Shown: positions 1 to 64,000 of the stretch, piece after piece
Position numbering within the stretch: the stretch's first letter is position 1
Layout: each line of letters starts with the position of its first letter
Assembly: GCA_039815145.1 (NCBI GenBank)
Contig: JBCBZW010000007.1
Span: 1,192-65,191 of the forward strand
Source: Pseudomonadota bacterium
Lineage (GTDB): Bacteria; Pseudomonadota; Gammaproteobacteria; Steroidobacterales; JBCBZW01
Length of the DNA: 64,000 nucleotides
Reading direction: 5' to 3'
Notes under the pieces: generated by a model
What the model was told of the DNA's origin: nothing
Databases searched by the model: none
What the model saw: only the letters and a program-made list of their open reading frames with translations
Position numbers and translations under genes: made by a program

Positions 1-131
1 TATGACCGTATAGGCGTCAAGCGGCCATGCCCTCTTCCTGCGGGCATCACCGATCGGCATTGCGAACGCCTGGTAGTGCAGGAAGTGAAACCGGGATCCA
101 CGGCACGAAGCGCGCGAGGCTCAAGCTTGTC

Positions 132-608
132 ATGGCAACGGCCAATCAAGTCTCCGACAAACGCCAGCTCAGTGGTCAGCGAGTGATCGCCCCGTGCGAG
201 GTCATCGCGGACACGGCGAACCCCTACGCCTGGAATCCCGTGCGCTGTGGCTACATGGTGCTGAACGTTCGCGGCGGTTGCCTCTACCTCGGCGAGGTGT
301 TCGATGACAAGGACATCGATACCATGTTCCCCCGGGATGGGCGCGGGCTCTTCACCAGCCTCACCCTGTGCGCCGAGAACGCCCCCGAGGTGGTGCTCGA
401 GAATGTGCATGTCGCCTTCAAACGCATCAACAAGCACGCCGATCGCGACGGCATCGTCTTCACATTTCTCGATCTATCGGAAGAACAGTTGGACACCCTG
501 TTACGCGCCATCGACACGCTGCCCAGGATCGGGCGCAAGGAGGAGGCCAGCGTACCCCTCGAGAAGGTCATCAGCTTGAACAAGTCCGATCGGCTGACGC
601 TGCTCTAG
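132..608 (+). CDS. PilZ-like domain protein (hypothetical; degenerate c-di-GMP motifs)
   Basis: ORF 27..608; internal ATG at 132 (MATANQ...) preferred. 'KRQLSGQRVIAPCEV', 'VLNVRGGCLYL' and the C-terminal 'GIVFTFLDLSEEQLDTLLRAI' follow the PilZ domain layout. Codon third positions are GC-rich like neighbouring genes. Confidence 0.45.
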   Translation: MATANQVSDKRQLSGQRVIAPCEVIADTANPYAWNPVRCGYMVLNVRGGCLYLGEVFDDKDIDTMFPRDGRGLFTSLTLCAENAPEVVLENVHVAFKRINKHADRDGIVFTFLDLSEEQLDTLLRAIDTLPRIGRKEEASVPLEKVISLNKSDRLTLL

Positions 609-765
609 GCGGATCTCGAGAACCCGCCTCGCCGCCAATCCCGTCTTTTGAGTGTCGTTGATCGGTGACATGAATTGCACTACGCTGTCTTCGTGTGGCG
701 ACATCGGGGGTTCACCTTAGCAATCCCTGCGCCACCGCCTCAGGGAGACCACTAGCAACACGCTC

Positions 766-3700
766 ATGGGAGACGATATGCGCAGGGACGCGTCACGGGG
801 AAGGTACGCCCAACTTCTGACTATCATATTCGTTAGCTTGGGCGTGGGGTCGCTGCAGGCGGCGGACGTGGACGGAGTGAAGTTTCTCGGGGATGAAACC
901 GACCGCAACGTCGGCATCTTCGTCGGCGGCGACGGCGACTTCAATGCCGACGGCGTCGACGATCTGGTCATCGCCGCCTGGAAGACGTCGAGCGACTCAG
1001 ACGGTCGCGTCTACGTGATCTACGGAGGCCAACCGGTCGATCCCGACTTCCGCCTCGGCGATCTGCTGGACGGCGACGGTACCCGGGGCATCGCGATCCA
1101 TCCCGACGATGCCCGAACGCGCGACCGCTTCGGTCGCTCCGCAGACTTCATCGGCGACATCAACGGGGATGGGGTGGATGACCTCATCGTCGGCTCCATC
1201 TACTCCGGCCGCACGGACATCGGCGACCTGCCCTACGACGCGGGCGAGGCCTACGTGATCTACGGTCGCGCCGGCGGCTTGCCGAACAACTTCAACGTCG
1301 GCGACCTGCTGGCGGAAAACGGCGGCGACGGCAGCGAGGGGTTCGTCATCCGCGGCTTTCGTCGCCAGGACGAGCTCGGCCGGTCCGTCAGCCGGGCTGG
1401 CGACCTCAACGGTGACGGGCTGCCGGATCTGGTGGTGGGCGCCCTGGTCGACACCTACATCTACGATGATCCCACCCCCGGCGACGGACCGGGTGAGGCC
1501 TACGTGATCTTCGGTCGGCCGGACAACGGCTTCCCCGCCGAGATCGAGGTCGAAACCCTGGTCAACGAGGGCGACGGCAGCGAGGGCTTCGTCGTTCGTG
1601 GGGTGAAGAACCTGGACCGCATGGGCGTGGTGGCGGAAGCCGGCGACGTCGACGGCGACGGTATCGGCGACCTCGTGCTGGGCGCCCTGTCCGGCGGGCG
1701 AGGGGTGTCCGGCGAGGTGTACGTCGTCTACGGCCGCAGCGATCCCTTCCCCGGCGTGTTGGAACTGGCCTCGCTCCTGCCCAGCAACGGCGGTAACGGC
1801 AGCGAAGGCTTCGTGGTGGTCGGTGCGACGCCCGGCGATCGCCTCGGCCTCGTCCACGGGGCTGGAGATATCAACGGCGATGGTTTCGACGACGTGCTCA
1901 TGGGCGGCTACCGAGCAGAACCCTTCGGCTTGATCGAGTCGGGGGCCGTCTACGTGATCTTCGGCACGCCCCGCGCGGTGCGTGGCCCGGCCTTCGATCT
2001 ACGCTCCCTGTTCCCCGCCAACGGCGGTGACGGCAGCCGCGGTTTCATCGTGCCGGGCAGCGATGCGGGCGATCGCCTGGCGTCCGTGAGCACGGCGGGT
2101 AACGTCAACGGCGATGACTTCGAGGACTTTATCGTCGGTTCCTTCCGTGGGGAGGAGGGCGGTGGCAACAACACCGCGGATGTCGGCGAGGCCTACCTGA
2201 TCCTCGGTCGCGCCATCTTTCCGCCCGTGTTCGTGCTCGACACCTTGCGACCGGAGTTTGCCGCCGACGGCAGCTCGGGCGCGGTGATCACGGGCGAAGA
2301 CGCAGGCGGGCGCCAGGGGCGAGCCCTCAGCACCGCAGGCGACATCGACGGTGACGGCTACGACGATGTCATCACCGGCGCCTGGCAAGCGGACGGCGAA
2401 GGCAACGGTCGCAGTTCGGACGATGCGGGCGAGGCCTACCTCACCTACGGACGACCGGGCCTGCAGCCCTCCACCCTCAAGGTGGCGGTGTACGACAACC
2501 CCTTCCCCAACCCGGTGGTCGGCGCCTGCGCGGGCCTTGCCGTGGAGCTGTTCGACGATGTGAACTTCGCCGACTCCCTCGGCACGCTGCCTGTGGCCGT
2601 CTACGAATCCCTGCCCGATGAGCAGGACAACCGCATCACGGCCATCAGCGTGCCCGCCGGGTTGCGCGTGTTGCTGTTCCGTAGTGACGACGTCTCCCTC
2701 AGTGCCGACCTCATCGTCACGGAAGACACGGTGCTCACCGGCGGCGACGACAACGCCGTCAGCGCCCTGGTGGTCGAATGCGCCGATCCGCTCGGGGTCC
2801 CTCAGCTCATCAATCCCGGGGATCAACGCAACGTGGTGGGCGATCGCATCAGCCTGACCATCGGCGTCGCCAACGCGGAACAGGGGCCCTTCACCTTCAC
2901 CGCCTCCGGCCTGCCACCGATCACGGGCATCAACCCGGTGACCGGTGCGATCGGCGGCCGCGTCTCGACCCCCGGTGTGTACCCGGTGACCGTGATGGCC
3001 ACCAACCGCTACGGCGGGGTCGGCGAGGTCTCCTTCCTCTGGGCCGTGGCCGATGCTTCGGACAACGTTCCGCCCACCTTGGTCGACCCGGGCCCACAGA
3101 CGGACTTCCTGGACGCGCCGGTGACCCTCCAGCTGCAGGGGGATGACGTGGACGGCGACGTGTTGACCTACACGGCCGCTCCCTTGCCCGAGGGGTTGCT
3201 CCTCGACCCGGCGACGGGGCTGATCACCGGGACGCCCACCCTCGAGCAATCGCTCACGGTCACCGCCACGGTCAGCGATCCGGGCGGCGCCAGCGCCTCG
3301 GTGACCTTCGCCTGGGATGTGGAGCTCGAACCCAACCTGCCGCCGACGCTCGAACAGCCGGCGGACCAGCGCACGGTGGTCGACGAGCCTGCCTCGCTGC
3401 AACTCGTGGCGAGCGACGGCAACGGCGATACGCTCACCTTCGCGGCCGAGGGGTTGCCCGAGGGGCTGAGCATCGATCCTGCGACGGGCTTGATCAGCGG
3501 CACGCCCACGAGCATCGGTGAGTTCATCGTGTCTGCCTCTGTCGCCGATACGCGCGATGGCAGTGATCAGGCGAGCTTCACGTGGCGCGTACTGGACGAT
3601 GAGGTGCTCATCGACACGGGCTTCGACGACGACGCCGATGGCTTTACCTACATCGACGATGCCTTCCGCGGCACCGACGAGCCGACCTACGCCGACGGCA

Positions 3701-4671
3701 CCTACGGCGCCGACAGTGGCTTCGACGGCGGTGGGCTCGAGGTGGTGACCGGTGGCATCGACGGCGATGACATCACGGGCATGTCGGGCGGTTGGACCCG
3801 AGGTTTCACCCTGGTGGAGCCGTCGGTGGTCTCGCTCACCTTACGCTACGAGTTGAACCACGCGGCTTCCCATGAGCCCGACGAGCTGGTCCAGGCCCTG
3901 GCCTCCATCGACGGCACCTTGCTCGGCGCTGACGGCAGCGATGTCATCGCAGAGCTGGTAGGACTCGACGGCAGTCCCGACGATGTCGACAGCACCGGCT
4001 GGCAGGTCTTCACGGCGACGGCGTCATTGCCCGCCGGCGAGCACGTGCTGACGCTGGGCATCTACCACAGCAAGAAGACCGTGGCCGACGAGATCTCGAG
4101 CGTGCGCTACGACGATGTGAGCCTGACCGTCGCGCCGGTGATCGTCGACGCCCGCTTCGACGGCGATAGCGATGGCTTCGCCTACGCCGACGATGTCTTC
4201 CGTGGCACCGACGCCCCGGCGTACGCGGACGGTGCCTACGAGAGCGACGGTGGCTTCGACGGCGGCGGCGTGGCCGTGACCACCGGCGGCATCGACGACG
4301 ACGACATCACGGGCATGTCCGGTGCCTGGTCGCGCGGCTTCAACCTCGCCGAGGCGTCGACGGTCACCCTGACCCTGCGCTACGAGCTCGTGCTGAGCGG
4401 GGAGCACGAGAGCGATGAGTTGGCGCAGGTGCTGGCTGCCGTCGACGGTGTGCTGGTGGGACGCGACGGTGGGGACGTCATCGATGAGCTCGTGGGGCCG
4501 AACGACGACGGTAGCCCGGATCTCACCACCGGCTGGCAGACCTTCAGCGTGACCCTGTCGCTCGGGGCGGGGGAGCACACGCTCTCGCTCGGCAGTTTCC
4601 ACAATGAGAAGACCTTTGCCGACGAGAGCGCCGAGGTGCGCTTCGACGATGTCCTGATCGTTCTCGATTAA
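766..4671 (+). CDS. Giant secreted integrin-like FG-GAP propeller / Ig-repeat protein (putative adhesin)
   Basis: 1301-aa ORF with a signal peptide (LLTIIFVSLGVGSLQA/AD). Seven 'GDxNGDGxDDxxxG' FG-GAP/Ca-binding repeats, each followed by 'GEAYV(I/V)(Y/F)G'. A beta/gamma-crystallin-like segment (KVAVYDNP...VLLFRSDD). Three 'LT(Y/F)xAxxLPEGLxxDPATGLIxGTP' He_PIG/cadherin-like repeats. Two tandem ~175-aa C-terminal copies. Confidence 0.85.
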   Translation: MGDDMRRDASRGRYAQLLTIIFVSLGVGSLQAADVDGVKFLGDETDRNVGIFVGGDGDFNADGVDDLVIAAWKTSSDSDGRVYVIYGGQPVDPDFRLGDLLDGDGTRGIAIHPDDARTRDRFGRSADFIGDINGDGVDDLIVGSIYSGRTDIGDLPYDAGEAYVIYGRAGGLPNNFNVGDLLAENGGDGSEGFVIRGFRRQDELGRSVSRAGDLNGDGLPDLVVGALVDTYIYDDPTPGDGPGEAYVIFGRPDNGFPAEIEVETLVNEGDGSEGFVVRGVKNLDRMGVVAEAGDVDGDGIGDLVLGALSGGRGVSGEVYVVYGRSDPFPGVLELASLLPSNGGNGSEGFVVVGATPGDRLGLVHGAGDINGDGFDDVLMGGYRAEPFGLIESGAVYVIFGTPRAVRGPAFDLRSLFPANGGDGSRGFIVPGSDAGDRLASVSTAGNVNGDDFEDFIVGSFRGEEGGGNNTADVGEAYLILGRAIFPPVFVLDTLRPEFAADGSSGAVITGEDAGGRQGRALSTAGDIDGDGYDDVITGAWQADGEGNGRSSDDAGEAYLTYGRPGLQPSTLKVAVYDNPFPNPVVGACAGLAVELFDDVNFADSLGTLPVAVYESLPDEQDNRITAISVPAGLRVLLFRSDDVSLSADLIVTEDTVLTGGDDNAVSALVVECADPLGVPQLINPGDQRNVVGDRISLTIGVANAEQGPFTFTASGLPPITGINPVTGAIGGRVSTPGVYPVTVMATNRYGGVGEVSFLWAVADASDNVPPTLVDPGPQTDFLDAPVTLQLQGDDVDGDVLTYTAAPLPEGLLLDPATGLITGTPTLEQSLTVTATVSDPGGASASVTFAWDVELEPNLPPTLEQPADQRTVVDEPASLQLVASDGNGDTLTFAAEGLPEGLSIDPATGLISGTPTSIGEFIVSASVADTRDGSDQASFTWRVLDDEVLIDTGFDDDADGFTYIDDAFRGTDEPTYADGTYGADSGFDGGGLEVVTGGIDGDDITGMSGGWTRGFTLVEPSVVSLTLRYELNHAASHEPDELVQALASIDGTLLGADGSDVIAELVGLDGSPDDVDSTGWQVFTATASLPAGEHVLTLGIYHSKKTVADEISSVRYDDVSLTVAPVIVDARFDGDSDGFAYADDVFRGTDAPAYADGAYESDGGFDGGGVAVTTGGIDDDDITGMSGAWSRGFNLAEASTVTLTLRYELVLSGEHESDELAQVLAAVDGVLVGRDGGDVIDELVGPNDDGSPDLTTGWQTFSVTLSLGAGEHTLSLGSFHNEKTFADESAEVRFDDVLIVLD

Positions 4672-4680
4672 GCGCCGACC

Positions 4681-5730
4681 TCAGCAGCCGCGCGCGTAGA
4701 ACCAGGTGTTCGGGGCGCCGTTGGGTGCCCAGGCGGGTATCCAGCCCGCGTGCCGGGTGTCGGGCGCGCCACCCTCGCATGGGCTGGCGTCGAGAATGTC
4801 GACGTGCAACCAGGTACTGCCGGCGAGGTCAGCAACTTCCTTGACCACCACGGGGCGCTCGCGGCGCCGGTCCAGGCGGAGCACCCGGCCGGCGCCCGGT
4901 CCGTCCGGCCACAGGAGTGCGTCCCAGTCGCCGGTCAGGTAGGTGAGTCGATCGGGTAGCAACTTACGCAGGGGCCAGTAGGTGCCCGCGGCGTCCGAAG
5001 GCAGCCAGGCGACCGCTTCCGGCACGGTGTCGTCGATGCGGATCGCATACCACCCCTGTGCCGTGTCCATCACGATCGCTGCTGCGAATTCATAGGTGGC
5101 TTCGCGGCTGGGTATCTCGTCCATCGAGCGCACGATCTTCACCACCGCGGCATCGCTCGCGGGCGCACTGCGCAGGGTGACGTGACCGCCGTGGGCCAGG
5201 GGTTCGAGATCCAGGAGTCCGCGCAAACGCAGGCGTTGCAAGCCGGCGTTGACTTCGCGTAGTGCCTCCGTCGCCTGCAGCGTGGCCAGCTGGGCCGCGA
5301 CCTGCGCGCCGGGCACCTCGTCGAAGCCCACGAGGCCGTTCTCCACGGAGGGATCGTGTAGGCGGCTGCCCTCGCAGGTGCTGACGAAGGCGCGGGTGGG
5401 CGTTTGCGGGTCGACGGTGGCGAAGATCAGGTACTGGCGACCGAGCAGGGCGGGGATGCCGCAGCCTGCACTACTCGCCGCGGTCACGAAGGCGATGTCC
5501 GTAGGGTCACCTTTGTAGGGGGCGACGCTGGGGTCGAGCGTTAGGGTGACCTGTCCCTCGTCGGGACTGCCGCCGAGCTCGGTGACGGTCGCGATCATCA
5601 CGATGTCGGCGGCGGCGAAGTACTCGCTCATCGGGCGCGGCGCGCAGCGGCAGGCGAGCGCCTGCGTCGCGATCATCATGAGGAGCGCTGCGACCGGCAA
5701 TCGAAGCGATGTGCTTTGCAAAGTAACCAT
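4681..5730 (-). CDS. Secreted TIMP/netrin-like 'CxC' N-terminal domain protein with SH3b-like C-terminal region
   Basis: ORF 4681..5739 (TTG). ATG at 5730 is preceded by GAGGG. The signal peptide ends 'TQALA' and is followed directly by 'CRCAPRPMSEYFAAADIVMIATVTEL', the pattern of bacterial TIMP-like proteins (mature N-terminal Cys-x-Cys). C-terminal 'GWYAIRIDD...VAWLP' looks SH3b-like. Confidence 0.7.
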   Translation of the reverse strand: MVTLQSTSLRLPVAALLMMIATQALACRCAPRPMSEYFAAADIVMIATVTELGGSPDEGQVTLTLDPSVAPYKGDPTDIAFVTAASSAGCGIPALLGRQYLIFATVDPQTPTRAFVSTCEGSRLHDPSVENGLVGFDEVPGAQVAAQLATLQATEALREVNAGLQRLRLRGLLDLEPLAHGGHVTLRSAPASDAAVVKIVRSMDEIPSREATYEFAAAIVMDTAQGWYAIRIDDTVPEAVAWLPSDAAGTYWPLRKLLPDRLTYLTGDWDALLWPDGPGAGRVLRLDRRRERPVVVKEVADLAGSTWLHVDILDASPCEGGAPDTRHAGWIPAWAPNGAPNTWFYARGC

Positions 5731-5742
5731 TGCCGTCAACCC

Positions 5743-6084
5743 TCAGCCGCCGAAGTCGCGCGCACGGCCGGTGCGACGCAGGGCCGCGACGGTCGTGCCG
5801 TCACAGTCCTCCAGGTTGGGTGCCTGCACGGAGCCGTCGCGGGCGACGGTGACGAGCACGGGGTTGGAGGTGAGCGACTTATACAAGGTGGCACCGTCTT
5901 GGATCCGCGCGCTGACGTAGAACACCAGTTGGTCCCAGGGCAGCACCTGCGTTGGGTCGTCGACCGAGCACACGATGACGTCGGGCGCGTCACCGAGCAT
6001 GCCCGCACGCGTCGGCGTGCTCAGGCTGAGCAGACTCGCCGCGATGGCGATGGTGATGGCGAGTGTCAATGGCCTGAAGCGCAT
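5743..6084 (-). CDS. Small secreted hypothetical protein
   Basis: ORF 5743..6099 (TTG). ATG at 6084 with AAGGAC 6 nt upstream. Signal peptide MRFRPLTLAITIAIAASLLSLSTPTRA. The stop TGA lies inside the SD region of the downstream TIMP-like gene, so this is a 2-gene operon. Confidence 0.55.
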   Translation of the reverse strand: MRFRPLTLAITIAIAASLLSLSTPTRAGMLGDAPDVIVCSVDDPTQVLPWDQLVFYVSARIQDGATLYKSLTSNPVLVTVARDGSVQAPNLEDCDGTTVAALRRTGRARDFGG

Positions 6085-6213
6085 GGCGATGTCCTTCAAC
6101 GTGGGAGTCCTTACAGGATAGGTCAGTTGCGCACTGGCGTGGTTCCCCAGCCGTCACGCCCCGGAGGGACTCGTGCGACAATCGGGCGCAGGGGATTACT
6201 AGTGGGGGACGCC

Positions 6214-8040
6214 ATGGGCAAGCAGATTACACGCCGGGATTTCTTGAACGGTACGCAGGTGGCCCTGGGCGCGAGCTTGCTGACGCCGTGGAGTGAGGTC
6301 TTCGGCGCGACTGGCCCGGGAGCTGCGTACCCGCCCGCGCGAACGGGCCTGCGCGGCACCCACGATGGCGCTTGGGAGACCATGCATGCGCGCGTGGCCG
6401 GCAAGCGTTGGCCGAGCGAGAAGCCCTCTGAGGCCTACGATCTGGTGATCGTCGGCGCCGGCATCAGCGGCCTGTCCGCTGCCTACTTCTACCGCCAGGC
6501 GCACCCGAAGGCACGCATTCTGATCCTCGACAATCACGACGACTTCGGTGGCCATGCGAAGCGCAACGAGTTTCGCATCCAGGGGCGCACGCGCATCGGC
6601 TATGGCGGCACGGAGGCGATCGACACACCATCGTCCTACTCGGCGATCGCCCGCCAGCTGCTGAAGGACATCGGCATCGACTTGCAGCGCTTCTACCAGT
6701 ACTTTCATCAGGACCTTTACGAGTCGATGGGGCTGGGTCACTCCATCATGTTCGACGCCGCCACCTACGGCGAGCGCAAGCTCGTCACCGGCTACGGGTC
6801 GCGGCCGTGGGAGGCCTTCGCCGCGGACACGCCGATGAATCCGCGCGCCCGAGCCGACCTGGTCCGCATCTTCACCGAAGAATGCGACTACCTGCCGGGA
6901 CTCTCCTACGAGGAGAAGTACGCGCGCCTCGCCAAGATCAGCTACCTGGATTTCCTGCGCGACCACGCCAAGGTGGACGAGCAGGTGCTGGGCATCTATC
7001 GCCAGTGGTTCCGCAGCTTCTACGGCTTGGGATCGAAGGACGTGCCGGCGCTGCTCATCAGTGAGTACGGCGACGGTGGCGGTCTGCCGGGCCTTACGCA
7101 CACGATGCCGCGGGTGGGTCATCGCGGCGATGAGCCCTACATCTTCCATTTCCCGGATGGCAACGCGTCCGTCGCCAGGTTGTTGGTGCGCGCGCTGCTT
7201 GCCGAGGCCGTTCCCGGCGAGACCATGGAGGATGTGGTGACCGCCGTGGTCGACTACGCGTCGTTGGATCGGCCCGGATCGGACCTGCGCTTGCGCCTCG
7301 AGAGCACGGTGACCAACGCCCAGCACACGGGCGATGAGAAGGCCGTGGACGTGACCTACGTGCACCATGGGGAGGCCACTACCGTGCGCGCGGGTCAATG
7401 CATCATGGCGTGCTACAACGCCGCGATCCCCTACCTGTGCCCGGAGCTGCCGGCGGCCCAGAAGGAGGGTCTGGCCTACAACGTGAAGGTGCCCCTCACC
7501 TACACCAAGGTGCTGATCAACAACTGGACGTCGTTCGTGAAGCAGGGCATCTCCTACGTCTACTTCACCAACGACTTCTACAAGCAGATCGAGCTCGACT
7601 ACCCCGTGAGCATGGGCGACTACGCCTTCGACGAGGGACCCGAGCAACCGATGATCGTGCATCTGTGCCACGTGCCCTACTTCGATGGCATCGAAGGGCC
7701 CGAGCAGTGGCGCGCCGGTCGTCGCCAGCTGCTGTCCACGTCCTTCGCCGACTTCGAGTTCCACGTGCGCGATCAGATGGACGCCGCCCTCGGCGCGGGC
7801 GGTTTCGATGCCGAGCGCGACATCGAGGCGATCACCGTCAATCGCTGGCCCCACGGTTACGCTTACAACCCGATCTACCTGTGGGAACCCGAGTGGCAGG
7901 ACCCCGCGGCGACCCCCTGGGCGATCGGGCGTCAGCGCTTCGGCCGCATCGCCATCGCCAACTCAGATGCCGGGGCGAGCTCGGACACGAACACGGCGAT
8001 CACCGAGGCCCACCGAGCGGTGGGTGAGCTGGTGGGCTGA
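6214..8040 (+). CDS. Tat-exported FAD/NAD(P)-binding oxidoreductase (spermidine-dehydrogenase-like)
   Basis: In-frame ATG at 6214 gives 'MGKQITRRDFLNGTQVALGASLL' (twin-arginine signal). Dinucleotide-binding 'DLVIVGAGISGLSAAYFY'. The upstream part of ORF 5716..8040 is an Arg/Gly-rich shadow extension. Confidence 0.8.
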   Translation: MGKQITRRDFLNGTQVALGASLLTPWSEVFGATGPGAAYPPARTGLRGTHDGAWETMHARVAGKRWPSEKPSEAYDLVIVGAGISGLSAAYFYRQAHPKARILILDNHDDFGGHAKRNEFRIQGRTRIGYGGTEAIDTPSSYSAIARQLLKDIGIDLQRFYQYFHQDLYESMGLGHSIMFDAATYGERKLVTGYGSRPWEAFAADTPMNPRARADLVRIFTEECDYLPGLSYEEKYARLAKISYLDFLRDHAKVDEQVLGIYRQWFRSFYGLGSKDVPALLISEYGDGGGLPGLTHTMPRVGHRGDEPYIFHFPDGNASVARLLVRALLAEAVPGETMEDVVTAVVDYASLDRPGSDLRLRLESTVTNAQHTGDEKAVDVTYVHHGEATTVRAGQCIMACYNAAIPYLCPELPAAQKEGLAYNVKVPLTYTKVLINNWTSFVKQGISYVYFTNDFYKQIELDYPVSMGDYAFDEGPEQPMIVHLCHVPYFDGIEGPEQWRAGRRQLLSTSFADFEFHVRDQMDAALGAGGFDAERDIEAITVNRWPHGYAYNPIYLWEPEWQDPAATPWAIGRQRFGRIAIANSDAGASSDTNTAITEAHRAVGELVG

Positions 8041-8048
8041 CCGAGCCG

Positions 8049-9437
8049 CTAGATAACCTTGGAGAAGCGCTGCGCGGTGGCGGCTTCGCGCAGGTAGCGG
8101 TCGAAGCACATGGCGATGGGGCGCAGGAGGAGCTGACCGCTGGCGGTTACCTCGATGTGCGCGTCCGTGAGGGTGACCAGGCCGTCGTCGGCCAGCGTTG
8201 CCAGGTCGCTCAGATCTTCCGCGAAGTACTCCGCGAAGGTGATCCCGTGATCGCGCTCGATGTCGCTGAAGCGTAGGTGCCCGTCGCACATCAGCGCCTG
8301 GATCACGTCGGCCCGCAGCACGTCATCGTTCGCCAGGGGCATGCCGCGCACGATGGGCAGGCGACCTGCGTTCACGGCCTCGCAGTACGCGTTGGTGTTC
8401 TTCTCGTTCTGGTAGAAGCTGTTGCCGACGTTACCGATGCCGCTCGCGCCGAGGCTGACCAGGTCACAGTGCGCGTGAGTGGAGTAGCCCTGGAAGTTGC
8501 GATGGAGATGACCCTCATCGCGGGCGCGCACCAGTTCGTCGTCGGCGAGGGCGAAGTGATCCATGCCGATGTACTCGTAGCCTGCATCGCACAGGCGCGA
8601 GATGGAGAGTTCCAGCAGGGCGAGCTTGTCCGCATCGCTCGGCAATTCGTCGGCGTTGATCAGCTCCTGGGCCTTGAACAGTTGCGGCATGTGGGCGTAG
8701 CTGTAGAGGGAGATGCGGTCGGGGCGGGCATCGATCACCGCGTCCAGCGTGTGGTCGAAGCGCGCGGCGGTTTGCAGGGGCAGGCCGTAGATGAGGTCTA
8801 CGGACACGGAGCGATAGCCTGTCGCGCGGGCCGCCTCGATCAGGGCGATCGTCTGATCGTAGGACTGCACCCGGTTGACGGCGCGCTGCACATCCGTATC
8901 GAAGTCCTGCACCCCGAGGCTCAGGCGGTTGAAGCCGAGGTCGGCGAGGGCGGCGATGCGCTCAGGCCCCACGGTGCGCGGGTCCACCTCGATGGAGCAT
9001 TGCAGGTGATCCGCGTCGGCGAAGGAGAAGTGCTCCCTGAGCTGGCCCATCAATAGCGTTAGCTGATCATCATCGTAGTAGGTCGGCGTACCGCCGCCGA
9101 GGTGCACCTGTTCCACCTGGCGGGTGTCCGCGTAGAGCGCGCCGTGCATGGCCGCCTCGCGCATCAGCGTGTCGAGATAGGCTGCGGCGCGCTTTTCGTT
9201 GCGCGTGACCACCTTGTTGCAGCCGCAGTAGTAGCAGAGCGATCGGCAAAAGGGCAGGTGCAGGTAGAGCGAGAGCGGGGCGGCGGCGCCCTGCGCATTG
9301 CTGGTGTGCGTGTAGCGTACGTAGTCTTCGCGCGTGAACGATTCGGTGAACTGTGGCGCCGTGGGGTAGGACGTGTAGCGCGGGCCACGTCCGCCGTGGC
9401 GGCGGATCAACTGAGCATCGAAGCGAACCTGGGTCAT
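8049..9437 (-). CDS. hemN: Oxygen-independent coproporphyrinogen III oxidase (radical SAM)
   Basis: 'GPRYTSYPTAPQF' and 'LYLHLPFCRSLCYYCGCN' (CxxxCxxC radical-SAM cluster). Start re-set to ATG 9437 (MTQVRFDAQLIRRHG). Confidence 0.9.
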   Translation of the reverse strand: MTQVRFDAQLIRRHGGRGPRYTSYPTAPQFTESFTREDYVRYTHTSNAQGAAAPLSLYLHLPFCRSLCYYCGCNKVVTRNEKRAAAYLDTLMREAAMHGALYADTRQVEQVHLGGGTPTYYDDDQLTLLMGQLREHFSFADADHLQCSIEVDPRTVGPERIAALADLGFNRLSLGVQDFDTDVQRAVNRVQSYDQTIALIEAARATGYRSVSVDLIYGLPLQTAARFDHTLDAVIDARPDRISLYSYAHMPQLFKAQELINADELPSDADKLALLELSISRLCDAGYEYIGMDHFALADDELVRARDEGHLHRNFQGYSTHAHCDLVSLGASGIGNVGNSFYQNEKNTNAYCEAVNAGRLPIVRGMPLANDDVLRADVIQALMCDGHLRFSDIERDHGITFAEYFAEDLSDLATLADDGLVTLTDAHIEVTASGQLLLRPIAMCFDRYLREAATAQRFSKVI

Positions 9438-9698
9438 GACCGAGTCAGTCCTTACGCGCAACGAGGGGAATGGCGCCATGCTATGTGCCCGCTCCATTCG
9501 CTCGACATTCGTAGATTTACCTACCGGCATGAAAGCGGAGGTGATTTATTGGTGGTGCGCAGTCGCTCGACGAGCTCGAAGTCGGGCCCTCGATTGAGGC
9601 TTCTACGTATAGCTGGGCGCGAGTGCGTTTTCCTACCATCGGCGCAGACCCACTAACGATAAAGCCGTCGATGGATCGGCGGCGATACAAGGCTCGCC

Positions 9699-10676
9699 AT
9701 GTCTACGCCAATCGCCCGAACGCGTGACGCCCTTGGGGAGTACCCCGCTGGGACCGTCACCAAGTCTCCCCTGTCCGCCGTCGGCGGCCTCCTGTTGCGC
9801 CCTAGAGGTGTTGTCCCCGCGGTGGAGTCGCTCGACGTCGATGCGATCATCGAAGAGGTCAAACGTCGCGGCGCGGTGATGTTGAAGGACTTCGCCTTTG
9901 ACGTCCCCGCCTTCGAACGCTTGTCGGATCGCTTCGCCTGCGAGTTCGTCGACAACCTCGGCAGCGGTTCCCTGCGCGAGACCGTGAACGGCGCGTCCGA
10001 CGGGACCATCCAGAATGTCGCCTACCGCTACGGCCAGGGGCGCCAGCGCACCTTCCCGCTGCCCCTGCACGCGGATCGCGCCTACGTGAAGTCCAAACCA
10101 CAGGCGATGTTCTTCTACTGCCAGCGCCCGGCCTCCCGTGGAGGCCAGACCACGGTGGCCGATGGCTTGAGCGTGTACGAGTGCCTGAGCGATCGAACCC
10201 GCGAGTTGTTCGATACCACGCGGGTGAAGTACATCCGCCACTATGGCGCCGACGAGTGGCCGTTGCTCTACCGCACCGCTGACTTGGATCAGGTGCGCGA
10301 GTACTGCGCCCGCAACGACATGACCCTGCGGGCCAACGCCGACGGCTCCATTCACACGGAGTTCGTCACCAGCGCGGTACCGCTCACGCGTTGGCAACGG
10401 CAACCGGCCTTCTGCAACAGCGTGCAGATCGGCTACTGGCAAGAACACACCCTGCAGCGAAAGATCAACTACGTACGCCTCGAGGATGATCGCGAGATCC
10501 CCGCAGCCGTGATGGCTGAGGTGGACGAGGTGAGCGCCGCGCTCACGGTCGAGGTGCCCTGGGCGAGCGGCGATCTGGTCATGGTGGATAACACCCGCAT
10601 GCTGCACGGTCGCCGTCGCTTCGATGACGAGCAGCGCGCCGTGCTGGTGCGTATGGCCGGGGAGGTGCACTGGTGA
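9699..10676 (+). CDS. TauD/TfdA-family Fe(II)/2-oxoglutarate dioxygenase
   Basis: 325 aa. 'PLPLHADRAY' (HxD iron ligands), 'FFYCQRPASRGGQTTVADG' and 'DNTRMLHGRRRF' (distal His/Arg) are typical of the clavaminate-synthase-like fold. Confidence 0.8.
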   Translation: MSTPIARTRDALGEYPAGTVTKSPLSAVGGLLLRPRGVVPAVESLDVDAIIEEVKRRGAVMLKDFAFDVPAFERLSDRFACEFVDNLGSGSLRETVNGASDGTIQNVAYRYGQGRQRTFPLPLHADRAYVKSKPQAMFFYCQRPASRGGQTTVADGLSVYECLSDRTRELFDTTRVKYIRHYGADEWPLLYRTADLDQVREYCARNDMTLRANADGSIHTEFVTSAVPLTRWQRQPAFCNSVQIGYWQEHTLQRKINYVRLEDDREIPAAVMAEVDEVSAALTVEVPWASGDLVMVDNTRMLHGRRRFDDEQRAVLVRMAGEVHW

Positions 10677-12184
10677 GCACCGTGTCGCCGTCCCTAACGA
10701 AAACGATAGATGAGGGAGTCCCTGCTGTGACGTCTTCGAATGCCGCTGAGTCCCTGCCCGCGTTTCGCTCGCCCACGGCGGGGGACATTCCCGGTCTGCT
10801 CCCGAGCACGACGGCGCCGGCGCCGCCCGCCCCGGTCGTGCAGCCGGACTACACGGCGGCACGCTCGATGCTGGACTTCATCGATCGCATGAGCGAACGC
10901 TTGCGCCCCGGCGCGCAGCGCTTCATCCAGGGCCTGGTGCCCGAGATCCGCGAGACCTATCGCGCCATGCACGTGGCCCTGGACCGCACCAGCGCCGATC
11001 TCGACGAAGTGCGCAGCGCCCTGGCCCTGCTGGCGGCGGGCACCGCACCCGAGCGAGCGGCAGGCGATGGTGCCGTGACGTTGCGAAGCGAACTCGCCGC
11101 GCCCGGCGAACCGCTGGATGACGACCTGGTGGAGGCGGCCTACGCGGGCATACTGACCCTCGCCGAGCGCCTGGGCGGCATGGGATCGGAACGCCTCGTT
11201 GAAGCGATCGAGACAATCGAGCTCGGGTTTCTGGCCCTGGAGAGCGCGTATCGCGAGCAGACCCAGCAGCTGGCCCAAGCGCGGGAGCGCTTGGCGCAGG
11301 GGTGGGCCAAGCGGGCCACGGCATTGCCTGGCCCGGACGACGCCCCGCCGCCGCCTGGCCTCGAGCAGATCAGCCAGTTCGGTCTCACGCCGGATCAGGT
11401 GAGCTTCTTCGAGGAGAACGGCTACGTCGGTCCCATCACGCTCTCCTCACCGCAGGAGATGGCGCGTATCCGACGCTGGATCGACCGCGCCGGTTTCTTG
11501 CACACGGCTTCCCCCATCTACGCCTCGGGATCTCCCCGCGGCTCGGCCGAGGCTCGCGATTGGCACCTGATCTACCCCGAGGTGCACGCGCTGTGCACCC
11601 ATCCGGCCATGGTGGCGGTGATGGAGGCGTTGCTCGGCCCGGATCTGCTCCTGTGGCGCTCCCAGTTCATGCGCAAGGAGGCAGGCGCGCCCGCCCTCGC
11701 GTGGCACCAGGACGGCTCCTTCCCTGGCGGCAAGATGATCCCAGCCTTGAACCCCGTGAAGACGGTCTCGGCCTGGCTCGCGATCGACTCGGCACAGGTG
11801 GATAACGGCTGCGTCTGGGTGGTGCCGGGCTCGCACAAGGGGGAGCTCGAGTACGAGCGTCGTGAGGCGAGCAAGGGGCAGGGCCTCTTCCATCGAGGCT
11901 TCGAAGTGCAGTACGCCATCCCCGAGGAGCAGGCCGTGCCCATGGTGCTCGAGCCGGGTCAGTTCATGGTCTTCGATTGCCAGACCCTGCACGGCTCCAG
12001 CCATAACCCTTCTCCCTGGCGTCGCCTGGGCCTCGCCGCGCGCTACACCAGCGCCGATGTGCGGGTGTACGAGGGGCAGGACGTGGACGGCCAGGGCTAC
12101 GCGCTCGACCGCTTCGGGTGCGTGCTCGTCGCCGGCGAAGATCGCTACGGCCACAACGTGATGGCGCAGGCCCCGAAGGCCTGA
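10673..12184 (+). CDS. PhyH (phytanoyl-CoA dioxygenase)-family oxygenase with ~240-aa unrecognised N-terminal extension
   Basis: GTG start overlaps the upstream TGA (GTGA, 10673-10676). C-terminal half has 'LTPDQVSFFEENGYVGP', 'WHQDGSF' and 'CQTLHGSSHNPS'. The N-terminal half is helical and Ala/Leu/Glu/Arg-rich with Pro-rich linkers. Confidence 0.75.
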   Translation: MSTVSPSLTKTIDEGVPAVTSSNAAESLPAFRSPTAGDIPGLLPSTTAPAPPAPVVQPDYTAARSMLDFIDRMSERLRPGAQRFIQGLVPEIRETYRAMHVALDRTSADLDEVRSALALLAAGTAPERAAGDGAVTLRSELAAPGEPLDDDLVEAAYAGILTLAERLGGMGSERLVEAIETIELGFLALESAYREQTQQLAQARERLAQGWAKRATALPGPDDAPPPPGLEQISQFGLTPDQVSFFEENGYVGPITLSSPQEMARIRRWIDRAGFLHTASPIYASGSPRGSAEARDWHLIYPEVHALCTHPAMVAVMEALLGPDLLLWRSQFMRKEAGAPALAWHQDGSFPGGKMIPALNPVKTVSAWLAIDSAQVDNGCVWVVPGSHKGELEYERREASKGQGLFHRGFEVQYAIPEEQAVPMVLEPGQFMVFDCQTLHGSSHNPSPWRRLGLAARYTSADVRVYEGQDVDGQGYALDRFGCVLVAGEDRYGHNVMAQAPKA

Positions 12185-12312
12185 GCTTTGATTAGGGCCC
12201 CTGGCAAAGGGTGGCTCCCCCGCGACGTCGAGGGGGCGAGCCCTCCGCGCGGTGCCCACCAAAACCGATAGGCCGGGCGCGCTCCCATCGAATAAGACAA
12301 AGGACGTGTCCC

Positions 12313-12651
12313 ATGCGCATGATGCTTTCTGCCGCGGCCCTCAGTGTGGCCGGTCTGCTTGCCGCGGGCAGTGCTTCCGCAGCCCTGTTCACCTACGACA
12401 ACAACGGCGGCACCTTCGGCAACGGCGGTTCCTTCAGCAACATCACCTCCACCTACGACGGCGCCAGCGAGCAGCTCACCTGGGTGGTCAGCGATGCCTC
12501 GCGCAATGGCCTGAGCATGGACGGCGCTTGGCTGGTGTTGAGCGACGGCCCGAACCCGAAGCGTGCAGACGTCAACGAGCTCGCCATCTTCTACATGGAC
12601 TTCGTGAACAACCGCATGGCCGTGTCAGGTGCGTGGCCCTTTTCATGGTGA
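12313..12651 (+). CDS. Small secreted hypothetical protein (Gly/Asn/Ser/Thr-rich)
   Basis: ATG 12313 with AAGGAC upstream. Signal peptide MRMMLSAAALSVAGLLAAGSASA/ALF. 112 aa, ending abruptly ('AVSGAWPFSW') 35 nt before the convergent gene. Confidence 0.5.
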   Translation: MRMMLSAAALSVAGLLAAGSASAALFTYDNNGGTFGNGGSFSNITSTYDGASEQLTWVVSDASRNGLSMDGAWLVLSDGPNPKRADVNELAIFYMDFVNNRMAVSGAWPFSW

Positions 12652-12685
12652 TGTCATCGCTCGTTTGGCGAGTAGGGAAGCCCCT

Positions 12686-14920
12686 TCAGGCGTTGCGCAG
12701 CTGCGGCGCGATCGGTAGCTCCCGCAAGCGCTTGCCCGTGGCGGCGAAGATCGCATTGGTCAGGGCGGGCGCCACGGCGGGTACGCCAGGTTCCCCCAAG
12801 CCGCCGGGGACATCTGCGCCGCGCAGGAAGTGCACCTCTTGCGTGGGCGCGTCCGCCAGCTTCAACAGGCGGTAGTCAGGGAAGTTGCGCTGCTGGATGC
12901 GGCCCTCGCGCACGGTGATCTCCCCGAACAGGGCAGCCGACAGGGCGAAGATCACCGAGCCGGTGATCTGCGCCCGAGCGGAGTCCGGGTTGATGACCAG
13001 GCCGCAATCGACGGCCGAGGTCACGCGATGCACCGTGACGTCGCCGCGCTCGTCGACGCTGGCTTCCGCCACCTGAGCAACGATGGTCTCGAAGCTCTTC
13101 ACCAGGGCCACGCCCCGCGCACGGCCGGGCGCCAGGGCGCTGCCCCATCCCGCGGCGTCGCCGGCCTTCTCCAGTACGGCGCGCATGCGTGGATCGCTCA
13201 GGTGGTCGAGGCGGAAGGCCAACGGATCCGCGCCGGCGGCGTGGGCCAGCTCGTCGATGAAGGACTCGTTGAAGAACCCGTGTTGGGTGAAGTCGACGGA
13301 GCGCCAGGCGCCGACGGCGATCGGGCTTGGACAGCGCACGCGGGCGATGTCGCGGGCGGGCACGTCGTAGGGCAGGGCGAAGGGCCGCTCCGAGTCGGGC
13401 ATACCGGCGTCGGTGTAGACGTAGCGGTTGACGAAGGCGCTGATGCGCCCGTCATCGCCCACGGCGCCCTGTAGCTTGGCGCTGATGGCGGGGCGATAGG
13501 TATCGTTGGTCATGTCGTTTTCGCGGGACCAGATCACCTTGACCGGCGCCGGTACGCGGGCTGCGATGCGAGCGGCGATGGTGACGTAGTCGAACTGCCC
13601 GCGACGGCCGAAGCCGCCCCCCAACAGGCGCTTGTGTACGGTCACCTGCGCCGGATCCAGGCCCAGCTCCTCGGCCACCGCATCCCTGGCGAAGGGGAAG
13701 TTCTGGTGGCCGACCCAGAGGTCCGCACCGTCCGGCCGGGCGTGCACCGTGCAGTTGAGGGGTTCCATGGTGGCGTGGGCCAGGTACGGCACCGCGTAGT
13801 CGGCTGCGAGCGCGGTGCCGGTGGCCATCGCGCTCGTCGCGTCACCCTCTCCATCGAGGGTCTGGAGCTTGCCTTGTTCGAGATCCTGCAGGTGTTGCGA
13901 ACGGATCTGTTCACTGGTGAGCGAGGGTTGGCCACCCTCCCAGCGAAGGGTCAGGTCCTGCAGGGCTTGGTTCGCCACCCAGTAGCCGTCGGCGACCACC
14001 GCCACCACGTCGCCGAGGTTGATGATGTCGCGAACGCCGGTCCGCGCGCGTGCCCGGGCGTCGTGCTCGATCACGGCGCGCGCATCGCGCACCTCGGGCA
14101 GGGCGATGGCGGCGTACACCATCCCCGGCACGGCGACGTCGATGCCGAACTGGGCGCTGCCATCCACCTTTGCGGACAGGTCCAGGCGCGTGACGGGCTG
14201 GCCGACCAGGGTGTAGTCGCTGGGCGCCTTGAGCGCCGGTTTGAGCGACGGGGAGTAGCGGGCCGCAGCGCTCGCCAACTCGCCGTAGGTGATCTGGCGG
14301 CCGCTGGGCGCGTGCATCACCTGGCTTGCCCGCGTGGTCAGTTGAGCGGGGTCGACCTCCCACAGGTCGGCCGCCGCTGCTACCAGCATCTCACGCGCAG
14401 CGGCGCCGGCGCGGCGCATGCCGTGATGGCCGGTCAAGCGAATGGCGGTGCTGCCCCCGGTGATCTGCCCGACCAGACCCTTGGCGATCTGCAGAAACGC
14501 AAAGTCGATCAGCGGGTACATGAAGCCGGGGATGGCGGGGGCCTCGCCGATGATGTAGCCGCGGCCGAGGTCGCTGTTGGTGTAGGCGTCAGTGGTCGGC
14601 GCGTCCTCGATGCTCACGGTCGCCCAATCCGCGTCGAGCTCTTCGGCTAGCATCTGCGCCAGGCCCGTACCCGCGCCCTGGCCCATCTCCGAGTGCGGGA
14701 TCAGGACGGTGAGCTGGTTGTCCGGCGTGAGCTTCACCCAGGTGTTGAGCAGCACCTGTTCACCCGCGGTGCTGCCCTCGCTGGTCATCTTCAGGCGGTT
14801 CGGCGCCAAGGTGATGCCGAGGGTCAGTCCGCCGCCGACGAGGCCCGCGGTGGCGAGGAAGCCGCGACGGGTCAGGCGCGCGAGCTTGCCTACGCCGGTG
14901 CCTTGCGCTTGCTCGCTCAT
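12686..14920 (-). CDS. Molybdopterin-binding hydroxylase large subunit (IorB / aldehyde oxidase-like), Tat signal
   Basis: Start re-set to ATG 14920: 'MSEQAQGTGVGKLARLTRRGFLATAGLVGGG' (twin-Arg). The rest matches xanthine dehydrogenase/aldehyde oxidase family beta subunits. ATGA overlap with the small subunit gene. Confidence 0.85.
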   Translation of the reverse strand: MSEQAQGTGVGKLARLTRRGFLATAGLVGGGLTLGITLAPNRLKMTSEGSTAGEQVLLNTWVKLTPDNQLTVLIPHSEMGQGAGTGLAQMLAEELDADWATVSIEDAPTTDAYTNSDLGRGYIIGEAPAIPGFMYPLIDFAFLQIAKGLVGQITGGSTAIRLTGHHGMRRAGAAAREMLVAAAADLWEVDPAQLTTRASQVMHAPSGRQITYGELASAAARYSPSLKPALKAPSDYTLVGQPVTRLDLSAKVDGSAQFGIDVAVPGMVYAAIALPEVRDARAVIEHDARARARTGVRDIINLGDVVAVVADGYWVANQALQDLTLRWEGGQPSLTSEQIRSQHLQDLEQGKLQTLDGEGDATSAMATGTALAADYAVPYLAHATMEPLNCTVHARPDGADLWVGHQNFPFARDAVAEELGLDPAQVTVHKRLLGGGFGRRGQFDYVTIAARIAARVPAPVKVIWSRENDMTNDTYRPAISAKLQGAVGDDGRISAFVNRYVYTDAGMPDSERPFALPYDVPARDIARVRCPSPIAVGAWRSVDFTQHGFFNESFIDELAHAAGADPLAFRLDHLSDPRMRAVLEKAGDAAGWGSALAPGRARGVALVKSFETIVAQVAEASVDERGDVTVHRVTSAVDCGLVINPDSARAQITGSVIFALSAALFGEITVREGRIQQRNFPDYRLLKLADAPTQEVHFLRGADVPGGLGEPGVPAVAPALTNAIFAATGKRLRELPIAPQLRNA

Positions 14921-15387
14921 GCGCCCAGTTCCCGGCGCTGCTTGGCGGCCGCGTGGATGGCGGGGCGCAGACGGTCGTAGGTGCCGCATCGACAGATGTT
15001 GGTGATGGCGGCGTCGATCTGCTCGTCCGAGGGCTCGGGGTGCTGGGCGAGCAACGCCTCCACCGCCATGATCATGCCGCTCTGGCAGTAGCCGCACTGG
15101 GGCACCTGATGGCTGAGCCAGGCCTCCTGCACCGCCGTGCGCGTGTCGAGCGAGCTGATGCCCTCGATCGTCGTGACCTGCGCGTTGGCGACTGCCTGCA
15201 CCGGGAGCACGCAGGTGCGCACAGCGTTGCCGTTCACGTGCATGGTGCACGCACCGCAGGCCGCGATGCCGCAGCCGAACTTGGTGCCCGTGAGGCCGAA
15301 GCGCTCGCGAACGGCCCAGAGCAAGGGCATCTGGGGGTCGCCGTCGAAGGAGACCGGGCGACCGTTCAGTTCGAAGGAAATCGACAT
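14917..15387 (-). CDS. (2Fe-2S)-binding small subunit of molybdo-hydroxylase (IorA-like)
   Basis: 156 aa. 'GCGIAACGACTMHVNG' and 'QCGYCQSGMIM...CRCGTY' are the two [2Fe-2S] motifs of this family. Confidence 0.9.
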   Translation of the reverse strand: MSISFELNGRPVSFDGDPQMPLLWAVRERFGLTGTKFGCGIAACGACTMHVNGNAVRTCVLPVQAVANAQVTTIEGISSLDTRTAVQEAWLSHQVPQCGYCQSGMIMAVEALLAQHPEPSDEQIDAAITNICRCGTYDRLRPAIHAAAKQRRELGA

Positions 15388-15414
15388 GCGGGCCTCTCCC
15401 GACGTGCTGAGGAT

Positions 15415-15434
15415 AAGCGGACGATAGTCCGTTT
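15415..15434. promoter_or_regulatory. Candidate TetR operator (imperfect palindrome) in divergent promoter region
   Basis: AAGCGGAC-GATA-GTCCGTTT (7/8 complementary half-sites), between the iorA-like start (15387) and the tetR-family start (15503). Confidence 0.4.
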
Positions 15435-15502
15435 AAGGTGGGTGATCAAGTCCTGGGGAACATCTTGCTGGAAGGGCTCGGCTCCCTCGTAGAATACGCG
15501 CC

Positions 15503-16117
15503 ATGCCTGCGACCGTGCCCACCCTCCCTTCGCTCCGCGCGTACGAGAGCTTGCCACCCGAACGAGCCGACGCGGCGGAGAACCGCCACGCGATCCTGCG
15601 CGCTGCGCAGGACTTGCTGCGTGAGCGGCCGCTGCAGGAGATCACCATGACTGACCTAGCAAGCGCTGCGGGCGTGGGTCAGGGCACCCTCTATCGCCGC
15701 TTCGAAAACAAGGCCATGTTGGCCAAGGCCCTGCTGCTCGAACGCCTCATGGCCCTCGATGCCGAGCTGCACGAACGCCGCGCCGCGGGCGATGCGCCGC
15801 GCCACCTATTGCATTGGTTCGTCGGTGATCTCGTGGAACTGGTGAGCTTGCAGGCCGATCTGGTGGCTGCCATCACCATGAAGGAGAACATGCTCGCCAA
15901 CTGGTGGACGCAGACGCCGCCGGCACGCTGGCTGGCGGCCGTCATGGCGATGCTGTACGACGCGGCGACCGGTGCATCTGGCGGCGAGGATTTCGCCTCC
16001 CTGGTGATGCCCGCCGTCATGGCCCTGGGCCCGGCCCACGGACGGCGTGAGGTGGCGACCGCCCGCGCACGCATCGCCCGCCTGGTCGATGCGATGCTCG
16101 CGCACCCGCAGGACTGA
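15503..16117 (+). CDS. TetR/AcrR-family transcriptional regulator
   Basis: N-terminal HTH 'ILRAAQDLLRERPLQEITMTDLASAAGVGQGTLYRRFENKAML'. Divergent from the Mo-hydroxylase operon. Confidence 0.85.
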   Translation: MPATVPTLPSLRAYESLPPERADAAENRHAILRAAQDLLRERPLQEITMTDLASAAGVGQGTLYRRFENKAMLAKALLLERLMALDAELHERRAAGDAPRHLLHWFVGDLVELVSLQADLVAAITMKENMLANWWTQTPPARWLAAVMAMLYDAATGASGGEDFASLVMPAVMALGPAHGRREVATARARIARLVDAMLAHPQD

Positions 16118-16119
16118 GC

Positions 16120-17424
16120 CTAGCGCGCGACCCTCACCTGGAGGGAGCGGTTGCTCGGCGGTGGCGGGACGTTCGGGGCGCGCAGAGTGATGGCATCGAT
16201 GCTGTACAGCTGTTCGAGCATCGCCAGGCTCGCCGCGGCTTCTGGTGCGCCGAGGTCCTGGTGGCCGAACAGCTCGCGCGTGGTGCGCTTGCCGTCGATG
16301 GCGCGCAGCAGGGCCAGCTTCTCGGGCGAGTTGCTGGTGGTGAAGGTCAGGCCCCCATGGTTCAGGACCAGCGCTTCGTCGCTAACGCTCGTGAGCTTGG
16401 CCGCAAGGCCCGCCCCCTCGTCGTCGATCCACGTGGGGCAAAGGTCGGGGTCGTCCACTCGCGCCGCCGTGTCCGGGCGGCGGGTGGCGTAGAAGATGTG
16501 GCGCCCGATCTGGCCGTATAGCAGCTCGCCGATGGCGTAGCGCGCGGCCGGCGGGAGCGCCTCGATGATCTCTAGCAGCGCAGGGTCCTGCACGTAGCTA
16601 CGCGGGTCGTACTGGTGGCGGGTGGTCGGGCTGCCGGGCGGTCCGGGGATGTGCAGATCATGACGGCCCATCCACTCGTAAACCTCAGGAATCGTATAGG
16701 CGCGATCCTGCTCGTGGAGGTAGAGGTCGTAGAGGCCGCTGTCGCCGAGTTGACCGACGCCGTCGTTGGTCGGTGCCACGTGTTCGCTGAAGCGTAGCCA
16801 ATGGTGGGGGTGTAGGGCCCTCAAGGTCTTGCGCAGGTTGTCCAGCTTGCCCTCGCGTGAGGGCGTCTGCGTGTTGACCAGGCGCATGAGCGCTTGCACC
16901 TGATAGTGCGCGGTGCGTCCGTACTGGCCGTAGACCATCAGCCCCATGCAGCCCTCGGGCGCGAGTACGCCGAGCAAGGCCCCGAGGCCCGCGTCGGGGT
17001 CCGCCAGGTGATGGAGGACGCCGCTGCAGTTGATGTAGTCGAAGTGGCCTAGGTCGTCGGCCTTCGCATCGAGCAGCGACCCGTGGATGAACTGGACGTT
17101 GTCGAGGCCGCGCGCCGCGAGCCGTTGTCGGGCCACCTCGATGCTGGCCGCGCTCAGGTCGAGGTGCACGATGCGCGAGGGCGAGTCGCGCAGCTGTTCG
17201 GCGAGGTAGACCGTGGAGTCGCCGGTGCCGCCGCCGGCGACCAGCACACCCATGCCGCTCGCAAGGTCGCGGGCGCCGCGGTAGCAGCGTGCGTTGATGC
17301 TCGCCAGGTGGTCCGTGGGGACCAGCTTCAGGCGCTGCTTTTCCTGCGCGGGATCGCGCGGCGGGTAGGGCAGGTCTTCGTACTGCTCGCGAACGTGGGG
17401 AAGGTAGTTCTGCCTGGCAGACAT
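16120..17424 (-). CDS. Class I SAM-dependent methyltransferase with C-terminal PqqD/RRE-like extension
   Basis: 434 aa. SAM motif I 'VLVAGGGTGDSTVYLAE', plus 'INCSGVLHHL'. C-terminal ~100 aa ('ALVLNHGGLTFTT..LALLRAIDGKRTTRELF...LAMLEQLYSIDAITL') resembles a PqqD-like winged helix. Confidence 0.8.
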   Translation of the reverse strand: MSARQNYLPHVREQYEDLPYPPRDPAQEKQRLKLVPTDHLASINARCYRGARDLASGMGVLVAGGGTGDSTVYLAEQLRDSPSRIVHLDLSAASIEVARQRLAARGLDNVQFIHGSLLDAKADDLGHFDYINCSGVLHHLADPDAGLGALLGVLAPEGCMGLMVYGQYGRTAHYQVQALMRLVNTQTPSREGKLDNLRKTLRALHPHHWLRFSEHVAPTNDGVGQLGDSGLYDLYLHEQDRAYTIPEVYEWMGRHDLHIPGPPGSPTTRHQYDPRSYVQDPALLEIIEALPPAARYAIGELLYGQIGRHIFYATRRPDTAARVDDPDLCPTWIDDEGAGLAAKLTSVSDEALVLNHGGLTFTTSNSPEKLALLRAIDGKRTTRELFGHQDLGAPEAAASLAMLEQLYSIDAITLRAPNVPPPPSNRSLQVRVAR

Positions 17425-17531
17425 GGCGGCGCCTCGTCGGTGCCGTGCGCGCCCATGTCCCTAAGCGGCGTGCGCACAAGATGATTGATCAGAGCGCCTG
17501 CCTCCAGGCACTCCGGCGAGCCCCGTGGCCT

Positions 17532-18104
17532 CTAGCGTGCGCCGTAGAGCGTATCCAGGGCTTCGCGGATGCGAGCTCCCCAGTAGGGCGCGCGTCGCGC
17601 GGCCTTCTGGCGGTTGTTGAGCGAGTCCCACGCGGGGTCCTCGGCCATGCGGGAGGTCACCTGGTAGAGGTTCAGCACGATGCGGCCGCTCTCATCCACC
17701 ACGAAGACGCCCGGCGTGCCCGACACGTTGTAGGACGCGGGCACGTCGCCGCCCTCGGGGAAGGCGATGAAGGAATAGCCTTGACGCTCCAGGTACTTCA
17801 GGGGGTCGCCGTCTTCGCGGTATGAGATGGCGAAGACGCGCAGGGGCTTCTCGCCCTGGTACTCCTCGAGCATGCTCTGCAGGTGCGGCATCAACGCCTT
17901 GCAGTAGGGACACCAGGTGGCCCAGAACAGCACGATGCTGGGGCCCTTCGGGTGTTCCTCGTGGAAGGCGTACTCCTGGCCGGTGGCGTCGGTCAGCCGC
18001 CAGTTCGGCGCATCGTTGGCGAAGGTGATCTGGGCACCGAGCAAGCCCACTAGCAGGGCGACGGTGAGCAGCAATGCGCGGGAGCGAGGGGCGATCGATG
18101 ACAT
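17532..18104 (-). CDS. TlpA/ResA-like periplasmic thiol:disulfide oxidoreductase (thioredoxin fold)
   Basis: ATG 18104 with AAGGACAAGGAAG upstream. Signal/anchor 'SRALLLTVALLVGLLGA'. Active site 'FWATWCPYCKALMP' (CxxC). Confidence 0.8.
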   Translation of the reverse strand: MSSIAPRSRALLLTVALLVGLLGAQITFANDAPNWRLTDATGQEYAFHEEHPKGPSIVLFWATWCPYCKALMPHLQSMLEEYQGEKPLRVFAISYREDGDPLKYLERQGYSFIAFPEGGDVPASYNVSGTPGVFVVDESGRIVLNLYQVTSRMAEDPAWDSLNNRQKAARRAPYWGARIREALDTLYGAR

Positions 18105-18210
18105 GGGCGCTTCCTTGTCCTTAAGCGGGGTCGGTGCTCTCGCCAATCGAGCGCACCCCATTGGTGACAGTGTCCGCGAGCCCGACGCCGGTTACAACGG
18201 TGGACGGCCG

Positions 18211-18678
18211 CTAGCCGACGGCGGCGGAGACTGGCTCCGGTCCCCCACGTCCGTACAGTTTCACCACGAGATTGGCCTCTAGCTGGGTGAGGCCGCAGTC
18301 GCGCATCAGCTGATCCGCGTCGCTGCCCTGCTGCGCGAGCAGGATCTCGCGGGAGAAATCGCGGCCGTCGGGCTGCTCCTGTGGCGTGGCGAGAGCCGCC
18401 GAGGGGCCGCGCTGGGGTCGCCGGCGCCGGTTGCGTCGCCGCGCTGGTGCCGCCTCGTTCGCCGCGGTCTCGCTCGGCGCGGCGGCGCTCGCCACCGCGA
18501 GTTCCGGCGTGAACGGTGCCGCGTGTTCTCGCAGTGGCCGCAGACGCGGGGCGATCACCAACAGCAGCACCAGGGTGCCGCAGAAGAAGCACAGGCTGGC
18601 GAGCACCAGGAGGCTGGCCGCGAGCAGCTCCGGCGTCAGTTGGGCGAGTAGCGATGAGGCGATCGCATCGTTGGGCAT
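18211..18678 (-). CDS. DUF2802-like membrane protein (flagellar-cluster associated)
   Basis: N-terminal TM 'LLAASLLVLASLCFFCGTLVLLLVIA'. C-terminal 'ILLAQQGSDADQLMRDCGLTQLEANLVVKLYG' is the helix-turn-helix-like tail that I recall as DUF2802. AAGGA SD. Confidence 0.65.
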   Translation of the reverse strand: MPNDAIASSLLAQLTPELLAASLLVLASLCFFCGTLVLLLVIAPRLRPLREHAAPFTPELAVASAAAPSETAANEAAPARRRNRRRRPQRGPSAALATPQEQPDGRDFSREILLAQQGSDADQLMRDCGLTQLEANLVVKLYGRGGPEPVSAAVG

Positions 18679-18690
18679 GGGGCGGTCCTT

Positions 18691-18891
18691 TCAGGCGTAT
18701 TCGTCGATGTGATGGGGAGCCTCGGGAGGCTCGCGATCGTGGTTCTTGCCGGTGTCGTCGTCGGTGGCGGCGGTACTTCGCGGCGGCGACTCGTCTTGCG
18801 CTGGTGGGGACTCGGGTTCTTCGCGCGCGCCCCGCCCCCCGCTCTCGCGACGTGGCAACACGGGATTCGTCACGCCGATGGAGCGGATCAT
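18691..18891 (-). CDS. Possible small acidic/Pro-rich disordered protein (66 aa)
   Basis: ORF 18691..18900 (GTG). ATG 18891 preceded by GAGGTGGGAG. Sits between fliA and the DUF2802 gene in the same orientation. No recognisable domain. Confidence 0.3.
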   Translation of the reverse strand: MIRSIGVTNPVLPRRESGGRGAREEPESPPAQDESPPRSTAATDDDTGKNHDREPPEAPHHIDEYA

Positions 18892-18936
18892 CGCTCCCAC
18901 CTCAGCAGCACTACCAGCAATATCATCGGAGCCTCC

Positions 18937-19743
18937 TCAGGGCGAGTCGCTCACCCATTCGGTTAGTCGAGTTCGTAGCCGTACCTTGGCTTGCTTGTGT
19001 ATCTGGGATACGCGGGATTCGGTGACGCCGAGCACCTCACCGATCTCGCGCAGGTTGAGTTCATCGTCGTAGTACAGCGCCATCACCAAGCGTTCGCGTT
19101 CGGGCAGGCGCTCAATCTCCTGCGCCAGCACCTTCACGAAGGTGGACTCCTGCAGGTGCTGCAAGGGTCCATCGTGGTCCTCGAGGATGGCTTGGGCGAG
19201 GGGCGGATCGTCGTTGATCATGCTGTCGAGGCTGGCGACGCGGGCGCAGGCCGCATCGCGCAGGAGCCGGTGGTAGTCGTCCAGCGGTATGTCCATGCGT
19301 TCGGCGACTTCACGATCGCTGACGTCGCGACCCTGCTCGTGCTCCATCTCCGATATCACCCGACTCATCTGGCGCAGCTGACGCCAGAGGGGACGGGGCG
19401 CCCAGTCCACTTTGCGCACCTCGTCGAGCATGGCGCCGCGGATGCGGATACCGGCGAAGGTGGTGAAGTTGGCGCCGCCTTCGGACGAGTAGTTTCGCGC
19501 TGCCTCGAGCAGGCCGATCATGCCCGCTTGGATCAGATCTTCGACGTCCACCGTGGGCGGCAGACGACCGAGCAGGTGGTAAGCGATTCGCTTCACCAGG
19601 CTCGCGTGCTGCAACACCAGGGCGTCACCCGTGAGCGCGACCGGCGCCTCTTGTGCGTCATCGTTAGGCGCTGGCGACTCGCTGTCGAGCGACGGACGGC
19701 CGCTCGGCAAGGCGCTATCTCCTTGTGCCAGGTCCATCGCCAC
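18937..19743 (-). CDS. fliA: Flagellar sigma factor sigma28
   Basis: Sigma70 regions 2-4: 'DLIQAGMIGLLEAARNY', 'ERLVMALYYDDELNLREIGEVLGVTESRVSQIHKQA'. The start is either GTG 19743 or ATG 19737. Confidence 0.92.
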   Translation of the reverse strand: MAMDLAQGDSALPSGRPSLDSESPAPNDDAQEAPVALTGDALVLQHASLVKRIAYHLLGRLPPTVDVEDLIQAGMIGLLEAARNYSSEGGANFTTFAGIRIRGAMLDEVRKVDWAPRPLWRQLRQMSRVISEMEHEQGRDVSDREVAERMDIPLDDYHRLLRDAACARVASLDSMINDDPPLAQAILEDHDGPLQHLQESTFVKVLAQEIERLPERERLVMALYYDDELNLREIGEVLGVTESRVSQIHKQAKVRLRTRLTEWVSDSP

Positions 19744-19746
19744 TTA

Positions 19747-20691
19747 TCAGACGGCCTCGGCCACGGCGGTCGTGGGCACACGGAGCAGGCGTTCAGCGAA
19801 GAACTCCGTATGCCCGCGTGAGCCCGCAGCAGGGCGCCACAGACTCACCTGCTGGGCGAGGTGGCGAAACGCCTGAGCGGCGCGGGAGGAGGGGTAGGCA
19901 TCGAGGACGTTGATCTGCTGCTGCACGGATTTGCGCAAGTACGGGTCGTGGGGGATGTTGCCAAAGTGGGTCACGGACACATCCAGGAAGCGCTCGCACA
20001 CCCGGGCGATCTTGGTGTAGAGCTGGTTGCCGTGTTCGGCGCCCGCGGTCATGTTGGTCAACACGCGGGCGTGATCCACCCGGTAGTCGCGGCTCAGCAC
20101 CTTGATCAGGGCGTAGGCGTCGGTGATGGACCCGGGGTCGTCGCACACGGTCACCACCACATCGCGCGCGGCTTGAGCGAAGCTGGCCACGTTTTCCGAC
20201 AAGCCCGCCGCCGTGTCGATGATGAGCACATCGACCGGACGGGTGAGCTCGCTGAAGGCGTGGATCAAGCCCGCGCTCTCGCGCGCATCGAGCAGGGCCA
20301 TGCGCTTGTTGCCCGAGGCGGCCGGCACCAGCGTCATGCCCCAGGGGCCCTCCACGAGCACATCCTCCAGGGAGCACTGGCCTTCGAGGACGTTGCTCAG
20401 GGTGTAGCGGGGGTGCAGGCCCAGGTGCACGTCGAGGTTCGCTAAGCCCAGGTCGGCGTCCAGCAGCATGACGCGCCTTCCGCTCATTGCACAGGCGACG
20501 CCGAGGTTGGCTGACACGGTGGTCTTGCCCACGCCGCCCTTGCCACTGGTGATGGCGATCACCTGCACCGGTTGGTTACTCGCCACGCGGCGCAGGCCGC
20601 TGGCCTGGTCTTCCTGCATCCAACCGCCGTCTTGCTGGGGTTGGCGAGGGGCGTGCTGGTCGTTCGGGTTGCTGTCGCTCGGGTCAGGCAC
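19747..20691 (-). CDS. fleN: MinD/ParA-type flagellar number regulator FleN/FlhG
   Basis: Deviant Walker A 'ITSGKGGVGKTTVSANL'. GTG start with GAGGTG SD, overlapping the flhF end by 8 nt. Confidence 0.92.
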   Translation of the reverse strand: MPDPSDSNPNDQHAPRQPQQDGGWMQEDQASGLRRVASNQPVQVIAITSGKGGVGKTTVSANLGVACAMSGRRVMLLDADLGLANLDVHLGLHPRYTLSNVLEGQCSLEDVLVEGPWGMTLVPAASGNKRMALLDARESAGLIHAFSELTRPVDVLIIDTAAGLSENVASFAQAARDVVVTVCDDPGSITDAYALIKVLSRDYRVDHARVLTNMTAGAEHGNQLYTKIARVCERFLDVSVTHFGNIPHDPYLRKSVQQQINVLDAYPSSRAAQAFRHLAQQVSLWRPAAGSRGHTEFFAERLLRVPTTAVAEAV

Positions 20692-22783
20692 TTTCTCGCA
20701 CCTCGTCGGTGTCGTCGATCTGATCGCGACATTCCATGTCGGCTTGGTGGAACACTTGGCTTACCAGGCTCAGGCGCTTACTTCGCGCCCAGTGCAGGTC
20801 TTCCGGCACGTTCTGACCATTGCTGGTGTAGGCCAGGGGCAGGCCGGTCTCGATCAGCGCGCCCAAGGCGGTGCCGGGTGCGCGTGCCTCGTCCATCTTG
20901 GTGAGGACGCAACCGGCGGGCTTGACGTCAGCGAAGCGCTCGATCGTGTCGAGCATCGTGCGTCGTTCCGTGTTGGCACACAGCGTAAGCAAGACTTGAA
21001 CGTTGGCACGTGACCTGGACAGCAAACTGAGCTCTTCAGCGAGACGTAGATCTCGTTGCCCCATGCCTGCCGTGTCGATCAGTACCAGCCGATGGCGCGC
21101 CAAGCGTCGCATCAACGCACTGAAAGTCTTGGGATCATCGGCCTGGAACAGGGGTACGCCGAGGATGCGAGCGAAGGTGTTGAGCTGCTCGTGGGCGCCG
21201 ACGCGGAAGGTGTCCGTGGTGATGAGGGCCAGGCGGTCACGGCCGTGCTTGAGGGCGAAGCGTGCGGCCAGCTTAGCCACACTCGTCGTTTTTCCGACGC
21301 CTGTGGGGCCAACCAGCGCCACCACACCGCCACGGTCGATCACCTCCTGGTCGAGGGTGCGCAGGCGCGCGTTCGCCTGGCCGGCGAGGGCGGGCCAGTC
21401 GACGGCCTCGTTGTTCTCGGCTGCTGCGTTGGCCAGTTCCTGCACGAGTGGATCGCTCATGCCCACGCGGTGCAGGGAGCGAAGGTACAGGCGCAGCGTC
21501 TGTTGGCGACCCGATTCCGGGGCACCTGCGCGCTGCTCGCTTCGCCCGCGGGCGCGTTCGGGACGGCGCCTGACCCCGGCCAGCACGCTCAGTAGGCCGT
21601 TGCCTTTGCCGTTCCCTGATGCGGCTGACGCTGAATCGGAGAGCTCGACCTGATCCTCACGCAGCTCATCGGGGTCCGCTTCGGCCTCGACCTCCGGAGT
21701 GGGTTCCGGGTAGTCCTCGATCTCGGCGTAGCGTTGGCGCGTGATACTCGGCCGACGGGGGCTGGGGAACGGTGCCGAGGAGGCGTCCGGCGCCGGGCGC
21801 GAGTAGGCCAGTTGTTGCGCGGTCATCGCCTCTTCGAAGGACTCGGGGGAGTCGTCGGCGAAGTCGTCCAGCTCCACCATGTCGTTACGCTCGTCGAAGC
21901 CGACGGTATCGCCGGCGCCGTGCTCGCCGGGAGCGTCCCAGTCGACCGTGTCACTGGGGGGCTCACGCTCCTCGTCGATCAGTGACAGTTCGACGGTAGC
22001 CTCCGGCCCTTCGCGCCATAGGGTCATGGCCACCGGGCGTGGCCCGAAGCCGTCGTCGAAGGCCTGCTCTACGCCGTCGCGGCCGCCGTGTCGCACGGCG
22101 GCGGTGGGCGGCGCAGTGGTCGGTGGCGGCTGCGTCGGCAGGAGAATCTCGGAGGATTCTGCCGCCGCTGCTGCCGGGCGCGGCGTGGCGCGTCGCTTCT
22201 TCTTGGCGGGTGCTTGTGCCGCAGCCTTGGTCGCCGTGCTCGGCTTGGCTGAGCCATTGGTTGAACTCTGGGCCGTGGCGCTGCGTCGCTTGGCCGTGCT
22301 CTTGCTGGCGCTTGCGGTCTTGCGCGTCGTGGTGCTCGTGCGCCGGGTACGTCGCGTGGTGCTGGTGCTGCTACTGGTGCTGGCGGTGCTCGCCTTGCGT
22401 CGTGCGGGCGGTTTTTCGGCGGCATCGTCCGCCGTCGCGGTGGCCCGCTTGGCCGTCGCGGTGGCCGGCTTCGCAGCGGCACTCGAGGACGGCGGCGAAG
22501 GCAATCGCAGGGACTTGCCATCGGAGCGTCGGGCTGGGCTCGGCGGTGCTTCCGGGCGTTCGGCGCTAGGTGCTGACGCGCCGTCGGCGGCCGCCTGGGC
22601 CTGCTCGGGGTTGGCGCCCAGGGCGTGATCGATCAGGCGCGGGTCGTAGTCCACCGCCGCGATGATCTCGATACCGCCAGGCACCTGCTGGTTGGAGAGG
22701 ATCACCGCGTCGGGACCTTGCTCGTCCCGAACCAGGCGGATGGCATGTTTCATGTCGCGGGCGACAAATCGCTTGATGTGCAT
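20684..22783 (-). CDS. flhF: Flagellar biosynthesis SRP-type GTPase FlhF, with greatly expanded low-complexity B-domain
   Basis: N-terminal 'MHIKRFVARDMKHAIRLVRDEQGPDAVILS'. C-terminal NG domain 'VALVGPTGVGKTTSVAKLA', 'IDTAGMGQRD', 'CVLTKMDEA'. About 370 aa of S/T/A/P/K/R-rich then acidic sequence lies between them. Confidence 0.9.
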   Translation of the reverse strand: MHIKRFVARDMKHAIRLVRDEQGPDAVILSNQQVPGGIEIIAAVDYDPRLIDHALGANPEQAQAAADGASAPSAERPEAPPSPARRSDGKSLRLPSPPSSSAAAKPATATAKRATATADDAAEKPPARRKASTASTSSSTSTTRRTRRTSTTTRKTASASKSTAKRRSATAQSSTNGSAKPSTATKAAAQAPAKKKRRATPRPAAAAAESSEILLPTQPPPTTAPPTAAVRHGGRDGVEQAFDDGFGPRPVAMTLWREGPEATVELSLIDEEREPPSDTVDWDAPGEHGAGDTVGFDERNDMVELDDFADDSPESFEEAMTAQQLAYSRPAPDASSAPFPSPRRPSITRQRYAEIEDYPEPTPEVEAEADPDELREDQVELSDSASAASGNGKGNGLLSVLAGVRRRPERARGRSEQRAGAPESGRQQTLRLYLRSLHRVGMSDPLVQELANAAAENNEAVDWPALAGQANARLRTLDQEVIDRGGVVALVGPTGVGKTTSVAKLAARFALKHGRDRLALITTDTFRVGAHEQLNTFARILGVPLFQADDPKTFSALMRRLARHRLVLIDTAGMGQRDLRLAEELSLLSRSRANVQVLLTLCANTERRTMLDTIERFADVKPAGCVLTKMDEARAPGTALGALIETGLPLAYTSNGQNVPEDLHWARSKRLSLVSQVFHQADMECRDQIDDTDEVRESA

Positions 22784-22792
22784 TTAGTGTTC

Positions 22793-24859
22793 TCAGGCTC
22801 CAACCGCGGCAACCATGCGCAGACGCTTGTCGTCCGGCACTTCGTTCACCGCCAGTACGTTCAGATTCGGTAGCTGGTGTCGCAACAGGCGCGATAGCCA
22901 ACTCCTGATCGTCGGGCTCACCAACACCACTGCCGGTTCGCCTGCCATCTCCTGGCGTTGGGCGGACTCGGCGAGGCTACGGTGCAGTCGCTCGGCGAGG
23001 TTCGGCTCGATGCCGCCGCCTTGTCCGCTCTGCAGGTTCTCTTGCAACATGCGTTCCAGTTTTGGCTCCAGCGTGATGACAGGCAGTTCTTCCCGCATTC
23101 CATTGATGCGTTGGACGATGGAACGCCCCATGGCGACCCGCACCATGGCCGCCAGAGCGGCGGGTTCTTGACTGCGCGGCGCGTGTTCCGCCATCGCTTC
23201 GGCGATTCTCTTGAAGTTGGTGATGGGGATGCGCTCGGCGAGTAACTCCTGCAGCGTGCGCACGAAGGCGCCCATGGACAGGGCCTTGGGCACCAGGTCC
23301 TCCACCAGCTTCGGTGAGCTTTGCGCCAGGCGGTCGAGGAGGTGTTGGGCCTCGTCGTAGCCGAAGAGCTCGTTGGCGTGCGTCGTCAAGATCTGTGTGA
23401 GGTGGGTGGCGACCACGGTGGCGGCATCGACCACGGAGTAGCCGAGGGTCTGGGCGCGTTCGCGCTCCGAGGGATCGATCCACACCGCGTCCAAGCCGAA
23501 GGCGGGCTCCTTGGTCTTTTGTCCGGGAATCGGCTTGACCGTGTCGTTCGGTGCGATGGCGAGTTCTTTGTTGGGGAAGATCTCGCCCTCACCGATCGGC
23601 ACGTCCAGGAGCTTGATCCGGTAAGCGTTGGGGTTGAGCTCGAGGTTGTCGCGGATGTGCACGGGCTGCACCAGGAAGCCCAGCTCCTGGGTGAACTTCT
23701 TGCGTACGCCCTTGATCTTGTTCATGAGCTCGCCGCCCTGGCGCTTGTCCACCATGCCGATCAGGCGGAAGCCCACCTCCAGACCCAGGGCATCGACATC
23801 GGACACATCGTCCCAGGACAGCTCCGGCGGTTTCGGCGCTTCCGTGGGAGCTTCCTGCTCGGCTGCGGCCGCTTGCTCCGCCGCGGTCGGCTGCCGATTG
23901 AGCAGCCATGCGCCGGTGCCACAGGCGGCGGCTAAACCTAAGAACACCACGTTTGGCATGCCGGGGATGAGCCCCAGCAGGCCGAGCACCCCAGCGGTGA
24001 CGCCGAGCGTGCGGGAGTTACCGAGCAGCTGCTTCACCACCTGCTCGCCCATGTCCTGGGAGCCGGACATGCGGGTGACGATGATGGCGACGGCGGTCGA
24101 GAGCAGCAACGAGGGGATCTGGGCCACCAGACCGTCGCCGATCGTGAGCAGTGTGTAGTACTCGAGCGCCTGGCCGAAGGGCATGCCGTGCTGGAGGGGG
24201 CCGATGGCGATGCCGCCGATGATGTTGATGAAGAGGATCAGGATGCCCGCGGTCGCATCGCCACGAACGAATTTGCTAGCACCGTCCATGGAGCCGTAGA
24301 AGTCTGCCTCCTGGCGAATTTCCTCGCGCCGCTGACGTGCTTCGTCCTGGGTGACCAGACCTGCGTTCAAGTCGGCGTCGATGGCCATCTGGCGACCGGG
24401 CATGGCGTCCAAGGTGAAGCGTGCGCTCACCTCCGAGATGCGCCCGGCGCCCTTGGTCACCACGATGAAGTTGATGATCACCAGGATGGCGAAGACCACC
24501 AGGCCCACGGCGAAGTTGCCGCCCACCACGAAGTCCCCGAAGGCCTCGATCACCCGGCCGGCGGCGCCCGTGCCATTGTGGCCGTTGAGCAGTACCACGC
24601 GGGTCGAGGCCACGTTGAGCGCGAGGCGCAGCAAGGTGGCGATCAACAGCACGGTCGGGAACACCCCGAGGTCCAGGGGGCGGTTGGCGTAGATCACCGC
24701 GAGGACGATCACCAGGGACAAGGTGATGTTGAAGGTGAACAGCAGATCCAGCGCCATGGGCGGCAGGGGCAGCACCATCATGCTGAGCATCAAGATCAGC
24801 AGAATCGGCACACCCGCGCCCTGGCGTAGCTGGCGGGCGACACGCTCGAGGAGTTCCAT
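22793..24859 (-). CDS. flhA: Flagellar export apparatus protein FlhA
   Basis: 688 aa, FHIPEP family. Eight TM segments followed by a cytoplasmic domain. 'GDGLVAQIPSLLLSTA' is typical. Confidence 0.95.
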   Translation of the reverse strand: MELLERVARQLRQGAGVPILLILMLSMMVLPLPPMALDLLFTFNITLSLVIVLAVIYANRPLDLGVFPTVLLIATLLRLALNVASTRVVLLNGHNGTGAAGRVIEAFGDFVVGGNFAVGLVVFAILVIINFIVVTKGAGRISEVSARFTLDAMPGRQMAIDADLNAGLVTQDEARQRREEIRQEADFYGSMDGASKFVRGDATAGILILFINIIGGIAIGPLQHGMPFGQALEYYTLLTIGDGLVAQIPSLLLSTAVAIIVTRMSGSQDMGEQVVKQLLGNSRTLGVTAGVLGLLGLIPGMPNVVFLGLAAACGTGAWLLNRQPTAAEQAAAAEQEAPTEAPKPPELSWDDVSDVDALGLEVGFRLIGMVDKRQGGELMNKIKGVRKKFTQELGFLVQPVHIRDNLELNPNAYRIKLLDVPIGEGEIFPNKELAIAPNDTVKPIPGQKTKEPAFGLDAVWIDPSERERAQTLGYSVVDAATVVATHLTQILTTHANELFGYDEAQHLLDRLAQSSPKLVEDLVPKALSMGAFVRTLQELLAERIPITNFKRIAEAMAEHAPRSQEPAALAAMVRVAMGRSIVQRINGMREELPVITLEPKLERMLQENLQSGQGGGIEPNLAERLHRSLAESAQRQEMAGEPAVVLVSPTIRSWLSRLLRHQLPNLNVLAVNEVPDDKRLRMVAAVGA

Positions 24860-26010
24860 CAGTCCTCATCCTCTCTAGGTGGGTCACCGGCGGTGACATC
24901 AGGTGGCAGCTCGATATCGGGTACGTCGGGCATGGGGATCTCGTAACGTCGCGCTCGGCGCAGGGCGTAGATGTAGGACAGCACCTGGGCGACGGCTTGG
25001 TAGAGGGCGCGCGGGATCTCCTCGCCGATGTCCGTGTGACGGTTGAGCGCCCGCGCCAGGGGTGGCGCTTCGAACAGCGGGACCCGATGTTCCTCGGCAA
25101 TCTCGCGAATGCGCGCGGCCACCATGTCCGTGCCCTTGGCAACCACCTTCGGTGCGCCCATGTCGTCTTCGTAGCGCAGGGCGACGGCGACGTGGGTCGG
25201 GTTGGTCACCACCACGTCCGCATGGGGCACCTCCTCCATCATCCGCCCGCGTGCCAGCTGCTGCTGCAACTGGCGAATTCGCGACTTCACTTCGGGGCGT
25301 CCGTCTGTCTCCTTCGCCTCATCGCGCACTTCCTTGAGGGTCATCTTCAGCTTGCGAGTGAAGTCCCAGAGCTGAAACGGCACGTCGATCGCGGCGATCA
25401 GGGCGAGGCTCGCGCTCAGCAGGAGTAGCGACAGGAGGCACAGCCGGATGGCGTTGCCAAGGGCCGTATTCACCGGTTGCATACTGAGGCCAACAATTTG
25501 GGGGGCGAGCTGATTCAGCAGCAGCACGGCGACACCGCCGACCAGCAGGAACTTCGCCATCGCTTTCATCAGCTCTACGAAGTTCTTCGGCGCGAAGAGA
25601 CGCTTGAAGCCCTTGATCGGGTCGAGCTTCTCGAGCTTGGGCTCGAGGGCCTTCAGGGTAAAGTTCCAGCCCCCTAGCATGATCGGGCCCACAAAGGCGG
25701 CGAAGGTGCAGAGCAGAAGAAACGGCGTGAGCGCCAGCAACCCTCGGATGATGTTGCCTTGAAGCGAGCGCATCAGATAGGTAGGGTCACCGAGCTGTGC
25801 CGCGCGGGGTGAGAATTGCTCGCGGAAGATGTCGAGGATGGTGTCCTGCAGGCCACCCCCAAAGAGCATCAAGCCCACCGCGCCCGCCATGGTGACGAGC
25901 ATGGTGGAGAGTTCCCGTGAGCGGGGGACGTTACCCTTCTCCCGTGCCTCGCGTAGGCGTTTCGGGGTTGGGTCTTCGGTTTTCTCCTGACCGTCTTCGT
26001 TCTCAGCCAT
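24859..26010 (-). CDS. flhB: Flagellar export switch protein FlhB
   Basis: 383 aa. 'EKTEDPTPKRLREAREKG' N-terminus and the autocleavage motif 'NPTH' (VVVTNPTHVAVAL). 1-nt overlap (TGATG) with flhA. Confidence 0.95.
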   Translation of the reverse strand: MAENEDGQEKTEDPTPKRLREAREKGNVPRSRELSTMLVTMAGAVGLMLFGGGLQDTILDIFREQFSPRAAQLGDPTYLMRSLQGNIIRGLLALTPFLLLCTFAAFVGPIMLGGWNFTLKALEPKLEKLDPIKGFKRLFAPKNFVELMKAMAKFLLVGGVAVLLLNQLAPQIVGLSMQPVNTALGNAIRLCLLSLLLLSASLALIAAIDVPFQLWDFTRKLKMTLKEVRDEAKETDGRPEVKSRIRQLQQQLARGRMMEEVPHADVVVTNPTHVAVALRYEDDMGAPKVVAKGTDMVAARIREIAEEHRVPLFEAPPLARALNRHTDIGEEIPRALYQAVAQVLSYIYALRRARRYEIPMPDVPDIELPPDVTAGDPPREDED

Positions 26011-26017
26011 GGTTGGT

Positions 26018-26199
26018 TAGCCTGGATTGTTCATGAGTCTTCGTCGCGAGGGCGACGAGACGCGGGAAAACACGGTGTGGCGCGCAGTGGAAGGCGCGCA
26101 GGCGTACTCGACAGTACGTTGAGCACCTGGAATGAGCACGCACCGTGTTTTCCCGTGTATCGGCGGCCGCAGCAGATGACTCATGAATAATCCAGGCTA
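26018..26199 (-). repeat. 182-bp multi-hairpin inverted-repeat element (MITE/REP-like, or a structured RNA) between fliR and flhB
   Basis: Terminal inverted repeats 26018-26039 / 26178-26199 (21/22 nt complementary). Inner perfect 15-bp pair 26063-26077 / 26141-26155. Additional local hairpins are present. Confidence 0.6.
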
Positions 26200-26979
26200 G
26201 GGTCGCAGGATCTCGGCGAGCAGCTGGAAGGACACCTCCAGCAGGTGTATCAGTGCGCCCTGCGTGGACGGCAGGCTGACCAGGATGATGGCGAAGCCCA
26301 TGACCAGGCTGATGGGGAAACCGATCGCAAACATGTTGAGCGACGGTGCCGCGCGCGAGATCACGCCGAAGGCGATGTTGACGATGAGCAGGGCGCTCAC
26401 GGCGGGCAGGGCGATCTGCAGGGCGCCGCCGAACATGGTGCTGGCGAAGGAGATCAACTCCCAGAGCAGATCCTGACCTGATTGCAGATTCTCGGGCACC
26501 ACCACGGGCATCGACTGAAAGCTCTGGGCGAGCACTTCCAGCAACATCAGGTGGCCGTTGATGGCGAGGTAGGTGAGCGTCGCCAGGATGAGGTAGAACT
26601 GGCTCAACACCGGCACGGATACGCCCCGTTCCGGATCCAGAAAGGTGGCGAAGCCGAGTCCCATGGACATGGCGGCGGTCTCGCCGGCCACCACCATGGC
26701 ATCGAACACCAGCTGCACCACGAAGCCGAGCAGCATGCCGATGAGCAGCTGCTGCCCCGTGAGCAGGAACCCCGCGGGGCTCATCAGCGGCACGTCGGGC
26801 ATCGGCGGTAGGGCGGGCCCGATCAGTGCGGTCAAGCTCACCACCAGCAGCAGCTTCACCCGCTGCGGAATGTTGCGACTGTTGAACAGCGGGGCGACGG
26901 CCACCAGCCCACCGATGCGCACGAACGGCCAGAAGTAGGCGTTCACCAACGCGAGCAGGAGGTCTTCGCTGAAGAACAT
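26197..26979 (-). CDS. fliR: Flagellar export apparatus protein FliR
   Basis: 260-aa polytopic protein beginning 'FWPFVRIGGLVAVAPLF', in the conserved fliPQR order. Confidence 0.92.
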   Translation of the reverse strand: MFFSEDLLLALVNAYFWPFVRIGGLVAVAPLFNSRNIPQRVKLLLVVSLTALIGPALPPMPDVPLMSPAGFLLTGQQLLIGMLLGFVVQLVFDAMVVAGETAAMSMGLGFATFLDPERGVSVPVLSQFYLILATLTYLAINGHLMLLEVLAQSFQSMPVVVPENLQSGQDLLWELISFASTMFGGALQIALPAVSALLIVNIAFGVISRAAPSLNMFAIGFPISLVMGFAIILVSLPSTQGALIHLLEVSFQLLAEILRP

Positions 26980-26991
26980 TCACGCGATGCC

Positions 26992-27267
26992 TTAGGTCAG
27001 CCCGAGGTAGCGCGGGATGTTCAGGAACAGGCGCTGGGTGAAGTCCACGATCACGTGCAGCATCCAGGGGCCGGCGATCAGGATGGTGATGCCGAGCACG
27101 ATCAGCTTCGGGATGAACGACAGGGTCATCTCCTGGATCTGCGTGGCGGCCTGGAACATGCCGATCAGCAGGCCCGCGGCGAGCGCCGAGAGCAGCATCG
27201 GCGCGGCCAGCATGGCAGTGGTCTGCAGCGCTCGTTGGGCGACGGCGATGACGGTTTCCGGATCCAT
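26992..27267 (-). CDS. fliQ: Flagellar export apparatus protein FliQ
   Basis: 91 aa, two TM segments. 'GLLIGMFQAATQIQEMTLSFIPK' is the conserved FliQ core. Confidence 0.92.
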   Translation of the reverse strand: MDPETVIAVAQRALQTTAMLAAPMLLSALAAGLLIGMFQAATQIQEMTLSFIPKLIVLGITILIAGPWMLHVIVDFTQRLFLNIPRYLGLT

Positions 27268-27270
27268 TCG

Positions 27271-28035
27271 CTACACCACGAAACTGATGGCGAGGGTTTC
27301 GACCAGCAGGGTCCACCCATCGACCAGCACGAACAGCATGATCTTGAAGGGCAGGGAGATGAGCATCGGGGAGAGCATCATCATGCCCATGGACATGAGC
27401 ACGCTGGAGACCACCAGGTCGATCACCAGGAAGGGGATGAACACCAGGAAGCCGATCTGAAAGGCGGTCTTGAGCTCGCTGGTCACGAAGGCGGGCACCA
27501 GCATGCGAAGCGGTACGTCCTGCGGCGTAGCGAACTGGCTGACGCCGCCGATGCGAGCGAAGGTGGCGAGATCGGTCTCGCGGGTCTGGCTCAACATGAA
27601 GTCGCGCAGGGGCGCGAGGGCGGCGGGCAGGGCCTGCTGGATCGGCATGCTGCCGTCGAGGTAAGGGCCTACACCTGTGCGCCAGGCCGTGTCTGCCACC
27701 GGGGCCATGATGAACAGGGTCAGGAACAGGGCGAGGCCGAGCAACACCTGGTTGGGCGGCGACTGGGCCGTGCCGAGGGCCTGGCGCAGGATGGCGAGGA
27801 CGATGATGATGCGGGTGAAGGACGTCATGCTGAGCACTACTGCGGGCAGCAGTGTCAGCAGGGTCATCAGCACCAGCACCTGGATGGTGAGCGAGTAGGT
27901 CTGCTCGCCATCGGCGCCGCCCACGGTAAGGGCTGGCAGGCCTGGGGCCTCCTGGGCTCCCACGGCGCTTGCCAGGAGCGTCAGGGCAAGGCCGAGCAAG
28001 GCTGCAAGTTGCTGTCGTCGTGGTGTCGATAGCAT
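27271..28035 (-). CDS. fliP: Flagellar export apparatus protein FliP
   Basis: 254 aa. 'MTSFTRIIIVLAILRQALG', 'FVTSELKTAFQIGFLVFIPFLVIDLVVSSVLMSMGMMM'. Confidence 0.95.
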   Translation of the reverse strand: MLSTPRRQQLAALLGLALTLLASAVGAQEAPGLPALTVGGADGEQTYSLTIQVLVLMTLLTLLPAVVLSMTSFTRIIIVLAILRQALGTAQSPPNQVLLGLALFLTLFIMAPVADTAWRTGVGPYLDGSMPIQQALPAALAPLRDFMLSQTRETDLATFARIGGVSQFATPQDVPLRMLVPAFVTSELKTAFQIGFLVFIPFLVIDLVVSSVLMSMGMMMLSPMLISLPFKIMLFVLVDGWTLLVETLAISFVV

Positions 28036-28044
28036 CGAGAAGGC

Positions 28045-28536
28045 TTACCTTTTCAATAGGCTGGCGAAGGGGCTTGCGGCGGCGGGTGCCACCGGCTCAG
28101 CGCTCGCGGGTGTCGCGTCGTCGCTTGCGGCTACCGCCGGGTCCAGTACGTGCAGGGTCTGCACGCGGCCCGGCGCTAGCCCGAGTACGAGTTGGGTGGA
28201 CCCCACCTGGACCAGCGCCACGCGCTCGCGGGCGCCCACGGGAAGCACGTCTAAGACCTGCAGCGCCCGACCGCCTCGCCTGGGTTGCAGGCGATGCAGC
28301 CGCCGCGACAACCACCCGAGGGCCACGATCACCAGCAGCACCAGGGCGAGGCTCGCCAGCAGCTGGGCCGAGCTGCCCGGGGTGAGGAGGTCATCGCCTG
28401 CCAGGGCGGGGACGGGCGTCGAGGATTCGGCGCCGGTATTCGCAAAGAGTGGCGTGGTGGCCGAGTCTCCCGGTGCTGCCGGCGGCTCGCTGGCAGGTGC
28501 CTGCTCGGTGCCTTGGCTGTCGCTTCCCTGCGCCAT
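28045..28536 (-). CDS. fliO: Flagellar protein FliO
   Basis: Single TM 'LLASLALVLLVIVALGWLSRRL', then 'LQVLDVLPVGARERVALVQVGSTQLVLG'. Sits in the fliN-fliO-fliP position. Confidence 0.75.
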   Translation of the reverse strand: MAQGSDSQGTEQAPASEPPAAPGDSATTPLFANTGAESSTPVPALAGDDLLTPGSSAQLLASLALVLLVIVALGWLSRRLHRLQPRRGGRALQVLDVLPVGARERVALVQVGSTQLVLGLAPGRVQTLHVLDPAVAASDDATPASAEPVAPAAASPFASLLKR

Positions 28537-28538
28537 GG

Positions 28539-29003
28539 TCAGGTCAGGCGACGGATGCGTTCACCCGCACTCACCACGTCGGTGAGACGGATGCCGAAGC
28601 GCTCGTTCACCATCACCGGCTCGCCCTGGGCCACCAGCGTGTCGTTGACCAACAGGGACATCGGCTGCGTTACCAGTTGATCGAGCTCGACCACCGAGCC
28701 GCGATTGAGCTTCAGCAGCTCGCGCAAACTCAAGCGCGTGCGGCCGACTTCCACGGTCAGGGTCACGGGCACGTCGAGGATCATCTCGAGCTTGAGATCC
28801 CCAGGGCCGTTGCGATCGCCCTGGTCGCGAAGCTCCTCGAAGGAAGCCGGTTCGCCTGCGAACGCCTCCTCCTCCTCGTCCTCCAGGACTTCGTCGGCGG
28901 TGCGCGCCTCCTCTTCTTCGGCACCCGCGGTTGCCTCATCCTCGGCGCGTGCGTCGTCCTCGTCGTCCTCTGGCAGATCTTCGGGGGCTGTCGATTCGTT
29001 CAT
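28539..29003 (-). CDS. fliN: Flagellar motor switch protein FliN
   Basis: C-terminal SpoA domain 'ILDVPVTLTVEVGRTRLSLRELLKLNRGSVVELD...LVNDTLVAQGEPV'. Very acidic N-terminal tail. Confidence 0.92.
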   Translation of the reverse strand: MNESTAPEDLPEDDEDDARAEDEATAGAEEEEARTADEVLEDEEEEAFAGEPASFEELRDQGDRNGPGDLKLEMILDVPVTLTVEVGRTRLSLRELLKLNRGSVVELDQLVTQPMSLLVNDTLVAQGEPVMVNERFGIRLTDVVSAGERIRRLT

Positions 29004-30001
29004 CGCTCCAACGCTCTCCTGGTGGTCTTCGGTAAGGCCGTGCGGTCGGCGACGGCGGAGAGCATCATTGCCTTACGCTCTCGTGAGGTGCCGATACGGC
29101 CGATGAACAGCGGTTGTTCGCCGGAGACGGCGGTGACGGTCTGATCGAATTCGACCTCCATCACGTCGCCGCTCTGCATGTCGATCATGTCGCGGAAGCT
29201 CGCCGGCACCTCGGCCAGGGACACCTGCACATCCAACTCCACGTCGAGCAGGGTTTCGCGGAGGGCTTCGCGCCACTCTTCAACGTGGTCGTCGGGACGG
29301 TACTCGGTGCCCGTGAGCCGCGCCTCGATGGGCTGCATCGTGGCGTGGGGAATGACGATGTTGATGGTGGCCTTCTGACTGGCGAATTCGACCTCGAAGC
29401 GCGAGGCGAGGAGCATCGTCGAGGAGGGCATCATCTCGAGGTAGCGAGCGTCGAACTCGAGGCTCTCCACGCTGACCTCGATGGGTTCCACTTCCTCCCA
29501 CGTCTTACTCAGGTCGGAGAGGATCAGCTCCTGACAGGTTTGCAGCAGCAGTCGCTCACTGCGCGTGAAGGCACGTTGCTGGGAGAGCACAGGTGGGCGA
29601 CAGGGGCCACCGAAGCGCGAGTCGACACCCAGGTAGAGGAAGGCCGTGTCCATCACCATCAGGGCCTTGCCCGGGAGGGGGGAAAGATCGAGCACGTGGA
29701 TCGCGCTCGGCACGCTCAGGCCTGAGGTGTAGTCGAGGTAGGACTCGCGGTAGAGCCCCGCGAAGCGCACCGCACCGAGGGCGGGGAACACGGACTTCAG
29801 CGACTCGGACAGGCGGGTCGCCAGGCGCTCGTTGATGCGCTCGAGCACCGGCCACTGGCCGGTCACGAGGTGGTCGTAGGCGGCGTAGTCGATGGGCACC
29901 ACCTGGCCGCGCGGACGCATACCCGTGTCGGTGGAGACGGAGCCGTCTTCGATACCCTCGAGCAGCGCTTCGGTCTCCTGCTCGGTGAGCAAGTCATTCA
30001 T
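29000..30001 (-). CDS. fliM: Flagellar motor switch protein FliM
   Basis: N-terminal CheY-P docking motif 'DLLTEQETEALL'. 333 aa. ATGA overlap with fliN. Confidence 0.92.
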   Translation of the reverse strand: MNDLLTEQETEALLEGIEDGSVSTDTGMRPRGQVVPIDYAAYDHLVTGQWPVLERINERLATRLSESLKSVFPALGAVRFAGLYRESYLDYTSGLSVPSAIHVLDLSPLPGKALMVMDTAFLYLGVDSRFGGPCRPPVLSQQRAFTRSERLLLQTCQELILSDLSKTWEEVEPIEVSVESLEFDARYLEMMPSSTMLLASRFEVEFASQKATINIVIPHATMQPIEARLTGTEYRPDDHVEEWREALRETLLDVELDVQVSLAEVPASFRDMIDMQSGDVMEVEFDQTVTAVSGEQPLFIGRIGTSRERKAMMLSAVADRTALPKTTRRALER

Positions 30002-30013
30002 GCGTCGACGGCC

Positions 30014-30511
30014 CTACTGCGCGACGAAGGAAGTGAAGTAGGCCTCTTCCACGGTCATACCGTCGACGTAGGGCTCCAGCACCGCTTGCACCTCCTCGAG
30101 CACCTTCATGCGCAGCATCTCCTTGGCGTCACGGGTGTTGACGTCGTCGCCGGCGTGGGTGGAGAACATCAGCAGCAGGTTGTTGCGGATCGCGGCCTTG
30201 TGCGTCTGCAAGGCGTCGATGACCTTCTGATCGCGGGCCATCAGTTCGATCGAGACCTGGAGAAAGTCGGCGTCGGCCCCCTCCAGGTTAGCGATAAGGG
30301 GCGGGTTCAGCGCGTGGTAGAGCGGTGGCGCGTCTACCACCTGCGCGGCGGCCCCATCGTCCGAAGGCATGCTGACCTTCGGCGGGAACACGATGGTGGT
30401 CACGATGTTGCTGACCGTGACGAGGGCGAAGATGCCCACCCCGGCGATCAACATGTCCATCATCTTGTTAGGGGGTTTCGGGGTATCTTCAGCGGCTTCT
30501 TCGTTTGCCAT
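30014..30511 (-). CDS. fliL: Flagellar basal-body-associated protein FliL
   Basis: ORF 30014..30523 (TTG). ATG 30511 with AGGA SD. Single TM 'MLIAGVGIFALVTVSNIV', then the FliL-type periplasmic domain. Confidence 0.85.
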   Translation of the reverse strand: MANEEAAEDTPKPPNKMMDMLIAGVGIFALVTVSNIVTTIVFPPKVSMPSDDGAAAQVVDAPPLYHALNPPLIANLEGADADFLQVSIELMARDQKVIDALQTHKAAIRNNLLLMFSTHAGDDVNTRDAKEMLRMKVLEEVQAVLEPYVDGMTVEEAYFTSFVAQ

Positions 30512-30553
30512 GGGTCCTGCCAAGGTTTGAGTGAATGCTCCGCTGCTGACACA

Positions 30554-30568
30554 GCAACATCCGTGCCA
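30554..30568 (-). promoter_or_regulatory. Sigma54 (-24/-12) promoter of the fliL operon
   Basis: The minus strand reads TGGCACGGATGTTGC (TGGCAC-N5-TTGC); the -12 element lies ~40 nt upstream of the fliL ATG. Confidence 0.6.
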
Positions 30569-30705
30569 CGCAGGTAATGCACGGCTTTTGGCAGGATTTC
30601 GGCGCTTGCGCCGTCAGGTGGTGGCGGCGCACTGGCGCATCGGTGTGACGCAGTTCACGCGGTGCCGGAAACCCGGCGCCTCGGGTGGCGTCGTCGTCAG
30701 GAAGC

Positions 30706-31092
30706 TCAGTCGCGGGGGGAGCTCAGGCGCAGCCGGATGGGGCCGCGGAAGCGGCCGGGGTCGACCACGCGCCCGCCTTGGAGAATCTCGAGTTCACCGC
30801 GTTGAGCGAGGCGCCTGGCCGCCTGGCGAACGGGCTCCATGTGCGCGCGCCAGGCGTCTTCGGCGTAGCGTTGGCGGGCCACCTCGCTCGGGCAGCAGCT
30901 CGCGCCCGCGCGGCGATTGCCCAGCAGCTCGAGGATGGCTTCCTCGAGCGACTCGGTCTCCCCGCCCGTGCCGCGGCCGCGACACGCCGCCGAGCAGTAG
31001 CGCACCTGCTCCCAGTCTCGCGCCCACTTACGCCGCCAGGAGAAGGGGCGACCGCAGGCGACGCAGATCTTGTCCGGCGGTGGCGCGGGCAT
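30706..31092 (-). CDS. DUF2256 zinc-ribbon + DUF3253 fusion protein (hypothetical)
   Basis: 'KICVACGRPFSWRRKWARDWEQVRYCSAACR' (C4 ribbon, recalled as DUF2256), followed by 'CCPSEVAR...WRAHMEPVRQAARRLAQRGELEILQGGRVVDP..FRGPIRLR' (recalled as DUF3253). Confidence 0.7.
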   Translation of the reverse strand: MPAPPPDKICVACGRPFSWRRKWARDWEQVRYCSAACRGRGTGGETESLEEAILELLGNRRAGASCCPSEVARQRYAEDAWRAHMEPVRQAARRLAQRGELEILQGGRVVDPGRFRGPIRLRLSSPRD

Positions 31093-31110
31093 AGGCGACG
31101 GACGGCTAGC

Positions 31111-31863
31111 TCAGGCGCTCGTCGACGAGGTGGGATGAGCGACCAGCATGTAGTTGATGATCAGCGAGTCGGTGAGGCTGAACTTGCGCGTGAGCGGGTT
31201 GACCCGCACGCCCTTGCGCTCGGTGACGGTGTAGCCGCTGTCCGTGAGCATGCCTTCGAGTTCGCGGGGCGTGGGGAACTTGCGCCAATCGTGGGTGCCA
31301 CGCGGTAGCCATCGCAGCACGTATTCGGCGCCCACGATGGCGCTGAGGAAGGAGATGGGATTGCGATTGATCGTTGATACGAACATCAGTCCATCGTCGC
31401 GGACGAGAGCGCAGCAGTGGGACATGAAGGCCGGCAGGTCGACCACGTGCTCGACCACCTCCATGTTCAGCACCACATCGTAGGGGGCCGCTGCGCGGGC
31501 CGTGAGCGCTTCCACCGAGCCGTGTTCGTAGCGCAGGTTGGCGGCGAGTTCGGGCGGTCGGTGACGCTCGGCGATTCGCACGTTGCGCTCCACCACGTCC
31601 ACCCCGTGGACCTCGGCGCCGAGGCGCGCCATGGCCTCGCTCAGCAGGCCGCCGCCACACCCGATGTCCAGCATGCGCACGCCCTTCAGCGGCGCTGCGC
31701 CCTCGGCGCGACCGCCCCGGTGTGCGCTCACCACGTCGCGGATGTAGTCCGTGCGCACGGTATTCAACTTATGCAGGGGCCAGAAGGGGCCGGTGGGGTC
31801 CCACCAGGTGTCGGCCAGCTGCTCGAACTTGGCCATCTCCCGCGGATCAGCGCTCGCTACCAT
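31111..31863 (-). CDS. ubiG: Ubiquinone biosynthesis O-methyltransferase
   Basis: 'FEQLADTWWDPTGPFWPLHKLNTVRTDYI', SAM motif 'VRMLDIGCGGGLLSEAMARLGAEVHGVD', 'VVLNMEVVEHV', 'GTHDWRKF'. Confidence 0.9.
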   Translation of the reverse strand: MVASADPREMAKFEQLADTWWDPTGPFWPLHKLNTVRTDYIRDVVSAHRGGRAEGAAPLKGVRMLDIGCGGGLLSEAMARLGAEVHGVDVVERNVRIAERHRPPELAANLRYEHGSVEALTARAAAPYDVVLNMEVVEHVVDLPAFMSHCCALVRDDGLMFVSTINRNPISFLSAIVGAEYVLRWLPRGTHDWRKFPTPRELEGMLTDSGYTVTERKGVRVNPLTRKFSLTDSLIINYMLVAHPTSSTSA

Positions 31864-31925
31864 CGCTCAGGTCTCCCGTTCGCGGCGAGGCAGACACAGC
31901 AGGGCTGCCGGCGCGCCGTCTGGCG

Positions 31926-31966
31926 GATAAAAAGAAGGCGCCGCGGCGTGGTCGCCGGGGCGCCTT
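31926..31966 (-). terminator. Rho-independent terminator (minus strand)
   Basis: Stem AAGGCGCC-G-CGGCG / CGCCG-GG-GGCGCCTT (31935-31966). On the minus strand it is followed by CTTTTTAT. Confidence 0.55.
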
Positions 31967-32143
31967 TAATGCTGTTACCGCCATAAAAAGCTATAACGCT
32001 AAGGAGTCACGACCTCGGCACAAGACCGGAAGTCGGAAAGGACGATACCTCGACAATAGCTAGACATCAACCAAAAAGTTTGCCGCTATCTGCGACAAAA
32101 CATGAACAGGCCTTAAGCGGTTTAGCTTCGCCAGTGCCGTCGC

Positions 32144-33088
32144 TCAGGGTTGTCCCAGTGCGAGCGAAACGGCGATCGCCGACCCGATGAGCAGACTGGA
32201 GACGAGGGCCGTCAACCGCAGGCGCAGGCCGAGGTAGTGCCCCGGCAGGCGTGCGCTGGCGCGCTCGAACGCGTGCCAGAGCAGAAAGCTCACGCCCAGC
32301 AGGGCCAGGCTGGCGGTGGCGCCGGTCTGCGCGTGGAGCATCAGCGCCGCCCAGCCGATCAGCGAGGGGATTACGCTCGCCACCAAACCGCGCGGCGCCG
32401 CCGGGTCGCGGCCGAGGGAATAGCCCCAATGGACGGCCCCCACGAAGCTGAAGATCACCGCCGCGTAAGCCACCAGGGCCAATCGGGCGAGTTCTTGTTG
32501 CGGGCCGAAGAAGCTGCCTCCGGCGCAGGCGAAGAAGGGGATCAAACCGGCATATCCGAGCAGGTCAGTGCGCCGCCGCAGGGCGCTGTCGGAAGCATCG
32601 ATGGCCGTCCCAGCGGGGGCTTGCGCAGGCGTCGCCAGCGCTTGGTCGAGGCTGCCCGCGGGGGCGGGCGTCGTCGGCGGCTCGTCGCCGTCTGCCGATG
32701 AGGTGTCGGGTGGGTTCGGTTCGGGCACCTCGGGGGTGGGGTCCGGCGATGCCGGTTCCTGCGTATTGTCATCGTCCACCGTCGCGGGCGTGCTGTCCTC
32801 CGGCGGCTCGGGTGCGTGGTCGCGCCGGTCCGCGATGTAGCGGGCCAGTTCCGGTTCGCCGCCGATGCAACGCTCGTCGATGAAGATCAGTGGCAGGGTG
32901 CCGTGTCCGCTGGACTGCTTCAGCTCCCGGTAGCGCTTGCGCTCCTCTTGGCTGGCCATCCCCACCACCTCCACCTCGAACGGCAGCTCGGCGCGGCGCA
33001 GGCGGGCCTCGACGGTTCGAATATCGGTGATGGCAGAGCGGTAGACCACCACCTTGGGAAGGGTGGGGAGGGGAGACGCTTCAGTCAT
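32144..33088 (-). CDS. Glutaredoxin-like (no CxxC) domain fused to a DUF3429 membrane domain
   Basis: ATG 33088. 'KVVVYRSAITDIRT...GTLPLIFIDERCIGGEPEL' is a Grx fold with the active-site Cys pair absent. A Pro/Glu/Asp/Thr linker follows, then 'LGYAGLIPFF...FSFVGAVHWG' (recalled as DUF3429). Confidence 0.7.
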   Translation of the reverse strand: MTEASPLPTLPKVVVYRSAITDIRTVEARLRRAELPFEVEVVGMASQEERKRYRELKQSSGHGTLPLIFIDERCIGGEPELARYIADRRDHAPEPPEDSTPATVDDDNTQEPASPDPTPEVPEPNPPDTSSADGDEPPTTPAPAGSLDQALATPAQAPAGTAIDASDSALRRRTDLLGYAGLIPFFACAGGSFFGPQQELARLALVAYAAVIFSFVGAVHWGYSLGRDPAAPRGLVASVIPSLIGWAALMLHAQTGATASLALLGVSFLLWHAFERASARLPGHYLGLRLRLTALVSSLLIGSAIAVSLALGQP

Positions 33089-33196
33089 AAAAACATGCTG
33101 CAAAACAGCGAAAACGCAGGACATCCAATGCCCTTGAAGCGTACGAGGCTATGTCGATAATGTCCACGTTCTAAGTTAGACGTTTGCGAGAAAGTT

Positions 33197-34264
33197 ATGA
33201 GTGACGGCTCACCCCCTTCGCCCCCTCACCACGAGCAGGATGACCCAGCGGCTGGGCACGACGAGGCGGCACCGAGCGGTGGTGAAGAGCGTCGTGGCTA
33301 CGGCATCGGCACCGTCTCACGGTTGACCGGTATCTCCACCCACACGCTCCGTGTTTGGGAGCGTCGCTACGGCGCGGTCGACGCGGAACGCTCCGACAGC
33401 GGTCGTCGTCTCTACTCGCGGCCGGACATCGAACGCCTCACCGTCATGAAGCACCTGGTGGACCGGGGCGAACCCATCGGCCACGTCGCCCGCCTCAGCC
33501 ACACGGAGCTGCAGGAGCGCCTCGCCGCCTACGAACAGCACGTGGCCAAGCGCGAGCAGCTCTCCAGCGCGCCCACGCGCACCGCCCTCATGGGCGAGAC
33601 CTTCCGCCTGATGGGCCTATCGGATCTGATGGGTTTGAACGTGGTGAGTCGGGAGGCCGACCTCGGTGCCTTCCGAGCCGATGTGAAGCGCCTGCGCCCC
33701 GAGGCGCTGGTGATCGAGCAGCCGACCATCGACCAGGACACGAAGGTACTGATCAGCGATCTGCGTCGCCTCTCCGGGGCCACTCGCGTGGTGCTGGTGT
33801 ACAACTTCGCGCGCACTAACGATTTGCAGGCCTTGAACGACGAGTGGACCGTGCTGATGCGGGCGCCGGTTACCGGTGCAGATCTCGCGCGCGCACTGCG
33901 CGATGTGGGGGGCGCGCCGTCGTCCCCGCGACCCGGTGCTCCGGCAGCGCCTGCTTCCCCGCATTACCCGGGCGAGCAGTCCGGCGAGATTCCGGCACGG
34001 CTCTACACGCGCGAGCAGCTCTCGCGCATGGCCACTCAGTCCACGACGGTGGAATGTGAGTGCCCTAAGCACCTGGTGGATCTGGTCGTCAGTCTGACGG
34101 CCTTCGAGTCCTACAGCGCGAGTTGCGAGAGCCGCAACCCCGCTGACGCCGCGCTTCATGCCTACCTGCATGAAACCACCGCACGTTCGCGGGAGATGAT
34201 CGAACAGGCCCTGCAGCGGGTGGTGATCGCCGAGGGCATCGACGTGGATGGCGACGCCTCCTAG
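33197..34264 (+). CDS. MerR-family regulator with atypical middle and Cys-containing C-terminal domains
   Basis: HTH 'YGIGTVSRLTGISTHTLRVWERRYGAVDAERSDSGRRLYSRPDIERL'. Then an alpha/beta-looking module, a Pro-rich linker and 'TTVECECPKHLVDLVVSLTAFESYSASCE'. Confidence 0.8.
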   Translation: MSDGSPPSPPHHEQDDPAAGHDEAAPSGGEERRGYGIGTVSRLTGISTHTLRVWERRYGAVDAERSDSGRRLYSRPDIERLTVMKHLVDRGEPIGHVARLSHTELQERLAAYEQHVAKREQLSSAPTRTALMGETFRLMGLSDLMGLNVVSREADLGAFRADVKRLRPEALVIEQPTIDQDTKVLISDLRRLSGATRVVLVYNFARTNDLQALNDEWTVLMRAPVTGADLARALRDVGGAPSSPRPGAPAAPASPHYPGEQSGEIPARLYTREQLSRMATQSTTVECECPKHLVDLVVSLTAFESYSASCESRNPADAALHAYLHETTARSREMIEQALQRVVIAEGIDVDGDAS

Positions 34265-34306
34265 GGGAGGATGTTGTTGTGGTTCGGGGCGCCGCTCGCG
34301 GGGGGC

Positions 34307-34393
34307 TCAGTAGGGCGTCGAGAACGTCGCGAAGATCGCGAGGACGCTGGCGCCGATCAGCCACAGGGTGCTTAGAATCTTGCCGCCTTGCAT
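34307..34393 (-). CDS. Candidate 28-aa hydrophobic small protein (not in ORF track)
   Basis: AGAAGGACCACACC-ATG; translation MQGGKILSTLWLIGASVLAIFATFSTPY*. One predicted TM helix. Lies 107 nt downstream of the fliK stop on the same strand. Confidence 0.35.
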   Translation of the reverse strand: MQGGKILSTLWLIGASVLAIFATFSTPY

Positions 34394-34500
34394 GGTGTGG
34401 TCCTTCTAGTTGTTAGGGGTGACCGGGCGCTAACAGCGCTGACATCCCTACAAGCGGCGACACCGCGCCCACTCCCTCACAAAAGTTCACTTTCCCGGCC

Positions 34501-35823
34501 TCAGGCGTAGAGGTCCAACTGACCTATGCTCGTGCGCCGAGTCGACACGCTGTCTACGGACAGGTCAGCGGTCTGAACGGCCGCGCCGTCCGCGCCTGTG
34601 ATCGGCGCTGAACGTTGGGCGCTAGCGCCATCATCGTGTTGAGCAGCCTGCTCGCCGCCACTGTGCTGACCGACGTTCGCATCCGCCAGCTGCAGCCCAC
34701 TCTGCGCCATCATTTCCCGCAGCCGTGGCAGGGCCTGTTCCACCGCTTCGCGGGTGGCGGCGTGTTGAGCGCCGAAGGTCGCACTCACCTCATCACCGCG
34801 CACGTTGAGCGTGATCTCGAGCGGTCCGAGTTCCGCGGGGTTCAAGCGCAGCTCAGCGCGGCCGATGCGAGCATCGGTGAGCCATTGGAGTCGTCCGCCC
34901 AACTCCTGCTGCCAGGCTTGGCTGCCAAGGGGCTGGGAGAGCTCGAAGCTCGTGGGGTTGCTGGAGGCGGTAGCGGTAGGCTCGACGGTGAACACGGTGG
35001 TGGGTGCGAGCGCTGCATTGATGGCGTTGGCGCCGGTCGCCGGTGCGGTCACCGTGGTGGCGCTGCCGCCTTGAGCACCCAGGGCCGGGGTGATGCCAAA
35101 GCCCTCCGGGCCGGTCCCCGAAAGGAGGCTCGATGAGAAGGCTGACCGTTCACCGAGCATCGGCCGTAGGCCATCGAAAAGCGCAGGTGCGCGCTCACCC
35201 TGACGCGCCGCCAGCGCCCCCGGGTCGCTCGAGCGTTGATCCCAGGCGCTGGTGCGACGGCCACCGTTCAAGACGTCGCTGCGCATGTTGCCAGGGGCTG
35301 CGTCGCCGCGAAGCTCACCCGCGCTGCGCAGCACCGCGCTACCGGTGCCAGGTGCCGCTGCGGCAGGTGCCGCCGGCGTGGCGATCCCCTGCACCGTGCC
35401 CACCACTGGGGACGGCGCGGTGGAGCGGTTAGCATCGCCGGGTACCGGCGAGGGTGCCGTCGCCGGCGTGGCTAGCGAATCCGTCTGCAATGCAACGTCA
35501 TTGGGGAGGATGTTTGCCGCCACGGCCGGCAAGCCTTGGCCGCCTTGCCCTATCGTTTCTTCGGACGCGAGCAGGGGCTCGCTCCGGGAGGTGGTGGCCT
35601 CGTCGGCGTCGTAGGCGCTTGATTCCTGACCCTGACCCGATGGCGGTTGTTCGCCCGTCCGGTCGCCTTCACTCGGCGTTTGTTGGCGTTCCTGCGCGAC
35701 CAGGTCACGGAACGAGGTGTTCTCGCCGGTGTCTGCCTCGGCCAGGGCCGGGTTGTCGGAGGTTTGCGGGCCGGAGAGTTTCGCCGGTGCGGCATTGAGC
35801 GGAGCGAGGATCGATGGAGTCAC
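34501..35823 (-). CDS. fliK: Flagellar hook-length control protein FliK
   Basis: Low-complexity Pro/Ala/Ser/Thr N-terminal region. C-terminal Flg_hook domain 'GRAELRLNPAELGPLEITLNVRGDEVSATFGAQHAATREAVEQALPRLREMM'. GTG start. Confidence 0.85.
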   Translation of the reverse strand: MTPSILAPLNAAPAKLSGPQTSDNPALAEADTGENTSFRDLVAQERQQTPSEGDRTGEQPPSGQGQESSAYDADEATTSRSEPLLASEETIGQGGQGLPAVAANILPNDVALQTDSLATPATAPSPVPGDANRSTAPSPVVGTVQGIATPAAPAAAAPGTGSAVLRSAGELRGDAAPGNMRSDVLNGGRRTSAWDQRSSDPGALAARQGERAPALFDGLRPMLGERSAFSSSLLSGTGPEGFGITPALGAQGGSATTVTAPATGANAINAALAPTTVFTVEPTATASSNPTSFELSQPLGSQAWQQELGGRLQWLTDARIGRAELRLNPAELGPLEITLNVRGDEVSATFGAQHAATREAVEQALPRLREMMAQSGLQLADANVGQHSGGEQAAQHDDGASAQRSAPITGADGAAVQTADLSVDSVSTRRTSIGQLDLYA

Positions 35824-35860
35824 GTGTCGGTTCCGTTGCGGCAGTATCCTCGCAATGGAA

Positions 35861-35875
35861 GCAAGTGCCGTGCCA
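35861..35875 (-). promoter_or_regulatory. Sigma54 (-24/-12) promoter upstream of fliK
   Basis: The minus strand reads TGGCACGGCACTTGC. It lies 3 nt after the fliJ stop codon and ~38 nt before the fliK start. Confidence 0.6.
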
Positions 35876-35878
35876 AGC

Positions 35879-36328
35879 TCAGGGCGAGGTCTTGCGTGCC
35901 GCGGCCATGCAAGCCAACTCGTCCAGTAGCTGTTGTTCGCGGGTCTCGTCTCGGCGCCTTATGAGGTCCTGTGCGCGATCCATCACGAGTTGCAGGCTAT
36001 CGGCGCGAGTGGTCGCCGCGCGCAGGGCTTGGCGCAGCTCGTTGGCCGCGCTGCGGGTTTGGGCGAGTTCTGTGCGTTGCTGTTCGATGGCCTGGTCCAG
36101 GCGTTCGAGAAAACACTCGAAATCGCGCAGGGCGGCCATCGAGCGGGCACCGACCTGTGCGCGGATCGGCCCCTGGTCGTAGCCGTCCCGAAAGGTCCGC
36201 AGTTGCGTGAGCATCTGCGTGCGCGACTGCACCTCGCGTTGCGCCTTGGCGAGGGCCTTCTCGGCCTGCAACTGTTGATGCTTGGCGAGGTCGGCGACGG
36301 GCGCCAGCCGCTGCGTTGATCGTGCCAT
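35879..36328 (-). CDS. fliJ: Flagellar export chaperone/stalk protein FliJ
   Basis: 149-aa coiled-coil protein in the fliI-fliJ-fliK position. 'LAPVADLAKHQQLQAEKALAKAQREVQ' is a typical FliJ start. Confidence 0.8.
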   Translation of the reverse strand: MARSTQRLAPVADLAKHQQLQAEKALAKAQREVQSRTQMLTQLRTFRDGYDQGPIRAQVGARSMAALRDFECFLERLDQAIEQQRTELAQTRSAANELRQALRAATTRADSLQLVMDRAQDLIRRRDETREQQLLDELACMAAARKTSP

Positions 36329-36350
36329 CTAGTGTTCTGTCAGCGGGAGC

Positions 36351-37799
36351 TTAGGCGCTGCGCGCCGCACTGACGGCGCGTAGGGCCGGGGCGCCACCGC
36401 CACCCCCAGCGTCAGCATCATTCGCCTGGGCCGGGACGGGAGCGGGTGCTGGGGTGGCAGGCGCGCTATCGAGGGCGCCCATCAACGCGGCCAGATCCGC
36501 TTTGGCCGTGTCGAAGTCGACCGGCTCGTTGAGTTCCTGGCTGAGGAAGCGTCGCATGTGGGGCCAGGCCGCGATGGCCTTGTCGAGCTCTGGGTCGGTG
36601 CCAGGGGCGTAGGCGCCGACGCGCACGAGGTCTTCGTTGCGCCGGTAGATGGCATAGAGTTCGCGGAAGCGGCGCACGAGGCGCTGCTGGTCCGCGTCCG
36701 TGATGTCGCTCATGCAGCGACTGATCGAGGACTCGATATCGATCGCGGGGTATAGGCCCGTGTCGGCGAGTTCGCGACTCAAGACGATATGGCCGTCGAG
36801 AATCGCCCGCGCACTGTCGACGATCGGATCGTTGTGATCATCACCTTCCGCCAGCACCGTGTAGATCGCCGTGAGTGAGCCGTCCGGGTGGGTGCCGTTG
36901 CCGCTGCGCTCCACCAGCTGGGGCAGACGGGCGAAGACCGACGGTGGATAGCCCTTGGTGGCAGGCGGTTCGCCCACCGCCAGGGCGATCTCGCGCTGGG
37001 CCTGGGCAAACCGGGTGAGCGAGTCCATCAGCAGCAGCACTCGCTTGCCCTGGTCGCGGAAGTGCTCGGCGATGGTGGTGGCGAGCCACGCGCCGTGCAT
37101 GCGCATGAGGGGGGAATGGTCGGCCGGCGTGGCGATCACCACCGCCCTTGCCAGGGCTTGCTCGCCGAGGATGTCCTCGACGAACTCGCGCACCTCACGA
37201 CCGCGTTCGCCGATGAGTCCGACCACGATGACATCCGCCGAGGTAAAGCGCGTCATCATGCCGAGGAGGCGACTCTTGCCCACGCCGCTGCCGGCGAACA
37301 GGCCAATGCGCTGGCCCCGCCCGATGGTGAGCAAGGCGTTGATCGACCGCACCCCGACACAGAGGGGTTCACGGATCGGCTGTCGCTCCAGGGGGTTGAT
37401 CGGTTCGCTGCGCGCGGCCCGGGTCTGCTTGGCGTTGATCGGTCCCAGGTCGTCGAGGGGGCGTCCAGCCCCGTCCAGGACACGGCCGAGGAGCTGCTCG
37501 CCAACGGCGATGCGGTAGGCCTCGGGCAACGGGATGACCCGCGCACCTGGGCCGATCCCGTGCACGTCGCCCGTAGGCATGAGGTAGAGACTCTCGCGCG
37601 CAAACCCCACGACCTCCGCCTGGATCTGCGCCCCGCTCGGGGCCACGATGCTGCAGCGACCGCCGACCTCGGCTTGGCAGCCGGACGCTTCCAGGGTGAG
37701 TCCCACCATGCGGTAGAGCACCCCTTCCACCACCGGCGCCGGGGTCTCATCGACCCGTTGCCGCGCTTCGCGCAGGGTGCGCATCAGCGCCCTCGACAT
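36351..37799 (-). CDS. fliI: Flagellum-specific ATPase FliI
   Basis: Start re-set to ATG 37799 (MSRALMRTL...). Walker A 'GLFAGSGVGKSRLLG', Walker B 'VLLLMDSLTRFA'. The upstream ORF extension is Arg-rich shadow sequence overlapping fliH. Confidence 0.95.
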   Translation of the reverse strand: MSRALMRTLREARQRVDETPAPVVEGVLYRMVGLTLEASGCQAEVGGRCSIVAPSGAQIQAEVVGFARESLYLMPTGDVHGIGPGARVIPLPEAYRIAVGEQLLGRVLDGAGRPLDDLGPINAKQTRAARSEPINPLERQPIREPLCVGVRSINALLTIGRGQRIGLFAGSGVGKSRLLGMMTRFTSADVIVVGLIGERGREVREFVEDILGEQALARAVVIATPADHSPLMRMHGAWLATTIAEHFRDQGKRVLLLMDSLTRFAQAQREIALAVGEPPATKGYPPSVFARLPQLVERSGNGTHPDGSLTAIYTVLAEGDDHNDPIVDSARAILDGHIVLSRELADTGLYPAIDIESSISRCMSDITDADQQRLVRRFRELYAIYRRNEDLVRVGAYAPGTDPELDKAIAAWPHMRRFLSQELNEPVDFDTAKADLAALMGALDSAPATPAPAPVPAQANDADAGGGGGAPALRAVSAARSA

Positions 37800-37837
37800 G
37801 CTGGGAGGCTTAGGAAGCGTGTTAGGGGGGAGTTTCT

Positions 37838-38545
37838 TCACGTAGCCGTGGTGGAGCCTTCGGCGCGCTCCTTGCGTGCGGCTTCCTCGTTGCGCTGCTC
37901 GCCGAAGACCCGGCTCACCAGCGCTCCAATGCGCGAGTCCAAGGTGGCGTCGATCAAGGAGTCGTCGCTCGTCACGCGGCAGCCGCCGCGAGCGATCAGC
38001 GGGTCTTCGACGATGGTCCACCGCTTCGTGCCCTGCTGGCGATCCTGCAGGCGATCGCGGATGAGGGCTGCGTCTTCCGGGTGCAGCTCCACGCGCACTT
38101 CCCGGTTAGCGATCGGTAACTGGCCGAGCGCGTCGCGCACCGTGCCGACGATCTCATCGGGGGAAGTCTTGAGTTCACGACGGATGATCTGCCGAGCCAT
38201 CGCCACCACCAGCGCGAGAATTTCCTTCTCCACCGAGGCCGTGACCTCTGCCAGCGGTTGACCCAGAGCATCGAGGAACGCCTCCAACCGCAGTGCTTCG
38301 CGGCGGTGCGCGGCGAGCAGGTCCTTGCGCACCTCGCGGGCCCCCTCCTCACGACCTTCCTGCAGACCTTGGGCGAAGGCCTCGTCATGGGCCTGCTTCT
38401 GGAGCGCTTCGAGTTCTCGCGCGGTTGGCAGGTGAGCGATCGCCGACGCCGCGATTGCCTCACTCACGGGTGGCGCCTGCCAGGGCACCGCCTCGTTGCT
38501 CTGCTCGGGGCTGAGCTTCTTCGCTGCCTTGCTAGACAAAGTCAT
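37838..38545 (-). CDS. fliH: Flagellar assembly protein FliH
   Basis: 235 aa, in the fliG-fliH-fliI position. The central Glu/Ala/Arg-rich helix and C-terminal 'GGCRVTSDDSLIDATLDSRI' are typical. Confidence 0.85.
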   Translation of the reverse strand: MTLSSKAAKKLSPEQSNEAVPWQAPPVSEAIAASAIAHLPTARELEALQKQAHDEAFAQGLQEGREEGAREVRKDLLAAHRREALRLEAFLDALGQPLAEVTASVEKEILALVVAMARQIIRRELKTSPDEIVGTVRDALGQLPIANREVRVELHPEDAALIRDRLQDRQQGTKRWTIVEDPLIARGGCRVTSDDSLIDATLDSRIGALVSRVFGEQRNEEAARKERAEGSTTAT

Positions 38546-39524
38546 CGCCTCCGGAGCCGATCAGGATCTGCCCTTCATCGGCAAGTCGCTTGGCGACGTC
38601 GAGGATCGCCTTCTGCGCTTCCTCCACCTCCGTGATGCGCACGGGACCTTGGGTGGAGAGGTCGTCGCGCAGCATGTCGCCGGCGCGCTTGGACATGTTG
38701 TCGAAGATGAGGTCCTGAATCTCCTGATCCGCGCCCTTGAGGGCGATGATCAACTGTTCATTGGTGACTTCACGCAGCAGCGTTTGCATGCCACGGCCCT
38801 GGATGCGCAGGAGGGTTTCGAAGGAGAACATCTGCTCTTCCACCTCGCTCGCCATGTCGTCGTCGGCTTCGCGCAGGTACTCGATGATCTCCGTGCTGAC
38901 GTCGGCGCCGAGCACGTTCAGGATGTTGGCGGCGACCTTGACCCCGGCCACACTGGCCTTCAGATCGTGCTTCTGTTCGCTGCTGCGCGCGTTGACGATG
39001 GTCTCGAGCTCGTTGAGCACGGACTCACCGACCTCTTCGAGCGTGGCGATGCGCAAGATGACTTCCTTGCGCAACTCCGTGGGCATGTCGCTCATGATCT
39101 CGGTGGCCTGGGCCTGATCGAGGTGAGCGAGGACGATCGCCATGATCTGCGGATGCTCCTCCAGGATCATCTCGCGGATCTCGCGCGTGTCCATCCAACG
39201 CAGGGCGTCGAGGCCACGGCTCTGGCCCTCGTCGAGCACCCGGTTGACCAGGCCGCGGGCGTTGGACTCGCCCACCGCCTCGGTGATCAGGCGCGTGATG
39301 TACTCGCGTGTGCTGGGCGCGATACGCGCCTGGCGATCGACCTCGTCGGAGAAGGCCTCGACCACCGTGCCGAGGTTGGTCCGCGACACCTGCTCCATGC
39401 GCGCCATGGCGGAGGCGATCTTCTCCACCGCCGCCGGCGCCATCTTGCGAAGGATCGCAGCTGCATCTCGCTCCTCGAGCGACATCAGCAGGATTGCGGC
39501 CCTTTCGCTACCGTCGAGTTCCAT
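38532..39524 (-). CDS. fliG: Flagellar motor switch protein FliG
   Basis: 330 aa. 'GSERAAILLMSLEERDAAAILRKM', 'MFSFETLLRI', and the C-terminal torque helix 'RAGDMLRDDL'. Confidence 0.95.
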   Translation of the reverse strand: MELDGSERAAILLMSLEERDAAAILRKMAPAAVEKIASAMARMEQVSRTNLGTVVEAFSDEVDRQARIAPSTREYITRLITEAVGESNARGLVNRVLDEGQSRGLDALRWMDTREIREMILEEHPQIMAIVLAHLDQAQATEIMSDMPTELRKEVILRIATLEEVGESVLNELETIVNARSSEQKHDLKASVAGVKVAANILNVLGADVSTEIIEYLREADDDMASEVEEQMFSFETLLRIQGRGMQTLLREVTNEQLIIALKGADQEIQDLIFDNMSKRAGDMLRDDLSTQGPVRITEVEEAQKAILDVAKRLADEGQILIGSGGDDFV

Positions 39525-39533
39525 ACGCTGAAC

Positions 39534-41210
39534 TTATCCCTCGACCCATGCTTCGACGATCTTCGCCGTGCGGTCGGGGTGCTTCTGCGCGAAGTCACGC
39601 GCCTCGGTGATCTGCGCCTGGTGGTCGATCCGTGCGGGCGCCGCAGCCTCATCCACATCGGCGCCTTCTGCGCCGATCGCCGCTTGGCCGTAGGCGCCCG
39701 CGGCGGCCACAGCAACCTGAGGCGGTGCCGTCATGAGCTTGGTGATCATCGGGCGGATCGTGGTGAAGAAGAGGGCCACCACGAACAGGGCGCCGAGCGC
39801 CTGGCGGGCGAGGTCGATGATCAGCGGTGACTGCCACCACGGGGCGGGGATCGGCTCCTCGTAGGTCATGGGCTTGAAGGGGAGCTCCTTGATCGTCAGC
39901 GAATCACCGCGCGCTTCGTCGAAGGTGACGGCGTCGCGAATGAGCGCTTCGATGCTGGCGATCTCTTCGGGGCTGAAGCGGGCTTGGCTGACCGGGGCCG
40001 CCGCGGCAGCGTCGTCGCCGGCGTCTGCGGGCGCATCGCTCGCGGTGTTTTCACTCTCGGGAGCTGGGCGTGGGGTAAGTTGGTCGAGCATGACCGAGAT
40101 CGTCAGGCGCTTGAGTGTACCGATCGGTTGCCTGATCACCTCGTAGATCTCGCCCGGCTCGCGGTTGGTGGTCACGCTGCGTGAGGCGAGGCCGCGCCCC
40201 GCGTTGGCGGCGGCCGTCGCATCGGCGCCATCGCCACCGTTTCCATCCGCCTCCACTTCGTTGTTGGTGGGGATCGGGGAATTGGTGAGTCCGCCGGGCA
40301 CGCCTGTCGGTTGCGGTTGACCGTTAGGTGACTCGGTGAACTGCTCTCGGGTACCGATCACCACAGCTTCTGTGGGGCGACGCTCCGTGCGGTCGATCTG
40401 CGTGAAGTCGATTTCCGAGGAGACGGTGACCGTGTAGTGTTCAGCGCCCAGCGTGCGACTGAGCATCTCGCGAATGTGGTCTTCCTTCTCGCTCTCGAGT
40501 GCGCGCTGGAACCGCGTCTGCTTGTTACTCATGTCCATCGCGGCGTCGCCGTTGACCTGGTCCGAGATCATGCGTCCGTTGGCCACCACGGTGACGTTCT
40601 CGGGCATGAGCAGGGGCACTGCATTGGCCACCAGATGCACGATGGAGCGCGCCAGCTCACGGTCGGCTTGGCGGTCCGGTGAAAGACCCACCGTGATGGC
40701 GGCCGTGGTGTCCATACGCGGGCGAACGAACACGCTCTTGTCAGGGGAGGAGATGTGCACCACCGCGTTGTTGACGCCGTAGAGGTTGTTGAGCGTGCGC
40801 GCCAGCTCCACTTCCAGGTGGCAGTTCAGGGCCTGCTCCTCAACGCTGAGCGATTGACTCATGGAGCCGCTGCCGGGGATCGCGCTGCAATCGCGATGAT
40901 CGCCGGAGAGCACCAATCCCTCCACCAGCATGTTCTTAGCGCGAGCGTAGTCGTCGACCGGCACCGTGAGCCGATCGCCCTCGTCGGCGACGTCGATGCC
41001 AGCGGCCTTCAGCATCTGCTGGGCTTCGCCCATGTTAGGCATCGGTGGTAGGGCCGTGTGCATGGGGCGCTGCATCCACAGCACGGCGGTGACGCCGAGG
41101 GCGACGCTGGCGGCCATCGCCAGCAGCATGATCGCCTGGCGCAGGCCGGGAACGCTGTCGATCCCTTGAAGGAGCTGAGGCAGCTGGTTGTCGTCGGGCT
41201 TGCTCGCCAT
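39534..41210 (-). CDS. fliF: Flagellar MS-ring protein FliF
   Basis: 558 aa. N-terminal TM 'AIMLLAMAASVALGVTAVLW', YscJ/FliF ring-building motifs, C-terminal TM, and a FliG-binding tail. Confidence 0.95.
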   Translation of the reverse strand: MASKPDDNQLPQLLQGIDSVPGLRQAIMLLAMAASVALGVTAVLWMQRPMHTALPPMPNMGEAQQMLKAAGIDVADEGDRLTVPVDDYARAKNMLVEGLVLSGDHRDCSAIPGSGSMSQSLSVEEQALNCHLEVELARTLNNLYGVNNAVVHISSPDKSVFVRPRMDTTAAITVGLSPDRQADRELARSIVHLVANAVPLLMPENVTVVANGRMISDQVNGDAAMDMSNKQTRFQRALESEKEDHIREMLSRTLGAEHYTVTVSSEIDFTQIDRTERRPTEAVVIGTREQFTESPNGQPQPTGVPGGLTNSPIPTNNEVEADGNGGDGADATAAANAGRGLASRSVTTNREPGEIYEVIRQPIGTLKRLTISVMLDQLTPRPAPESENTASDAPADAGDDAAAAAPVSQARFSPEEIASIEALIRDAVTFDEARGDSLTIKELPFKPMTYEEPIPAPWWQSPLIIDLARQALGALFVVALFFTTIRPMITKLMTAPPQVAVAAAGAYGQAAIGAEGADVDEAAAPARIDHQAQITEARDFAQKHPDRTAKIVEAWVEG

Positions 41211-41300
41211 GGTGTCCTACTGGTGAGGCCGTCGGGCGAGAGAGACGCCCGGGCGGCAGTGTGATCGAGGCATGAACCTAGGGAAATTCATCGCATCCGA

Positions 41301-41642
41301 TTAGAGCGGCATGTTCATGATTTCCTGGTAGGCGTCGACGAGCTTGTTGCGTACCTCGGTCATGGCTTTGAAGGAGATGTCCGCCTTCTGCAGGGCCACC
41401 ATCACCTCGCCGAGTTCCATCTGGGGATCGCCCATCTCGAAGCGCTCCACCATATTGCCCGCCCCCATCTGGGTCGAGTTGACGGCGTCGATGGAGGCCT
41501 TGAGCATGGCGCCGAAGTCGACGGCGCCGGCGGCGCCTGGCACCTCGCCGTTCAGGCCCTGCGCTTGCGGCGCCACAGCGGCGCCGGCGCGGGCGGTCAG
41601 GGCCTGCATCTGGGTCATCAGTTCGTTGATTCGAGTATCCAT
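41301..41642 (-). CDS. fliE: Flagellar hook-basal body protein FliE
   Basis: 113 aa. C-terminal 'EVMVALQKADISFKAMTEVRNKLVDAYQEIMNM' is the FliE signature. Confidence 0.9.
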   Translation of the reverse strand: MDTRINELMTQMQALTARAGAAVAPQAQGLNGEVPGAAGAVDFGAMLKASIDAVNSTQMGAGNMVERFEMGDPQMELGEVMVALQKADISFKAMTEVRNKLVDAYQEIMNMPL

Positions 41643-41709
41643 CGGGACCTTCGTCTCTCGGTTGATTTGGGTCAGGCCGCGCTCGCGTGCGCGGTGGCCT
41701 GCTTATCTA

Positions 41710-41724
41710 GCAAGCTATGTGCCA
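41710..41724 (-). promoter_or_regulatory. Sigma54 (-24/-12) promoter of fliE(-fliFGHIJ)
   Basis: The minus strand reads TGGCACATAGCTTGC. The -24 box lies in the last fleR codons, and the fleR TAG stop (41715-41717) sits between the two boxes. Confidence 0.6.
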
Positions 41725-43130
41725 CTCGCACCGCTAACGTCCACGCCTTGCTCTCGCATCTTCTGCAGTTTGTGACGCAGTGTGCGAACTGCGACGCCCA
41801 ACTGCTCCGCCGCTTCCTTCCGCGTGCGTGTACTGGCGATGACTTGCAGGATTCTTTGCTGCTCGACGACCTCCATGTCGGCCTTGAGCTCGCCCACCCG
41901 CGACGCGGGCACCGCCGGCGTCAAGACACCGTCGTCGACGCCCTCGACGTTCAGATCCTGCGCCGTGATTTCGTCACCGCTGCAGAGGATCAGGGTGCGA
42001 TTGGCGAGGTTGTCGAGCTCGCGCACGTTGCCGGGCCAGTCGTATTGGCAGAGAAAGTGCTCCGCGCAGGGCGATAGGCGAGGCGCCGCCCGGCCGTCGG
42101 CATGACGCAGGAGCATGTGTCGGAATAGCGGCAGGATGTCCTCGCGGCGCTCGCGCAGGGGGCTCAAGGGGATCGGCATCACGGAGAGGCGGTAGTAGAG
42201 ATCCTCACGGAAGCGACCGGCCGAGACTTCGCCGCGCAGCTCGCGGTTGGTGGTGGCGATGATGCGCACGTCGAGGCGCAGCATGCGCCGTCCTCCGACA
42301 CGCTCCACCTCGCTCTCCTGCAGCACGCGAAGGAGCTTCGGCTGCAGGCTCAGGGGCATCTCGGAGATTTCATCCAGCAGCAGGGTGCCGCCCTGGGCTT
42401 GTTCGAACTTGCCGGGCGTGGCCTGGGTGGCGCCGGTGAAGGCGCCCTTCTCGTGACCGAACAACATGGCCTCGAGCATGGACTCGGGAATCGCAGCGCA
42501 GTTGATGGCCACGAAGGGCTGGTCCGCGCGCGGCGACTGAGCGTGGATGTAGCGGGCGATGACTTCCTTGCCTGTGCCACTCTCGCCGGAGAGCAGCACG
42601 GTGGCGTTGCTCACCGCCACGCGCTTGGCGATGGCGCGGGTCTTGAGGCTGTTGGCCGCGCGGGCGATCGGCGCATCGTCGTCACTGTCGTCCGCCATCG
42701 GCACGACGGCGGGCTGGGGACTGCGCAGGCGGTCGATTCGTTGGAGCAGCGTATCGACGTCAAAGCCCTTGCGCAGATAGTCTGACGCGCCATCGCGCAT
42801 CGCCTCGACCGCACGTTCTATCGAGCCGTACGCCGTCATCAGGATGACGGGCAATTGGGGGTTGCGGCGGCGGATGCGACGCAGCAGTTCGTGGCCGTCC
42901 ATGTTGGGCATCTGCACGTCCGTCAACACGGCGTCTACCGGCGCATCGCCGATGGCGGCGAGGGCTTGCCGCCCATCGGCAACGCCGCGCACGGTGATCC
43001 CCGTGTCCAGGAGCGTGGTCTCCAGGGCTTCGCGCATCTCCGCATCGTCCTCCACCACCAACAGGTGGAGGTGGCGCTGGCGCGCGGCTTCCGCCGCGGC
43101 GGGAGGCAGGGGCGTCGAGTCAGCCAGCAT
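41715..43130 (-). CDS. fleR: Sigma54-dependent response regulator FleR (REC-AAA+-HTH)
   Basis: Start re-set to ATG 43130 (MLADSTPL...). REC 'HLLVVEDDAEMREALE...DAVLTDVQMPNMDG'. 'SGESGTGKE', 'GAFTGA', and a C-terminal Fis-type HTH. Confidence 0.9.
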   Translation of the reverse strand: MLADSTPLPPAAAEAARQRHLHLLVVEDDAEMREALETTLLDTGITVRGVADGRQALAAIGDAPVDAVLTDVQMPNMDGHELLRRIRRRNPQLPVILMTAYGSIERAVEAMRDGASDYLRKGFDVDTLLQRIDRLRSPQPAVVPMADDSDDDAPIARAANSLKTRAIAKRVAVSNATVLLSGESGTGKEVIARYIHAQSPRADQPFVAINCAAIPESMLEAMLFGHEKGAFTGATQATPGKFEQAQGGTLLLDEISEMPLSLQPKLLRVLQESEVERVGGRRMLRLDVRIIATTNRELRGEVSAGRFREDLYYRLSVMPIPLSPLRERREDILPLFRHMLLRHADGRAAPRLSPCAEHFLCQYDWPGNVRELDNLANRTLILCSGDEITAQDLNVEGVDDGVLTPAVPASRVGELKADMEVVEQQRILQVIASTRTRKEAAEQLGVAVRTLRHKLQKMREQGVDVSGASGT

Positions 43131-44361
43131 CGTGGGCCTCCGCGGAGTGCTGTGCAGCGAGCAGGCGAGCGACTGCCTCGGCGCGGGCATGGGGTAGTTC
43201 GAGCACGACGCGAGCGCCCACGCCAGGCGGGGAGTCGTCGACGTAGGCGCGTCCCCCGTGACCTTCGGCGACGCTGCGGACCACCGCAAGGCCGAGGCCC
43301 GTGCCGTTGTTGCGGGTGGTGAAGAAGGGTTCGAAGACGCGTTGGCGCAGGGCAGGGTCGATGCCCGCGCCCTGATCCGTCACGGTGAACCGCACCTGAC
43401 CCGCTCGTTCGTCGATGCAGGCCTCCAGGGTGACGAGCGCATGCTCATCCATGGCTAAGGCGTTCTCTAGGAGATTGGTCAGCGCTCCGGTCAGGGCACG
43501 GCGATTGCCGAGGACGTACGCGCTCTGCGCCGGCGCCGTCACCTGGACGCGCGATGCACGCTCGGCGGGCAAGCTGCCGACGGCCCCTTCGGTCAGGGCG
43601 TCCACTGGCAGCGGCGTGCTACCCCCCTGGTTGCCGCGGGCGAAGCAGAGCATGTCCTCGATCATGTTCTCGAGGTGCTTCAGGCGCGCGATAACCCGCT
43701 GGGTGAACACGGCCGCGTTGCCGTGCATCGGCATGCGCCGCAGCTGAGAGGCGTAGAGGATGGCTGTGGCCAGGGGTGTGCGGGCCTGGTGCGCGAGGCG
43801 CGCCATCATCTCGCCCATGGCGGAGAGGCGCTCCTGGCGTTGCACGATGGCCTGCAACTCGCGGGTCTCGGTGACATCGGTGAGCAACATGATCATGCCG
43901 CCCTCGCCGCTCAGGGGACGCACGGAGACGCTGAGCCGTCGACCATCGGCCAGGGCGAGTTCGCCGCCACCGTCCTCACTGGTCGCCGCCAGGGTGGCGA
44001 GGATGTCGTCCCAGCGCTGACCGGCGAGGTCGATGCCGAAGAGCTCGCGCGCGCCGTCGTTGTGCTCTTGCACGCGGCTGTTCGCATCCAGCACGAGTAC
44101 GGCGCCCGGCAGCGCTGCCAGCAGGCCACTCAAGCGACTGGCGAGGCGTTCGGTCTTGGCCAGCTGTGCGAGACGATCGCTGCGGGCTTTGGTCAGCTGC
44201 TCGCCGAGCACGCCGACGCGCTGCTGCAGCTGGCCGTAGGAACGCTCGAGTCGAGCGGAGGTTTCGGTGAAGGCGACGAAGGCAGCGGCCAGTTCAGGCG
44301 GCGTGCCGCGACTCTCGACCAGGCTGGTGTTGCCGTCGATAGGGGAGGGATTGGCGCTCAT
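43120..44361 (-). CDS. fleS: Soluble PAS-containing sensor histidine kinase FleS
   Basis: No TM segment. H-box 'MARLAHQARTPL', N/G boxes 'NLLENA', 'DQGAGI', 'GTGLGL'. 11-nt overlap with fleR. Confidence 0.85.
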   Translation of the reverse strand: MSANPSPIDGNTSLVESRGTPPELAAAFVAFTETSARLERSYGQLQQRVGVLGEQLTKARSDRLAQLAKTERLASRLSGLLAALPGAVLVLDANSRVQEHNDGARELFGIDLAGQRWDDILATLAATSEDGGGELALADGRRLSVSVRPLSGEGGMIMLLTDVTETRELQAIVQRQERLSAMGEMMARLAHQARTPLATAILYASQLRRMPMHGNAAVFTQRVIARLKHLENMIEDMLCFARGNQGGSTPLPVDALTEGAVGSLPAERASRVQVTAPAQSAYVLGNRRALTGALTNLLENALAMDEHALVTLEACIDERAGQVRFTVTDQGAGIDPALRQRVFEPFFTTRNNGTGLGLAVVRSVAEGHGGRAYVDDSPPGVGARVVLELPHARAEAVARLLAAQHSAEAHDAG

Positions 44362-44366
44362 GGGGC

Positions 44367-45509
44367 TTAGTCGGTGGCGGTGCCGGTCGAACGAACGCTG
44401 TGCTTGCGCATCTTCTCGACAAGGGTGGTCCGACGCATCTTCAGCAGGCGTGCTGCCCGGGCGACGACGCCGTCGGATTCATCGAGGGCCTGGCGGATGA
44501 GGTCGAGCTCGATGTTGGTGAGGTAGTGCTTGAGGTCCAGCCCGCCGGGAGGCAGGCGGACATCGCCCTGGTTGCCATCGTCGTCGAGGGCGCCGTCGAG
44601 GCCCGGGTGCGAAGCGGTGGCGTTCAGGTAACGTGCGGGCAGGTGATGGGGTTCGATGATGCTGCTCGGATGCACGATGGCTAAGCGTTCCGTCAGGTTT
44701 GCCAGCTCGCGGATGTTGCCGGGCCAGGGGTAGTCGGCGAGGATCGCGAGGGTCTCCGGGGCGAAGGCGATGCGCGAGGCGCCCGCAGACTCGTTGCGGG
44801 CGATCAGCGCGTCTGCCAGCTCGGGCAAGTCGCCGATCCGCTCGAGCAGGGGTGGTGTCTCGATGGGGAACACGTTCAAGCGGTAGAACAGATCCTCGCG
44901 GAAGCGGCCGAGTTCGATGGCGGCTTCGAGGTCGCGGTGGGTGGCGGCGATGATGCGAACGTTGCAGGGCTGGCTCGTGTTGCTGCCCACGCGCTCGAAG
45001 CAACGCTCGGCCAGCACTCGCAGGAGCTTCACCTGCATGTTGAGATCCATGTCGCCGATCTCATCCAGAAACAGGGTGCCGCCCTCGGCCAACTCGAAGC
45101 GCCCCTTACGGTTGGTGATCGCGCCGGTGAAAGCACCCTTCTCGTGGCCGAAGAGTTCGCTCTCCATCAATTCGGAGGGAATGGCGCCACAGTTCACGGG
45201 CACGAAGGGTCCACTGGCGCGCGAGGAGAGCTCATGCACGTTGCGTGCGATGAGCTCCTTGCCCGTGCCCGACTCGCCGAGGATCAATACGTTCGTGTCG
45301 TGACGAGCCACCTGATCGATCAGGCGATGCACTTGCTGCATGCCCCTGGACGACCCGCAGGGCCGGAATCGACCGCGGTGTCCTAAGGTGGTGGCGTTGA
45401 CAGGGGCGGGGTTGGCGAGAGCCGGTGCTGGCGTCAGGGGAGCGGCGTCCAGCGCGCTCGAGTCGACGGCTAGGGCAGGGGCGGCGGCAGCGTTGTGGGT
45501 CGGTGACAT
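44367..45509 (-). CDS. fleQ: FleQ/FlrA-like sigma54 enhancer-binding protein lacking an N-terminal receiver-like domain
   Basis: ATG 45509 (ORF track GTG 45518). AAA+ '[18 protein letters not shown]', 'GAFTGA', C-terminal HTH. Only ~50 aa precede the AAA+ core, and an in-frame TGA lies at 45594-45596. Confidence 0.85.
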
Positions 45510-45858
45510 GGAGTCCACGTCCTCCTGGATCCAGTGGTGGTGCAGTCCGATTTCGCTTCGGCGCTTTGCGGTGTGCGCTGGATCCGTAGCGCGTCAACAA
45601 TCCGTCCGTTCCTCACCGTTGGATGACGTTATAGCAAGTGGGTGACGGCTCTCCCCGTGAATGGGTTCACAGTTCCCTCACACGTTCGGTCAAATGGCCA
45701 GCGCAGCGGCGGCCGGCCGACTCCTAAGTGACTGAAAAGGGTGTGGACTGGCGCACACGGGGCCGCCAGGGAGGGCGGCATTAGGTGGGGCTGCTAAGGG
45801 CCTGGGGAGCCCTATCGACACGCGGCGCTGGGGGCGCCGGGAGGCAGGCGCGCTCGGC

Positions 45859-46788
45859 TCAGGCGAGGCCGTTGGCGATCGAGTCGTCGCGGGCTCGCGA
45901 GAGGACGGCGCCAAGGCGGGACTGATCGATCGACAAGCGCAGGAACACAGGGCGTGCCAGAAGCGATTGTGAGGCCTGACGCGCTTCTTCCTCTTCCGAG
46001 CCGACGATCTCACCGGTGTCCGGATCCACACCGTACAGGCGCGTGGAGCGCTGCATCGCCTCGTAGAGCACGACCGACGCCTGCACGATGTCGACGAGAT
46101 CCGGCTCGGTCGGGCTGCGCGAGTGATCGAGGTGCTCCTCGGCGGCGGCCGCTTGCTCGGCGGAGAACCCCCAGGATTCGATGATCACGCGGCCGATCGC
46201 ACCGTGCCATTCACCTAACATATGCGCTAGCATGTCGCGGTCGGCGAGCACTTCGGATTGATCGCAGGCCCGCATGCAGATGTAGAGCTTGCCCACGTTG
46301 TGGAGCAGGCCGGCAAGCATCGCCTCGTCGGCGTTGAAGCGCTCGGTCACGCGCGCGATGATGAACGCCAGACTCGCGACGTCCGCCCCTTCGCGGCAGA
46401 TCGCGCGAACCTCGCGACGCATCGCAGCCGCCTTCTTGGACTGGAACATCTGATGGATGGCGGCGGACATGGCGGCGTTGCGGACCATGTTGAAGCCAAG
46501 GCGCAGGATGGCCGTGCGCAGGTCGGTCACCGCGCGCACGCCGCGCGAGATCAGCGCGGAGTTGGACATCTGCAGCAGGCGTGCCGCGAGGCCCTGGTCG
46601 GTGGAGATCAGTTTCGCCAGCCGTTCCGGCCCGCAACCCTCATCAGCAAGCGCCTGGCGGATCTTGATGATGTTGTCCGGAAAGGACGGCAGGTTGAGCT
46701 CACCGCGGTTGATCTCTTCCGTCAGGTATTCGAGGAAGAGCAGTGCTGCGTTGCCGGACGCTTCTACGACTCTCGCGTCGTGCGCCAT
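45859..46788 (-). CDS. HDOD-domain signalling protein
   Basis: ATG 46788 with GGAGGA SD. 'LPSFPDNIIKIRQAL...LAKLISTDQGLAARLLQMSNSAL...TDLRTAILRLGFNMVRN', 'AGLLHNVGKL' (HDOD pattern). Confidence 0.8.
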   Translation of the reverse strand: MAHDARVVEASGNAALLFLEYLTEEINRGELNLPSFPDNIIKIRQALADEGCGPERLAKLISTDQGLAARLLQMSNSALISRGVRAVTDLRTAILRLGFNMVRNAAMSAAIHQMFQSKKAAAMRREVRAICREGADVASLAFIIARVTERFNADEAMLAGLLHNVGKLYICMRACDQSEVLADRDMLAHMLGEWHGAIGRVIIESWGFSAEQAAAAEEHLDHSRSPTEPDLVDIVQASVVLYEAMQRSTRLYGVDPDTGEIVGSEEEEARQASQSLLARPVFLRLSIDQSRLGAVLSRARDDSIANGLA

Positions 46789-46943
46789 GGAGTCCTCCGA
46801 ATCGCTGATCGGCCCGCACGGCATCCGTGTGCCGGGGCCGACGTGCCCGTTAAGTCAACGTGCAGTGTAGGAGGGCGCGAAGGGAGATTCGTGGGCCTGG
46901 TTCTCAATCCGCCGCGCGTCGATCGGGCGCTGGCGAAGGCCGA

Positions 46944-47549
46944 TTAGTCGAGGTGCAGTTGGCGCGGGAGTCGCCGGTACCATTCGCCGTTTTCGGCGAT
47001 GTTGGCCGCAGGTTCGAAGATGTTGCACGTGGTCATGTGGTCAGCGTAGACGTGCACGGTGATGGCGGCGCGATCGTCCTCGGCATTGGCGATCGTGTGG
47101 TACTCGTGCGGCGGTATCAGACTCCCCGCGGAGCCGGCGCACGCCTGCATGCACCCGCGCGGCTCGAAGCGACAGAATTCGTCCTTGCGCTCCATGCACT
47201 CGTACTGCTCCACCTCGATACAGCCCTGCCACACGCCCTCCACGCACCACATGCCGCAGTGATCGTGAATAGGGGTGCGCTGACCGGCGCCCCAGGTCAT
47301 CGCGATCACCGCGTAACCGAGTTCGTCACTCCTGTGCATGAGGCGCCTGGCGTAGCGATCGTCCGGTGCCTCGGCGAACTCGTCGGGCACCTGACCGGCG
47401 TGACGACGGACGAATTCGGCGAGCACGGTGCGCACCGCTGGCACCACGCGATGCGGATCGCCGTTGCCATTGCGCACGGCCGCGTCGAGCCCCTGGCGCA
47501 ACTCGTCTGCGCAGAGGTGTTGGGGAACGGTGTCGCTGTCGATTGCCAT
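46944..47549 (-). CDS. Cysteine-dioxygenase type I-like cupin (thiol dioxygenase family)
   Basis: 201 aa. 'GQRTPIHDHCGMWCVEGVWQG' and 'LIPPHEYHTIAN' are cupin metal-ligand motifs arranged as in CDO/3-mercaptopropionate dioxygenases. Confidence 0.7.
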   Translation of the reverse strand: MAIDSDTVPQHLCADELRQGLDAAVRNGNGDPHRVVPAVRTVLAEFVRRHAGQVPDEFAEAPDDRYARRLMHRSDELGYAVIAMTWGAGQRTPIHDHCGMWCVEGVWQGCIEVEQYECMERKDEFCRFEPRGCMQACAGSAGSLIPPHEYHTIANAEDDRAAITVHVYADHMTTCNIFEPAANIAENGEWYRRLPRQLHLD

Positions 47550-47564
47550 GGCGGGAAGTGTAGT

Positions 47565-49193
47565 TCAGTCAGACAGGAACGGTAAGTGCACCCGTTCCAG
47601 GGTGGCGTCCAGTGTGTAGCGCGGTCGCTTGCGCAGGGGCTGATCGTCGACCAGGGCGCGCAGGCTGCGCCCCTCATCGATGTAGCCGTACTGCCAGAAT
47701 CGTGGCGCGCCGTGCACCCGGCGCGTTTGCATCGCTCGCATGCTCTGCAGCACGTGGGGCGTATCGCGCACGGCGGTGACCCCTAGCGCGCCGAGGCTGA
47801 AGATCCATGCGAGGCCCAGCATCGCGCTGGTGGCGGGCAGCGAGTAGCGGCGCGCGGGCTGCGCGCGGCGATCCTGCTCGCGGCCGTAGGGCGCCAGCAT
47901 GTCGTTGAATTCACACAGGGCGAAGCCCGCCAGGGTAGCCAGCCAGAGTTGTGTGTACGCCGGTACCAGGACGCCGCTGACCAGGGCGTGCACGGCGCCG
48001 GCGAGCAGGCTGGCAGCGACCGCGGGGCGAACGACGGACGTGGTGCGCGCCGCCGGCAGCAGACGCCACCACGCGACAGCGCCCGCCAGCGCCAGGCCCA
48101 ACAGCACGATGGTGGCGGGGAGGCCCCACTCCACCGCCAGCTGCGCCACGAGGTTGTGGGGATGACCACGCTCGCCCACGGCCGCGAAATGCATGGGCCC
48201 GATGCCGAGGGTCGGATTGGCCAGGATGAGTTCGGCCGACTCGAGCAGCAACACCAGCCGTCCCTCGTTGGCACCGGCGGTGCCCACCTGCCCGCCGAGC
48301 CGCGCCATCCCCACCACTGCTTCGGAATCCCGCGTAGGCAGTTCGAACAACGCGAAGGCGAGGGCGAATCCGACCAGGGCGCAGGCCACCTGCAGGGCGC
48401 ACCAGGGCCGCGCCTTGGGTGTGAGGAGGGCGCTGAAGACGAGCGCCACGCCCACTCCCATCAGCGTGCCGCGGCCGCTGATACCGAAGGCCACGGCCCA
48501 CCACAGGCTGGCTGCGAGCAGGCTGCCGGCGCGCACCCAGGGTGAGCGGAACATGAGCGCGGGGAGGACGCACAGGGGCAGCGTCAGCGTCAGCCAATGC
48601 CCGAAGAAGCGCTTGTGACCAAGCCCCACGAAGAGCTCGGTGACCTCCAGTTGCACGGTCGTTAGCCACGCGAGGTAGGCTCCCGCCGATCGCAGCAGGT
48701 ACAGCCCGATCATCGTCAACACCATGACCGCGAACCAGCGGCGTGCGGCCGGCAATACCGGACGCAAGGCGCCCGCCACCGTGATGGCGTAGAGCCCCAG
48801 GGCGAGCAGCAGGGCCAACTCGGTGAAGGCGTGGCGAGGGGACTCGGCATTCAGCGAAGAGGCGATGCCGAGGATGAGCACGAGGGCCAGGGCGACCAAG
48901 GCCGTCCTGGGCACGGCGGCGATCTCCGCGGCGACGTGGCGCCGAAGATCTGGCGACAGCGCGTAGGCGGCCGCGTTCACCACCATCAGCAACAGCTGTA
49001 GGTAGCGCTTCTGATCGAATTCGCTGAGCGGCAGGGGCAGTTGGATCAGGGGCGCGAGGACGAGCAGGGCCGCACAAAACGCCAGCAGGCCGACGCCCAC
49101 GGCGGCCTCCGGCGCCAGGGCGAGGCGGGCAGGTGATGAGAAGGACTCGTTCACGGCAGTCTCCGCCGGGCGTGGCTCGACGTGGGCACTCAT
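47565..49193 (-). CDS. Wzy_C / O-antigen-ligase-family polytopic membrane protein (possible O-oligosaccharyltransferase)
   Basis: ATG 49193 (MSAHVEP...). At least 10 TM segments. 'GHPHNLVAQLAVEWGLPATIVLLGLA' matches the Wzy_C 'H-x-H-N...G' loop. Has a C-terminal soluble tail. Confidence 0.65.
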   Translation of the reverse strand: MSAHVEPRPAETAVNESFSSPARLALAPEAAVGVGLLAFCAALLVLAPLIQLPLPLSEFDQKRYLQLLLMVVNAAAYALSPDLRRHVAAEIAAVPRTALVALALVLILGIASSLNAESPRHAFTELALLLALGLYAITVAGALRPVLPAARRWFAVMVLTMIGLYLLRSAGAYLAWLTTVQLEVTELFVGLGHKRFFGHWLTLTLPLCVLPALMFRSPWVRAGSLLAASLWWAVAFGISGRGTLMGVGVALVFSALLTPKARPWCALQVACALVGFALAFALFELPTRDSEAVVGMARLGGQVGTAGANEGRLVLLLESAELILANPTLGIGPMHFAAVGERGHPHNLVAQLAVEWGLPATIVLLGLALAGAVAWWRLLPAARTTSVVRPAVAASLLAGAVHALVSGVLVPAYTQLWLATLAGFALCEFNDMLAPYGREQDRRAQPARRYSLPATSAMLGLAWIFSLGALGVTAVRDTPHVLQSMRAMQTRRVHGAPRFWQYGYIDEGRSLRALVDDQPLRKRPRYTLDATLERVHLPFLSD

Positions 49194-49282
49194 GGTAGCG
49201 CGCTTACCTGACAGCAAGTAGGCCACGGAGCTTGGCACGTGCCCCGTGGGCATGCCGCCCAATCAGGTCACAGCTATCGCAC

Positions 49283-49304
49283 GCGCGCTTGGCGCCAGGC
49301 GCGC
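49283..49304 (-). terminator. GC-rich hairpin immediately 3' of gdh (terminator-like, no U-tract)
   Basis: GCGCGCTTGGC/GCCAGGCGCGC is a near-perfect 22-bp palindrome (10/11) located 5 nt after the gdh TAA. Confidence 0.3.
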
Positions 49305-49308
49305 GCCC

Positions 49309-52300
49309 TTACAGGCGTGCCAGCTTTCGAATCTCCTGCGCGGCCACCGTCAGGGTGGAGAAGTCCGGTTCGCCGGATTCGCTGATCTCGAGGATGATCC
49401 GTTGCACCCGGGCGAGGCCCGTCCGATTGCGACCGCCCCACTGCTCCAGCGCGCTCGCGCAGGGCAGCCGATCACCGCCGCAGTTCACCACCACGTGGCG
49501 AACCAGTTCCGCCTGCAGCGAGTACACGGTGTCGCGCAGGCTCTGGCGAGCGATCGCCTGCCAGCGCCCGGCGATGTGCAGCTGCTCTACTGCGTCGCGC
49601 AGCCAGTCAGCACCGGCCAGGCCGCCCACCTGGAAGTACAGCTCGGACATTGCGCTGACGTCCATGTTCGCTTCGGTGGCGATGTCCACGATGTCGAACG
49701 CGCAGGGCAGGGGGCCCAGGGCTGCCATGGCGCGCGCCGTCTCCACGGGCACGTCCAGTCGCTCGTAGCCCTGAACCGCTTGATCGTAGGCGTAGCGCTC
49801 CCGTTGCGTGAGCACCTTGGGCAGGGTGTCGCGCACGGCGCGGATGCCTTGGTGGTAGCGGTCGATGATGCGGCCGATATCGAGTTCACCGCGTTGCCGC
49901 TCGAGCAGCCAATAGGTGGATTGGCGAAGCACGCGGGTGATGGTGAGCAGCATCGAGTACTGGGTGGTGGCGTGGGTCTCGTTATCGAGGGCCTCCACCG
50001 CCGACCACACCGGGCGCAGGTCCAGGCTGAACAAGGCCGCCGCGTAGGCCTGGGCGACGGCGCCGGCATCGGCGCCCGTGTCGTCCATGGTGCGATGGGC
50101 GAAGGTGGGGCCCATGCGATTGATCAGGTCGTTGGTGATCTGGGTGGCGATGATTTCGCGGGCGAGGGGGTGTTCGGTCAGCCGTGCTCCCGCGAGCTCC
50201 ACCAGCTGCGCCGGGAAATAGGCCTTCAGTTCCTCCGCCAGGTGCGGATCTTCGGGGGCCGTCGAGTCGATCAACGCGCCGTAGAGGTGCATCTTGGCGT
50301 AGGACACCAGCACGGAGAGTTCCGGCCGGGTCAGGCCGCGCCCCAGCTTGTTGCGGGCAGTCACCTCTTCCTCATCCGGGAGGAATTCCAGGGCGCGTGA
50401 GAGTTCTCGCTCGCGCTCGAGACTGCGCATCAGGTGCACGTGCTCGCGGAAGCGCTCGGAGGCGATCAATTCCGTCAAGCTGATGGCTTGGGTCTGACGG
50501 TAGTTGCTCTCGAGGACCAGCGTGGCGACATCGTCGGTCATCTGCGCCAGCACGCCCTCGCGCTGGGAGCAGGACACGTCCCCTTCCTTCACCAGGAGGT
50601 CGAGGAGGATCTTGATGTTGACCTCGTGGTCCGAGCAGTCGACGCCGCCCGCGTTATCGATGAAGTCCGTGTTGATGAAGCCGCCCGCGTGGGCGAATTC
50701 GATGCGCGCACGTTGTGTGAGGCCGAGGTTGCCGCCTTCGCCCACCACCTTGCAGCGCAGATCCTTGGCGTTCACCCGTACCGCATCGTTGGTGCGATCG
50801 CCCGCATCCACGTGGCTCTCATCGCTGGCTTTCACGTAGGTGCCGATGCCGCCGTTCCAGAGCAACTGCACGCGCATCTTCAAGATGGCGCGAATCAGGG
50901 CATCGGGCGTGAGTTCCTCGTCCTCCAGGTCGAGCATGGCGCGGGCCTCGCTCGGCAGGCGGATCGACTTCGAGCCGCGGGAGAACACACCGCCGCCGCT
51001 CGAGAGCAGGGTCTGGTCGTAGTCCTCCCAGGTGGAGCGGGGGAGCTTGAACAGGCGTTCGCGCTCGGCGTAGCTGCGCGCCGCGTCGGGCTCCGGGTCG
51101 AGGAAGATGTGCAAGTGGTTGAAGGCCGCCTGCAGGCGAATGTGTGGCGACAGCAGCATGCCGTTGCCGAAGACGTCGCCGGACATGTCGCCGATGGCCG
51201 CTACGGTGAAGGGCTCGCGTTGCGTGTCCACGCCCTCTTCACGGAAGTGGCGCTTGACCGCTTCCCAGGCGCCGCGCGCCGTGATGCCCATCTTCTTGTG
51301 GTCGTAGCCGACGGAGCCACCGGACGCGAAGGCATCGCCTAGCCAGAACCGGTAGCTCGCGGCCACCTCATTGGCGATGTCCGAGAAGGTGGCCGTGCCT
51401 TTGTCGGCGGCCACCACCAGGTAGGAGTCGGGCTCGTCGAGGCACACCGTGTCCTGCGGCGCGACGGTCTCGCCGCCGACGATATTGTCCGTCAGGTCGA
51501 GCAGGCCGCGGATAAAGAGCCGGTAGCATGCGATGCCCTCGGCCATCAACGCCTCGCGATCGCCCTCGGGCAGGCGCTTGGCGACGAAACCGCCTTTGGC
51601 ACCGGTCGGCACGATCACCGTATTCTTGACCTTCTGCGCCTTCATCAGGCCCAGGATCTCGGTGCGGAAGTCCTCGCGGCGATCGGACCAGCGCAGGCCC
51701 CCACGAGCCACCTTGGACGTGCGCAGGTGCACGCCCTCCACGCGCGGGGAGTACACGAAGATCTCGAACATCGGTCGCGGCTCGGGGAGGTCCGGGATTT
51801 GCGCTGGATCGAGCTTGAAGGACATGTACTCGAGGGGCTTACCGTCCTCGCCCCGCTGGTAGAAGTTCGTGCGCAGAGTGGCCATGACCACGGCGTAGAA
51901 GGCGCGCACGATGCGATCTTCATCGGCGCTCGCGATACCGTCGAGGGCCTTCTCCAGGGTGTGCGCGTGCTCGGTGGCGGCCTGCTCATCGCGCCCAGCC
52001 GGATCCAGGCGGGCGTGGAACAGGGCCACGAGCGCGGCGGCCAGGTGGGCGTACTCGCCGAGCACCTCCTCCATGTAGCTCTGGCTGAAGGGCAGGCCGG
52101 TCTGCAGCAAATAGCGGCAATAGGCGCGCAGCAGTGCGGTGTCACGCCAATTCAGGCGCGCGCGCAGGACCAGGGCGTTGAAGCCGTCGTTCTCCACCGC
52201 GCCGCGCCACACGGCGCGAGCGACATCGCGGAAGATGTCTTGCACGTCCTCGATGCGCTCGGGCGCCTCGCGGCAACGCATGTCGAAGTCCTGGATCCAC

Positions 52301-54171
52301 ACGCAGGTCTTGCCGTCGTCCAGTTCTAGTTTGTAGGGACGTTCGCTCACCACGTGCAGGGCCAGGTTTTCGAGGGCCGGCAGCACGTTCGACAGGGAGA
52401 TCGGCGAGAAAGGACGGATCAGCTTCAGGTGGATGTGTTCACGCGGGGCGTCGGCCGGGCGATACAAGGTGATGTCTACGTTGCGCTTGCTCGAGTCGAG
52501 GGCCAGCATGCGCTCGATGTCGTCTGCGGCCGTCTGCGCGCCGGCATCTTCCGTGTAGGCAGCCGGGAACGCGGAGGCGAAGCGCCGGGTCAGCGCGATG
52601 CCGCGCCGCTCGCCGTAGCGCTCGCTCAGGGCTTCGCGCAGGTGATCGTCCCAGGTTTTGGTAACGCGCTCGATGTTCTCCTGCAGCCAGCGCAGCTGGA
52701 TCTTGCCGTCCTGGGTGGGGTCGATGCGCACCACCGTGTAGACGCGGGCCAGGGCGGATTCGGACAGGGTGACCTGAGACTCCAGGGATTCGCCGCCGAG
52801 CCCCTCCAGCATCAAGGCCTCGAGCTTCTCGCGCACGTCCGTGTTGAACTTCTCGCGCGGAATGAACACCAGGCAGGCGATAAAGCGGCGGAACAAGTCG
52901 CGGCGGATGAACAGCCGCGTCAGCTGACGTTCCTGCAAGTTACGAATACTGTTCGCTATCCGCGAGAGGTCCTCGATGCTCGCCTGTAGCAGCTCATCGC
53001 GCGGGTGGGTCTGCAGCACGTGCAGCAGCGTGCGCCCCGCGTGGCTCGCGCGGGTGAGCTCTGCGCGCTGCAGGATCTGCTCCATCTTCAGGCGCACGAG
53101 GGGGATGGCGAGGGCGTCGGTGTAGTAGACGGAGGCGGTGAACAGGCCCAGGAAGCGATGCTCGCCCACCACGCGGCCGGCGGGGTCGTACTGTTTGACA
53201 CCGATGTAGTCGAGGCGTCCGGCGCGGTGGATCGTCGAGACCGTGTCGGCCTTGGTGATGATCAGGGGCTCGCGGCTGCGCAGGTGATGGCGCAGCACGC
53301 GAGCGAACTCCGGCGGGCGGTGGCTGAGGCGGCTATCCGGGCGCAGGATGCCGAGGCCCGTCGACTCGATCGGCACCAGGGTCTCGTTGCCGTCCACGTC
53401 CTCCAGGCGGTACTCACGGTAGCCGAGGAAGGTGAAGTTGCGCCGGTTCATCCACTGCAGGAAGGCGAGGGACTCCTGCAGGATCTGGTCCGGCACCGGC
53501 GGCGCGTCGCTTCCGAGGCCGTCGCGCGCATCGGTCAGGCGGTCGCGCATGGCGCGCCAGTCGTCGATGGACAGGCGCAGGTCCCCCACGCCCTCGCTGA
53601 TGCTGGCGAGCAGGGTCACGAGCTGACGGGTGTCCGCGTCGCGATCGAGCTGCATGTGCACCAGGGATTCGCGATGGCTGCCGGCGGGCGGCTCCTCCTC
53701 CTCGGAAACAAAGCGCACCAGCTCGCCTTGGGCGGTGCGCTCCACCTCGTACACCGGGTGCACGGTCATACGCAGGCTGAGGCCGCACTGCTGCACTGCG
53801 AGGGCCAGGGTGCTGACCAGAAACGGCATATCGTCGCTGATCAGCTCCACCACCAGGCGTGGGGCGGGCGTGGTCCAGCCGTGCTCCGTGCGATTCGGGG
53901 CGTAGACGCGGAACTTCGGGTTCTGGCCTCGCCGATGGCTCACGTACTGGAGGTGAGCGAGGGCGGCGGCGGCGAGCTGCTCCGTGTCGTTCTCGCGCAG
54001 GTCGTCGGGCGCGGCGTTCTCGTAGTAGCGATAGACGAAGCTAGCGACGTCGATCGCCTTCGGCAGGGTGAACCCTGACTCGAGGGCGACCGCGTGAGCC
54101 ACGATCTCCTCCAAGACGCCGGTCATGATGTCGGTCGGACGCCTTACGGTGGCGGTGTATGACTCACTCAT
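49309..54171 (-). CDS. gdhB: Large NAD-specific glutamate dehydrogenase (Bac_GDH, ~180 kDa class)
   Basis: 1620 aa. Catalytic core 'VIVPTGAKGGFV', 'LVVAADKGTATFSD', 'GGSVGYDHKKMGITARGAWE', 'GDMSGDVFGNGML'. Confidence 0.92.
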   Translation of the reverse strand: MSESYTATVRRPTDIMTGVLEEIVAHAVALESGFTLPKAIDVASFVYRYYENAAPDDLRENDTEQLAAAALAHLQYVSHRRGQNPKFRVYAPNRTEHGWTTPAPRLVVELISDDMPFLVSTLALAVQQCGLSLRMTVHPVYEVERTAQGELVRFVSEEEEPPAGSHRESLVHMQLDRDADTRQLVTLLASISEGVGDLRLSIDDWRAMRDRLTDARDGLGSDAPPVPDQILQESLAFLQWMNRRNFTFLGYREYRLEDVDGNETLVPIESTGLGILRPDSRLSHRPPEFARVLRHHLRSREPLIITKADTVSTIHRAGRLDYIGVKQYDPAGRVVGEHRFLGLFTASVYYTDALAIPLVRLKMEQILQRAELTRASHAGRTLLHVLQTHPRDELLQASIEDLSRIANSIRNLQERQLTRLFIRRDLFRRFIACLVFIPREKFNTDVREKLEALMLEGLGGESLESQVTLSESALARVYTVVRIDPTQDGKIQLRWLQENIERVTKTWDDHLREALSERYGERRGIALTRRFASAFPAAYTEDAGAQTAADDIERMLALDSSKRNVDITLYRPADAPREHIHLKLIRPFSPISLSNVLPALENLALHVVSERPYKLELDDGKTCVWIQDFDMRCREAPERIEDVQDIFRDVARAVWRGAVENDGFNALVLRARLNWRDTALLRAYCRYLLQTGLPFSQSYMEEVLGEYAHLAAALVALFHARLDPAGRDEQAATEHAHTLEKALDGIASADEDRIVRAFYAVVMATLRTNFYQRGEDGKPLEYMSFKLDPAQIPDLPEPRPMFEIFVYSPRVEGVHLRTSKVARGGLRWSDRREDFRTEILGLMKAQKVKNTVIVPTGAKGGFVAKRLPEGDREALMAEGIACYRLFIRGLLDLTDNIVGGETVAPQDTVCLDEPDSYLVVAADKGTATFSDIANEVAASYRFWLGDAFASGGSVGYDHKKMGITARGAWEAVKRHFREEGVDTQREPFTVAAIGDMSGDVFGNGMLLSPHIRLQAAFNHLHIFLDPEPDAARSYAERERLFKLPRSTWEDYDQTLLSSGGGVFSRGSKSIRLPSEARAMLDLEDEELTPDALIRAILKMRVQLLWNGGIGTYVKASDESHVDAGDRTNDAVRVNAKDLRCKVVGEGGNLGLTQRARIEFAHAGGFINTDFIDNAGGVDCSDHEVNIKILLDLLVKEGDVSCSQREGVLAQMTDDVATLVLESNYRQTQAISLTELIASERFREHVHLMRSLERERELSRALEFLPDEEEVTARNKLGRGLTRPELSVLVSYAKMHLYGALIDSTAPEDPHLAEELKAYFPAQLVELAGARLTEHPLAREIIATQITNDLINRMGPTFAHRTMDDTGADAGAVAQAYAAALFSLDLRPVWSAVEALDNETHATTQYSMLLTITRVLRQSTYWLLERQRGELDIGRIIDRYHQGIRAVRDTLPKVLTQRERYAYDQAVQGYERLDVPVETARAMAALGPLPCAFDIVDIATEANMDVSAMSELYFQVGGLAGADWLRDAVEQLHIAGRWQAIARQSLRDTVYSLQAELVRHVVVNCGGDRLPCASALEQWGGRNRTGLARVQRIILEISESGEPDFSTLTVAAQEIRKLARL

Positions 54172-54235
54172 CCGTCAGCCTTTTTACTTGCCCGCGCGAT
54201 GGTTCAGGTCGCCAGGAGTCAGGGTTTACACGATC

Positions 54236-55465
54236 TCAGTCGGCCAGGGCCAGGTCAGCGATCACACCGGCGAGGAACCGGCACGCTTCGCCGCCGGTGC
54301 AGGCTCGGTGATCGAAGGTCAGCGACAGGGGAATCACCCGGTGTGCCTCGATACCGCCCATCACCGCGACGACATCGTGACGCACGCCGCCGGTGCCGAG
54401 GATGGCCACGCACGGCGGCACCACCACCGGCGTCGCGTAGCGACCGGCCAACATGCCGAAGTTCGACAGCATGATCGTGGGATCGCGCATGTCGTCGGGG
54501 GAGATGCTGCGCTCGCGGGTGGCCACCTTGAGGCGGTTCACGTCCTCACGCAGTGCCAGCGCGCTCTTGCCATCGACGCCGCGGATCACCGGGACGATGA
54601 GCCCCTGGGGCCCGTCGACCGCCATCGCCACGTCCACGCGGGAGTGCAGCGTGCGGGTGAGCTGCTCGCCGTCGTACCAGGCGTTCATGGCGGGTTCGGC
54701 GGCAACGCCGGCGGCGATCGCACGCAGAACGCGGGCGGTGATGTCCTCGCCCGGACGCCACGCGTGGATGTCGGCGTCGTCGAAGATCGTGCACTCCATG
54801 ACCTCGTTGCGAGAGCGGGTCATGCTGTGGGTCATGGCGCGACGCGGGCCCCGCAGGGGATCGATCACCGTCTCGCCGCTCGCCGGTGCGAGGCTCGGCG
54901 CGGCCGCCGGCGCGGGCGGTGCGGCGGCAGGCGAGGCCGCCGGCGCCGGTGCAGCGCCGGCGTGGCGTTGCAGGTCGGTCTGGGTGATCTGGCCGTTGCG
55001 CCCGGTGGCGGTGACGGTGGTGAGGTCGATACCGAGGCGGGCGGCTTCGGCGCGGATCGACGGCATCGCCTTGATCCGACCGCGCGCGCCGCGGCGACCG
55101 CGACCGGCCACGGCCGTCTCCTGCACCACCTCATCGCTAGTCGGCACGTTGCCGACCACCGTCGCGCTGTCATCGCGCGCCGCTTCGGCCTCGGGTGCTT
55201 CGGCGGGCGGCGCATCGTTGGCCGCTTCGCCGTCGAGGCGGAAGTCGACCAGCGGCTTGCCGGTCTCCACCATCTCACCCTCGGCCGCGTAGAGCTTGGC
55301 GATCGTGCCCGTGTAGGGCGCGGGCACGTCCACCACGGCCTTGGCCGTCTCCACCGACACCATCAGCGAGTCGGCGGTGATCGCATCGCCCTCACTCACG
55401 TGCCACTTCACGATCTCGGCCTCGGGCAAGCCTTCGCCCAGGTCCGGCAGATTGAAGGTCTTCAC
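54236..55465 (-). CDS. 2-oxoacid dehydrogenase E2 (dihydrolipoamide acyltransferase; branched-chain type likely)
   Basis: Lipoyl domain 'LMVSVETAKAVVDVPAPYTG', E3/E1-binding 'IKAMPSIRAEAARLGIDL', catalytic 'LSLTFDHRACTGGEA' (DHRxxxG). Confidence 0.9.
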   Translation of the reverse strand: MKTFNLPDLGEGLPEAEIVKWHVSEGDAITADSLMVSVETAKAVVDVPAPYTGTIAKLYAAEGEMVETGKPLVDFRLDGEAANDAPPAEAPEAEAARDDSATVVGNVPTSDEVVQETAVAGRGRRGARGRIKAMPSIRAEAARLGIDLTTVTATGRNGQITQTDLQRHAGAAPAPAASPAAAPPAPAAAPSLAPASGETVIDPLRGPRRAMTHSMTRSRNEVMECTIFDDADIHAWRPGEDITARVLRAIAAGVAAEPAMNAWYDGEQLTRTLHSRVDVAMAVDGPQGLIVPVIRGVDGKSALALREDVNRLKVATRERSISPDDMRDPTIMLSNFGMLAGRYATPVVVPPCVAILGTGGVRHDVVAVMGGIEAHRVIPLSLTFDHRACTGGEACRFLAGVIADLALAD

Positions 55466-55470
55466 GGCCT

Positions 55471-56448
55471 CTAGTCCTCCAGCGTATCGCGCACGGCGTC
55501 GACGATTCGCTCGACGCTCGGCAGGTAATCCATCTCACGCCGGAACAGTGGCATGACCGTGTCGTAACCCGTGACCCGACGCATCGGCGCCTTGAGCGAG
55601 TAGATGCCCTCTTCGGCCACCAGCGCGGCGATCTCCGAGGCCACGCCGCAGGTGCGCGGGGCTTCGGCCACCACGACGATGCGCCCGGTCTTGTCCAGGG
55701 ACTCGAGGATCGTGTCCGTGTCCATCGGGCTAATGGTGGCGAGGTCGATCACTTCACAGCTCACGCCGTCTGCCTCGAGTTGCTTGGCAGCTTTCATCGT
55801 CTCGAGGGTCATCGCACCCCAGCTGACCAGGGTGACGTCCGTGCCTTCGCGCAGGATGAAGCAGGTGTCCAGCGGCAGCGCCTCGCCGTTGTCCTCCACC
55901 TCTTGCTTGACGGCGCGGTAGATGCGCTTCGGCTCCAGGAACACGACTGGATCGGGGTCGCGAATCGCGGCCAGCAGCAGGCCGTAGGCGCGTGACGGGG
56001 ACGCGGGGATCACCACGCGGATGCCCGGCATGTGGGCGAACATCGCCTCGGTGCTCTCCGAATGGTGCTCCGGCGCGTGGATGCCGCCGCCGTAGGGCGC
56101 GCGCAGCACCATCGGGCAGTGCAGGCGTCCGCGCGTGCGGTGGCGCAGGCGGCCGGCGTGGCTGATCAGCTGGTCCACGGCGGGGTAGATGAAGCCCGTG
56201 AACTGGATCTCCGCCACCGGGCGCATGCCCTGGGCTGCCATGCCGACGGACATGCCGGCGATCATGTTCTCGGCGAGGGGCGTGTCCATCACGCGCTCCT
56301 TACCGAATGTTTGCTGTAGGCCCGCGGTGGCGCGGAATACGCCGCCGTTCACGCCCACGTCTTCGCCCAGCATCAGCACGCTGGGATCGCGCTCCATCTC
56401 GTGGCGCATGGCCATGGTGAGCGCTTCGATGAGGGTTACCCGTGCCAT
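55471..56448 (-). CDS. 2-oxoacid dehydrogenase E1 beta subunit
   Basis: Start re-set to ATG 56448: 'MARVTLIEALTMAMRHEMERDPSVLMLGEDVG'. The upstream portion of ORF 55471..57150 is out-of-frame shadow over E1 alpha. Confidence 0.92.
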   Translation of the reverse strand: MARVTLIEALTMAMRHEMERDPSVLMLGEDVGVNGGVFRATAGLQQTFGKERVMDTPLAENMIAGMSVGMAAQGMRPVAEIQFTGFIYPAVDQLISHAGRLRHRTRGRLHCPMVLRAPYGGGIHAPEHHSESTEAMFAHMPGIRVVIPASPSRAYGLLLAAIRDPDPVVFLEPKRIYRAVKQEVEDNGEALPLDTCFILREGTDVTLVSWGAMTLETMKAAKQLEADGVSCEVIDLATISPMDTDTILESLDKTGRIVVVAEAPRTCGVASEIAALVAEEGIYSLKAPMRRVTGYDTVMPLFRREMDYLPSVERIVDAVRDTLED

Positions 56449-56450
56449 CG

Positions 56451-57536
56451 TCAGTGCCCTCCGCTTTCGCCGCGGTCGTAGCGCTTGGCGTATTCGCGCT
56501 GCTCGACCAGCGAGTGGGGCGGGGTCTCGTACATGTAATCGAACATGGAGTCGACCGTGGGCATGGGCGTGTCGAGGTAAACGGCTACCTCGGACTCGAT
56601 CTCCCGCGTGCACTGCTCGCTGATAGCCTTCTCGGCCGACTCGTCGAGCAGGCCCTCGTTCTCGAGGAACTTGCGGTAGCGCTTGAGCGGCTCGAGCTTC
56701 CAGGCCTGCTCCACCTCTTCCGGTGGGCGGTAGCGGCTGGCGTCGTCCGCCGTGGTGTGGTCGCTCAGGCGGTAGGTGACCGCCTCCACCAGAGAAGCGC
56801 CTTCGCCGCGACGGGCGCGGGATAGGGCCTGGCCGAGGGCTTCGCGCACGGCGAAGACGTCGTTGCCGTCCACCTGGATGCCGGGGATGCCGGCGGCGAA
56901 GGCCTTTTGCGCCAGGGTGCGAGCGGCGGTCTGCAACTCGATGGGCACAGAGATGGCCCATTTGTTGTTCACCACCACGAACACCACGGGCAGCTTCTGC
57001 GCGCCGGCCAGGTTCATGGCCTCGTAGAAGGCGCCCTCGGAGGTGCCGCCATCGCCGATCACGGCGACGGCACAGCGCGGCTCGCGGCGCAGCTTGAAGG
57101 CCATGGCCGCACCCGCGGCATGCAGGCACTGGGTGGCGATGGGCACACACCAGGGAAAGTCGTGGCGCGGGCCGGAAAAGTCGTTACCGCGCTCATCGCC
57201 GCCCCAGTACTGGAGCACTTCCGACATCTTTACACCGCGCCACAGCTGAGCGCCGTACTCGCGGTACATGGGCGCGAACACATCTTCCGCTTCCATCGCC
57301 GAGCCAATGCCGACGTGGGCCGCTTCGTGGCCGAGGCAGGAGGCGTAGGTGCCGAGCTTGCCCGTGCGCTGCAGGTTGATGGCCTTGGTGTCGAACTGGC
57401 GGGTCAGCACCATCATTCGGTACAGGCGCATCAGTTCGTCTTGATCGTTGGCGAAGGCGGGCAGGGGGCCGTTTACGTTGCCGTCCGGATCGAGGATCTG
57501 GACATACTTCACGTCGTAGGAAGCGATGGTCTTCAA
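56451..57536 (-). CDS. 2-oxoacid dehydrogenase E1 alpha subunit (ThDP-binding)
   Basis: 361 aa. ThDP motif 'GDGGTSEGAFYEAMNLAGAQKLPVVFVVVNN'. Confidence 0.92.
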   Translation of the reverse strand: MKTIASYDVKYVQILDPDGNVNGPLPAFANDQDELMRLYRMMVLTRQFDTKAINLQRTGKLGTYASCLGHEAAHVGIGSAMEAEDVFAPMYREYGAQLWRGVKMSEVLQYWGGDERGNDFSGPRHDFPWCVPIATQCLHAAGAAMAFKLRREPRCAVAVIGDGGTSEGAFYEAMNLAGAQKLPVVFVVVNNKWAISVPIELQTAARTLAQKAFAAGIPGIQVDGNDVFAVREALGQALSRARRGEGASLVEAVTYRLSDHTTADDASRYRPPEEVEQAWKLEPLKRYRKFLENEGLLDESAEKAISEQCTREIESEVAVYLDTPMPTVDSMFDYMYETPPHSLVEQREYAKRYDRGESGGH

Positions 57537-57737
57537 AGGTTCTCCTTCCGCGGTGCACCGGTCGTCCGTGCCGGCTCGCGTGTACTGTTCGGGCGCCGCT
57601 CAAGCCTGGCGCGCGCCGGCGGCAGCTGAGGGCGATGTCCCTGCTGCGGCACAGCGTATTCTCGTGGGTGCGGGGGCAGTAGCTGACTGTCTTCCGGCGC
57701 GCGCGATTATACCGATTGCAACGGCCTTACGCGCGCC

Positions 57738-57751
57738 GAAAAGCGCTTTTC
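57738..57751. promoter_or_regulatory. Perfect 14-bp palindrome in the divergent E1alpha / kynA control region
   Basis: GAAAAGCGCTTTTC. It directly abuts an 8-bp inverted repeat CGGCGCGC (57695-57702) / GCGCGCCG (57731-57738) that flanks an AT-rich 28-nt spacer. Confidence 0.35.
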
Positions 57752-57869
57752 TTTACCCTTTCTCACGTCTCGTGGGCAGGCATGAACGGCAGCGTTTAGA
57801 ATGGCGCACCGCCGCAGATGCGCCGGCGCTGGACGCCGGCCCTCCCATCGCCCTGAGGACGCTGTCGAT

Positions 57870-58736
57870 ATGACCGATTCGTCGCCGCCAGACAACGGTG
57901 AAGACCCGCAGGAACTCGAAGCGGGCATCGAGCGCGACCTGCGCGATCGCCTCACCTACACGGGCTACCTGCGCCTGGATCTGCTGCTCAACGCGCAGCT
58001 GCCCCTGAGCGATCCCCAGCACCACGACGAGATGCTGTTCATCGTTCAGCACCAGGTGTCCGAGCTGTGGATGAAGCTGATCCTGCACGAGCTCGACGCC
58101 GCCATCGCCCATGTGGCCGAGGACAACCCCGGCCCCGCGCTGAAGAACCTCTCGCGCGTGGTCCAGGTGCAGCGCCAGCTGTTCAACCAATGGGCCGTGC
58201 TGGAGACCCTCACGCCCTCCGAGTACACGGAGTTCCGCACGGTCCTCGGCAACTCGTCAGGGTTCCAATCGGCGCAGTTCCGGGCCCTGGAGTTCGTCCT
58301 CGGGCGCAAGCGTGCGGCCTACCTCGACGTGTTCCGTCACGACGAGCCGACCCACGCCGAGCTCAGTGCGCGCCTCGCGGCACCGTCGCTCTACGACGTG
58401 TACCTGCACTACCTGGCCCGTCGCGGTCACGCGATCCCCAAGGACGTGCTCGAGCGTGACCTCACCGAGATCCACCAGGCCGACACGCGCGTGGTGGACG
58501 TGCTGGAGACGGTTTACGGCGCGCGCGACGAGCATTGGGAGGCCTACGAGATGTCCGAGAAGCTGGTGGACGTGGAGCACCATTTCTCGCTCTGGCGCTT
58601 CCGCCACATGAAGACCGTCGAGCGCATCATCGGCTTCAAGCGCGGCACCGGTGGATCGTCCGGCGTGCAGTACCTGCGCTCGGGTGTGGACATGCGCTTG
58701 TTCCCGGAGCTCATCGACGTGCGCACCCGCCTGTAG
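57870..58736 (+). CDS. kynA: Tryptophan 2,3-dioxygenase
   Basis: ATG 57870 with GAGGAC SD. 'LTYTGYLRLDLLLNAQ', 'HDEMLFIVQHQVSELWMKL', 'SGFQSAQFR', 'HHFSLWRFRHMKTVERIIG.KRGTGGSSG'. Confidence 0.9.
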   Translation: MTDSSPPDNGEDPQELEAGIERDLRDRLTYTGYLRLDLLLNAQLPLSDPQHHDEMLFIVQHQVSELWMKLILHELDAAIAHVAEDNPGPALKNLSRVVQVQRQLFNQWAVLETLTPSEYTEFRTVLGNSSGFQSAQFRALEFVLGRKRAAYLDVFRHDEPTHAELSARLAAPSLYDVYLHYLARRGHAIPKDVLERDLTEIHQADTRVVDVLETVYGARDEHWEAYEMSEKLVDVEHHFSLWRFRHMKTVERIIGFKRGTGGSSGVQYLRSGVDMRLFPELIDVRTRL

Positions 58737-58765
58737 GGGCGGCGTGAACGAGAAGGAGACGGACC

Positions 58766-59413
58766 GTGGTGAAGCTGTACACCTACTGGCGCTCGAGCGC
58801 GGCCTACCGCCTGCGCATCGCCCTGAACTTGAAGGGCATCGCCTTCGAGTCCGTGAGCGTCAATCTGGCGCCCGCGGTGTCGGAGCAGCATTCCCCCGCC
58901 TACGCCCAGATCAACGTGGAAGGGCGCGTGCCCGCCCTCGAGATCGATGGGCAGACGCTCACCCAGTCCCTGGCAATCCTGGACTACCTGGAGGAGCGTT
59001 ACCCGGATCCTCCCCTGCTGCCCACCGAGCCCTTGGCGCGGGCGCGGGCGCGGGCGCTCGCGCAGCTCGTCGCCTGCGATATCCACCCGCTGAACAACGT
59101 CGCCGTGCTCGGGTACCTAAAGAAGGAGCTAGGATCCGACGCCGACGCGGTCAACGCGTGGTACCAACACTGGATTCACCGCGGCTTTGCGCCCCTCGAG
59201 TCGCGGCTGGCCGCGGCAGGGCAGCCGTTCTGCGCCGGCGAGCAGCCGGGGCTCGCCGATTGCGTGCTCGTGCCGCAGGTGTACAACGCCGTGCGCTTTG
59301 CTTGCGATATGGCGGCCTACCCGACGATACGGGCCATCAACGAGCGTTGCCTTGCGCTTCCCGCCTTCGATGCGGCGCGCCCAGAGGTGCAGCCGGACGC
59401 GACGCCGTCGTAG
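58766..59413 (+). CDS. maiA: Maleylacetoacetate isomerase (zeta-class GST)
   Basis: GTG start. 'KLYTYWRSSAAYRLRIALNLKG', 'QINVEGRVPALEIDGQTLTQSLAILDYLEERYP'. Confidence 0.85.
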   Translation: MVKLYTYWRSSAAYRLRIALNLKGIAFESVSVNLAPAVSEQHSPAYAQINVEGRVPALEIDGQTLTQSLAILDYLEERYPDPPLLPTEPLARARARALAQLVACDIHPLNNVAVLGYLKKELGSDADAVNAWYQHWIHRGFAPLESRLAAAGQPFCAGEQPGLADCVLVPQVYNAVRFACDMAAYPTIRAINERCLALPAFDAARPEVQPDATPS

Positions 59414-59424
59414 GTCGACGCCGA

Positions 59425-62232
59425 TCACTCGTCCTGGCGGTACAGCACGGCCCACGGCGAGCGCATCACATCGCCGCGAACCTCTAGCGGAAACGGCGCG
59501 ATAGGCGTCGGCGCAAAGGGCTCGCAGCCGTAGGCATGACACTGGCGACCCCCGCCGTAGCGCACGGTCATGGTGTTGTCGCGGTAGTCGTAGGTGCCCC
59601 AGGTCTCCACCTGCAGCCCGGCCATGTAGCTCACCTCCATCTGCTGGAAGGTGCCGTCGCCCATGAGCTCCACGTACACCTCGACGCCGCCTTGCCCCTC
59701 ACCGGCCCAGGCACCCACGACCCGCGCTCTGGTCGGTGGTTTGACCGTGGGGATGTCGTCGTCGGGCGGGATGATCGTTGGGATTCCGTCATCGTCGCTG
59801 TTGGCGCCGCCGCCGCTGCCGCCACCTGATCCGCCGCCCGTGGGCTTGGGCTTGTTGGTGTCGGCCAGGCGCTGCGTGCGCCGCACCTGCACGATCTCGC
59901 CCACGGCCTGGCCACCGCCGCCGATGAGGGATTTGATCCACAGGCTGTCGGGCTGGGCAGGGTTGGCGAGGATCATGTAAGGGATGCGCCCCAGCAGCTT
60001 CTCGCCGCTCGCATCGAAAGTGAGGATGCTCAACATCGGCAGCAGGCGGTTGTCGAGCTCAACGAGGAAGTTCCAGTCCCGGGCCTCGGCCGGCAACGCC
60101 TCCTTGTCGGTGACCAGCGCCGCCACCCCATCGGCTACGGGTTGGCCGATGGCGAAGATCGGCGTGTCATCGTCCACGCTCGCCCAAACCCCGGCGAGCT
60201 TGTCGATGGTGAGCTGACGCGCGCCGTCGAAGCCCGCCGCGACTTCCCATTGGGGCGCAACACCGCGCACCGTCGCCCGCGCCACGTGGGTCTCGCCCGA
60301 GAGGTTCTCGGCGATGGCCCAGGTGGTGTAGTCGCCGTTCGGCACCTCGCTCATGATCAGTTCAAGGCCGTTCTTCCACGGCATCTGCACGCCGCGTCGC
60401 AGGGACGGCTCCTGCTCGCCGTCGGGGATGAACTCGTAGAGCAGGGTGACCTGGTCCGTCGGCTGGGGCTTCACGCCCCGCGGCACCACGCGCCCGTCCT
60501 TCATCTCCACCAGCAGGGCGATGCCGTCGGTTTTCCACGTCATTAGGTTGAAGGAGATCACGGCCTGGTGGCGACCGAGTTCGCTGTTCTCAAACTCGGC
60601 GAGGATGGAGACGCTCTGGCCCTCGCCCAGCTGCGCCTCGCTGGCGTCGAGGGTGGCGAAGCCGTAGGTCTCGCCGTTGCTGATGGTGTAGGTCGCCGGC
60701 ATCACCTCCATCTCGAGGGTGGCCGTATTACCCTTGAACACGGGCACCAGCAGTTCGGCCGCATCGCCGCTGGCGGCGAGCTTCTCCTCCAGGAAGCGCG
60801 AGTCGGTCATGTAGCCGCGACTCAAGATCAGATTCCCTTTCTCCTCGGGGCTGTAGCGGCCCGTCAGGCCCTGCACCCAAAGCAGGTTGTTGCCCTCCAC
60901 CTTCAGGCGCAGGGTGGTGCTATCGAGCATCGACGTCGTGGTGCGCTGCTGGCCGTTGCTGGCATCCACGTACTGGAAGTAGCTGATCTTGGGCGGCGCG
61001 CTCTGGCTGCCCTGGTGGCGATGCACGGCCTTGAGTAGCCGCGGCCAGCTGCTGCTGGCGCCGAAGCGGGTCTGCTCATAGGCGGGGTTGTAGGTCCCTG
61101 CGCTCGGGGGGGCGTAGATCGACATGCCGTGGCTGAGGCGATGGCGCAGGGAGTTGCGGCTGTCGACCACGGCGCTGTCCATCGCGTCGACTAGCTGCTG
61201 GAACTCCGCCTGGGCGGGGAACTGCTCGCCCAGAATTACCCGCGAGCGCTTCACCAGATCCAGGAGATCGGAGCTCGACAGCGCGTTCTGGGCCTGCTTG
61301 CGGTTGGTGTCCTTGCCCTGGGGGTTGAAGCTGTCGGCCCAGAAGATGGAGCGGGTGAGGCTGGTCCAGTGCTGGCGTGCCGTAGGCCCGATGCGGTTGG
61401 TCAGGGCGTCGATCGCGCCCTTCACCTGCTCCATCTGGCTGAGGTCGATGGCGGATTGGGTCGCCACCCGTTCGCCCACCTTCTCGGTGTGTTCGCCGTA
61501 GCGACGCACGATGTTCTGGGCCAGGCGCTTGGGGCCGGCCGTGGATTCGGCGAAGGCCGGCAGCAGCACATCGTAGGGCCAGCCGTAGCCGGGCTCCACG
61601 GCCTGCGAGGCCACCATGAAGCGGGCGAAGTCCGCCACCTCGTAGGCGATCTCCACCTGTGCCATGAGGCACATGTCGAAGCCGATGAGATCGAGCTTGC
61701 GCCCTTGGGGAATGGCGTTCGTGAGCGCCTGGCGCAGCTCTGGGAGGCTAAGGTTGTCGTGGGATTGGCCGGTGCCGGCGTCCTCGTCGTCGGCCATGCC
61801 CTGCCAACCGCCGCCGTGGTCCCACATCACCAAACCGTAGCGTTTGGCGGGGTAGTTGCCCACGCTGTACTGGATGAATTTCTCGAGGTTGCGCGGGTCG
61901 CCCGTGTTGATCTCGCCCAGGCGCTTGATCTCCTCGGAGGCGAGGGTGCCGCGTTCCTGGTTCGGGCGCATGCGCAGGATGCGGGCGTCGGTCCAGTCGC
62001 CGAGACCGTCCGTGTACTCCTTGGCGCGATCGATGAGGACGATGATCTCCACGCCCTGCTCGGGCATGCCGGCCTCGATTTCGTCGAGGTCGATGAGTGC
62101 GGCCTCCTCGAGGTTGTTGTCTGCCGCCATGTAGATCATCAGGGTCCAGTCGGCAGGCGCGGCCGTGGCGGCGCCGAGGACGCAGCTTGCCAACAGGGCG
62201 AGCGGACCTAATACATTCGATAAGCGAGTCAT
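59425..62232 (-). CDS. Clostripain-family (peptidase C11)-like secreted/lipoprotein protease with ~500-aa uncharacterised C-terminal region
   Basis: 935 aa. 'LLASC' lipobox-like signal. 'WTLMIYMAADNNLEEAAL.DL.E', catalytic His 'VMWDHGGGWQG' and Cys 'IGFDMCLMAQVE'. A GGGSGGGSGGG linker precedes the last ~115 aa. Confidence 0.8.
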   Translation of the reverse strand: MTRLSNVLGPLALLASCVLGAATAAPADWTLMIYMAADNNLEEAALIDLDEIEAGMPEQGVEIIVLIDRAKEYTDGLGDWTDARILRMRPNQERGTLASEEIKRLGEINTGDPRNLEKFIQYSVGNYPAKRYGLVMWDHGGGWQGMADDEDAGTGQSHDNLSLPELRQALTNAIPQGRKLDLIGFDMCLMAQVEIAYEVADFARFMVASQAVEPGYGWPYDVLLPAFAESTAGPKRLAQNIVRRYGEHTEKVGERVATQSAIDLSQMEQVKGAIDALTNRIGPTARQHWTSLTRSIFWADSFNPQGKDTNRKQAQNALSSSDLLDLVKRSRVILGEQFPAQAEFQQLVDAMDSAVVDSRNSLRHRLSHGMSIYAPPSAGTYNPAYEQTRFGASSSWPRLLKAVHRHQGSQSAPPKISYFQYVDASNGQQRTTTSMLDSTTLRLKVEGNNLLWVQGLTGRYSPEEKGNLILSRGYMTDSRFLEEKLAASGDAAELLVPVFKGNTATLEMEVMPATYTISNGETYGFATLDASEAQLGEGQSVSILAEFENSELGRHQAVISFNLMTWKTDGIALLVEMKDGRVVPRGVKPQPTDQVTLLYEFIPDGEQEPSLRRGVQMPWKNGLELIMSEVPNGDYTTWAIAENLSGETHVARATVRGVAPQWEVAAGFDGARQLTIDKLAGVWASVDDDTPIFAIGQPVADGVAALVTDKEALPAEARDWNFLVELDNRLLPMLSILTFDASGEKLLGRIPYMILANPAQPDSLWIKSLIGGGGQAVGEIVQVRRTQRLADTNKPKPTGGGSGGGSGGGANSDDDGIPTIIPPDDDIPTVKPPTRARVVGAWAGEGQGGVEVYVELMGDGTFQQMEVSYMAGLQVETWGTYDYRDNTMTVRYGGGRQCHAYGCEPFAPTPIAPFPLEVRGDVMRSPWAVLYRQDE

Positions 62233-63161
62233 CGACTGGATCCTCCGTCTTGCTCAGCCCAGGGATCGCTCGGCGTATCTCCCCACGGGTCGCCACCGCC
62301 GCTTTCGGGCGCACCGTCGGCCGCCCATGGATCGGCGCTGCTGTCCGCGGGTTTGTCGCCCAGCATCGCCTGGGCTTCCTCGTGGCCGTCGGCGGCGGCC
62401 TGCTCCAGCCACTGGGTGGCGGCCGCGTCATCGCGGGGGATGCCATCGCCTGCGCGCAGGAGGCGGGCGAGGCGCACCATGGCTTCGGTGTTGCCCTGGT
62501 CGGCGGCGGTCCAGTACCAGCGAGCCGCCTCTTCCATGCTGCGCTCCACGCCCGTGCCCTTGGCGTAGAAGCTGCCCATGTTGAGTTGGGCGATCGGATT
62601 GCCGGCGCCGGCTGCGAAGCGCATGTGCTCCACCGCTTTCTGTAGGTCGACGGTGATGCCGCCGTCGCCGGTGCTCAGGTAGTAGCCGAGCTGGGCGTGG
62701 GCATCGACGTAGCCCTGGCTGGCGGCCTTCTCGTGCCACCCGAAGGCCTTCTTCTCGTCCTTGGCCACGCCGTCACCCTGCTCCAAGGCGAGGCCGAGGT
62801 AGTACTGGCTCGGCGCGTCGCCCATCTGCGCGGCGCGCTCGTAGTACCACACGGCACTTTCGCGGTTGCGCGGGAAGGCGTTGATGCCGTTGATCGTGGA
62901 GGTGCTGCCCTGCCAGTACGCGTGGCCGAGGAGGCGGTGGGCGTGCACATCGCCCTTGCTGGCCTCGGCGTTCAGCACGTCGATGGGGGTGGGGCTGCGC
63001 TGGGCGTCGCCGATCTCCACCGTGGACGCGCCGTCTTCGAAGACCTTGATGATCAGCTTGCTGTCACGGAACTCGCTGGTGGTGGTGGACATCGGGCCCG
63101 GCGCGCAGGCGCCAAGGGTGAGCGAGATCGCAGCCAGCAGGGCTGAAAAGACGCGGGACAT
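62229..63161 (-). CDS. Sel1-repeat (TPR-like) lipoprotein
   Basis: ATG 63161 with GAGGAA SD. Lipobox 'LTLGAC'. At least 5 Sel1 repeats ('A..WYERAAQMGDAPSQYYLGLALEQG', 'AFGWHEKAASQGYVDAHAQLG', and others). ATGA overlap with the C11 gene. Confidence 0.8.
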   Translation of the reverse strand: MSRVFSALLAAISLTLGACAPGPMSTTTSEFRDSKLIIKVFEDGASTVEIGDAQRSPTPIDVLNAEASKGDVHAHRLLGHAYWQGSTSTINGINAFPRNRESAVWYYERAAQMGDAPSQYYLGLALEQGDGVAKDEKKAFGWHEKAASQGYVDAHAQLGYYLSTGDGGITVDLQKAVEHMRFAAGAGNPIAQLNMGSFYAKGTGVERSMEEAARWYWTAADQGNTEAMVRLARLLRAGDGIPRDDAAATQWLEQAAADGHEEAQAMLGDKPADSSADPWAADGAPESGGGDPWGDTPSDPWAEQDGGSSR

Positions 63162-63427
63162 GGTCGAATTCCTCAAGGCGAAACCGTCGTTAGCCCCTTA
63201 GGCGCAAGCGCCCCGAATATCGGCTCACTCCCCCTGAGACGCCGGAGGTTGGGCATTTGACGTAAGGACCAACGGGTTCCTTCCTCGCAGCTCGAGGACA
63301 TTCGTCCGATCTGCCCCCACGCACGTCCCGCTCGATCAGCGGCGAGGCAATCGCCTCGATGCCGTCGCTCCTCCTAACAGGCTCCGCTAGGCCGATCAGC
63401 AACAACAACAAGCACAAGGAGATCAAC

Positions 63428-64000
63428 ATGGCGGTCAAACTGCGTTGGATGACAGCGACCTTCGCGGGCGTGCTACTCGCCCAGGGTGCGATGGCGTCCA
63501 TCACCGAAGTGGACTACTTCTCGCTCGCGGGTACCGAACTCATCGACTTCGAGGGACTCCCCGGGGGCACGGCACCCGGCGTCAACTACGACGCCCTCAT
63601 CGACCTGGACGGCGCGACCTTCGGCGAGCGCTTCGACGGCCAGACGCTGGGCTTCAACGGCAACTCCGATGTGCTCTCTGGCACGCCGGCGGGAGGGTCC
63701 CTGTCGCTCGTCGCGGGCGATCCGAACCAGAACTTGAACATCTTCGAGCACAGCGGTTCGAACGTGCTCACGGGCCTGGGTCCGCTGGAGTTCCCCGACT
63801 TCAACGCCATCGGCGAAGGCGCCGTGTCGATCCTGTTCGACAACGATCAGTCGGAGTTCGGATTCCTCTCCGTCGGCGGCAACCTAGGCGGCGCTACCTT
63901 CGAGTTCTGGGGGCGCGACGGCAGCCTCATCGACACCTTGACCCCGATGGGACTGGGCACGGACTTCTTTGGCTTCACCACCACCGACGGGCTGCAGACG
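63428..64000 (+). CDS. Secreted hypothetical protein, 5' partial view (runs off the window; absent from ORF track)
   Basis: AAGGAG-N6-ATG at 63428. Signal peptide MAVKLRWMTATFAGVLLAQGAMA. The frame stays open for 191 codons to the window end, with GC-rich third positions. 'ELIDFEGLPGG' resembles the N-termini of PEP-CTERM-type exoproteins. Confidence 0.6.
   Translation, partial: MAVKLRWMTATFAGVLLAQGAMASITEVDYFSLAGTELIDFEGLPGGTAPGVNYDALIDLDGATFGERFDGQTLGFNGNSDVLSGTPAGGSLSLVAGDPNQNLNIFEHSGSNVLTGLGPLEFPDFNAIGEGAVSILFDNDQSEFGFLSVGGNLGGATFEFWGRDGSLIDTLTPMGLGTDFFGFTTTDGLQT

Follow-up and report, generated by a model that had tools for sequence, protein, structure and literature searches.

The four genes that separate fliK from fliL in the 64-kb window (the whole stretch of DNA analyzed) probably form a self-contained unit under one CarH-like repressor, judging from their sequences and those of related loci. 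This unit probably serves in protection against light or oxidative stress, not in motility. The initial annotation had read the block as a photo-oxidative module without a photolyase, and that reading is supported by the CarH-type DNA-binding domain of the regulator, the predicted operators, the neighboring genes, and the linkage seen in the related locus L003. With moderate confidence, we favor a small, self-regulated stress regulon as the explanation for the block. The features are listed below by window coordinates and strand.

30014-30523, minus: fliL, left flank (PF03748 FliL, 71.7 bits)
30554-30568, minus: sigma-54 promoter of the fliL operon (TGGCACGGATGTTGC; TGGCAC-N5-TTGC, 0 mismatches)
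30706-31092, minus: fusion of a DUF2256 zinc ribbon and DUF3253, 128 aa (Pfam, 66.6 and 100 bits, respectively)
31111-31863, minus: ubiG, ubiquinone O-methyltransferase, 250 aa (TIGR01983, 267 bits vs. a cut-off of 103)
31928-32035, minus: candidate sRNA or 5′ leader, ~108 nt (from conservation and fold; ends predicted)
32042-32070, minus: promoter with CarH-type predicted operator, upstream of ubiG (from sequence match and conservation)
32079-32099, minus: terminator-like hairpin after the DUF3429 gene
32144-33088, minus (ORF to 33124): fusion of a Grx-like domain and a DUF3429 four-helix membrane domain (DUF3429, 90 bits)
33134-33182, no single strand: overlapping divergent promoters of the MerR and DUF3429 genes with predicted half-sites (promoter scan; minus-strand promoter read from sequence)
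33197-34264, plus: CarH/LitR-like MerR regulator, 355 aa (MerR_1 HTH)
34257-34270, plus: hairpin at the convergent ends of the MerR gene and the 28-aa ORF
34307-34393, minus: 28-aa hydrophobic ORF (no family)
34501-35823, minus: fliK, right flank (PF02120)
35861-35875: perfect sigma-54 box of fliK itself

Five non-flagellar ORFs lie between fliK and the sigma-54-driven fliL, exactly where the initial annotation had placed them, and profile searches returned the same domain calls. The claim that no mobile element flanks the block also stands: there are 0 tRNA genes in the 64 kb, no mobile-element gene adjoins the block, and a search for flanking repeats found none that was convincing. As had been observed, base composition matches the surroundings (GC 0.60–0.74 in the block vs. 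0.60–0.72 in the flanks), and dips are confined to two intergenic stretches. The true start of fliL is likely the ATG at 30511, which gives a protein of 165 aa; FliL of the close relative L001 is likewise 165 aa, and the fliL sigma-54 box is identical there.

The regulator protein

The divergent MerR-like gene had been described as carrying unusual extra domains, and ~255 residues beyond its helix–turn–helix (HTH) indeed have no Pfam match. The HTH (residues 35–100) is followed by a long helix (102–123), an alpha/beta domain (128–235) that resembles flavodoxins and receivers at the fold level only, a disordered linker, and a three-helix C-terminal domain (262–346). Six residues of this last domain are invariant (C287, C289, H292, C310, H321, and H325; Cys3His3). 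No Pfam or PDB match to the Cys3His3 domain was found. It is present in ~1,200 protein clusters, C-terminal in every case, in proteins of ~315–350 aa.

The top NCBIfam match of the regulator is CarH, and its ten best Foldseek matches are Thermus CarH. A family profile retrieves CarH 5C8D (3e-15), LitR 3WHP, and CarA 2JML before all other MerR structures. A search of the regulator for B12-binding motifs found no B12-binding Pfam domain, no E/DxHxxG histidine, and no Wx9EH helix bundle, and the protein has no Trp outside the HTH. By sequence, the regulator falls in the CarH/LitR group, within a large branch that is so far undescribed, and it probably carries an undescribed Cys/His sensor domain.

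Promoters, predicted operators, and a candidate structured RNA

The family operator TGTCTA/TAGACA is found in 52 of 81 upstream regions (4.5 expected). Family loci totaling 1.37 Mb contain 54 tandem 11-bp repeats, with 28 located ≤300 nt upstream of the regulator gene and ~20 located just past its stop codon, where they overlap the −35 box (TTGACA) of the gene that follows. These TGTCTA repeats fit the CarH operator consensus nAnnTnnACAn (PMC8156234), as do the window repeats on the opposite strand.

In the window, sequence elements of this CarH type (TGTCTA-like repeats) cover the −35/−10 elements of two promoter regions. The promoter upstream of ubiG (−35 TTGATG, 32065–32070; −10 TATCGT, 32042–32047; 17-bp spacer) overlaps a predicted operator composed of two tandem 11-bp repeats, TGTCTAgctat/TGTCGAggtat (32050–32066). 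The pattern TGTCNA-N5-TGTCNA has this one match in 64 kb (0.06 expected), and the promoter with its predicted operator is invariant in four related loci. A third repeat is not conserved, which counts against the stress-regulon reading.

The second region lies between the regulator and Grx-like/DUF3429 genes. The start of the latter was corrected to 33088 (314 aa) because a 1-nt frame-breaking indel in L001 falls between two candidate ATGs; the divergent region therefore spans 33089–33196, as had been assumed. Here PmerR (−35 TTGAAG, 33134–33139; −10 GATAAT, 33156–33161) overlaps a predicted P(DUF3429) (−35 TGGACA, 33161–33166; −10 TACGCT, 33138–33143), and the half-sites are TGTCGA (33152–33157), TGTCCA (33161–33166), and an inverted TAGACG (33177–33182). 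TGTCKA-N3-TGTCYA is unique in the window (0.01 expected), the region is 92% identical to that of L001, and the 9-bp arrangement also occurs in L003. This site is nonetheless a variant, with a repeat spacing of 9 bp rather than 11 bp and one half-site reading TAGACG, a further point against a stress regulon. Both predicted operator sites are in noncoding stretches that are 92%–100% conserved, vs. 55%–70% identity at synonymous sites.

The candidate RNA consists of stem–loop 1, a conserved single-stranded segment (UGACUCCUUAGC), stem–loop 2, and a GC-rich terminator with a U-tract (~31929–31966). It is kept in L001, L086, and L003 with perfect blocks of 45 nt and 27 nt, vs. a third-codon identity of only 0.55–0.71. 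The predicted fold has an MFE of −47.5 kcal/mol (z = −4.84), and the consensus fold includes some compensatory changes in stem–loop 1. The RNA has no Rfam family match. Its strong terminator is located ~60 nt before ubiG, which counts against the stress-regulon reading, in which ubiG would be transcribed from the operator-bearing promoter.

Operator layout also bears on whether the regulator might be a classical metal-sensing or SoxR-like Fe–S activator, which would remodel a long-spacer promoter when a metal ion or a redox-cycling drug is present. A MerR HTH combined with six invariant Cys/His residues suggests a metal site, and the regulator weakly matches ZntR, CueR, and CadR in NCBIfam. 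However, the promoters have spacers of 16 and 17 bp instead of 19–20 bp, and the operators are CarH-type direct repeats, not a dyad in the spacer. The Cys/His residues occupy a separate domain ~170 residues past the dimerization helix instead of the metal-binding loop, the neighbors are not metal exporters, and the E-values of CarH/LitR/CarA are five orders of magnitude better than those of metal sensors. SoxR ([2Fe-2S]) is also a MerR-family protein and senses redox via cysteines; in contrast to the spacers, direct repeats, and separate domain described here, its CX2CXCX5C loop directly follows the dimerization helix and it activates a promoter with a 19-bp spacer. Activation of this kind appears highly improbable.

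If the block is instead a self-regulated stress regulon, then in the resting state a regulator oligomer bound to the repeats would block RNA polymerase. Its first target would be the overlapping promoters of its own gene and the Grx-like/DUF3429 membrane protein. The second would be the conserved promoter upstream of ubiG-DUF2256/DUF3253, from which the ~108-nt structured RNA would be transcribed first. The neighbors and invariant residues suggest that the signal might be light-derived or oxidative, altering a metal or thiol center in the Cys/His domain, which could hold Zn, Fe, or Fe–S or act as a thiol switch, and releasing the repressor. Release would yield more DUF3429 and UbiG (membrane/quinone functions), nucleic-acid-binding DUF2256/DUF3253 protein, and RNA. 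The fliK–fliL site would then be an operon boundary that tolerates insertions, and the regulon would be independent of the flagellum.

Companion genes and related loci

The DUF2256/DUF3253 protein has at least 1,265 homologs, with ~60%–67% identity even in Myxococcota and Actinobacteria, and its DUF3253 part matches PDB 2NS0 (E = 2.7e-19). UbiG matches the E. coli UbiG structure 4KDC (E = 3.6e-51). For the annotated Grx-like/DUF3429 fusion, the membrane domain holds, as does the gene's own terminator (the hairpin 3′ of it), whereas the Grx-like part is weak, scoring below the Pfam threshold (18.2 vs. 22.9 bits). This part is a degenerate glutaredoxin fold with S-A-I-T in place of the CxxC active site, and the L003 ortholog is DUF3429 alone (162 aa). 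Because the score is sub-threshold and the redox cysteines are absent, this domain does not bear out the label "redox" originally given to the block. The only studied DUF3429 protein is located in the inner membrane of mitochondria, and ROS rise when it is lost (PMC4767927).

The 28-aa ORF has a GAAGGA ribosome-binding site; its identity is 96% in L001 and 63% in L085, and it is absent from L003. Identity to L001 by codon position is 0.97/0.93/0.55, and from its sequence the ORF is under purifying selection. It may be part of the fliK transcription unit instead of the block, since fliK, with a sigma-54 box of its own, lies upstream of it.

MerR/LitR-type regulators, DUF2256, and DUF3429 had been suspected to co-occur with photolyase genes, and they do so in Woeseiaceae-type loci of distant genomes. 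Five such loci (L032, L035, L039, L041, and L045) group the regulator with UbiG, DUF3429, and photolyase-family genes. An FeS-BCP-type DPRP protein is encoded in 5/5, an FAD_binding_7 protein also in 4/5, and DUF2256 in 4/5; glutathione peroxidase and Nei recur. At most loci of the regulator family (51 of 83), however, none of the stress-gene neighbors counted is present, which weighs against the stress-regulon reading. The window itself has no photolyase, as was first reported, and the count of photolyase, peroxidase, and photoreceptor genes in its 64 kb is 0, a point against the stress-regulon reading.

These genes might alternatively be a neutral patchwork, unrelated and without shared function at a permissive operon boundary, with MerR controlling at most itself and DUF3429. 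The window ubiG scores as a genuine UbiG and could be a housekeeping copy, an SDR gene takes its place in L003, and a terminator separates it from the operator-bearing promoter. Elsewhere the contexts of DUF2256–DUF3253 are varied: outside regulator loci, the fusion adjoins a photolyase-family gene in one of five independent contexts sampled. However, the operator-bearing promoter, conserved in four loci, directly precedes DUF2256/3253 in L003, and in L005 and L006 a predicted operator is immediately upstream of the ubiG–MerR pair. UbiG, DUF3429, and DUF2256 also recur around regulators just 37%–39% identical to that of the window. We consider such a patchwork unlikely.

The position of the module would be explained if it were coupled to motility, with the regulator or read-through tying fliL-R and/or fliK to light/redox. 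A search for an intrinsic terminator between DUF2256/3253 and fliL found none, and the arrangement is stable across four related contigs. A distant family member (L055, 39% identical) is likewise located between fliK and fliL, with unrelated companions and in the opposite relative orientation. Over the 16.9 kb examined, the closest relative of L055 (L071, 64%) has 0 flagellar genes. Synteny comparison, as the initial annotation had proposed, reveals that the module occurs in L003 and L004 in an unchanged chromosomal neighborhood, with both flagellar halves missing. In L003, MerR, DUF3429, the RNA, and DUF2256/3253 occur together with no flagellar genes at the locus. One relative, 67% identical, is collinear with the window apart from lacking both flagellar halves; from this, the unit appears not to depend on motility. 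Moreover, fliL and fliK each have a perfect sigma-54 promoter, no operator repeat is near any flagellar promoter, and no complementarity was found in the window between the conserved stretch of the RNA and flagellar ribosome-binding sites. Only three of 83 distinct family loci have a flagellar setting (the window, L001, and L055). Coupling to motility is thus quite unlikely.

Comparison with known systems

Among photo-oxidative regulons of other regulators, sigmaE–ChrR (Rhodobacter, Vibrio) and the V. cholerae VCA0056-phr operon similarly have a dedicated regulator beside photolyase and membrane-protective genes. ChrR has a zinc site, and Cys/His-based sensing may be shared by the window regulator. 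The block differs from these systems in its regulator architecture, and it has no sigma/anti-sigma pair. To respond to blue light, V. cholerae needs the MerR-like VCA0056 (PMC5241685).

The comparison with LitR proteins covered classes I and II, with classes IV (Vibrio) and V (Micrococcales) outside it. Class I (Thermus CarH, Bacillus LitR, and Myxococcus CarH/CarA) comprises AdoB12-dependent photoreceptor repressors. These have the most similar DNA-binding domain, tandem 11-bp direct-repeat operators that fit nAnnTnnACAn over the −35/−10 elements, and, at the family level, a link to light-protective genes. In contrast, the window regulator has receiver/flavodoxin-like and Cys3His3 three-helix domains and lacks the B12 domain, E/DxHxxG histidine, and Wx9EH bundle; its predicted targets are ubiG, DUF3429, and DUF2256/3253, not carotenoid genes.

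Pseudomonas class II LitR repressors (PplR1-3, PmlR2) work independently of B12, as effectors of short LOV photoreceptors (PMC9758184). They resemble the window regulator in being LitR-type, in not using B12, and in their association with photolyase-type regulons, which class II proteins control (PMC9758184). Unlike the window regulator, they keep the B12_binding_2 helix bundle and work with an adjacent LOV protein; neither a helix-bundle match nor a LOV/PAS gene was found in the block. The Cys3His3 domain is described for no LitR class in PMC9758184. The class II LitR box, TGTACA-N12-GGTATA (PMC9758184), resembles TGTCTA-N11-GGTATC of the window.

The non-flagellar block and its boundaries

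The genes that separate fliK from fliL probably form a regulon of the CarH/LitR type whose regulator carries an undescribed sensor domain. ORF positions and domain matches confirm that five non-flagellar genes occupy this interval, as the initial annotation had proposed.

Genes of the block and its flanks
Left flank, minus strand: fliQ, fliP, fliO, fliN, fliM and fliL, in that order (fliL at 30014-30523)
30706-31092, minus strand: DUF2256-DUF3253 fusion gene
31111-31863, minus strand: ubiG
32144-33124 as the longest ORF, minus strand: Grx-like-DUF3429 fusion gene (start revised to 33088)
33197-34264, plus strand: MerR-family regulator gene
34307-34393, minus strand: 28-aa hydrophobic ORF
Right flank, beyond the 28-aa ORF, minus strand: fliK, fliJ, fliI and fliH, in that order

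The block had also been described as lacking flanking integrase, transposase or tRNA genes, as similar in composition to its surroundings, and as followed by a sigma-54-driven fliL. These statements hold: no tRNA or mobile-element ORF occurs in the window, a GC scan shows no compositional break, and a perfect sigma-54 box (30554-30568) lies upstream of fliL. None of the hallmarks of a genomic island or mobile element that were sought (integrase or transposase, tRNA target, flanking repeats, deviant composition) was found at the block. The sole candidate for a target-site duplication is a direct 20-nt pair (30455-30474 and 34400-34419, 80% identical) that roughly brackets the block and has one copy within the fliL coding sequence; it was judged to be a chance match.

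The block was aligned with that of a relative, L001 (GCA_039193195.1), whose regulator is 91% identical. Because third-codon identity in this alignment is no higher than 0.55-0.71, conserved stretches of non-coding DNA are easily recognised. A 1-nt frame-breaking indel in L001 falls between two candidate ATGs of the DUF3429 gene and therefore places its start at 33088 rather than at the longest-ORF position 33124, which fits the divergent region originally delimited as 33089-33196. For fliL, the most likely start is the ATG at 30511, not 30523, matching the 165 aa called in L001. The codon-position identities of the 28-aa ORF to L001 (0.97/0.93/0.55) indicate that it evolves as a protein under purifying selection, and it is also present in the related locus L085.

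Two further perfect sigma-54 boxes in the window are located at 35861-35875, upstream of fliK, and at 41710-41724. Since fliK has its own perfect box, fliK and the 28-aa ORF may form one unit. No intrinsic terminator was found between the DUF2256-DUF3253 gene and fliL. Upstream of the fliL sigma-54 promoter, about 60 nt (30620-30680) are ~97% identical to L001 and contain the imperfect palindrome GTGTGACGCAGTTCACGC; this stretch may be an enhancer-binding-protein site.

The regulator and its Cys/His domain

The regulator has a MerR-type winged-helix domain of the CarH/LitR/CarA subtype. Its Pfam match is confined to residues 35-100, and its best NCBIfam match is TransRegCarH. A 20-sequence family profile searched against the PDB retrieves 5C8D (CarH), 3WHP (LitR) and 2JML (CarA) at 3e-15 to 4e-14, ahead of the next MerR structure at 5e-10. 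When the AlphaFold model (pLDDT 80) is searched with Foldseek, the top ten matches are full-length Thermus CarH.

The regulator resembles class I CarH/LitR proteins in the subtype of its DNA-binding domain and in its 11-bp operator repeats, but it is missing their Rossmann B12 domain and four-helix bundle. The B12-binding domain PF02310 gives no match in the regulator even at E ≤ 5, and there is no Pfam match to the B12_binding_2 helix bundle PF02607. In the 20-sequence alignment, residues 125-240 hold no invariant or near-invariant His, and the E/DxHxxG ligand is not present. The Wx9EH motif of the AdoB12 cap is likewise absent from the regulator, whose sole conserved Trp (W54) lies in the HTH. 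Class II LitR proteins, which are LOV-partnered, keep the B12_binding_2 bundle and an adjacent short-LOV gene, whereas the block has neither: a Pfam scan of the regulator and all block genes yielded no B12_binding_2 or LOV match, and the genes next to the regulator are the DUF3429 gene and the 28-aa ORF.

The middle part of the protein (residues 128-235) is modelled as a five-stranded flavodoxin-like fold. Foldseek aligns it with the receiver domains of DesR and KdpE at TM 0.56-0.68, and sequence support for this similarity is sub-threshold. An hhalign comparison of the family with E. coli CheY left the middle domain unaligned, so the term receiver-like refers here to the fold.

Conservation in the regulator is highest in the C-terminal domain (residues 262-346). 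This domain carries the motif CxCPxH...FExYSxxC...DxxLHxxLH, in which three Cys (C287, C289 and C310) and three His (H292, H321 and H325) are invariant, and when modelled alone it forms a confident three-helix unit (pLDDT 89.5). This Cys/His domain is novel. No fold match for it was found in the PDB, and Pfam searches of the middle and C-terminal parts at E ≤ 5 returned chance matches only. A word-indexed search with the domain alone recovered only four fragments, and an exhaustive search was needed. Among 1.84 billion representatives, the latter found the domain in 1,197 clusters, counted at 50% identity, with 918 at E ≤ 1e-10. Within the best 150 of these clusters the domain is always C-terminal, and full-length proteins are about 315-350 aa; shorter ones look like fragments. 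Named family members come from Chromatiales, Woeseiaceae, Verrucomicrobiales, Myxococcota and Betaproteobacteria.

CarH/LitR proteins serve as the model of light sensing through B12 and as optogenetic tools. Among the LitR classes that do not bind B12, several have no known sensing mechanism (PMC9758184). It is conceivable, and somewhat short of probable, that the regulator belongs to a new, B12-independent class of CarH/LitR-type sensors and is the first of its members to be recognised; the class would comprise some 1,200 clusters in Gammaproteobacteria, Verrucomicrobia, Myxococcota and Betaproteobacteria. Its Cys3His3 three-helix domain would then bind a metal or Fe-S centre or act as a thiol switch, directly detecting light-generated oxidants or redox state, and the regulator would control a photolyase-linked protective regulon, in this lineage with a dedicated small RNA. 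The chief value of the locus is that it makes a large regulator family experimentally approachable: it is a compact, testable example of an unannotated branch, with six invariant Cys/His residues in the regulator, two predicted operators, and a short list of predicted targets (DUF3429, ubiG, DUF2256/DUF3253 and a conserved RNA).

Predicted operators and a candidate RNA

Predicted operators of the CarH type cover the block promoters. The hexamer TGTCTA/TAGACA occurs in 52 of 81 family upstream regions, where 4.5 occurrences are expected, and is far more enriched than any other word. Two or three copies usually follow one another as direct repeats of 11-bp period (e.g., TGTCTAaaagaTGTCTAtataaTGTCTA), whereas the Verrucomicrobia have the inverted form TTGTCTA-N11-TAGACAA. 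Across 1.37 Mb of family loci there are 54 tandem repeats. Of these, 28 are found upstream of the regulator gene at distances of up to 300 nt, and ~20 lie just past its stop codon, overlapping a TTGACA -35 box that belongs to the gene that follows. The opposite strand of the repeat unit fits nAnnTnnACAn, the 11-bp repeat contacted by one CarH DNA-binding domain, which occurs in tandem and overlaps the promoter (PMC8156234).

The CarH arrangement sought was three to four tandem 11-bp direct repeats overlapping a promoter; the window's clade conserves two repeats, not three. The tandem repeat occurs once in 64 kb (32050-32066, minus strand; 0.06 expected), as two in-phase copies between ubiG and DUF3429. 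A -35 box TTGATG and a -10 box TATCGT, with a 17-bp spacer, enclose it, and the bases of this promoter (32042-32070) are invariant in L001 and in two further relatives, L086 and L003. The divergent region holds a second, variant site.

Predicted operator elements of the divergent region
33152-33166: variant predicted operator, TGTCGAtaaTGTCCA, 9-bp spacing (0.01 expected in 64 kb)
33177-33182: inverted TAGACG, after the variant repeat

This site overlaps both the -10 box of the MerR promoter found by promoter scan (TTGAAG-16-GATAAT) and the -35 box of a predicted DUF3429 promoter read from the sequence (TGGACA-17-TACGCT). The divergent region is 92% identical to that of L001, and the 9-bp arrangement recurs in L003.

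An alternative to repression is activation in the manner of MerR, CueR, ZntR and SoxR. These classical activators bind a dyad operator within a 19-20-bp spacer, whereas the block promoters have spacers of 16 bp (PmerR) and 17 bp (the 32042-32070 promoter and the predicted DUF3429 promoter), which argues against classical MerR activation and for promoter occlusion. In its resting state the regulator would repress the block promoters. Release of the repressor would follow when a light-derived or oxidative signal acts on the Cys/His centre, and the quinone and membrane functions of the induced genes may then be protective.

Downstream of the 32042-32070 promoter (minus strand), between DUF3429 and ubiG, ~108 nt are strongly conserved in four loci. 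The candidate RNA (31928-32070, including the promoter) is predicted to start near 32035 and to end near 31928, in a GC-rich hairpin and U-tract (terminator at about 31929-31966) ~60 nt before the ubiG start. Its predicted fold has two stem-loops, the invariant single-stranded segment UGACUCCUUAGC and the terminator, with an MFE of -47.5 kcal/mol (z = -4.84). The candidate has a predicted promoter of its own, structure, a terminator and conservation, over four sequences with few compensatory changes. Against Rfam (E ≤ 1), the interval 30000-35000 returned nothing beyond a weak match to BSnc120 confined to the terminator, so no known RNA family fits. No conserved ORF lies within the RNA, and no complementarity to its conserved stretch was found at ribosome-binding sites in the window. 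In L003, the promoter and RNA directly precede DUF2256/DUF3253. A regulated sRNA and a cis-acting leader are equally possible.

Gene content, neighbourhoods and history

UbiG scores 267.1 bits against the TIGR01983 equivalog (cut-off 102.95), covering the whole model (positions 1-228 of 228), and it also matches the structure of E. coli UbiG; the four regulator-adjacent UbiG proteins scored elsewhere (L005, L041, L051 and L082) reach 259-269 bits and all pass. Scores exceed the gathering thresholds for DUF3429 (PF11911; 90.2 versus 39.1 bits), DUF2256 (PF10013; 66.6 versus 25) and DUF3253 (PF11625; 100 versus 22.1). The Grx-like domain scores 18.2 bits against PF00462 (gathering threshold 22.9), aligns with profile positions 15-60 only, and reads S-A-I-T at the active site in place of CxxC or CxxS, while the TLP...GG glutathione-site motifs are kept. 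The sub-threshold score and missing CxxC indicate a glutaredoxin fold without the usual redox chemistry. The sole studied DUF3429 protein limits ROS in mitochondria (PMC4767927).

The regulator is surrounded by a conserved gene set. Two independent assemblies, L003 and L004 (regulator 67% identical), keep MerR, divergent DUF3429, an SDR gene, the RNA and DUF2256/3253 in one place, away from any flagellar gene. In the more distant L005 and L006 (50% identical), a ubiG-MerR pair has an operator in front of it, and DUF2256 and a photolyase-like gene are close. Five Woeseiaceae-type loci (37-39% identical) have one common layout. The regulator is bordered on one flank by a DPRP/FeS-BCP-type photolyase relative, UbiG and EamA, joined in four of the five by DUF4149; its other flank holds HiPIP and, again in four, a FAD_binding_7 protein. 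Operators occur to either side of it. Recurrent in these loci are also an amine-oxidase-like gene, DUF3429 and glutathione peroxidase, and most have DUF2256 and Nei.

A photolyase-family gene lies within 7 kb of the regulator in 15 of 83 loci; the counts are 8 of 11 for loci with UbiG, 5 of 8 with DUF3429 and 7 of 10 with DUF2256, and the exceptions belong mostly to the window's own clade. These neighbourhoods, together with the operators and the DNA-binding domain, support the earlier, hedged interpretation of the block as a stress-responsive module of the photolyase-associated kind. The locus further suggests that a photolyase-type protective response includes ubiquinone synthesis, and it offers three widespread domains of unknown function their first functional context. 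The most frequent neighbour cluster, an ABC ATPase in 21 loci, is an artefact in which unrelated transporters of varied length and position were lumped.

Outside the regulator loci, the wider link between DUF2256-DUF3253 and photolyases is modest. Among five independent contexts of this fusion, which has at least 1,265 homologues, one adjoins a FAD_binding_7 protein, and three have other repair genes nearby (HhH-GPD glycosylase, MsrAB, Smr). The ~470-aa Pfam-less neighbours of the fusion in L088 and L090 were considered as a common partner and rejected: they are unrelated to each other and to a 469-aa cluster near the regulator. The fusion is ~60-67% identical between the window MAG, Myxococcota and Actinobacteria, which is unusually conserved for a protein of unknown function. 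Separately, a family of ~405-420 aa (L041:11736-12995; L088:5699-6916) has FAD_binding_7 close to the N-terminus; the C-terminal half is unannotated and the DNA_photolyase N-domain is absent. The family lies downstream of the regulator in 14 loci and, in the actinobacterium Euzebya, directly upstream of DUF2256-DUF3253.

The block occupies the same site in L001, in L085 (GCA_039818405.1; regulator 79% identical) and in L086 (FliM 84% identical); a metagenome scan with FliM added one further relative only. L003 and L004 match the window in gene order on each outer flank (window 14-18 kb and 47-56 kb). In L003 the module is directly bracketed by the Redoxin gene (window 17532-18161) and CDO_I-Wzy_C-GDH-E2-E1beta (window 46944 onward). 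Two window segments are missing there: DUF2802-fliA-fleN-flhF-flhA-flhB-fliR...fliL (18.2-30.5 kb) and 28-aa ORF-fliK...fliE-flrC-flrB-fleQ-like-HDOD (34.3-46.8 kb). In the simplest history, the module first stood at the fliK/fliL operon boundary, and loss or relocation of both flagellar halves in the L003 lineage then left the module behind. The same arrangement could reflect a two-step gain of the flagellar halves; L006, tried as an outgroup, has only ubiG and MerR in common with the window and does not polarise the direction of gain or loss. Since the L003 lineage keeps the module without the flagellar halves, the function of the module appears to be independent of the flagellum. For annotation, the case shows that non-flagellar genes embedded in a flagellar cluster do not have to be related to motility.

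A distant member of the regulator family in another gammaproteobacterial MAG (L055:7814-14514; regulator 39% identical) is also located between fliK and fliL. Its companions, a sulfotransferase and unannotated genes, are unrelated to those of the block, and its relative orientation is opposite. The nearest relative of this family member, L071, has no flagellar genes in the stretch examined. The L055 locus looks like a second, independent placement at the fliK-fliL junction.

Follow-up and report, generated by a model that had tools for sequence, protein, structure and literature searches.

Organization of the two-gene operon

The window, i.e., the whole stretch of 64,000 nucleotides that was analysed, carries on its reverse strand an operon of two genes. 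One product is a Sel1-repeat lipoprotein anchored in a membrane, the other an exported cysteine protease of the clostripain type that is unusually long. The lipoprotein gene comes first (62229..63161 (-), 310 aa plus stop) and was delimited with its open reading frame (ORF), the Pfam Sel1 match and orthologue alignments. It has an alternative TTG start at 63176, and the ATG at 63161 was preferred because a GAGGA (63170-63174) lies 8 nt upstream of this ATG and overlaps the TTG. The second gene (59425..62232 (-), 935 aa plus stop; ORF and Pfam PF03415) encodes a long-form clostripain-family (C11) cysteine peptidase. Sequence and ORF list placed both ORFs, and the 4-nt ATGA overlap of the Sel1 stop with the C11 start (62229..62232 (-)), exactly where a preliminary description of this DNA had located them. 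The overlap is identical in loci L081 and L089, and in more distant orthologous pairs the two genes are separated by 2-25 nt, with no overlap. The C11 gene has its own Shine-Dalgarno sequence (GGAGGA, 62241..62246 (-)), which falls within the final part of the Sel1 gene and precedes the C11 ATG by 8 nt; the junctions of orthologous pairs show similar sequences at this position. Translational coupling, as the preliminary description had it, is thus possible but not required, given this GGAGGA and the spacing in the distant pairs.

The Sel1-repeat lipoprotein

The signal peptide (63105..63161 (-), defined by orthologue conservation) has the lipobox L-G-A-C (Cys19) at its end. This Cys stands at the aligned position in all 12 orthologues examined; it is an invariant column in the alignment of six orthologues, and seven further ones carry it likewise. 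The window protein and six of these seven also fit a PROSITE-like lipobox pattern. Every orthologue keeps the lipobox Cys, and on this basis the Sel1 protein is a lipoprotein, as had been proposed from its LTLGAC sequence. The N-terminal conserved segment of the mature protein (aa 20-64, 62970..63104 (-); orthologue alignment) is a tether rich in Ser and Thr in which Arg32 is invariant (STTTSEFRDS), and the short segment that follows the tether, KLIIKVFEDGASTVEIGD, may be read as strand-like. Invariant columns among six aligned orthologues are P23, S25, T26, R32, P57, L63 and N64, and the xxRD[ST] motif of the tether also occurs in P0118-P0124. The Sel1-like repeat region (about aa 65-268, 62358..62969 (-)) comprises five repeats, and the Pfam search (PF08238) bore out the Sel1 assignment with five stretches (E = 3e-37, 126 bits versus a cut-off of 30.7); its sequence matches in the PDB include the Sel1 repeat proteins 6ok3, 4bwr and human SEL1L.

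The protein ends in an acidic tail (62232..62357 (-), closing with ...WAEQDGGSSR), whose translation does contain the three DPW repeats reported earlier (ADPWAADG, GDPWGDT and SDPWAEQ). Three such tripeptides within about 45 aa of tail sequence greatly exceed, by our estimate, what chance would give. Orthologues of 71-90% identity have three (P0120/L089) or two (P0118 and P0119, each) DPW tripeptides, and the tail was not found in Sel1 orthologues of 46-60% identity. Among the Sel1 orthologues compared, only the window, P0118, P0119/L081 and P0120/L089 have it; on this alignment evidence the DPW tail is lineage-specific and limited to the closest relatives.

The long-form C11 protease

The protease contains a C11 catalytic domain with the C11-type C-terminal helical subdomain (aa 27-410, 61003..62154 (-); alignment, AF2 and Foldseek). 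The three C11 signatures named in the preliminary description are present in the translation, namely IYMAADNNLEEA (aa 33-44), WDHGGGW (aa 137-143) and GFDMCLMAQ (aa 184-192). Pfam Peptidase_C11 (PF03415) matches aa 33-304 with E = 4e-54 and 184.9 bits versus a cut-off of 25.8, and NCBI names the homologues 'clostripain-related cysteine peptidase'. With phmmer, the catalytic dyad and the S1 Asp aligned with those of clostripain (9cip) and thetapain (6n9j), such that His139 (codon 61816-61818 (-)), Cys188 (61669-61671 (-)) and Asp186 (61675-61677 (-)) correspond to clostripain His176, Cys231 and Asp229 and to PmC11 His133, Cys179 and Asp177, whose roles have been described (PMC4850288); the three residues are invariant across 44 homologues. 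In addition, the AF2 model (pLDDT 86) gave only C11 structures as top Foldseek matches, the best being 9cip (E = 2e-19, about 400 aligned columns), with target TM values of 0.63-0.73 for 6n9j and 6mzo. Altogether, Pfam score, residue alignment and predicted fold identify the protein as a genuine C11 (clan CD) peptidase, so that the family membership first proposed from motifs holds. Since its S1 residue is acidic, the protease would most likely cut after Arg or Lys. Where clostripain has its excised nonapeptide, the alignment leaves a gap in the window protease. The acidic loop that follows its catalytic His (QGMADDEDAGTGQSHD) contains neither Lys nor Arg, and no such residue is conserved there across the 44 sequences. 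From these sequence features, we infer that the protease is probably made as a single chain, in a form that needs no activation cut.

The N-terminus (aa 1-25, 62158..62232 (-)) is a predicted signal peptide, recognized from the N-termini of the 44 homologues and the low pLDDT of aa 1-22, with a probable signal-peptidase-I site at A22-T23-A24 | A25. The preliminary description regarded the protease as a lipoprotein too, a claim that most of the homologues speak against. Its lipobox-like LLASC (Cys17) is followed 7 residues later by the AxA site (ATA|AP), located just before the first conserved strand, and AxA-type signal peptides precede this strand in most of the 44 homologues. Among 67 long homologues, a lipobox-like pattern was seen in just two, P0001 (90% identity, LLTSC) and the distant P0041. 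For example, no Cys at all is present in the L089 orthologue of 84% identity (MKRLMILLAALGVALGPGSWAAAPAPADW), and the 76%-identical one in L095 has no usable lipobox; both have an ordinary signal peptide. Two lipoproteins anchored side by side in the membrane of this lineage would agree with LLASC and LLTSC, which fit a lipobox, and with a signal peptide of lipoprotein-typical length. We nevertheless find this quite unlikely, as the pattern is missing from these two orthologues and from 65 of the 67 long homologues, the AxA site follows where homologues are probably cleaved, and only about 11 residues would link a lipid anchor to the first core strand. The protease is therefore probably a soluble exported protein and not a lipoprotein.

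For the approximately 500 aa beyond the protease domain, in which the preliminary description recognized no motif, Pfam likewise gave no match (aa 411-935, even at E <= 10). This region starts with a subfamily-specific beta-rich module (aa 411-791, 59860..61002 (-); AF2 pLDDT mostly above 90), apparently made of three beta-sandwich-like domains in the predicted structure (about aa 415-520, 540-657 and 662-790). A Gly/Ser/Pro/Asp-rich linker follows (aa 792-835, 59728..59859 (-)), predicted to be disordered from its translation and a pLDDT below 50 in both models, and then a small C-terminal all-beta domain (aa 836-935, 59428..59727 (-); AF2 strands 840-932, pLDDT about 85-92) found only in closer homologues. 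Query coverage is about 96-100% for homologues of at least 48% identity and about 70-80% for most of the distant ones. No solved structure in the PDB matched aa 411-935 significantly, the top matches for the beta-rich part being only generic Ig/FN3/macroglobulin-like arrays with a probability of at most 0.15. Among 1.84 billion (1.84e9) representative proteins, the aa 411-795 region occurs in 65 clusters at 50% identity, every full-length match being preceded by about 420-700 N-terminal residues, and it was found only C-terminal to this C11 subfamily. Such a private module probably binds something.

Conservation of the gene pair and its genomic context

Pairing was judged on Sel1 orthologues with enough flanking sequence; the L093 sequence stops directly behind the Sel1 gene. 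The Sel1 and C11 genes are adjacent, from overlapping to 25 nt apart and with Sel1 upstream, in the window and in L081/L082, L089, L095, L001, L006, L083/L084 and L085, so that the pair is kept in at least 8 distinct loci. The flanking genes differ between these loci, and the two genes therefore move as a unit. The one exception is L094, where a convergent kinase gene comes next to the Sel1 orthologue (52% identity) and the 4.4-kb contig contains no C11 gene. In addition, the protease orthologues at about 50% identity (L002-L005, L007 and L008) have no such lipoprotein upstream, and several of them adjoin a Sel1-caspase fusion and an autotransporter instead. Thus, the lipoprotein is an accessory, not an obligatory, partner, and the protease evidently works without it. 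The co-conservation expected of the two genes is therefore upheld within a narrow clade and across differing contexts, but not for L094 and the protease orthologues of about 50% identity. No clear patch of residues conserved in the Sel1-linked protease clade and different in the other clade was found. Overall, the two genes stay together within a small set of uncultured Gammaproteobacteria of marine type, which suggests that the lipoprotein may be a docking or regulating partner of the protease.

Discussion

Clostripain of Clostridium histolyticum (MEROPS C11, PDB 9cip) is likewise exported and has the same dyad, its S1 Asp also preceding the Cys by two residues. The window protease shares only 24% identity with it and scores 83 bits versus the cut-off of 550 of the NCBIfam clostripain equivalog; moreover, it has 525 extra C-terminal residues, a Gram-negative host and a partner lipoprotein gene. 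Clostripain itself was rejected as an identification, as characterised C11 enzymes have an excised linker and a basic activation site, both of which the protein lacks. The Bacteroidales peptidases PmC11, thetapain, iotapain, distapain and fragipain (3uws/4yec, 6n9j, 6nag, 6mzo and 5dyn) share the family, the fold and the C-terminal helical subdomain, and their conserved Asp leads us to expect their Arg/Lys preference in the window protease as well (PMC4850288). They are shorter (about 350-380 aa versus 935 aa) and become active through cleavage behind Lys/Arg in the loop past the catalytic His, where the window protease has no basic residue. In the library searched, we found no paper on any proteobacterial C11 enzyme or C11-Sel1 pairing and none joining clostripain, C11 and Sel1, nor a description of a Sel1 partner for the Bacteroidales peptidases.

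An adaptor or regulator role of the Sel1 lipoprotein is plausible by analogy with the TPR lipoproteins NlpI and LbcA, which serve the periplasmic proteases Prc and CtpA. The Sel1 protein would be processed by Sec/Lsp and reside in a periplasm-facing membrane, most likely the outer membrane, and the protease would be exported through Sec as a soluble protein; the lipoprotein would then bind it as its dedicated partner, keep it membrane-bound and choose its substrates or gate their access. As an overall explanation, we consider a two-gene operon with a dedicated adaptor or partner of a single-chain C11 protease to have an even chance of being right. NlpI-Prc of Escherichia coli is such a pair of TPR lipoprotein and periplasmic protease, and to our knowledge neither its genes nor those of LbcA-CtpA are adjacent. 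The closest functional analogy is LbcA-CtpA of Pseudomonas aeruginosa, in which a helical-repeat outer-membrane lipoprotein is the dedicated partner and activator of a soluble periplasmic protease (PMC6050968, PMC8764530). Against the adaptor role, the TPR-lipoprotein adaptors known so far work with S41 serine proteases and not with clan CD cysteine peptidases. The two pairs also differ from the window pair in that their proteases are of the C-terminal processing type with PDZ domains, their repeats are TPR and not Sel1-type, and their interaction was shown, whereas that of the window pair is proposed. The unpaired proteases and L094, together with the missing clade-specific patch, also speak against it.

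Sel1-repeat proteins can act as enzyme inhibitors as well, which weighs against an adaptor and raises the question of a cognate inhibitor, made before the protease and in step with it and silencing the catalytic domain in the periplasm until release or export (self-protection or latency). Indeed, the periplasmic Sel1-like repeat protein PA3978 of P. aeruginosa binds the catalytic domain of the envelope lytic transglycosylase MltF and directly inhibits it (PMC10746161), though MltF cleaves glycan and not protein, and the sequence likeness of PA3978 to the window protein is at most generic on the evidence. Since the protease has no usual C11 zymogen device (an activation cut at a basic residue), some other restraint would make sense, and the overlapping or tightly spaced genes with Sel1 first agree with this order of synthesis. 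We hold an inhibitor to be unlikely, as an indispensable one would not be expected to be lost so easily from the orthologues of about 50% identity, and neighbouring genes encode Sel1 repeats joined in cis with a caspase-type protease, a layout more typical of a targeting domain.

It is also improbable that the two proteins make no contact and are mere neighbours, or co-transcribed for a third envelope or surface component (e.g., an autotransporter or other cluster members). In relatives, the protease gene lies 15 nt after an autotransporter gene and near the Sel1-caspase fusion, an ECF sigma factor with a Ser/Thr kinase and a SHOCT/M48 cluster, and each gene occurs without the other; yet the two genes remain neighbours in changing surroundings, and the other cluster members are not nearby in the window or L081. 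Far less probable is that the lipoprotein is a substrate, freed from the membrane by a cut at Arg32. This residue lies in a probably extended tether behind the lipid anchor and is invariant in all orthologues (STTTxxRD[ST]), and the S1 Asp is the one that gives C11 enzymes their Arg/Lys preference. So far, this is a sequence coincidence, as conserved Arg residues are common and the tether segment may be a structural or binding element. We know of no precedent for a protease that cuts its lipoprotein partner in such an arrangement.

Sel1-Peptidase_C14 (caspase-like) fusions (L087 9737-11464, L088 1341-3077, L001, L006 and L007) join Sel1 repeats to a clan CD protease with an exported N-terminus and are uncharacterised too. 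Their repeats lie in cis to C14, whereas those of the window form a separate lipoprotein beside the C11 gene, and the likeness of the two Sel1 parts is generic (38% over 69 aa, 47 bits). As an observation in favour of an adaptor, these fusions share gene clusters with orthologues of the window protease.

Organization and conservation of the Sel1-C11 gene pair

The Sel1-repeat lipoprotein gene (62229-63161, minus strand, an ORF of 310 aa from its ATG) and the clostripain-type (C11) protease gene (59425-62232, minus strand, an ORF of 935 aa) are arranged head to tail and form an operon-like pair. The ATGA overlap reported in the preliminary description (62229-62232) was found in the sequence as four bases common to the Sel1 stop and the protease start, the final Arg codon (CGA) of the Sel1 gene providing the A of the overlapping protease ATG. 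All of the peptide strings on which that description relied (IYMAADNNLEEA, WDHGGGW, GFDMCLMAQ, the lipobox LTLGAC, ADPWAADG, GDPWGDT and SDPWAEQ) were likewise recovered from the translations. Note that a mechanical ORF call begins the Sel1 gene at TTG 63176; ATG 63161 is the better start, since a GAGGA located 8 nt 5′ of this ATG overlaps the TTG. The protease ATG is also preceded, at 8 nt, by its own GGAGGA, so that the protease gene should be able to initiate independently too.

The G+C content of the pair (0.65-0.69) is like that of its surroundings. Downstream, the protease gene converges with a GST/maleylacetoacetate-isomerase-like gene (58766-59413, plus strand), with 11 nt between the two stops (59413 and 59425). 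The neighboring genes between 49309 and 59413 are ordinary catabolic genes, syntenic with those of the closely related locus L081, and further include tryptophan 2,3-dioxygenase (57801-58736, plus strand), the E2, E1-beta and E1-alpha subunits of a 2-oxoacid dehydrogenase (54236-57536, minus strand) and a NAD-specific glutamate dehydrogenase of 1620 aa (49309-54171, minus strand). L081 carries two additional small genes between the protease and GST genes (11366-12011, encoding 147 aa and a 69-aa HTH_3 protein), both missing from the window. Upstream, a divergent ORF (63359-64000, plus strand) is cut by the window end; it is homologous to a 245-aa protein of L081 (6037-6774) with a weak PEP-CTERM (PF07589) match, and its C-terminus, the expected place of the PEP-CTERM motif, lies outside the window. 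A simple scan of 59000-64000 found neither a sigma-70-like promoter nor a relevant terminator. Alignment of the upstream regions of the window, L081 and the metagenomic locus L089 displayed a conserved block 40-80 nt before the ATG, which could be matched to no promoter class; an ECF-type promoter was considered for it and dropped because the spacing does not fit. Neither protein matched any of the PADLOC defence-system models.

Among 80 loci encoding relatives of the protease, a Sel1 orthologue was found directly upstream in only two, the closest ones (L001 and L006, 63-66% identity). Contig look-ups added the pairs of L081/L082 (90%) and of L083/L084 and L085 (60-61%), and JGI metagenome contigs, when scanned with the Sel1 alignment, provided one true orthologue, in L089, where the protease gene overlaps the Sel1 gene by ATGA as in the window (the three other hits were generic Sel1 proteins). 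A protein search gave seven Sel1 orthologues, of which the one in L095 is directly followed by the protease gene; the L093 contig is cut off at the Sel1 gene. The Sel1 orthologue of L094 (292-3663, 52% identity) is the single one found to lack a protease gene behind it: the 4.4-kb contig carries none at all, and the Sel1 gene is followed instead by a convergent gene for an 828-aa Ser/Thr kinase-TPR protein, of the type seen in the larger cluster of L088.

Overall, at least eight distinct loci retain the pair, the spacing ranging from a 4-nt overlap to 25 nt, while the flanking genes differ. In the window and L081, the pair stands between a PEP-CTERM-like gene and genes for GST, tryptophan dioxygenase and 2-oxoacid dehydrogenase; it is accompanied by hydrolases and a SHOCT/M48 cluster in L083, by a giant 2439-aa protein and a DUF4864 gene in L085, and by an autotransporter in L001 and L006. 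The expected co-conservation of the two genes is thus upheld, and because the pair persists among changing neighbors, it provides good evidence that Sel1 and C11 form a functional unit. The link is not obligatory, since protease orthologues of about 50% identity (L002-L005, L007 and L008) have no such Sel1 gene upstream; in relatives without Sel1, the protease is preceded by small genes whose products are acidic or of low complexity and bear no recognisable resemblance to the Sel1 protein. A search for clade-specific protease residues that would mark a Sel1 interface gave 17 scattered positions with a slight and unconvincing excess at aa 276-325.

The Sel1 lipoprotein

The upstream protein contains five Sel1 repeats (PF08238, 126 bits for a cut-off of 30.7) and gives strong matches to solved Sel1 repeat proteins among PDB sequences. 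It fell below the NCBIfam equivalog cut-offs of the named SLR families, namely MerG (68 of 350 bits), MotX (57 of 330), ExoR (44 of 450) and AlgK (26 of 700). Its lipobox, LTLGAC, is part of a conserved predicted lipoprotein signal: Cys occupies the aligned position in all 12 Sel1 orthologues examined, being invariant in six aligned orthologues and found at the same place in seven further ones, and the lipobox pattern itself matches the window protein and six of these seven. The position right after the Cys varies across orthologues (A, G, S, E or D). A conserved tether rich in Ser/Thr (STTTSEFRDS, with an invariant Arg) leads from there to a short strand-like segment, behind which the repeats begin.

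The acidic tail with DPW repeats (62232-62357, minus strand, ending in WAEQDGGSSR) is real, as had been described from the translation, but its significance is reduced, since, besides the window, it occurs only in the three nearest relatives (71-90% identity); Sel1 orthologues at 46-60% identity stop shortly after the last repeat, and the tail is lineage-specific. The tail might dock onto the repeats of its own chain or onto a partner, given that TPR-type grooves classically bind acidic peptides at protein C-termini. In the literature, the term ‘DPW motif’ was found only for eukaryotic endocytic adaptors and plastid HSP90C.

The C11 protease

The assignment of the 935-aa protein to family C11 (clan CD), proposed from its motifs, is well supported by sequence and structural modelling, with its activity being predicted. 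Peptidase_C11 (PF03415), its sole Pfam domain, covers aa 33-304 with E = 4e-54 (184.9 bits for a cut-off of 25.8). In a direct alignment to clostripain (PDB 9cip), MWDHGGGW corresponds to MANHGGGA and GFDMCLM to AFDACLM, which places His139 and Cys188 at the positions of the clostripain dyad, and Asp186, two residues before Cys188, aligns with the S1 Asp (Asp229 in clostripain and Asp177 in PmC11) that gives Arg/Lys specificity, following the roles assigned to dyad and S1 residues in PMC4850288. The dyad is intact, and none of the three residues varies among 44 aligned long homologues. The AlphaFold2 model built on this 44-sequence alignment (mean pLDDT 86, pTM 0.77) was compared to the PDB with Foldseek, and the ten best matches were all C11 structures (E from 2e-19 to 9e-7), with clostripain first (E = 2e-19), followed by thetapain, the distapain zymogen, iotapain, PmC11 and fragipain. 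Against the clostripain equivalog TIGR02806 (NCBIfam), the protein scored 83.4 bits for a cut-off of 550, and it is therefore classed as a C11 family member and not as a clostripain orthologue.

The protease had also been described as a lipoprotein, which it probably is not. While LLASC (Cys17) matches the lipobox pattern, it is directly followed by a competing AxA site (ATA|AP), at the same place as the AxA sites of the homologues and a few residues ahead of the conserved DWT strand. The lipobox-like pattern is absent from 65 of the 67 long homologues (the two exceptions being the 90%-identical P0001 and one distant protein), the L089 orthologue (84% identical) has a signal peptide without Cys, and the L095 orthologue (76% identical) has no usable lipobox. 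Export of the protease is predicted, and the window sequence taken by itself is compatible with either cleavage site.

To become active, characterised C11 enzymes undergo cleavage behind a Lys or Arg of the loop that comes after the catalytic His; in clostripain, a nonapeptide is excised from this loop. In the alignment to 9cip, the clostripain linker stretch is a gap in the window protein; the post-His loop (aa 144-160, QGMADDEDAGTGQSHD) is without Lys/Arg, and no basic residue of this loop is conserved across the 44 homologues. We infer from this gap and from the lack of a conserved basic residue that the protease does without the canonical activation cut, a feature typical of characterised C11 members and not a formal criterion of the family. 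Indeed, the C11 peptidases characterised in the surveyed literature (from Firmicutes, Bacteroidota, one archaeon and one trypanosome) are all activated by a Lys/Arg cut. Linker-deletion variants of clostripain are reported, in the title of a study cited by PMC4850288 (ref. 37), to give active enzyme.

The protease domain was said to be followed by some 500 aa with no recognised motif, and Pfam searches with pieces of this extension (E <= 10) indeed returned only noise. AlphaFold2 gave the same layout for the full-length protein and for aa 411-935 modelled separately (pLDDT 88): a beta-rich module that resembles three sandwich-type domains (aa 415-790), then a disordered Gly/Ser/Pro/Asp linker (aa 792-835) and a small all-beta domain (aa 840-932). 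For the C-terminal part, Foldseek gave no match to the PDB at E <= 0.001, with only generic tandem Ig/FN3/macroglobulin-like arrays at low probability. An exhaustive phmmer search with aa 411-795 against 1.84 billion representative proteins found 65 proteins. The full-length ones among them have 900-1200 aa, and in all of these about 420-700 residues precede the matching part, placing it behind a C11 domain. As judged from these hits, the module of about 380 residues is private to a rare long C11 subfamily, which is thinly spread over Pseudomonadota, Desulfobacterota, Planctomycetota, Campylobacterota, Synergistota, Chloroflexota and some archaea. The coverage of the homologue matches restricts the last small beta domain to closer relatives.

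Possible roles of the pair

The protease/adaptor system suggested in the preliminary description is partly supported: the C11 assignment and the co-conservation are borne out, the adaptor role is a proposal, and the evidence bearing on a physical complex of the two proteins is the conservation of the gene pair. In our best reading, whose chances we consider evenly balanced, the Sel1 lipoprotein would be the dedicated partner of the protease, anchoring it to the membrane and selecting or gating its substrates. NlpI does such a job for Prc. LbcA does the same for CtpA (PMC6050968, PMC8764530). The adaptors of these systems are helical-repeat lipoproteins of the outer membrane; the window Sel1 protein has a lipobox and Sel1 repeats, but the variable residue after its Cys gives no clear indication of sorting to the outer membrane. 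The proteases of NlpI-Prc and LbcA-CtpA are S41 C-terminal processing enzymes with PDZ, so that the C11 protease is not a member of this group but may work similarly. A targeting role of Sel1 repeats is also supported by the fusions of Sel1 repeats to caspase-type proteases in related clusters.

The same gene pair could be read in other, less probable ways. The Sel1 protein would be an attractive candidate for a cognate inhibitor, because the protease lacks the usual zymogen switch and there is a precedent for a Sel1-repeat protein inhibiting an envelope hydrolase (PMC10746161). It could otherwise be a substrate, cut at its invariant Arg32, or the two proteins could have no direct contact and both serve a third component. 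If the lipoprotein instead docks or gates the enzyme, as a dedicated partner would, the adaptor logic of serine proteases (NlpI-Prc, LbcA-CtpA) would extend to envelope enzymes of the caspase clan.

The C11 family is already known, and both genes are generically annotated in public MAGs, as ‘clostripain-related cysteine peptidase’ and ‘tetratricopeptide repeat protein’. What is new is the long subfamily with its private module, the lack of a canonical activation site and the conserved pairing with a Sel1 lipoprotein; our literature search found no paper on any of these three, none joining clostripain, C11 and Sel1, and none joining Peptidase_C11 and Proteobacteria. The pair therefore draws attention to a rare long proteobacterial subfamily without the Lys/Arg switch, with a confidently folded 380-residue module and, in one clade, a Sel1 lipoprotein partner gene. 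Its immediate impact is modest, among other reasons because the hosts are uncultured and both genes are already routinely annotated.

Larger gene clusters in related genomes

In three groups of relatives (L005/L087, L007 and L008/L088), the protease gene lies 15 nt after a gene encoding a 1295-aa autotransporter, and a 575-578-aa fusion of Sel1 repeats to Peptidase_C14 (caspase-like) is encoded nearby, together with an ECF sigma factor (PF07638) in L007 and L008/L088 and a Ser/Thr kinase (kinase-TPR) in L008/L088. The gene order in L001 and L006 is Sel1-caspase, autotransporter, two small genes, Sel1 lipoprotein and C11. The protease orthologues of this cluster (L088 694-16436, L087 1-11464, L001 1-8700, L006 1-8391 and L007 298-14321) display 48-66% identity, and the set of Sel1-C14 fusion, autotransporter and C11 looks like an undescribed envelope system. 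A further cluster, found near protease or Sel1 genes in about eight loci, encodes a zinc-ribbon/SHOCT protein (~289 aa), a zinc-ribbon/M48 peptidase (~490 aa) and acidic small proteins, including a very acidic one of ~195 aa; it occupies L083 8283-13793, L085 12323-17747, L086 236-5033, L088 9735-13561 and L093 1468-5373, in the last case directly upstream of the Sel1 gene. None of these members (Sel1-caspase, autotransporter, SHOCT, M48, ECF sigma factor and kinase, nor DUF4864) was found in the 64-kb window, where the only similarity was a generic one to the Sel1 gene itself, and none of the larger-cluster members was found within 8 kb in L081.

Taken as a whole, uncultured Gammaproteobacteria could possess an undescribed proteolytic system acting outside the cytoplasm, with the Sel1-C11 pair as its minimal and portable core, a proposal that we regard as improbable in its entirety. 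Its full form would combine the long C11 protease and the Sel1-caspase fusion (two clan CD proteases) with the autotransporter, the ECF sigma factor with the Ser/Thr kinase, and the SHOCT/M48 membrane-protease cluster. Sel1 repeats would serve throughout this system to direct caspase-type proteases to a substrate on the surface, such as the passenger of the autotransporter, and docking would take place at the private beta-sandwich module of C11.

DUF4864 (PF16156) is fused N-terminally in some distant long C11 homologues (P0027, P0032, P0037, P0039 and P0040), and in L085 it is encoded on its own (6463-6981, minus strand) next to the Sel1-C11 pair, which suggests that DUF4864 may be a further functional partner. 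In Campylobacterota and Sedimenticola loci (L033 525-9180, L022 3337-9039, L038 3306-8200 and L023 5482-10188), the genes around the long C11 gene encode paralogous fragments or domain relatives, namely N-terminal-domain proteins with 260-490 aa, and in some of these loci also unrelated Sel1 proteins.
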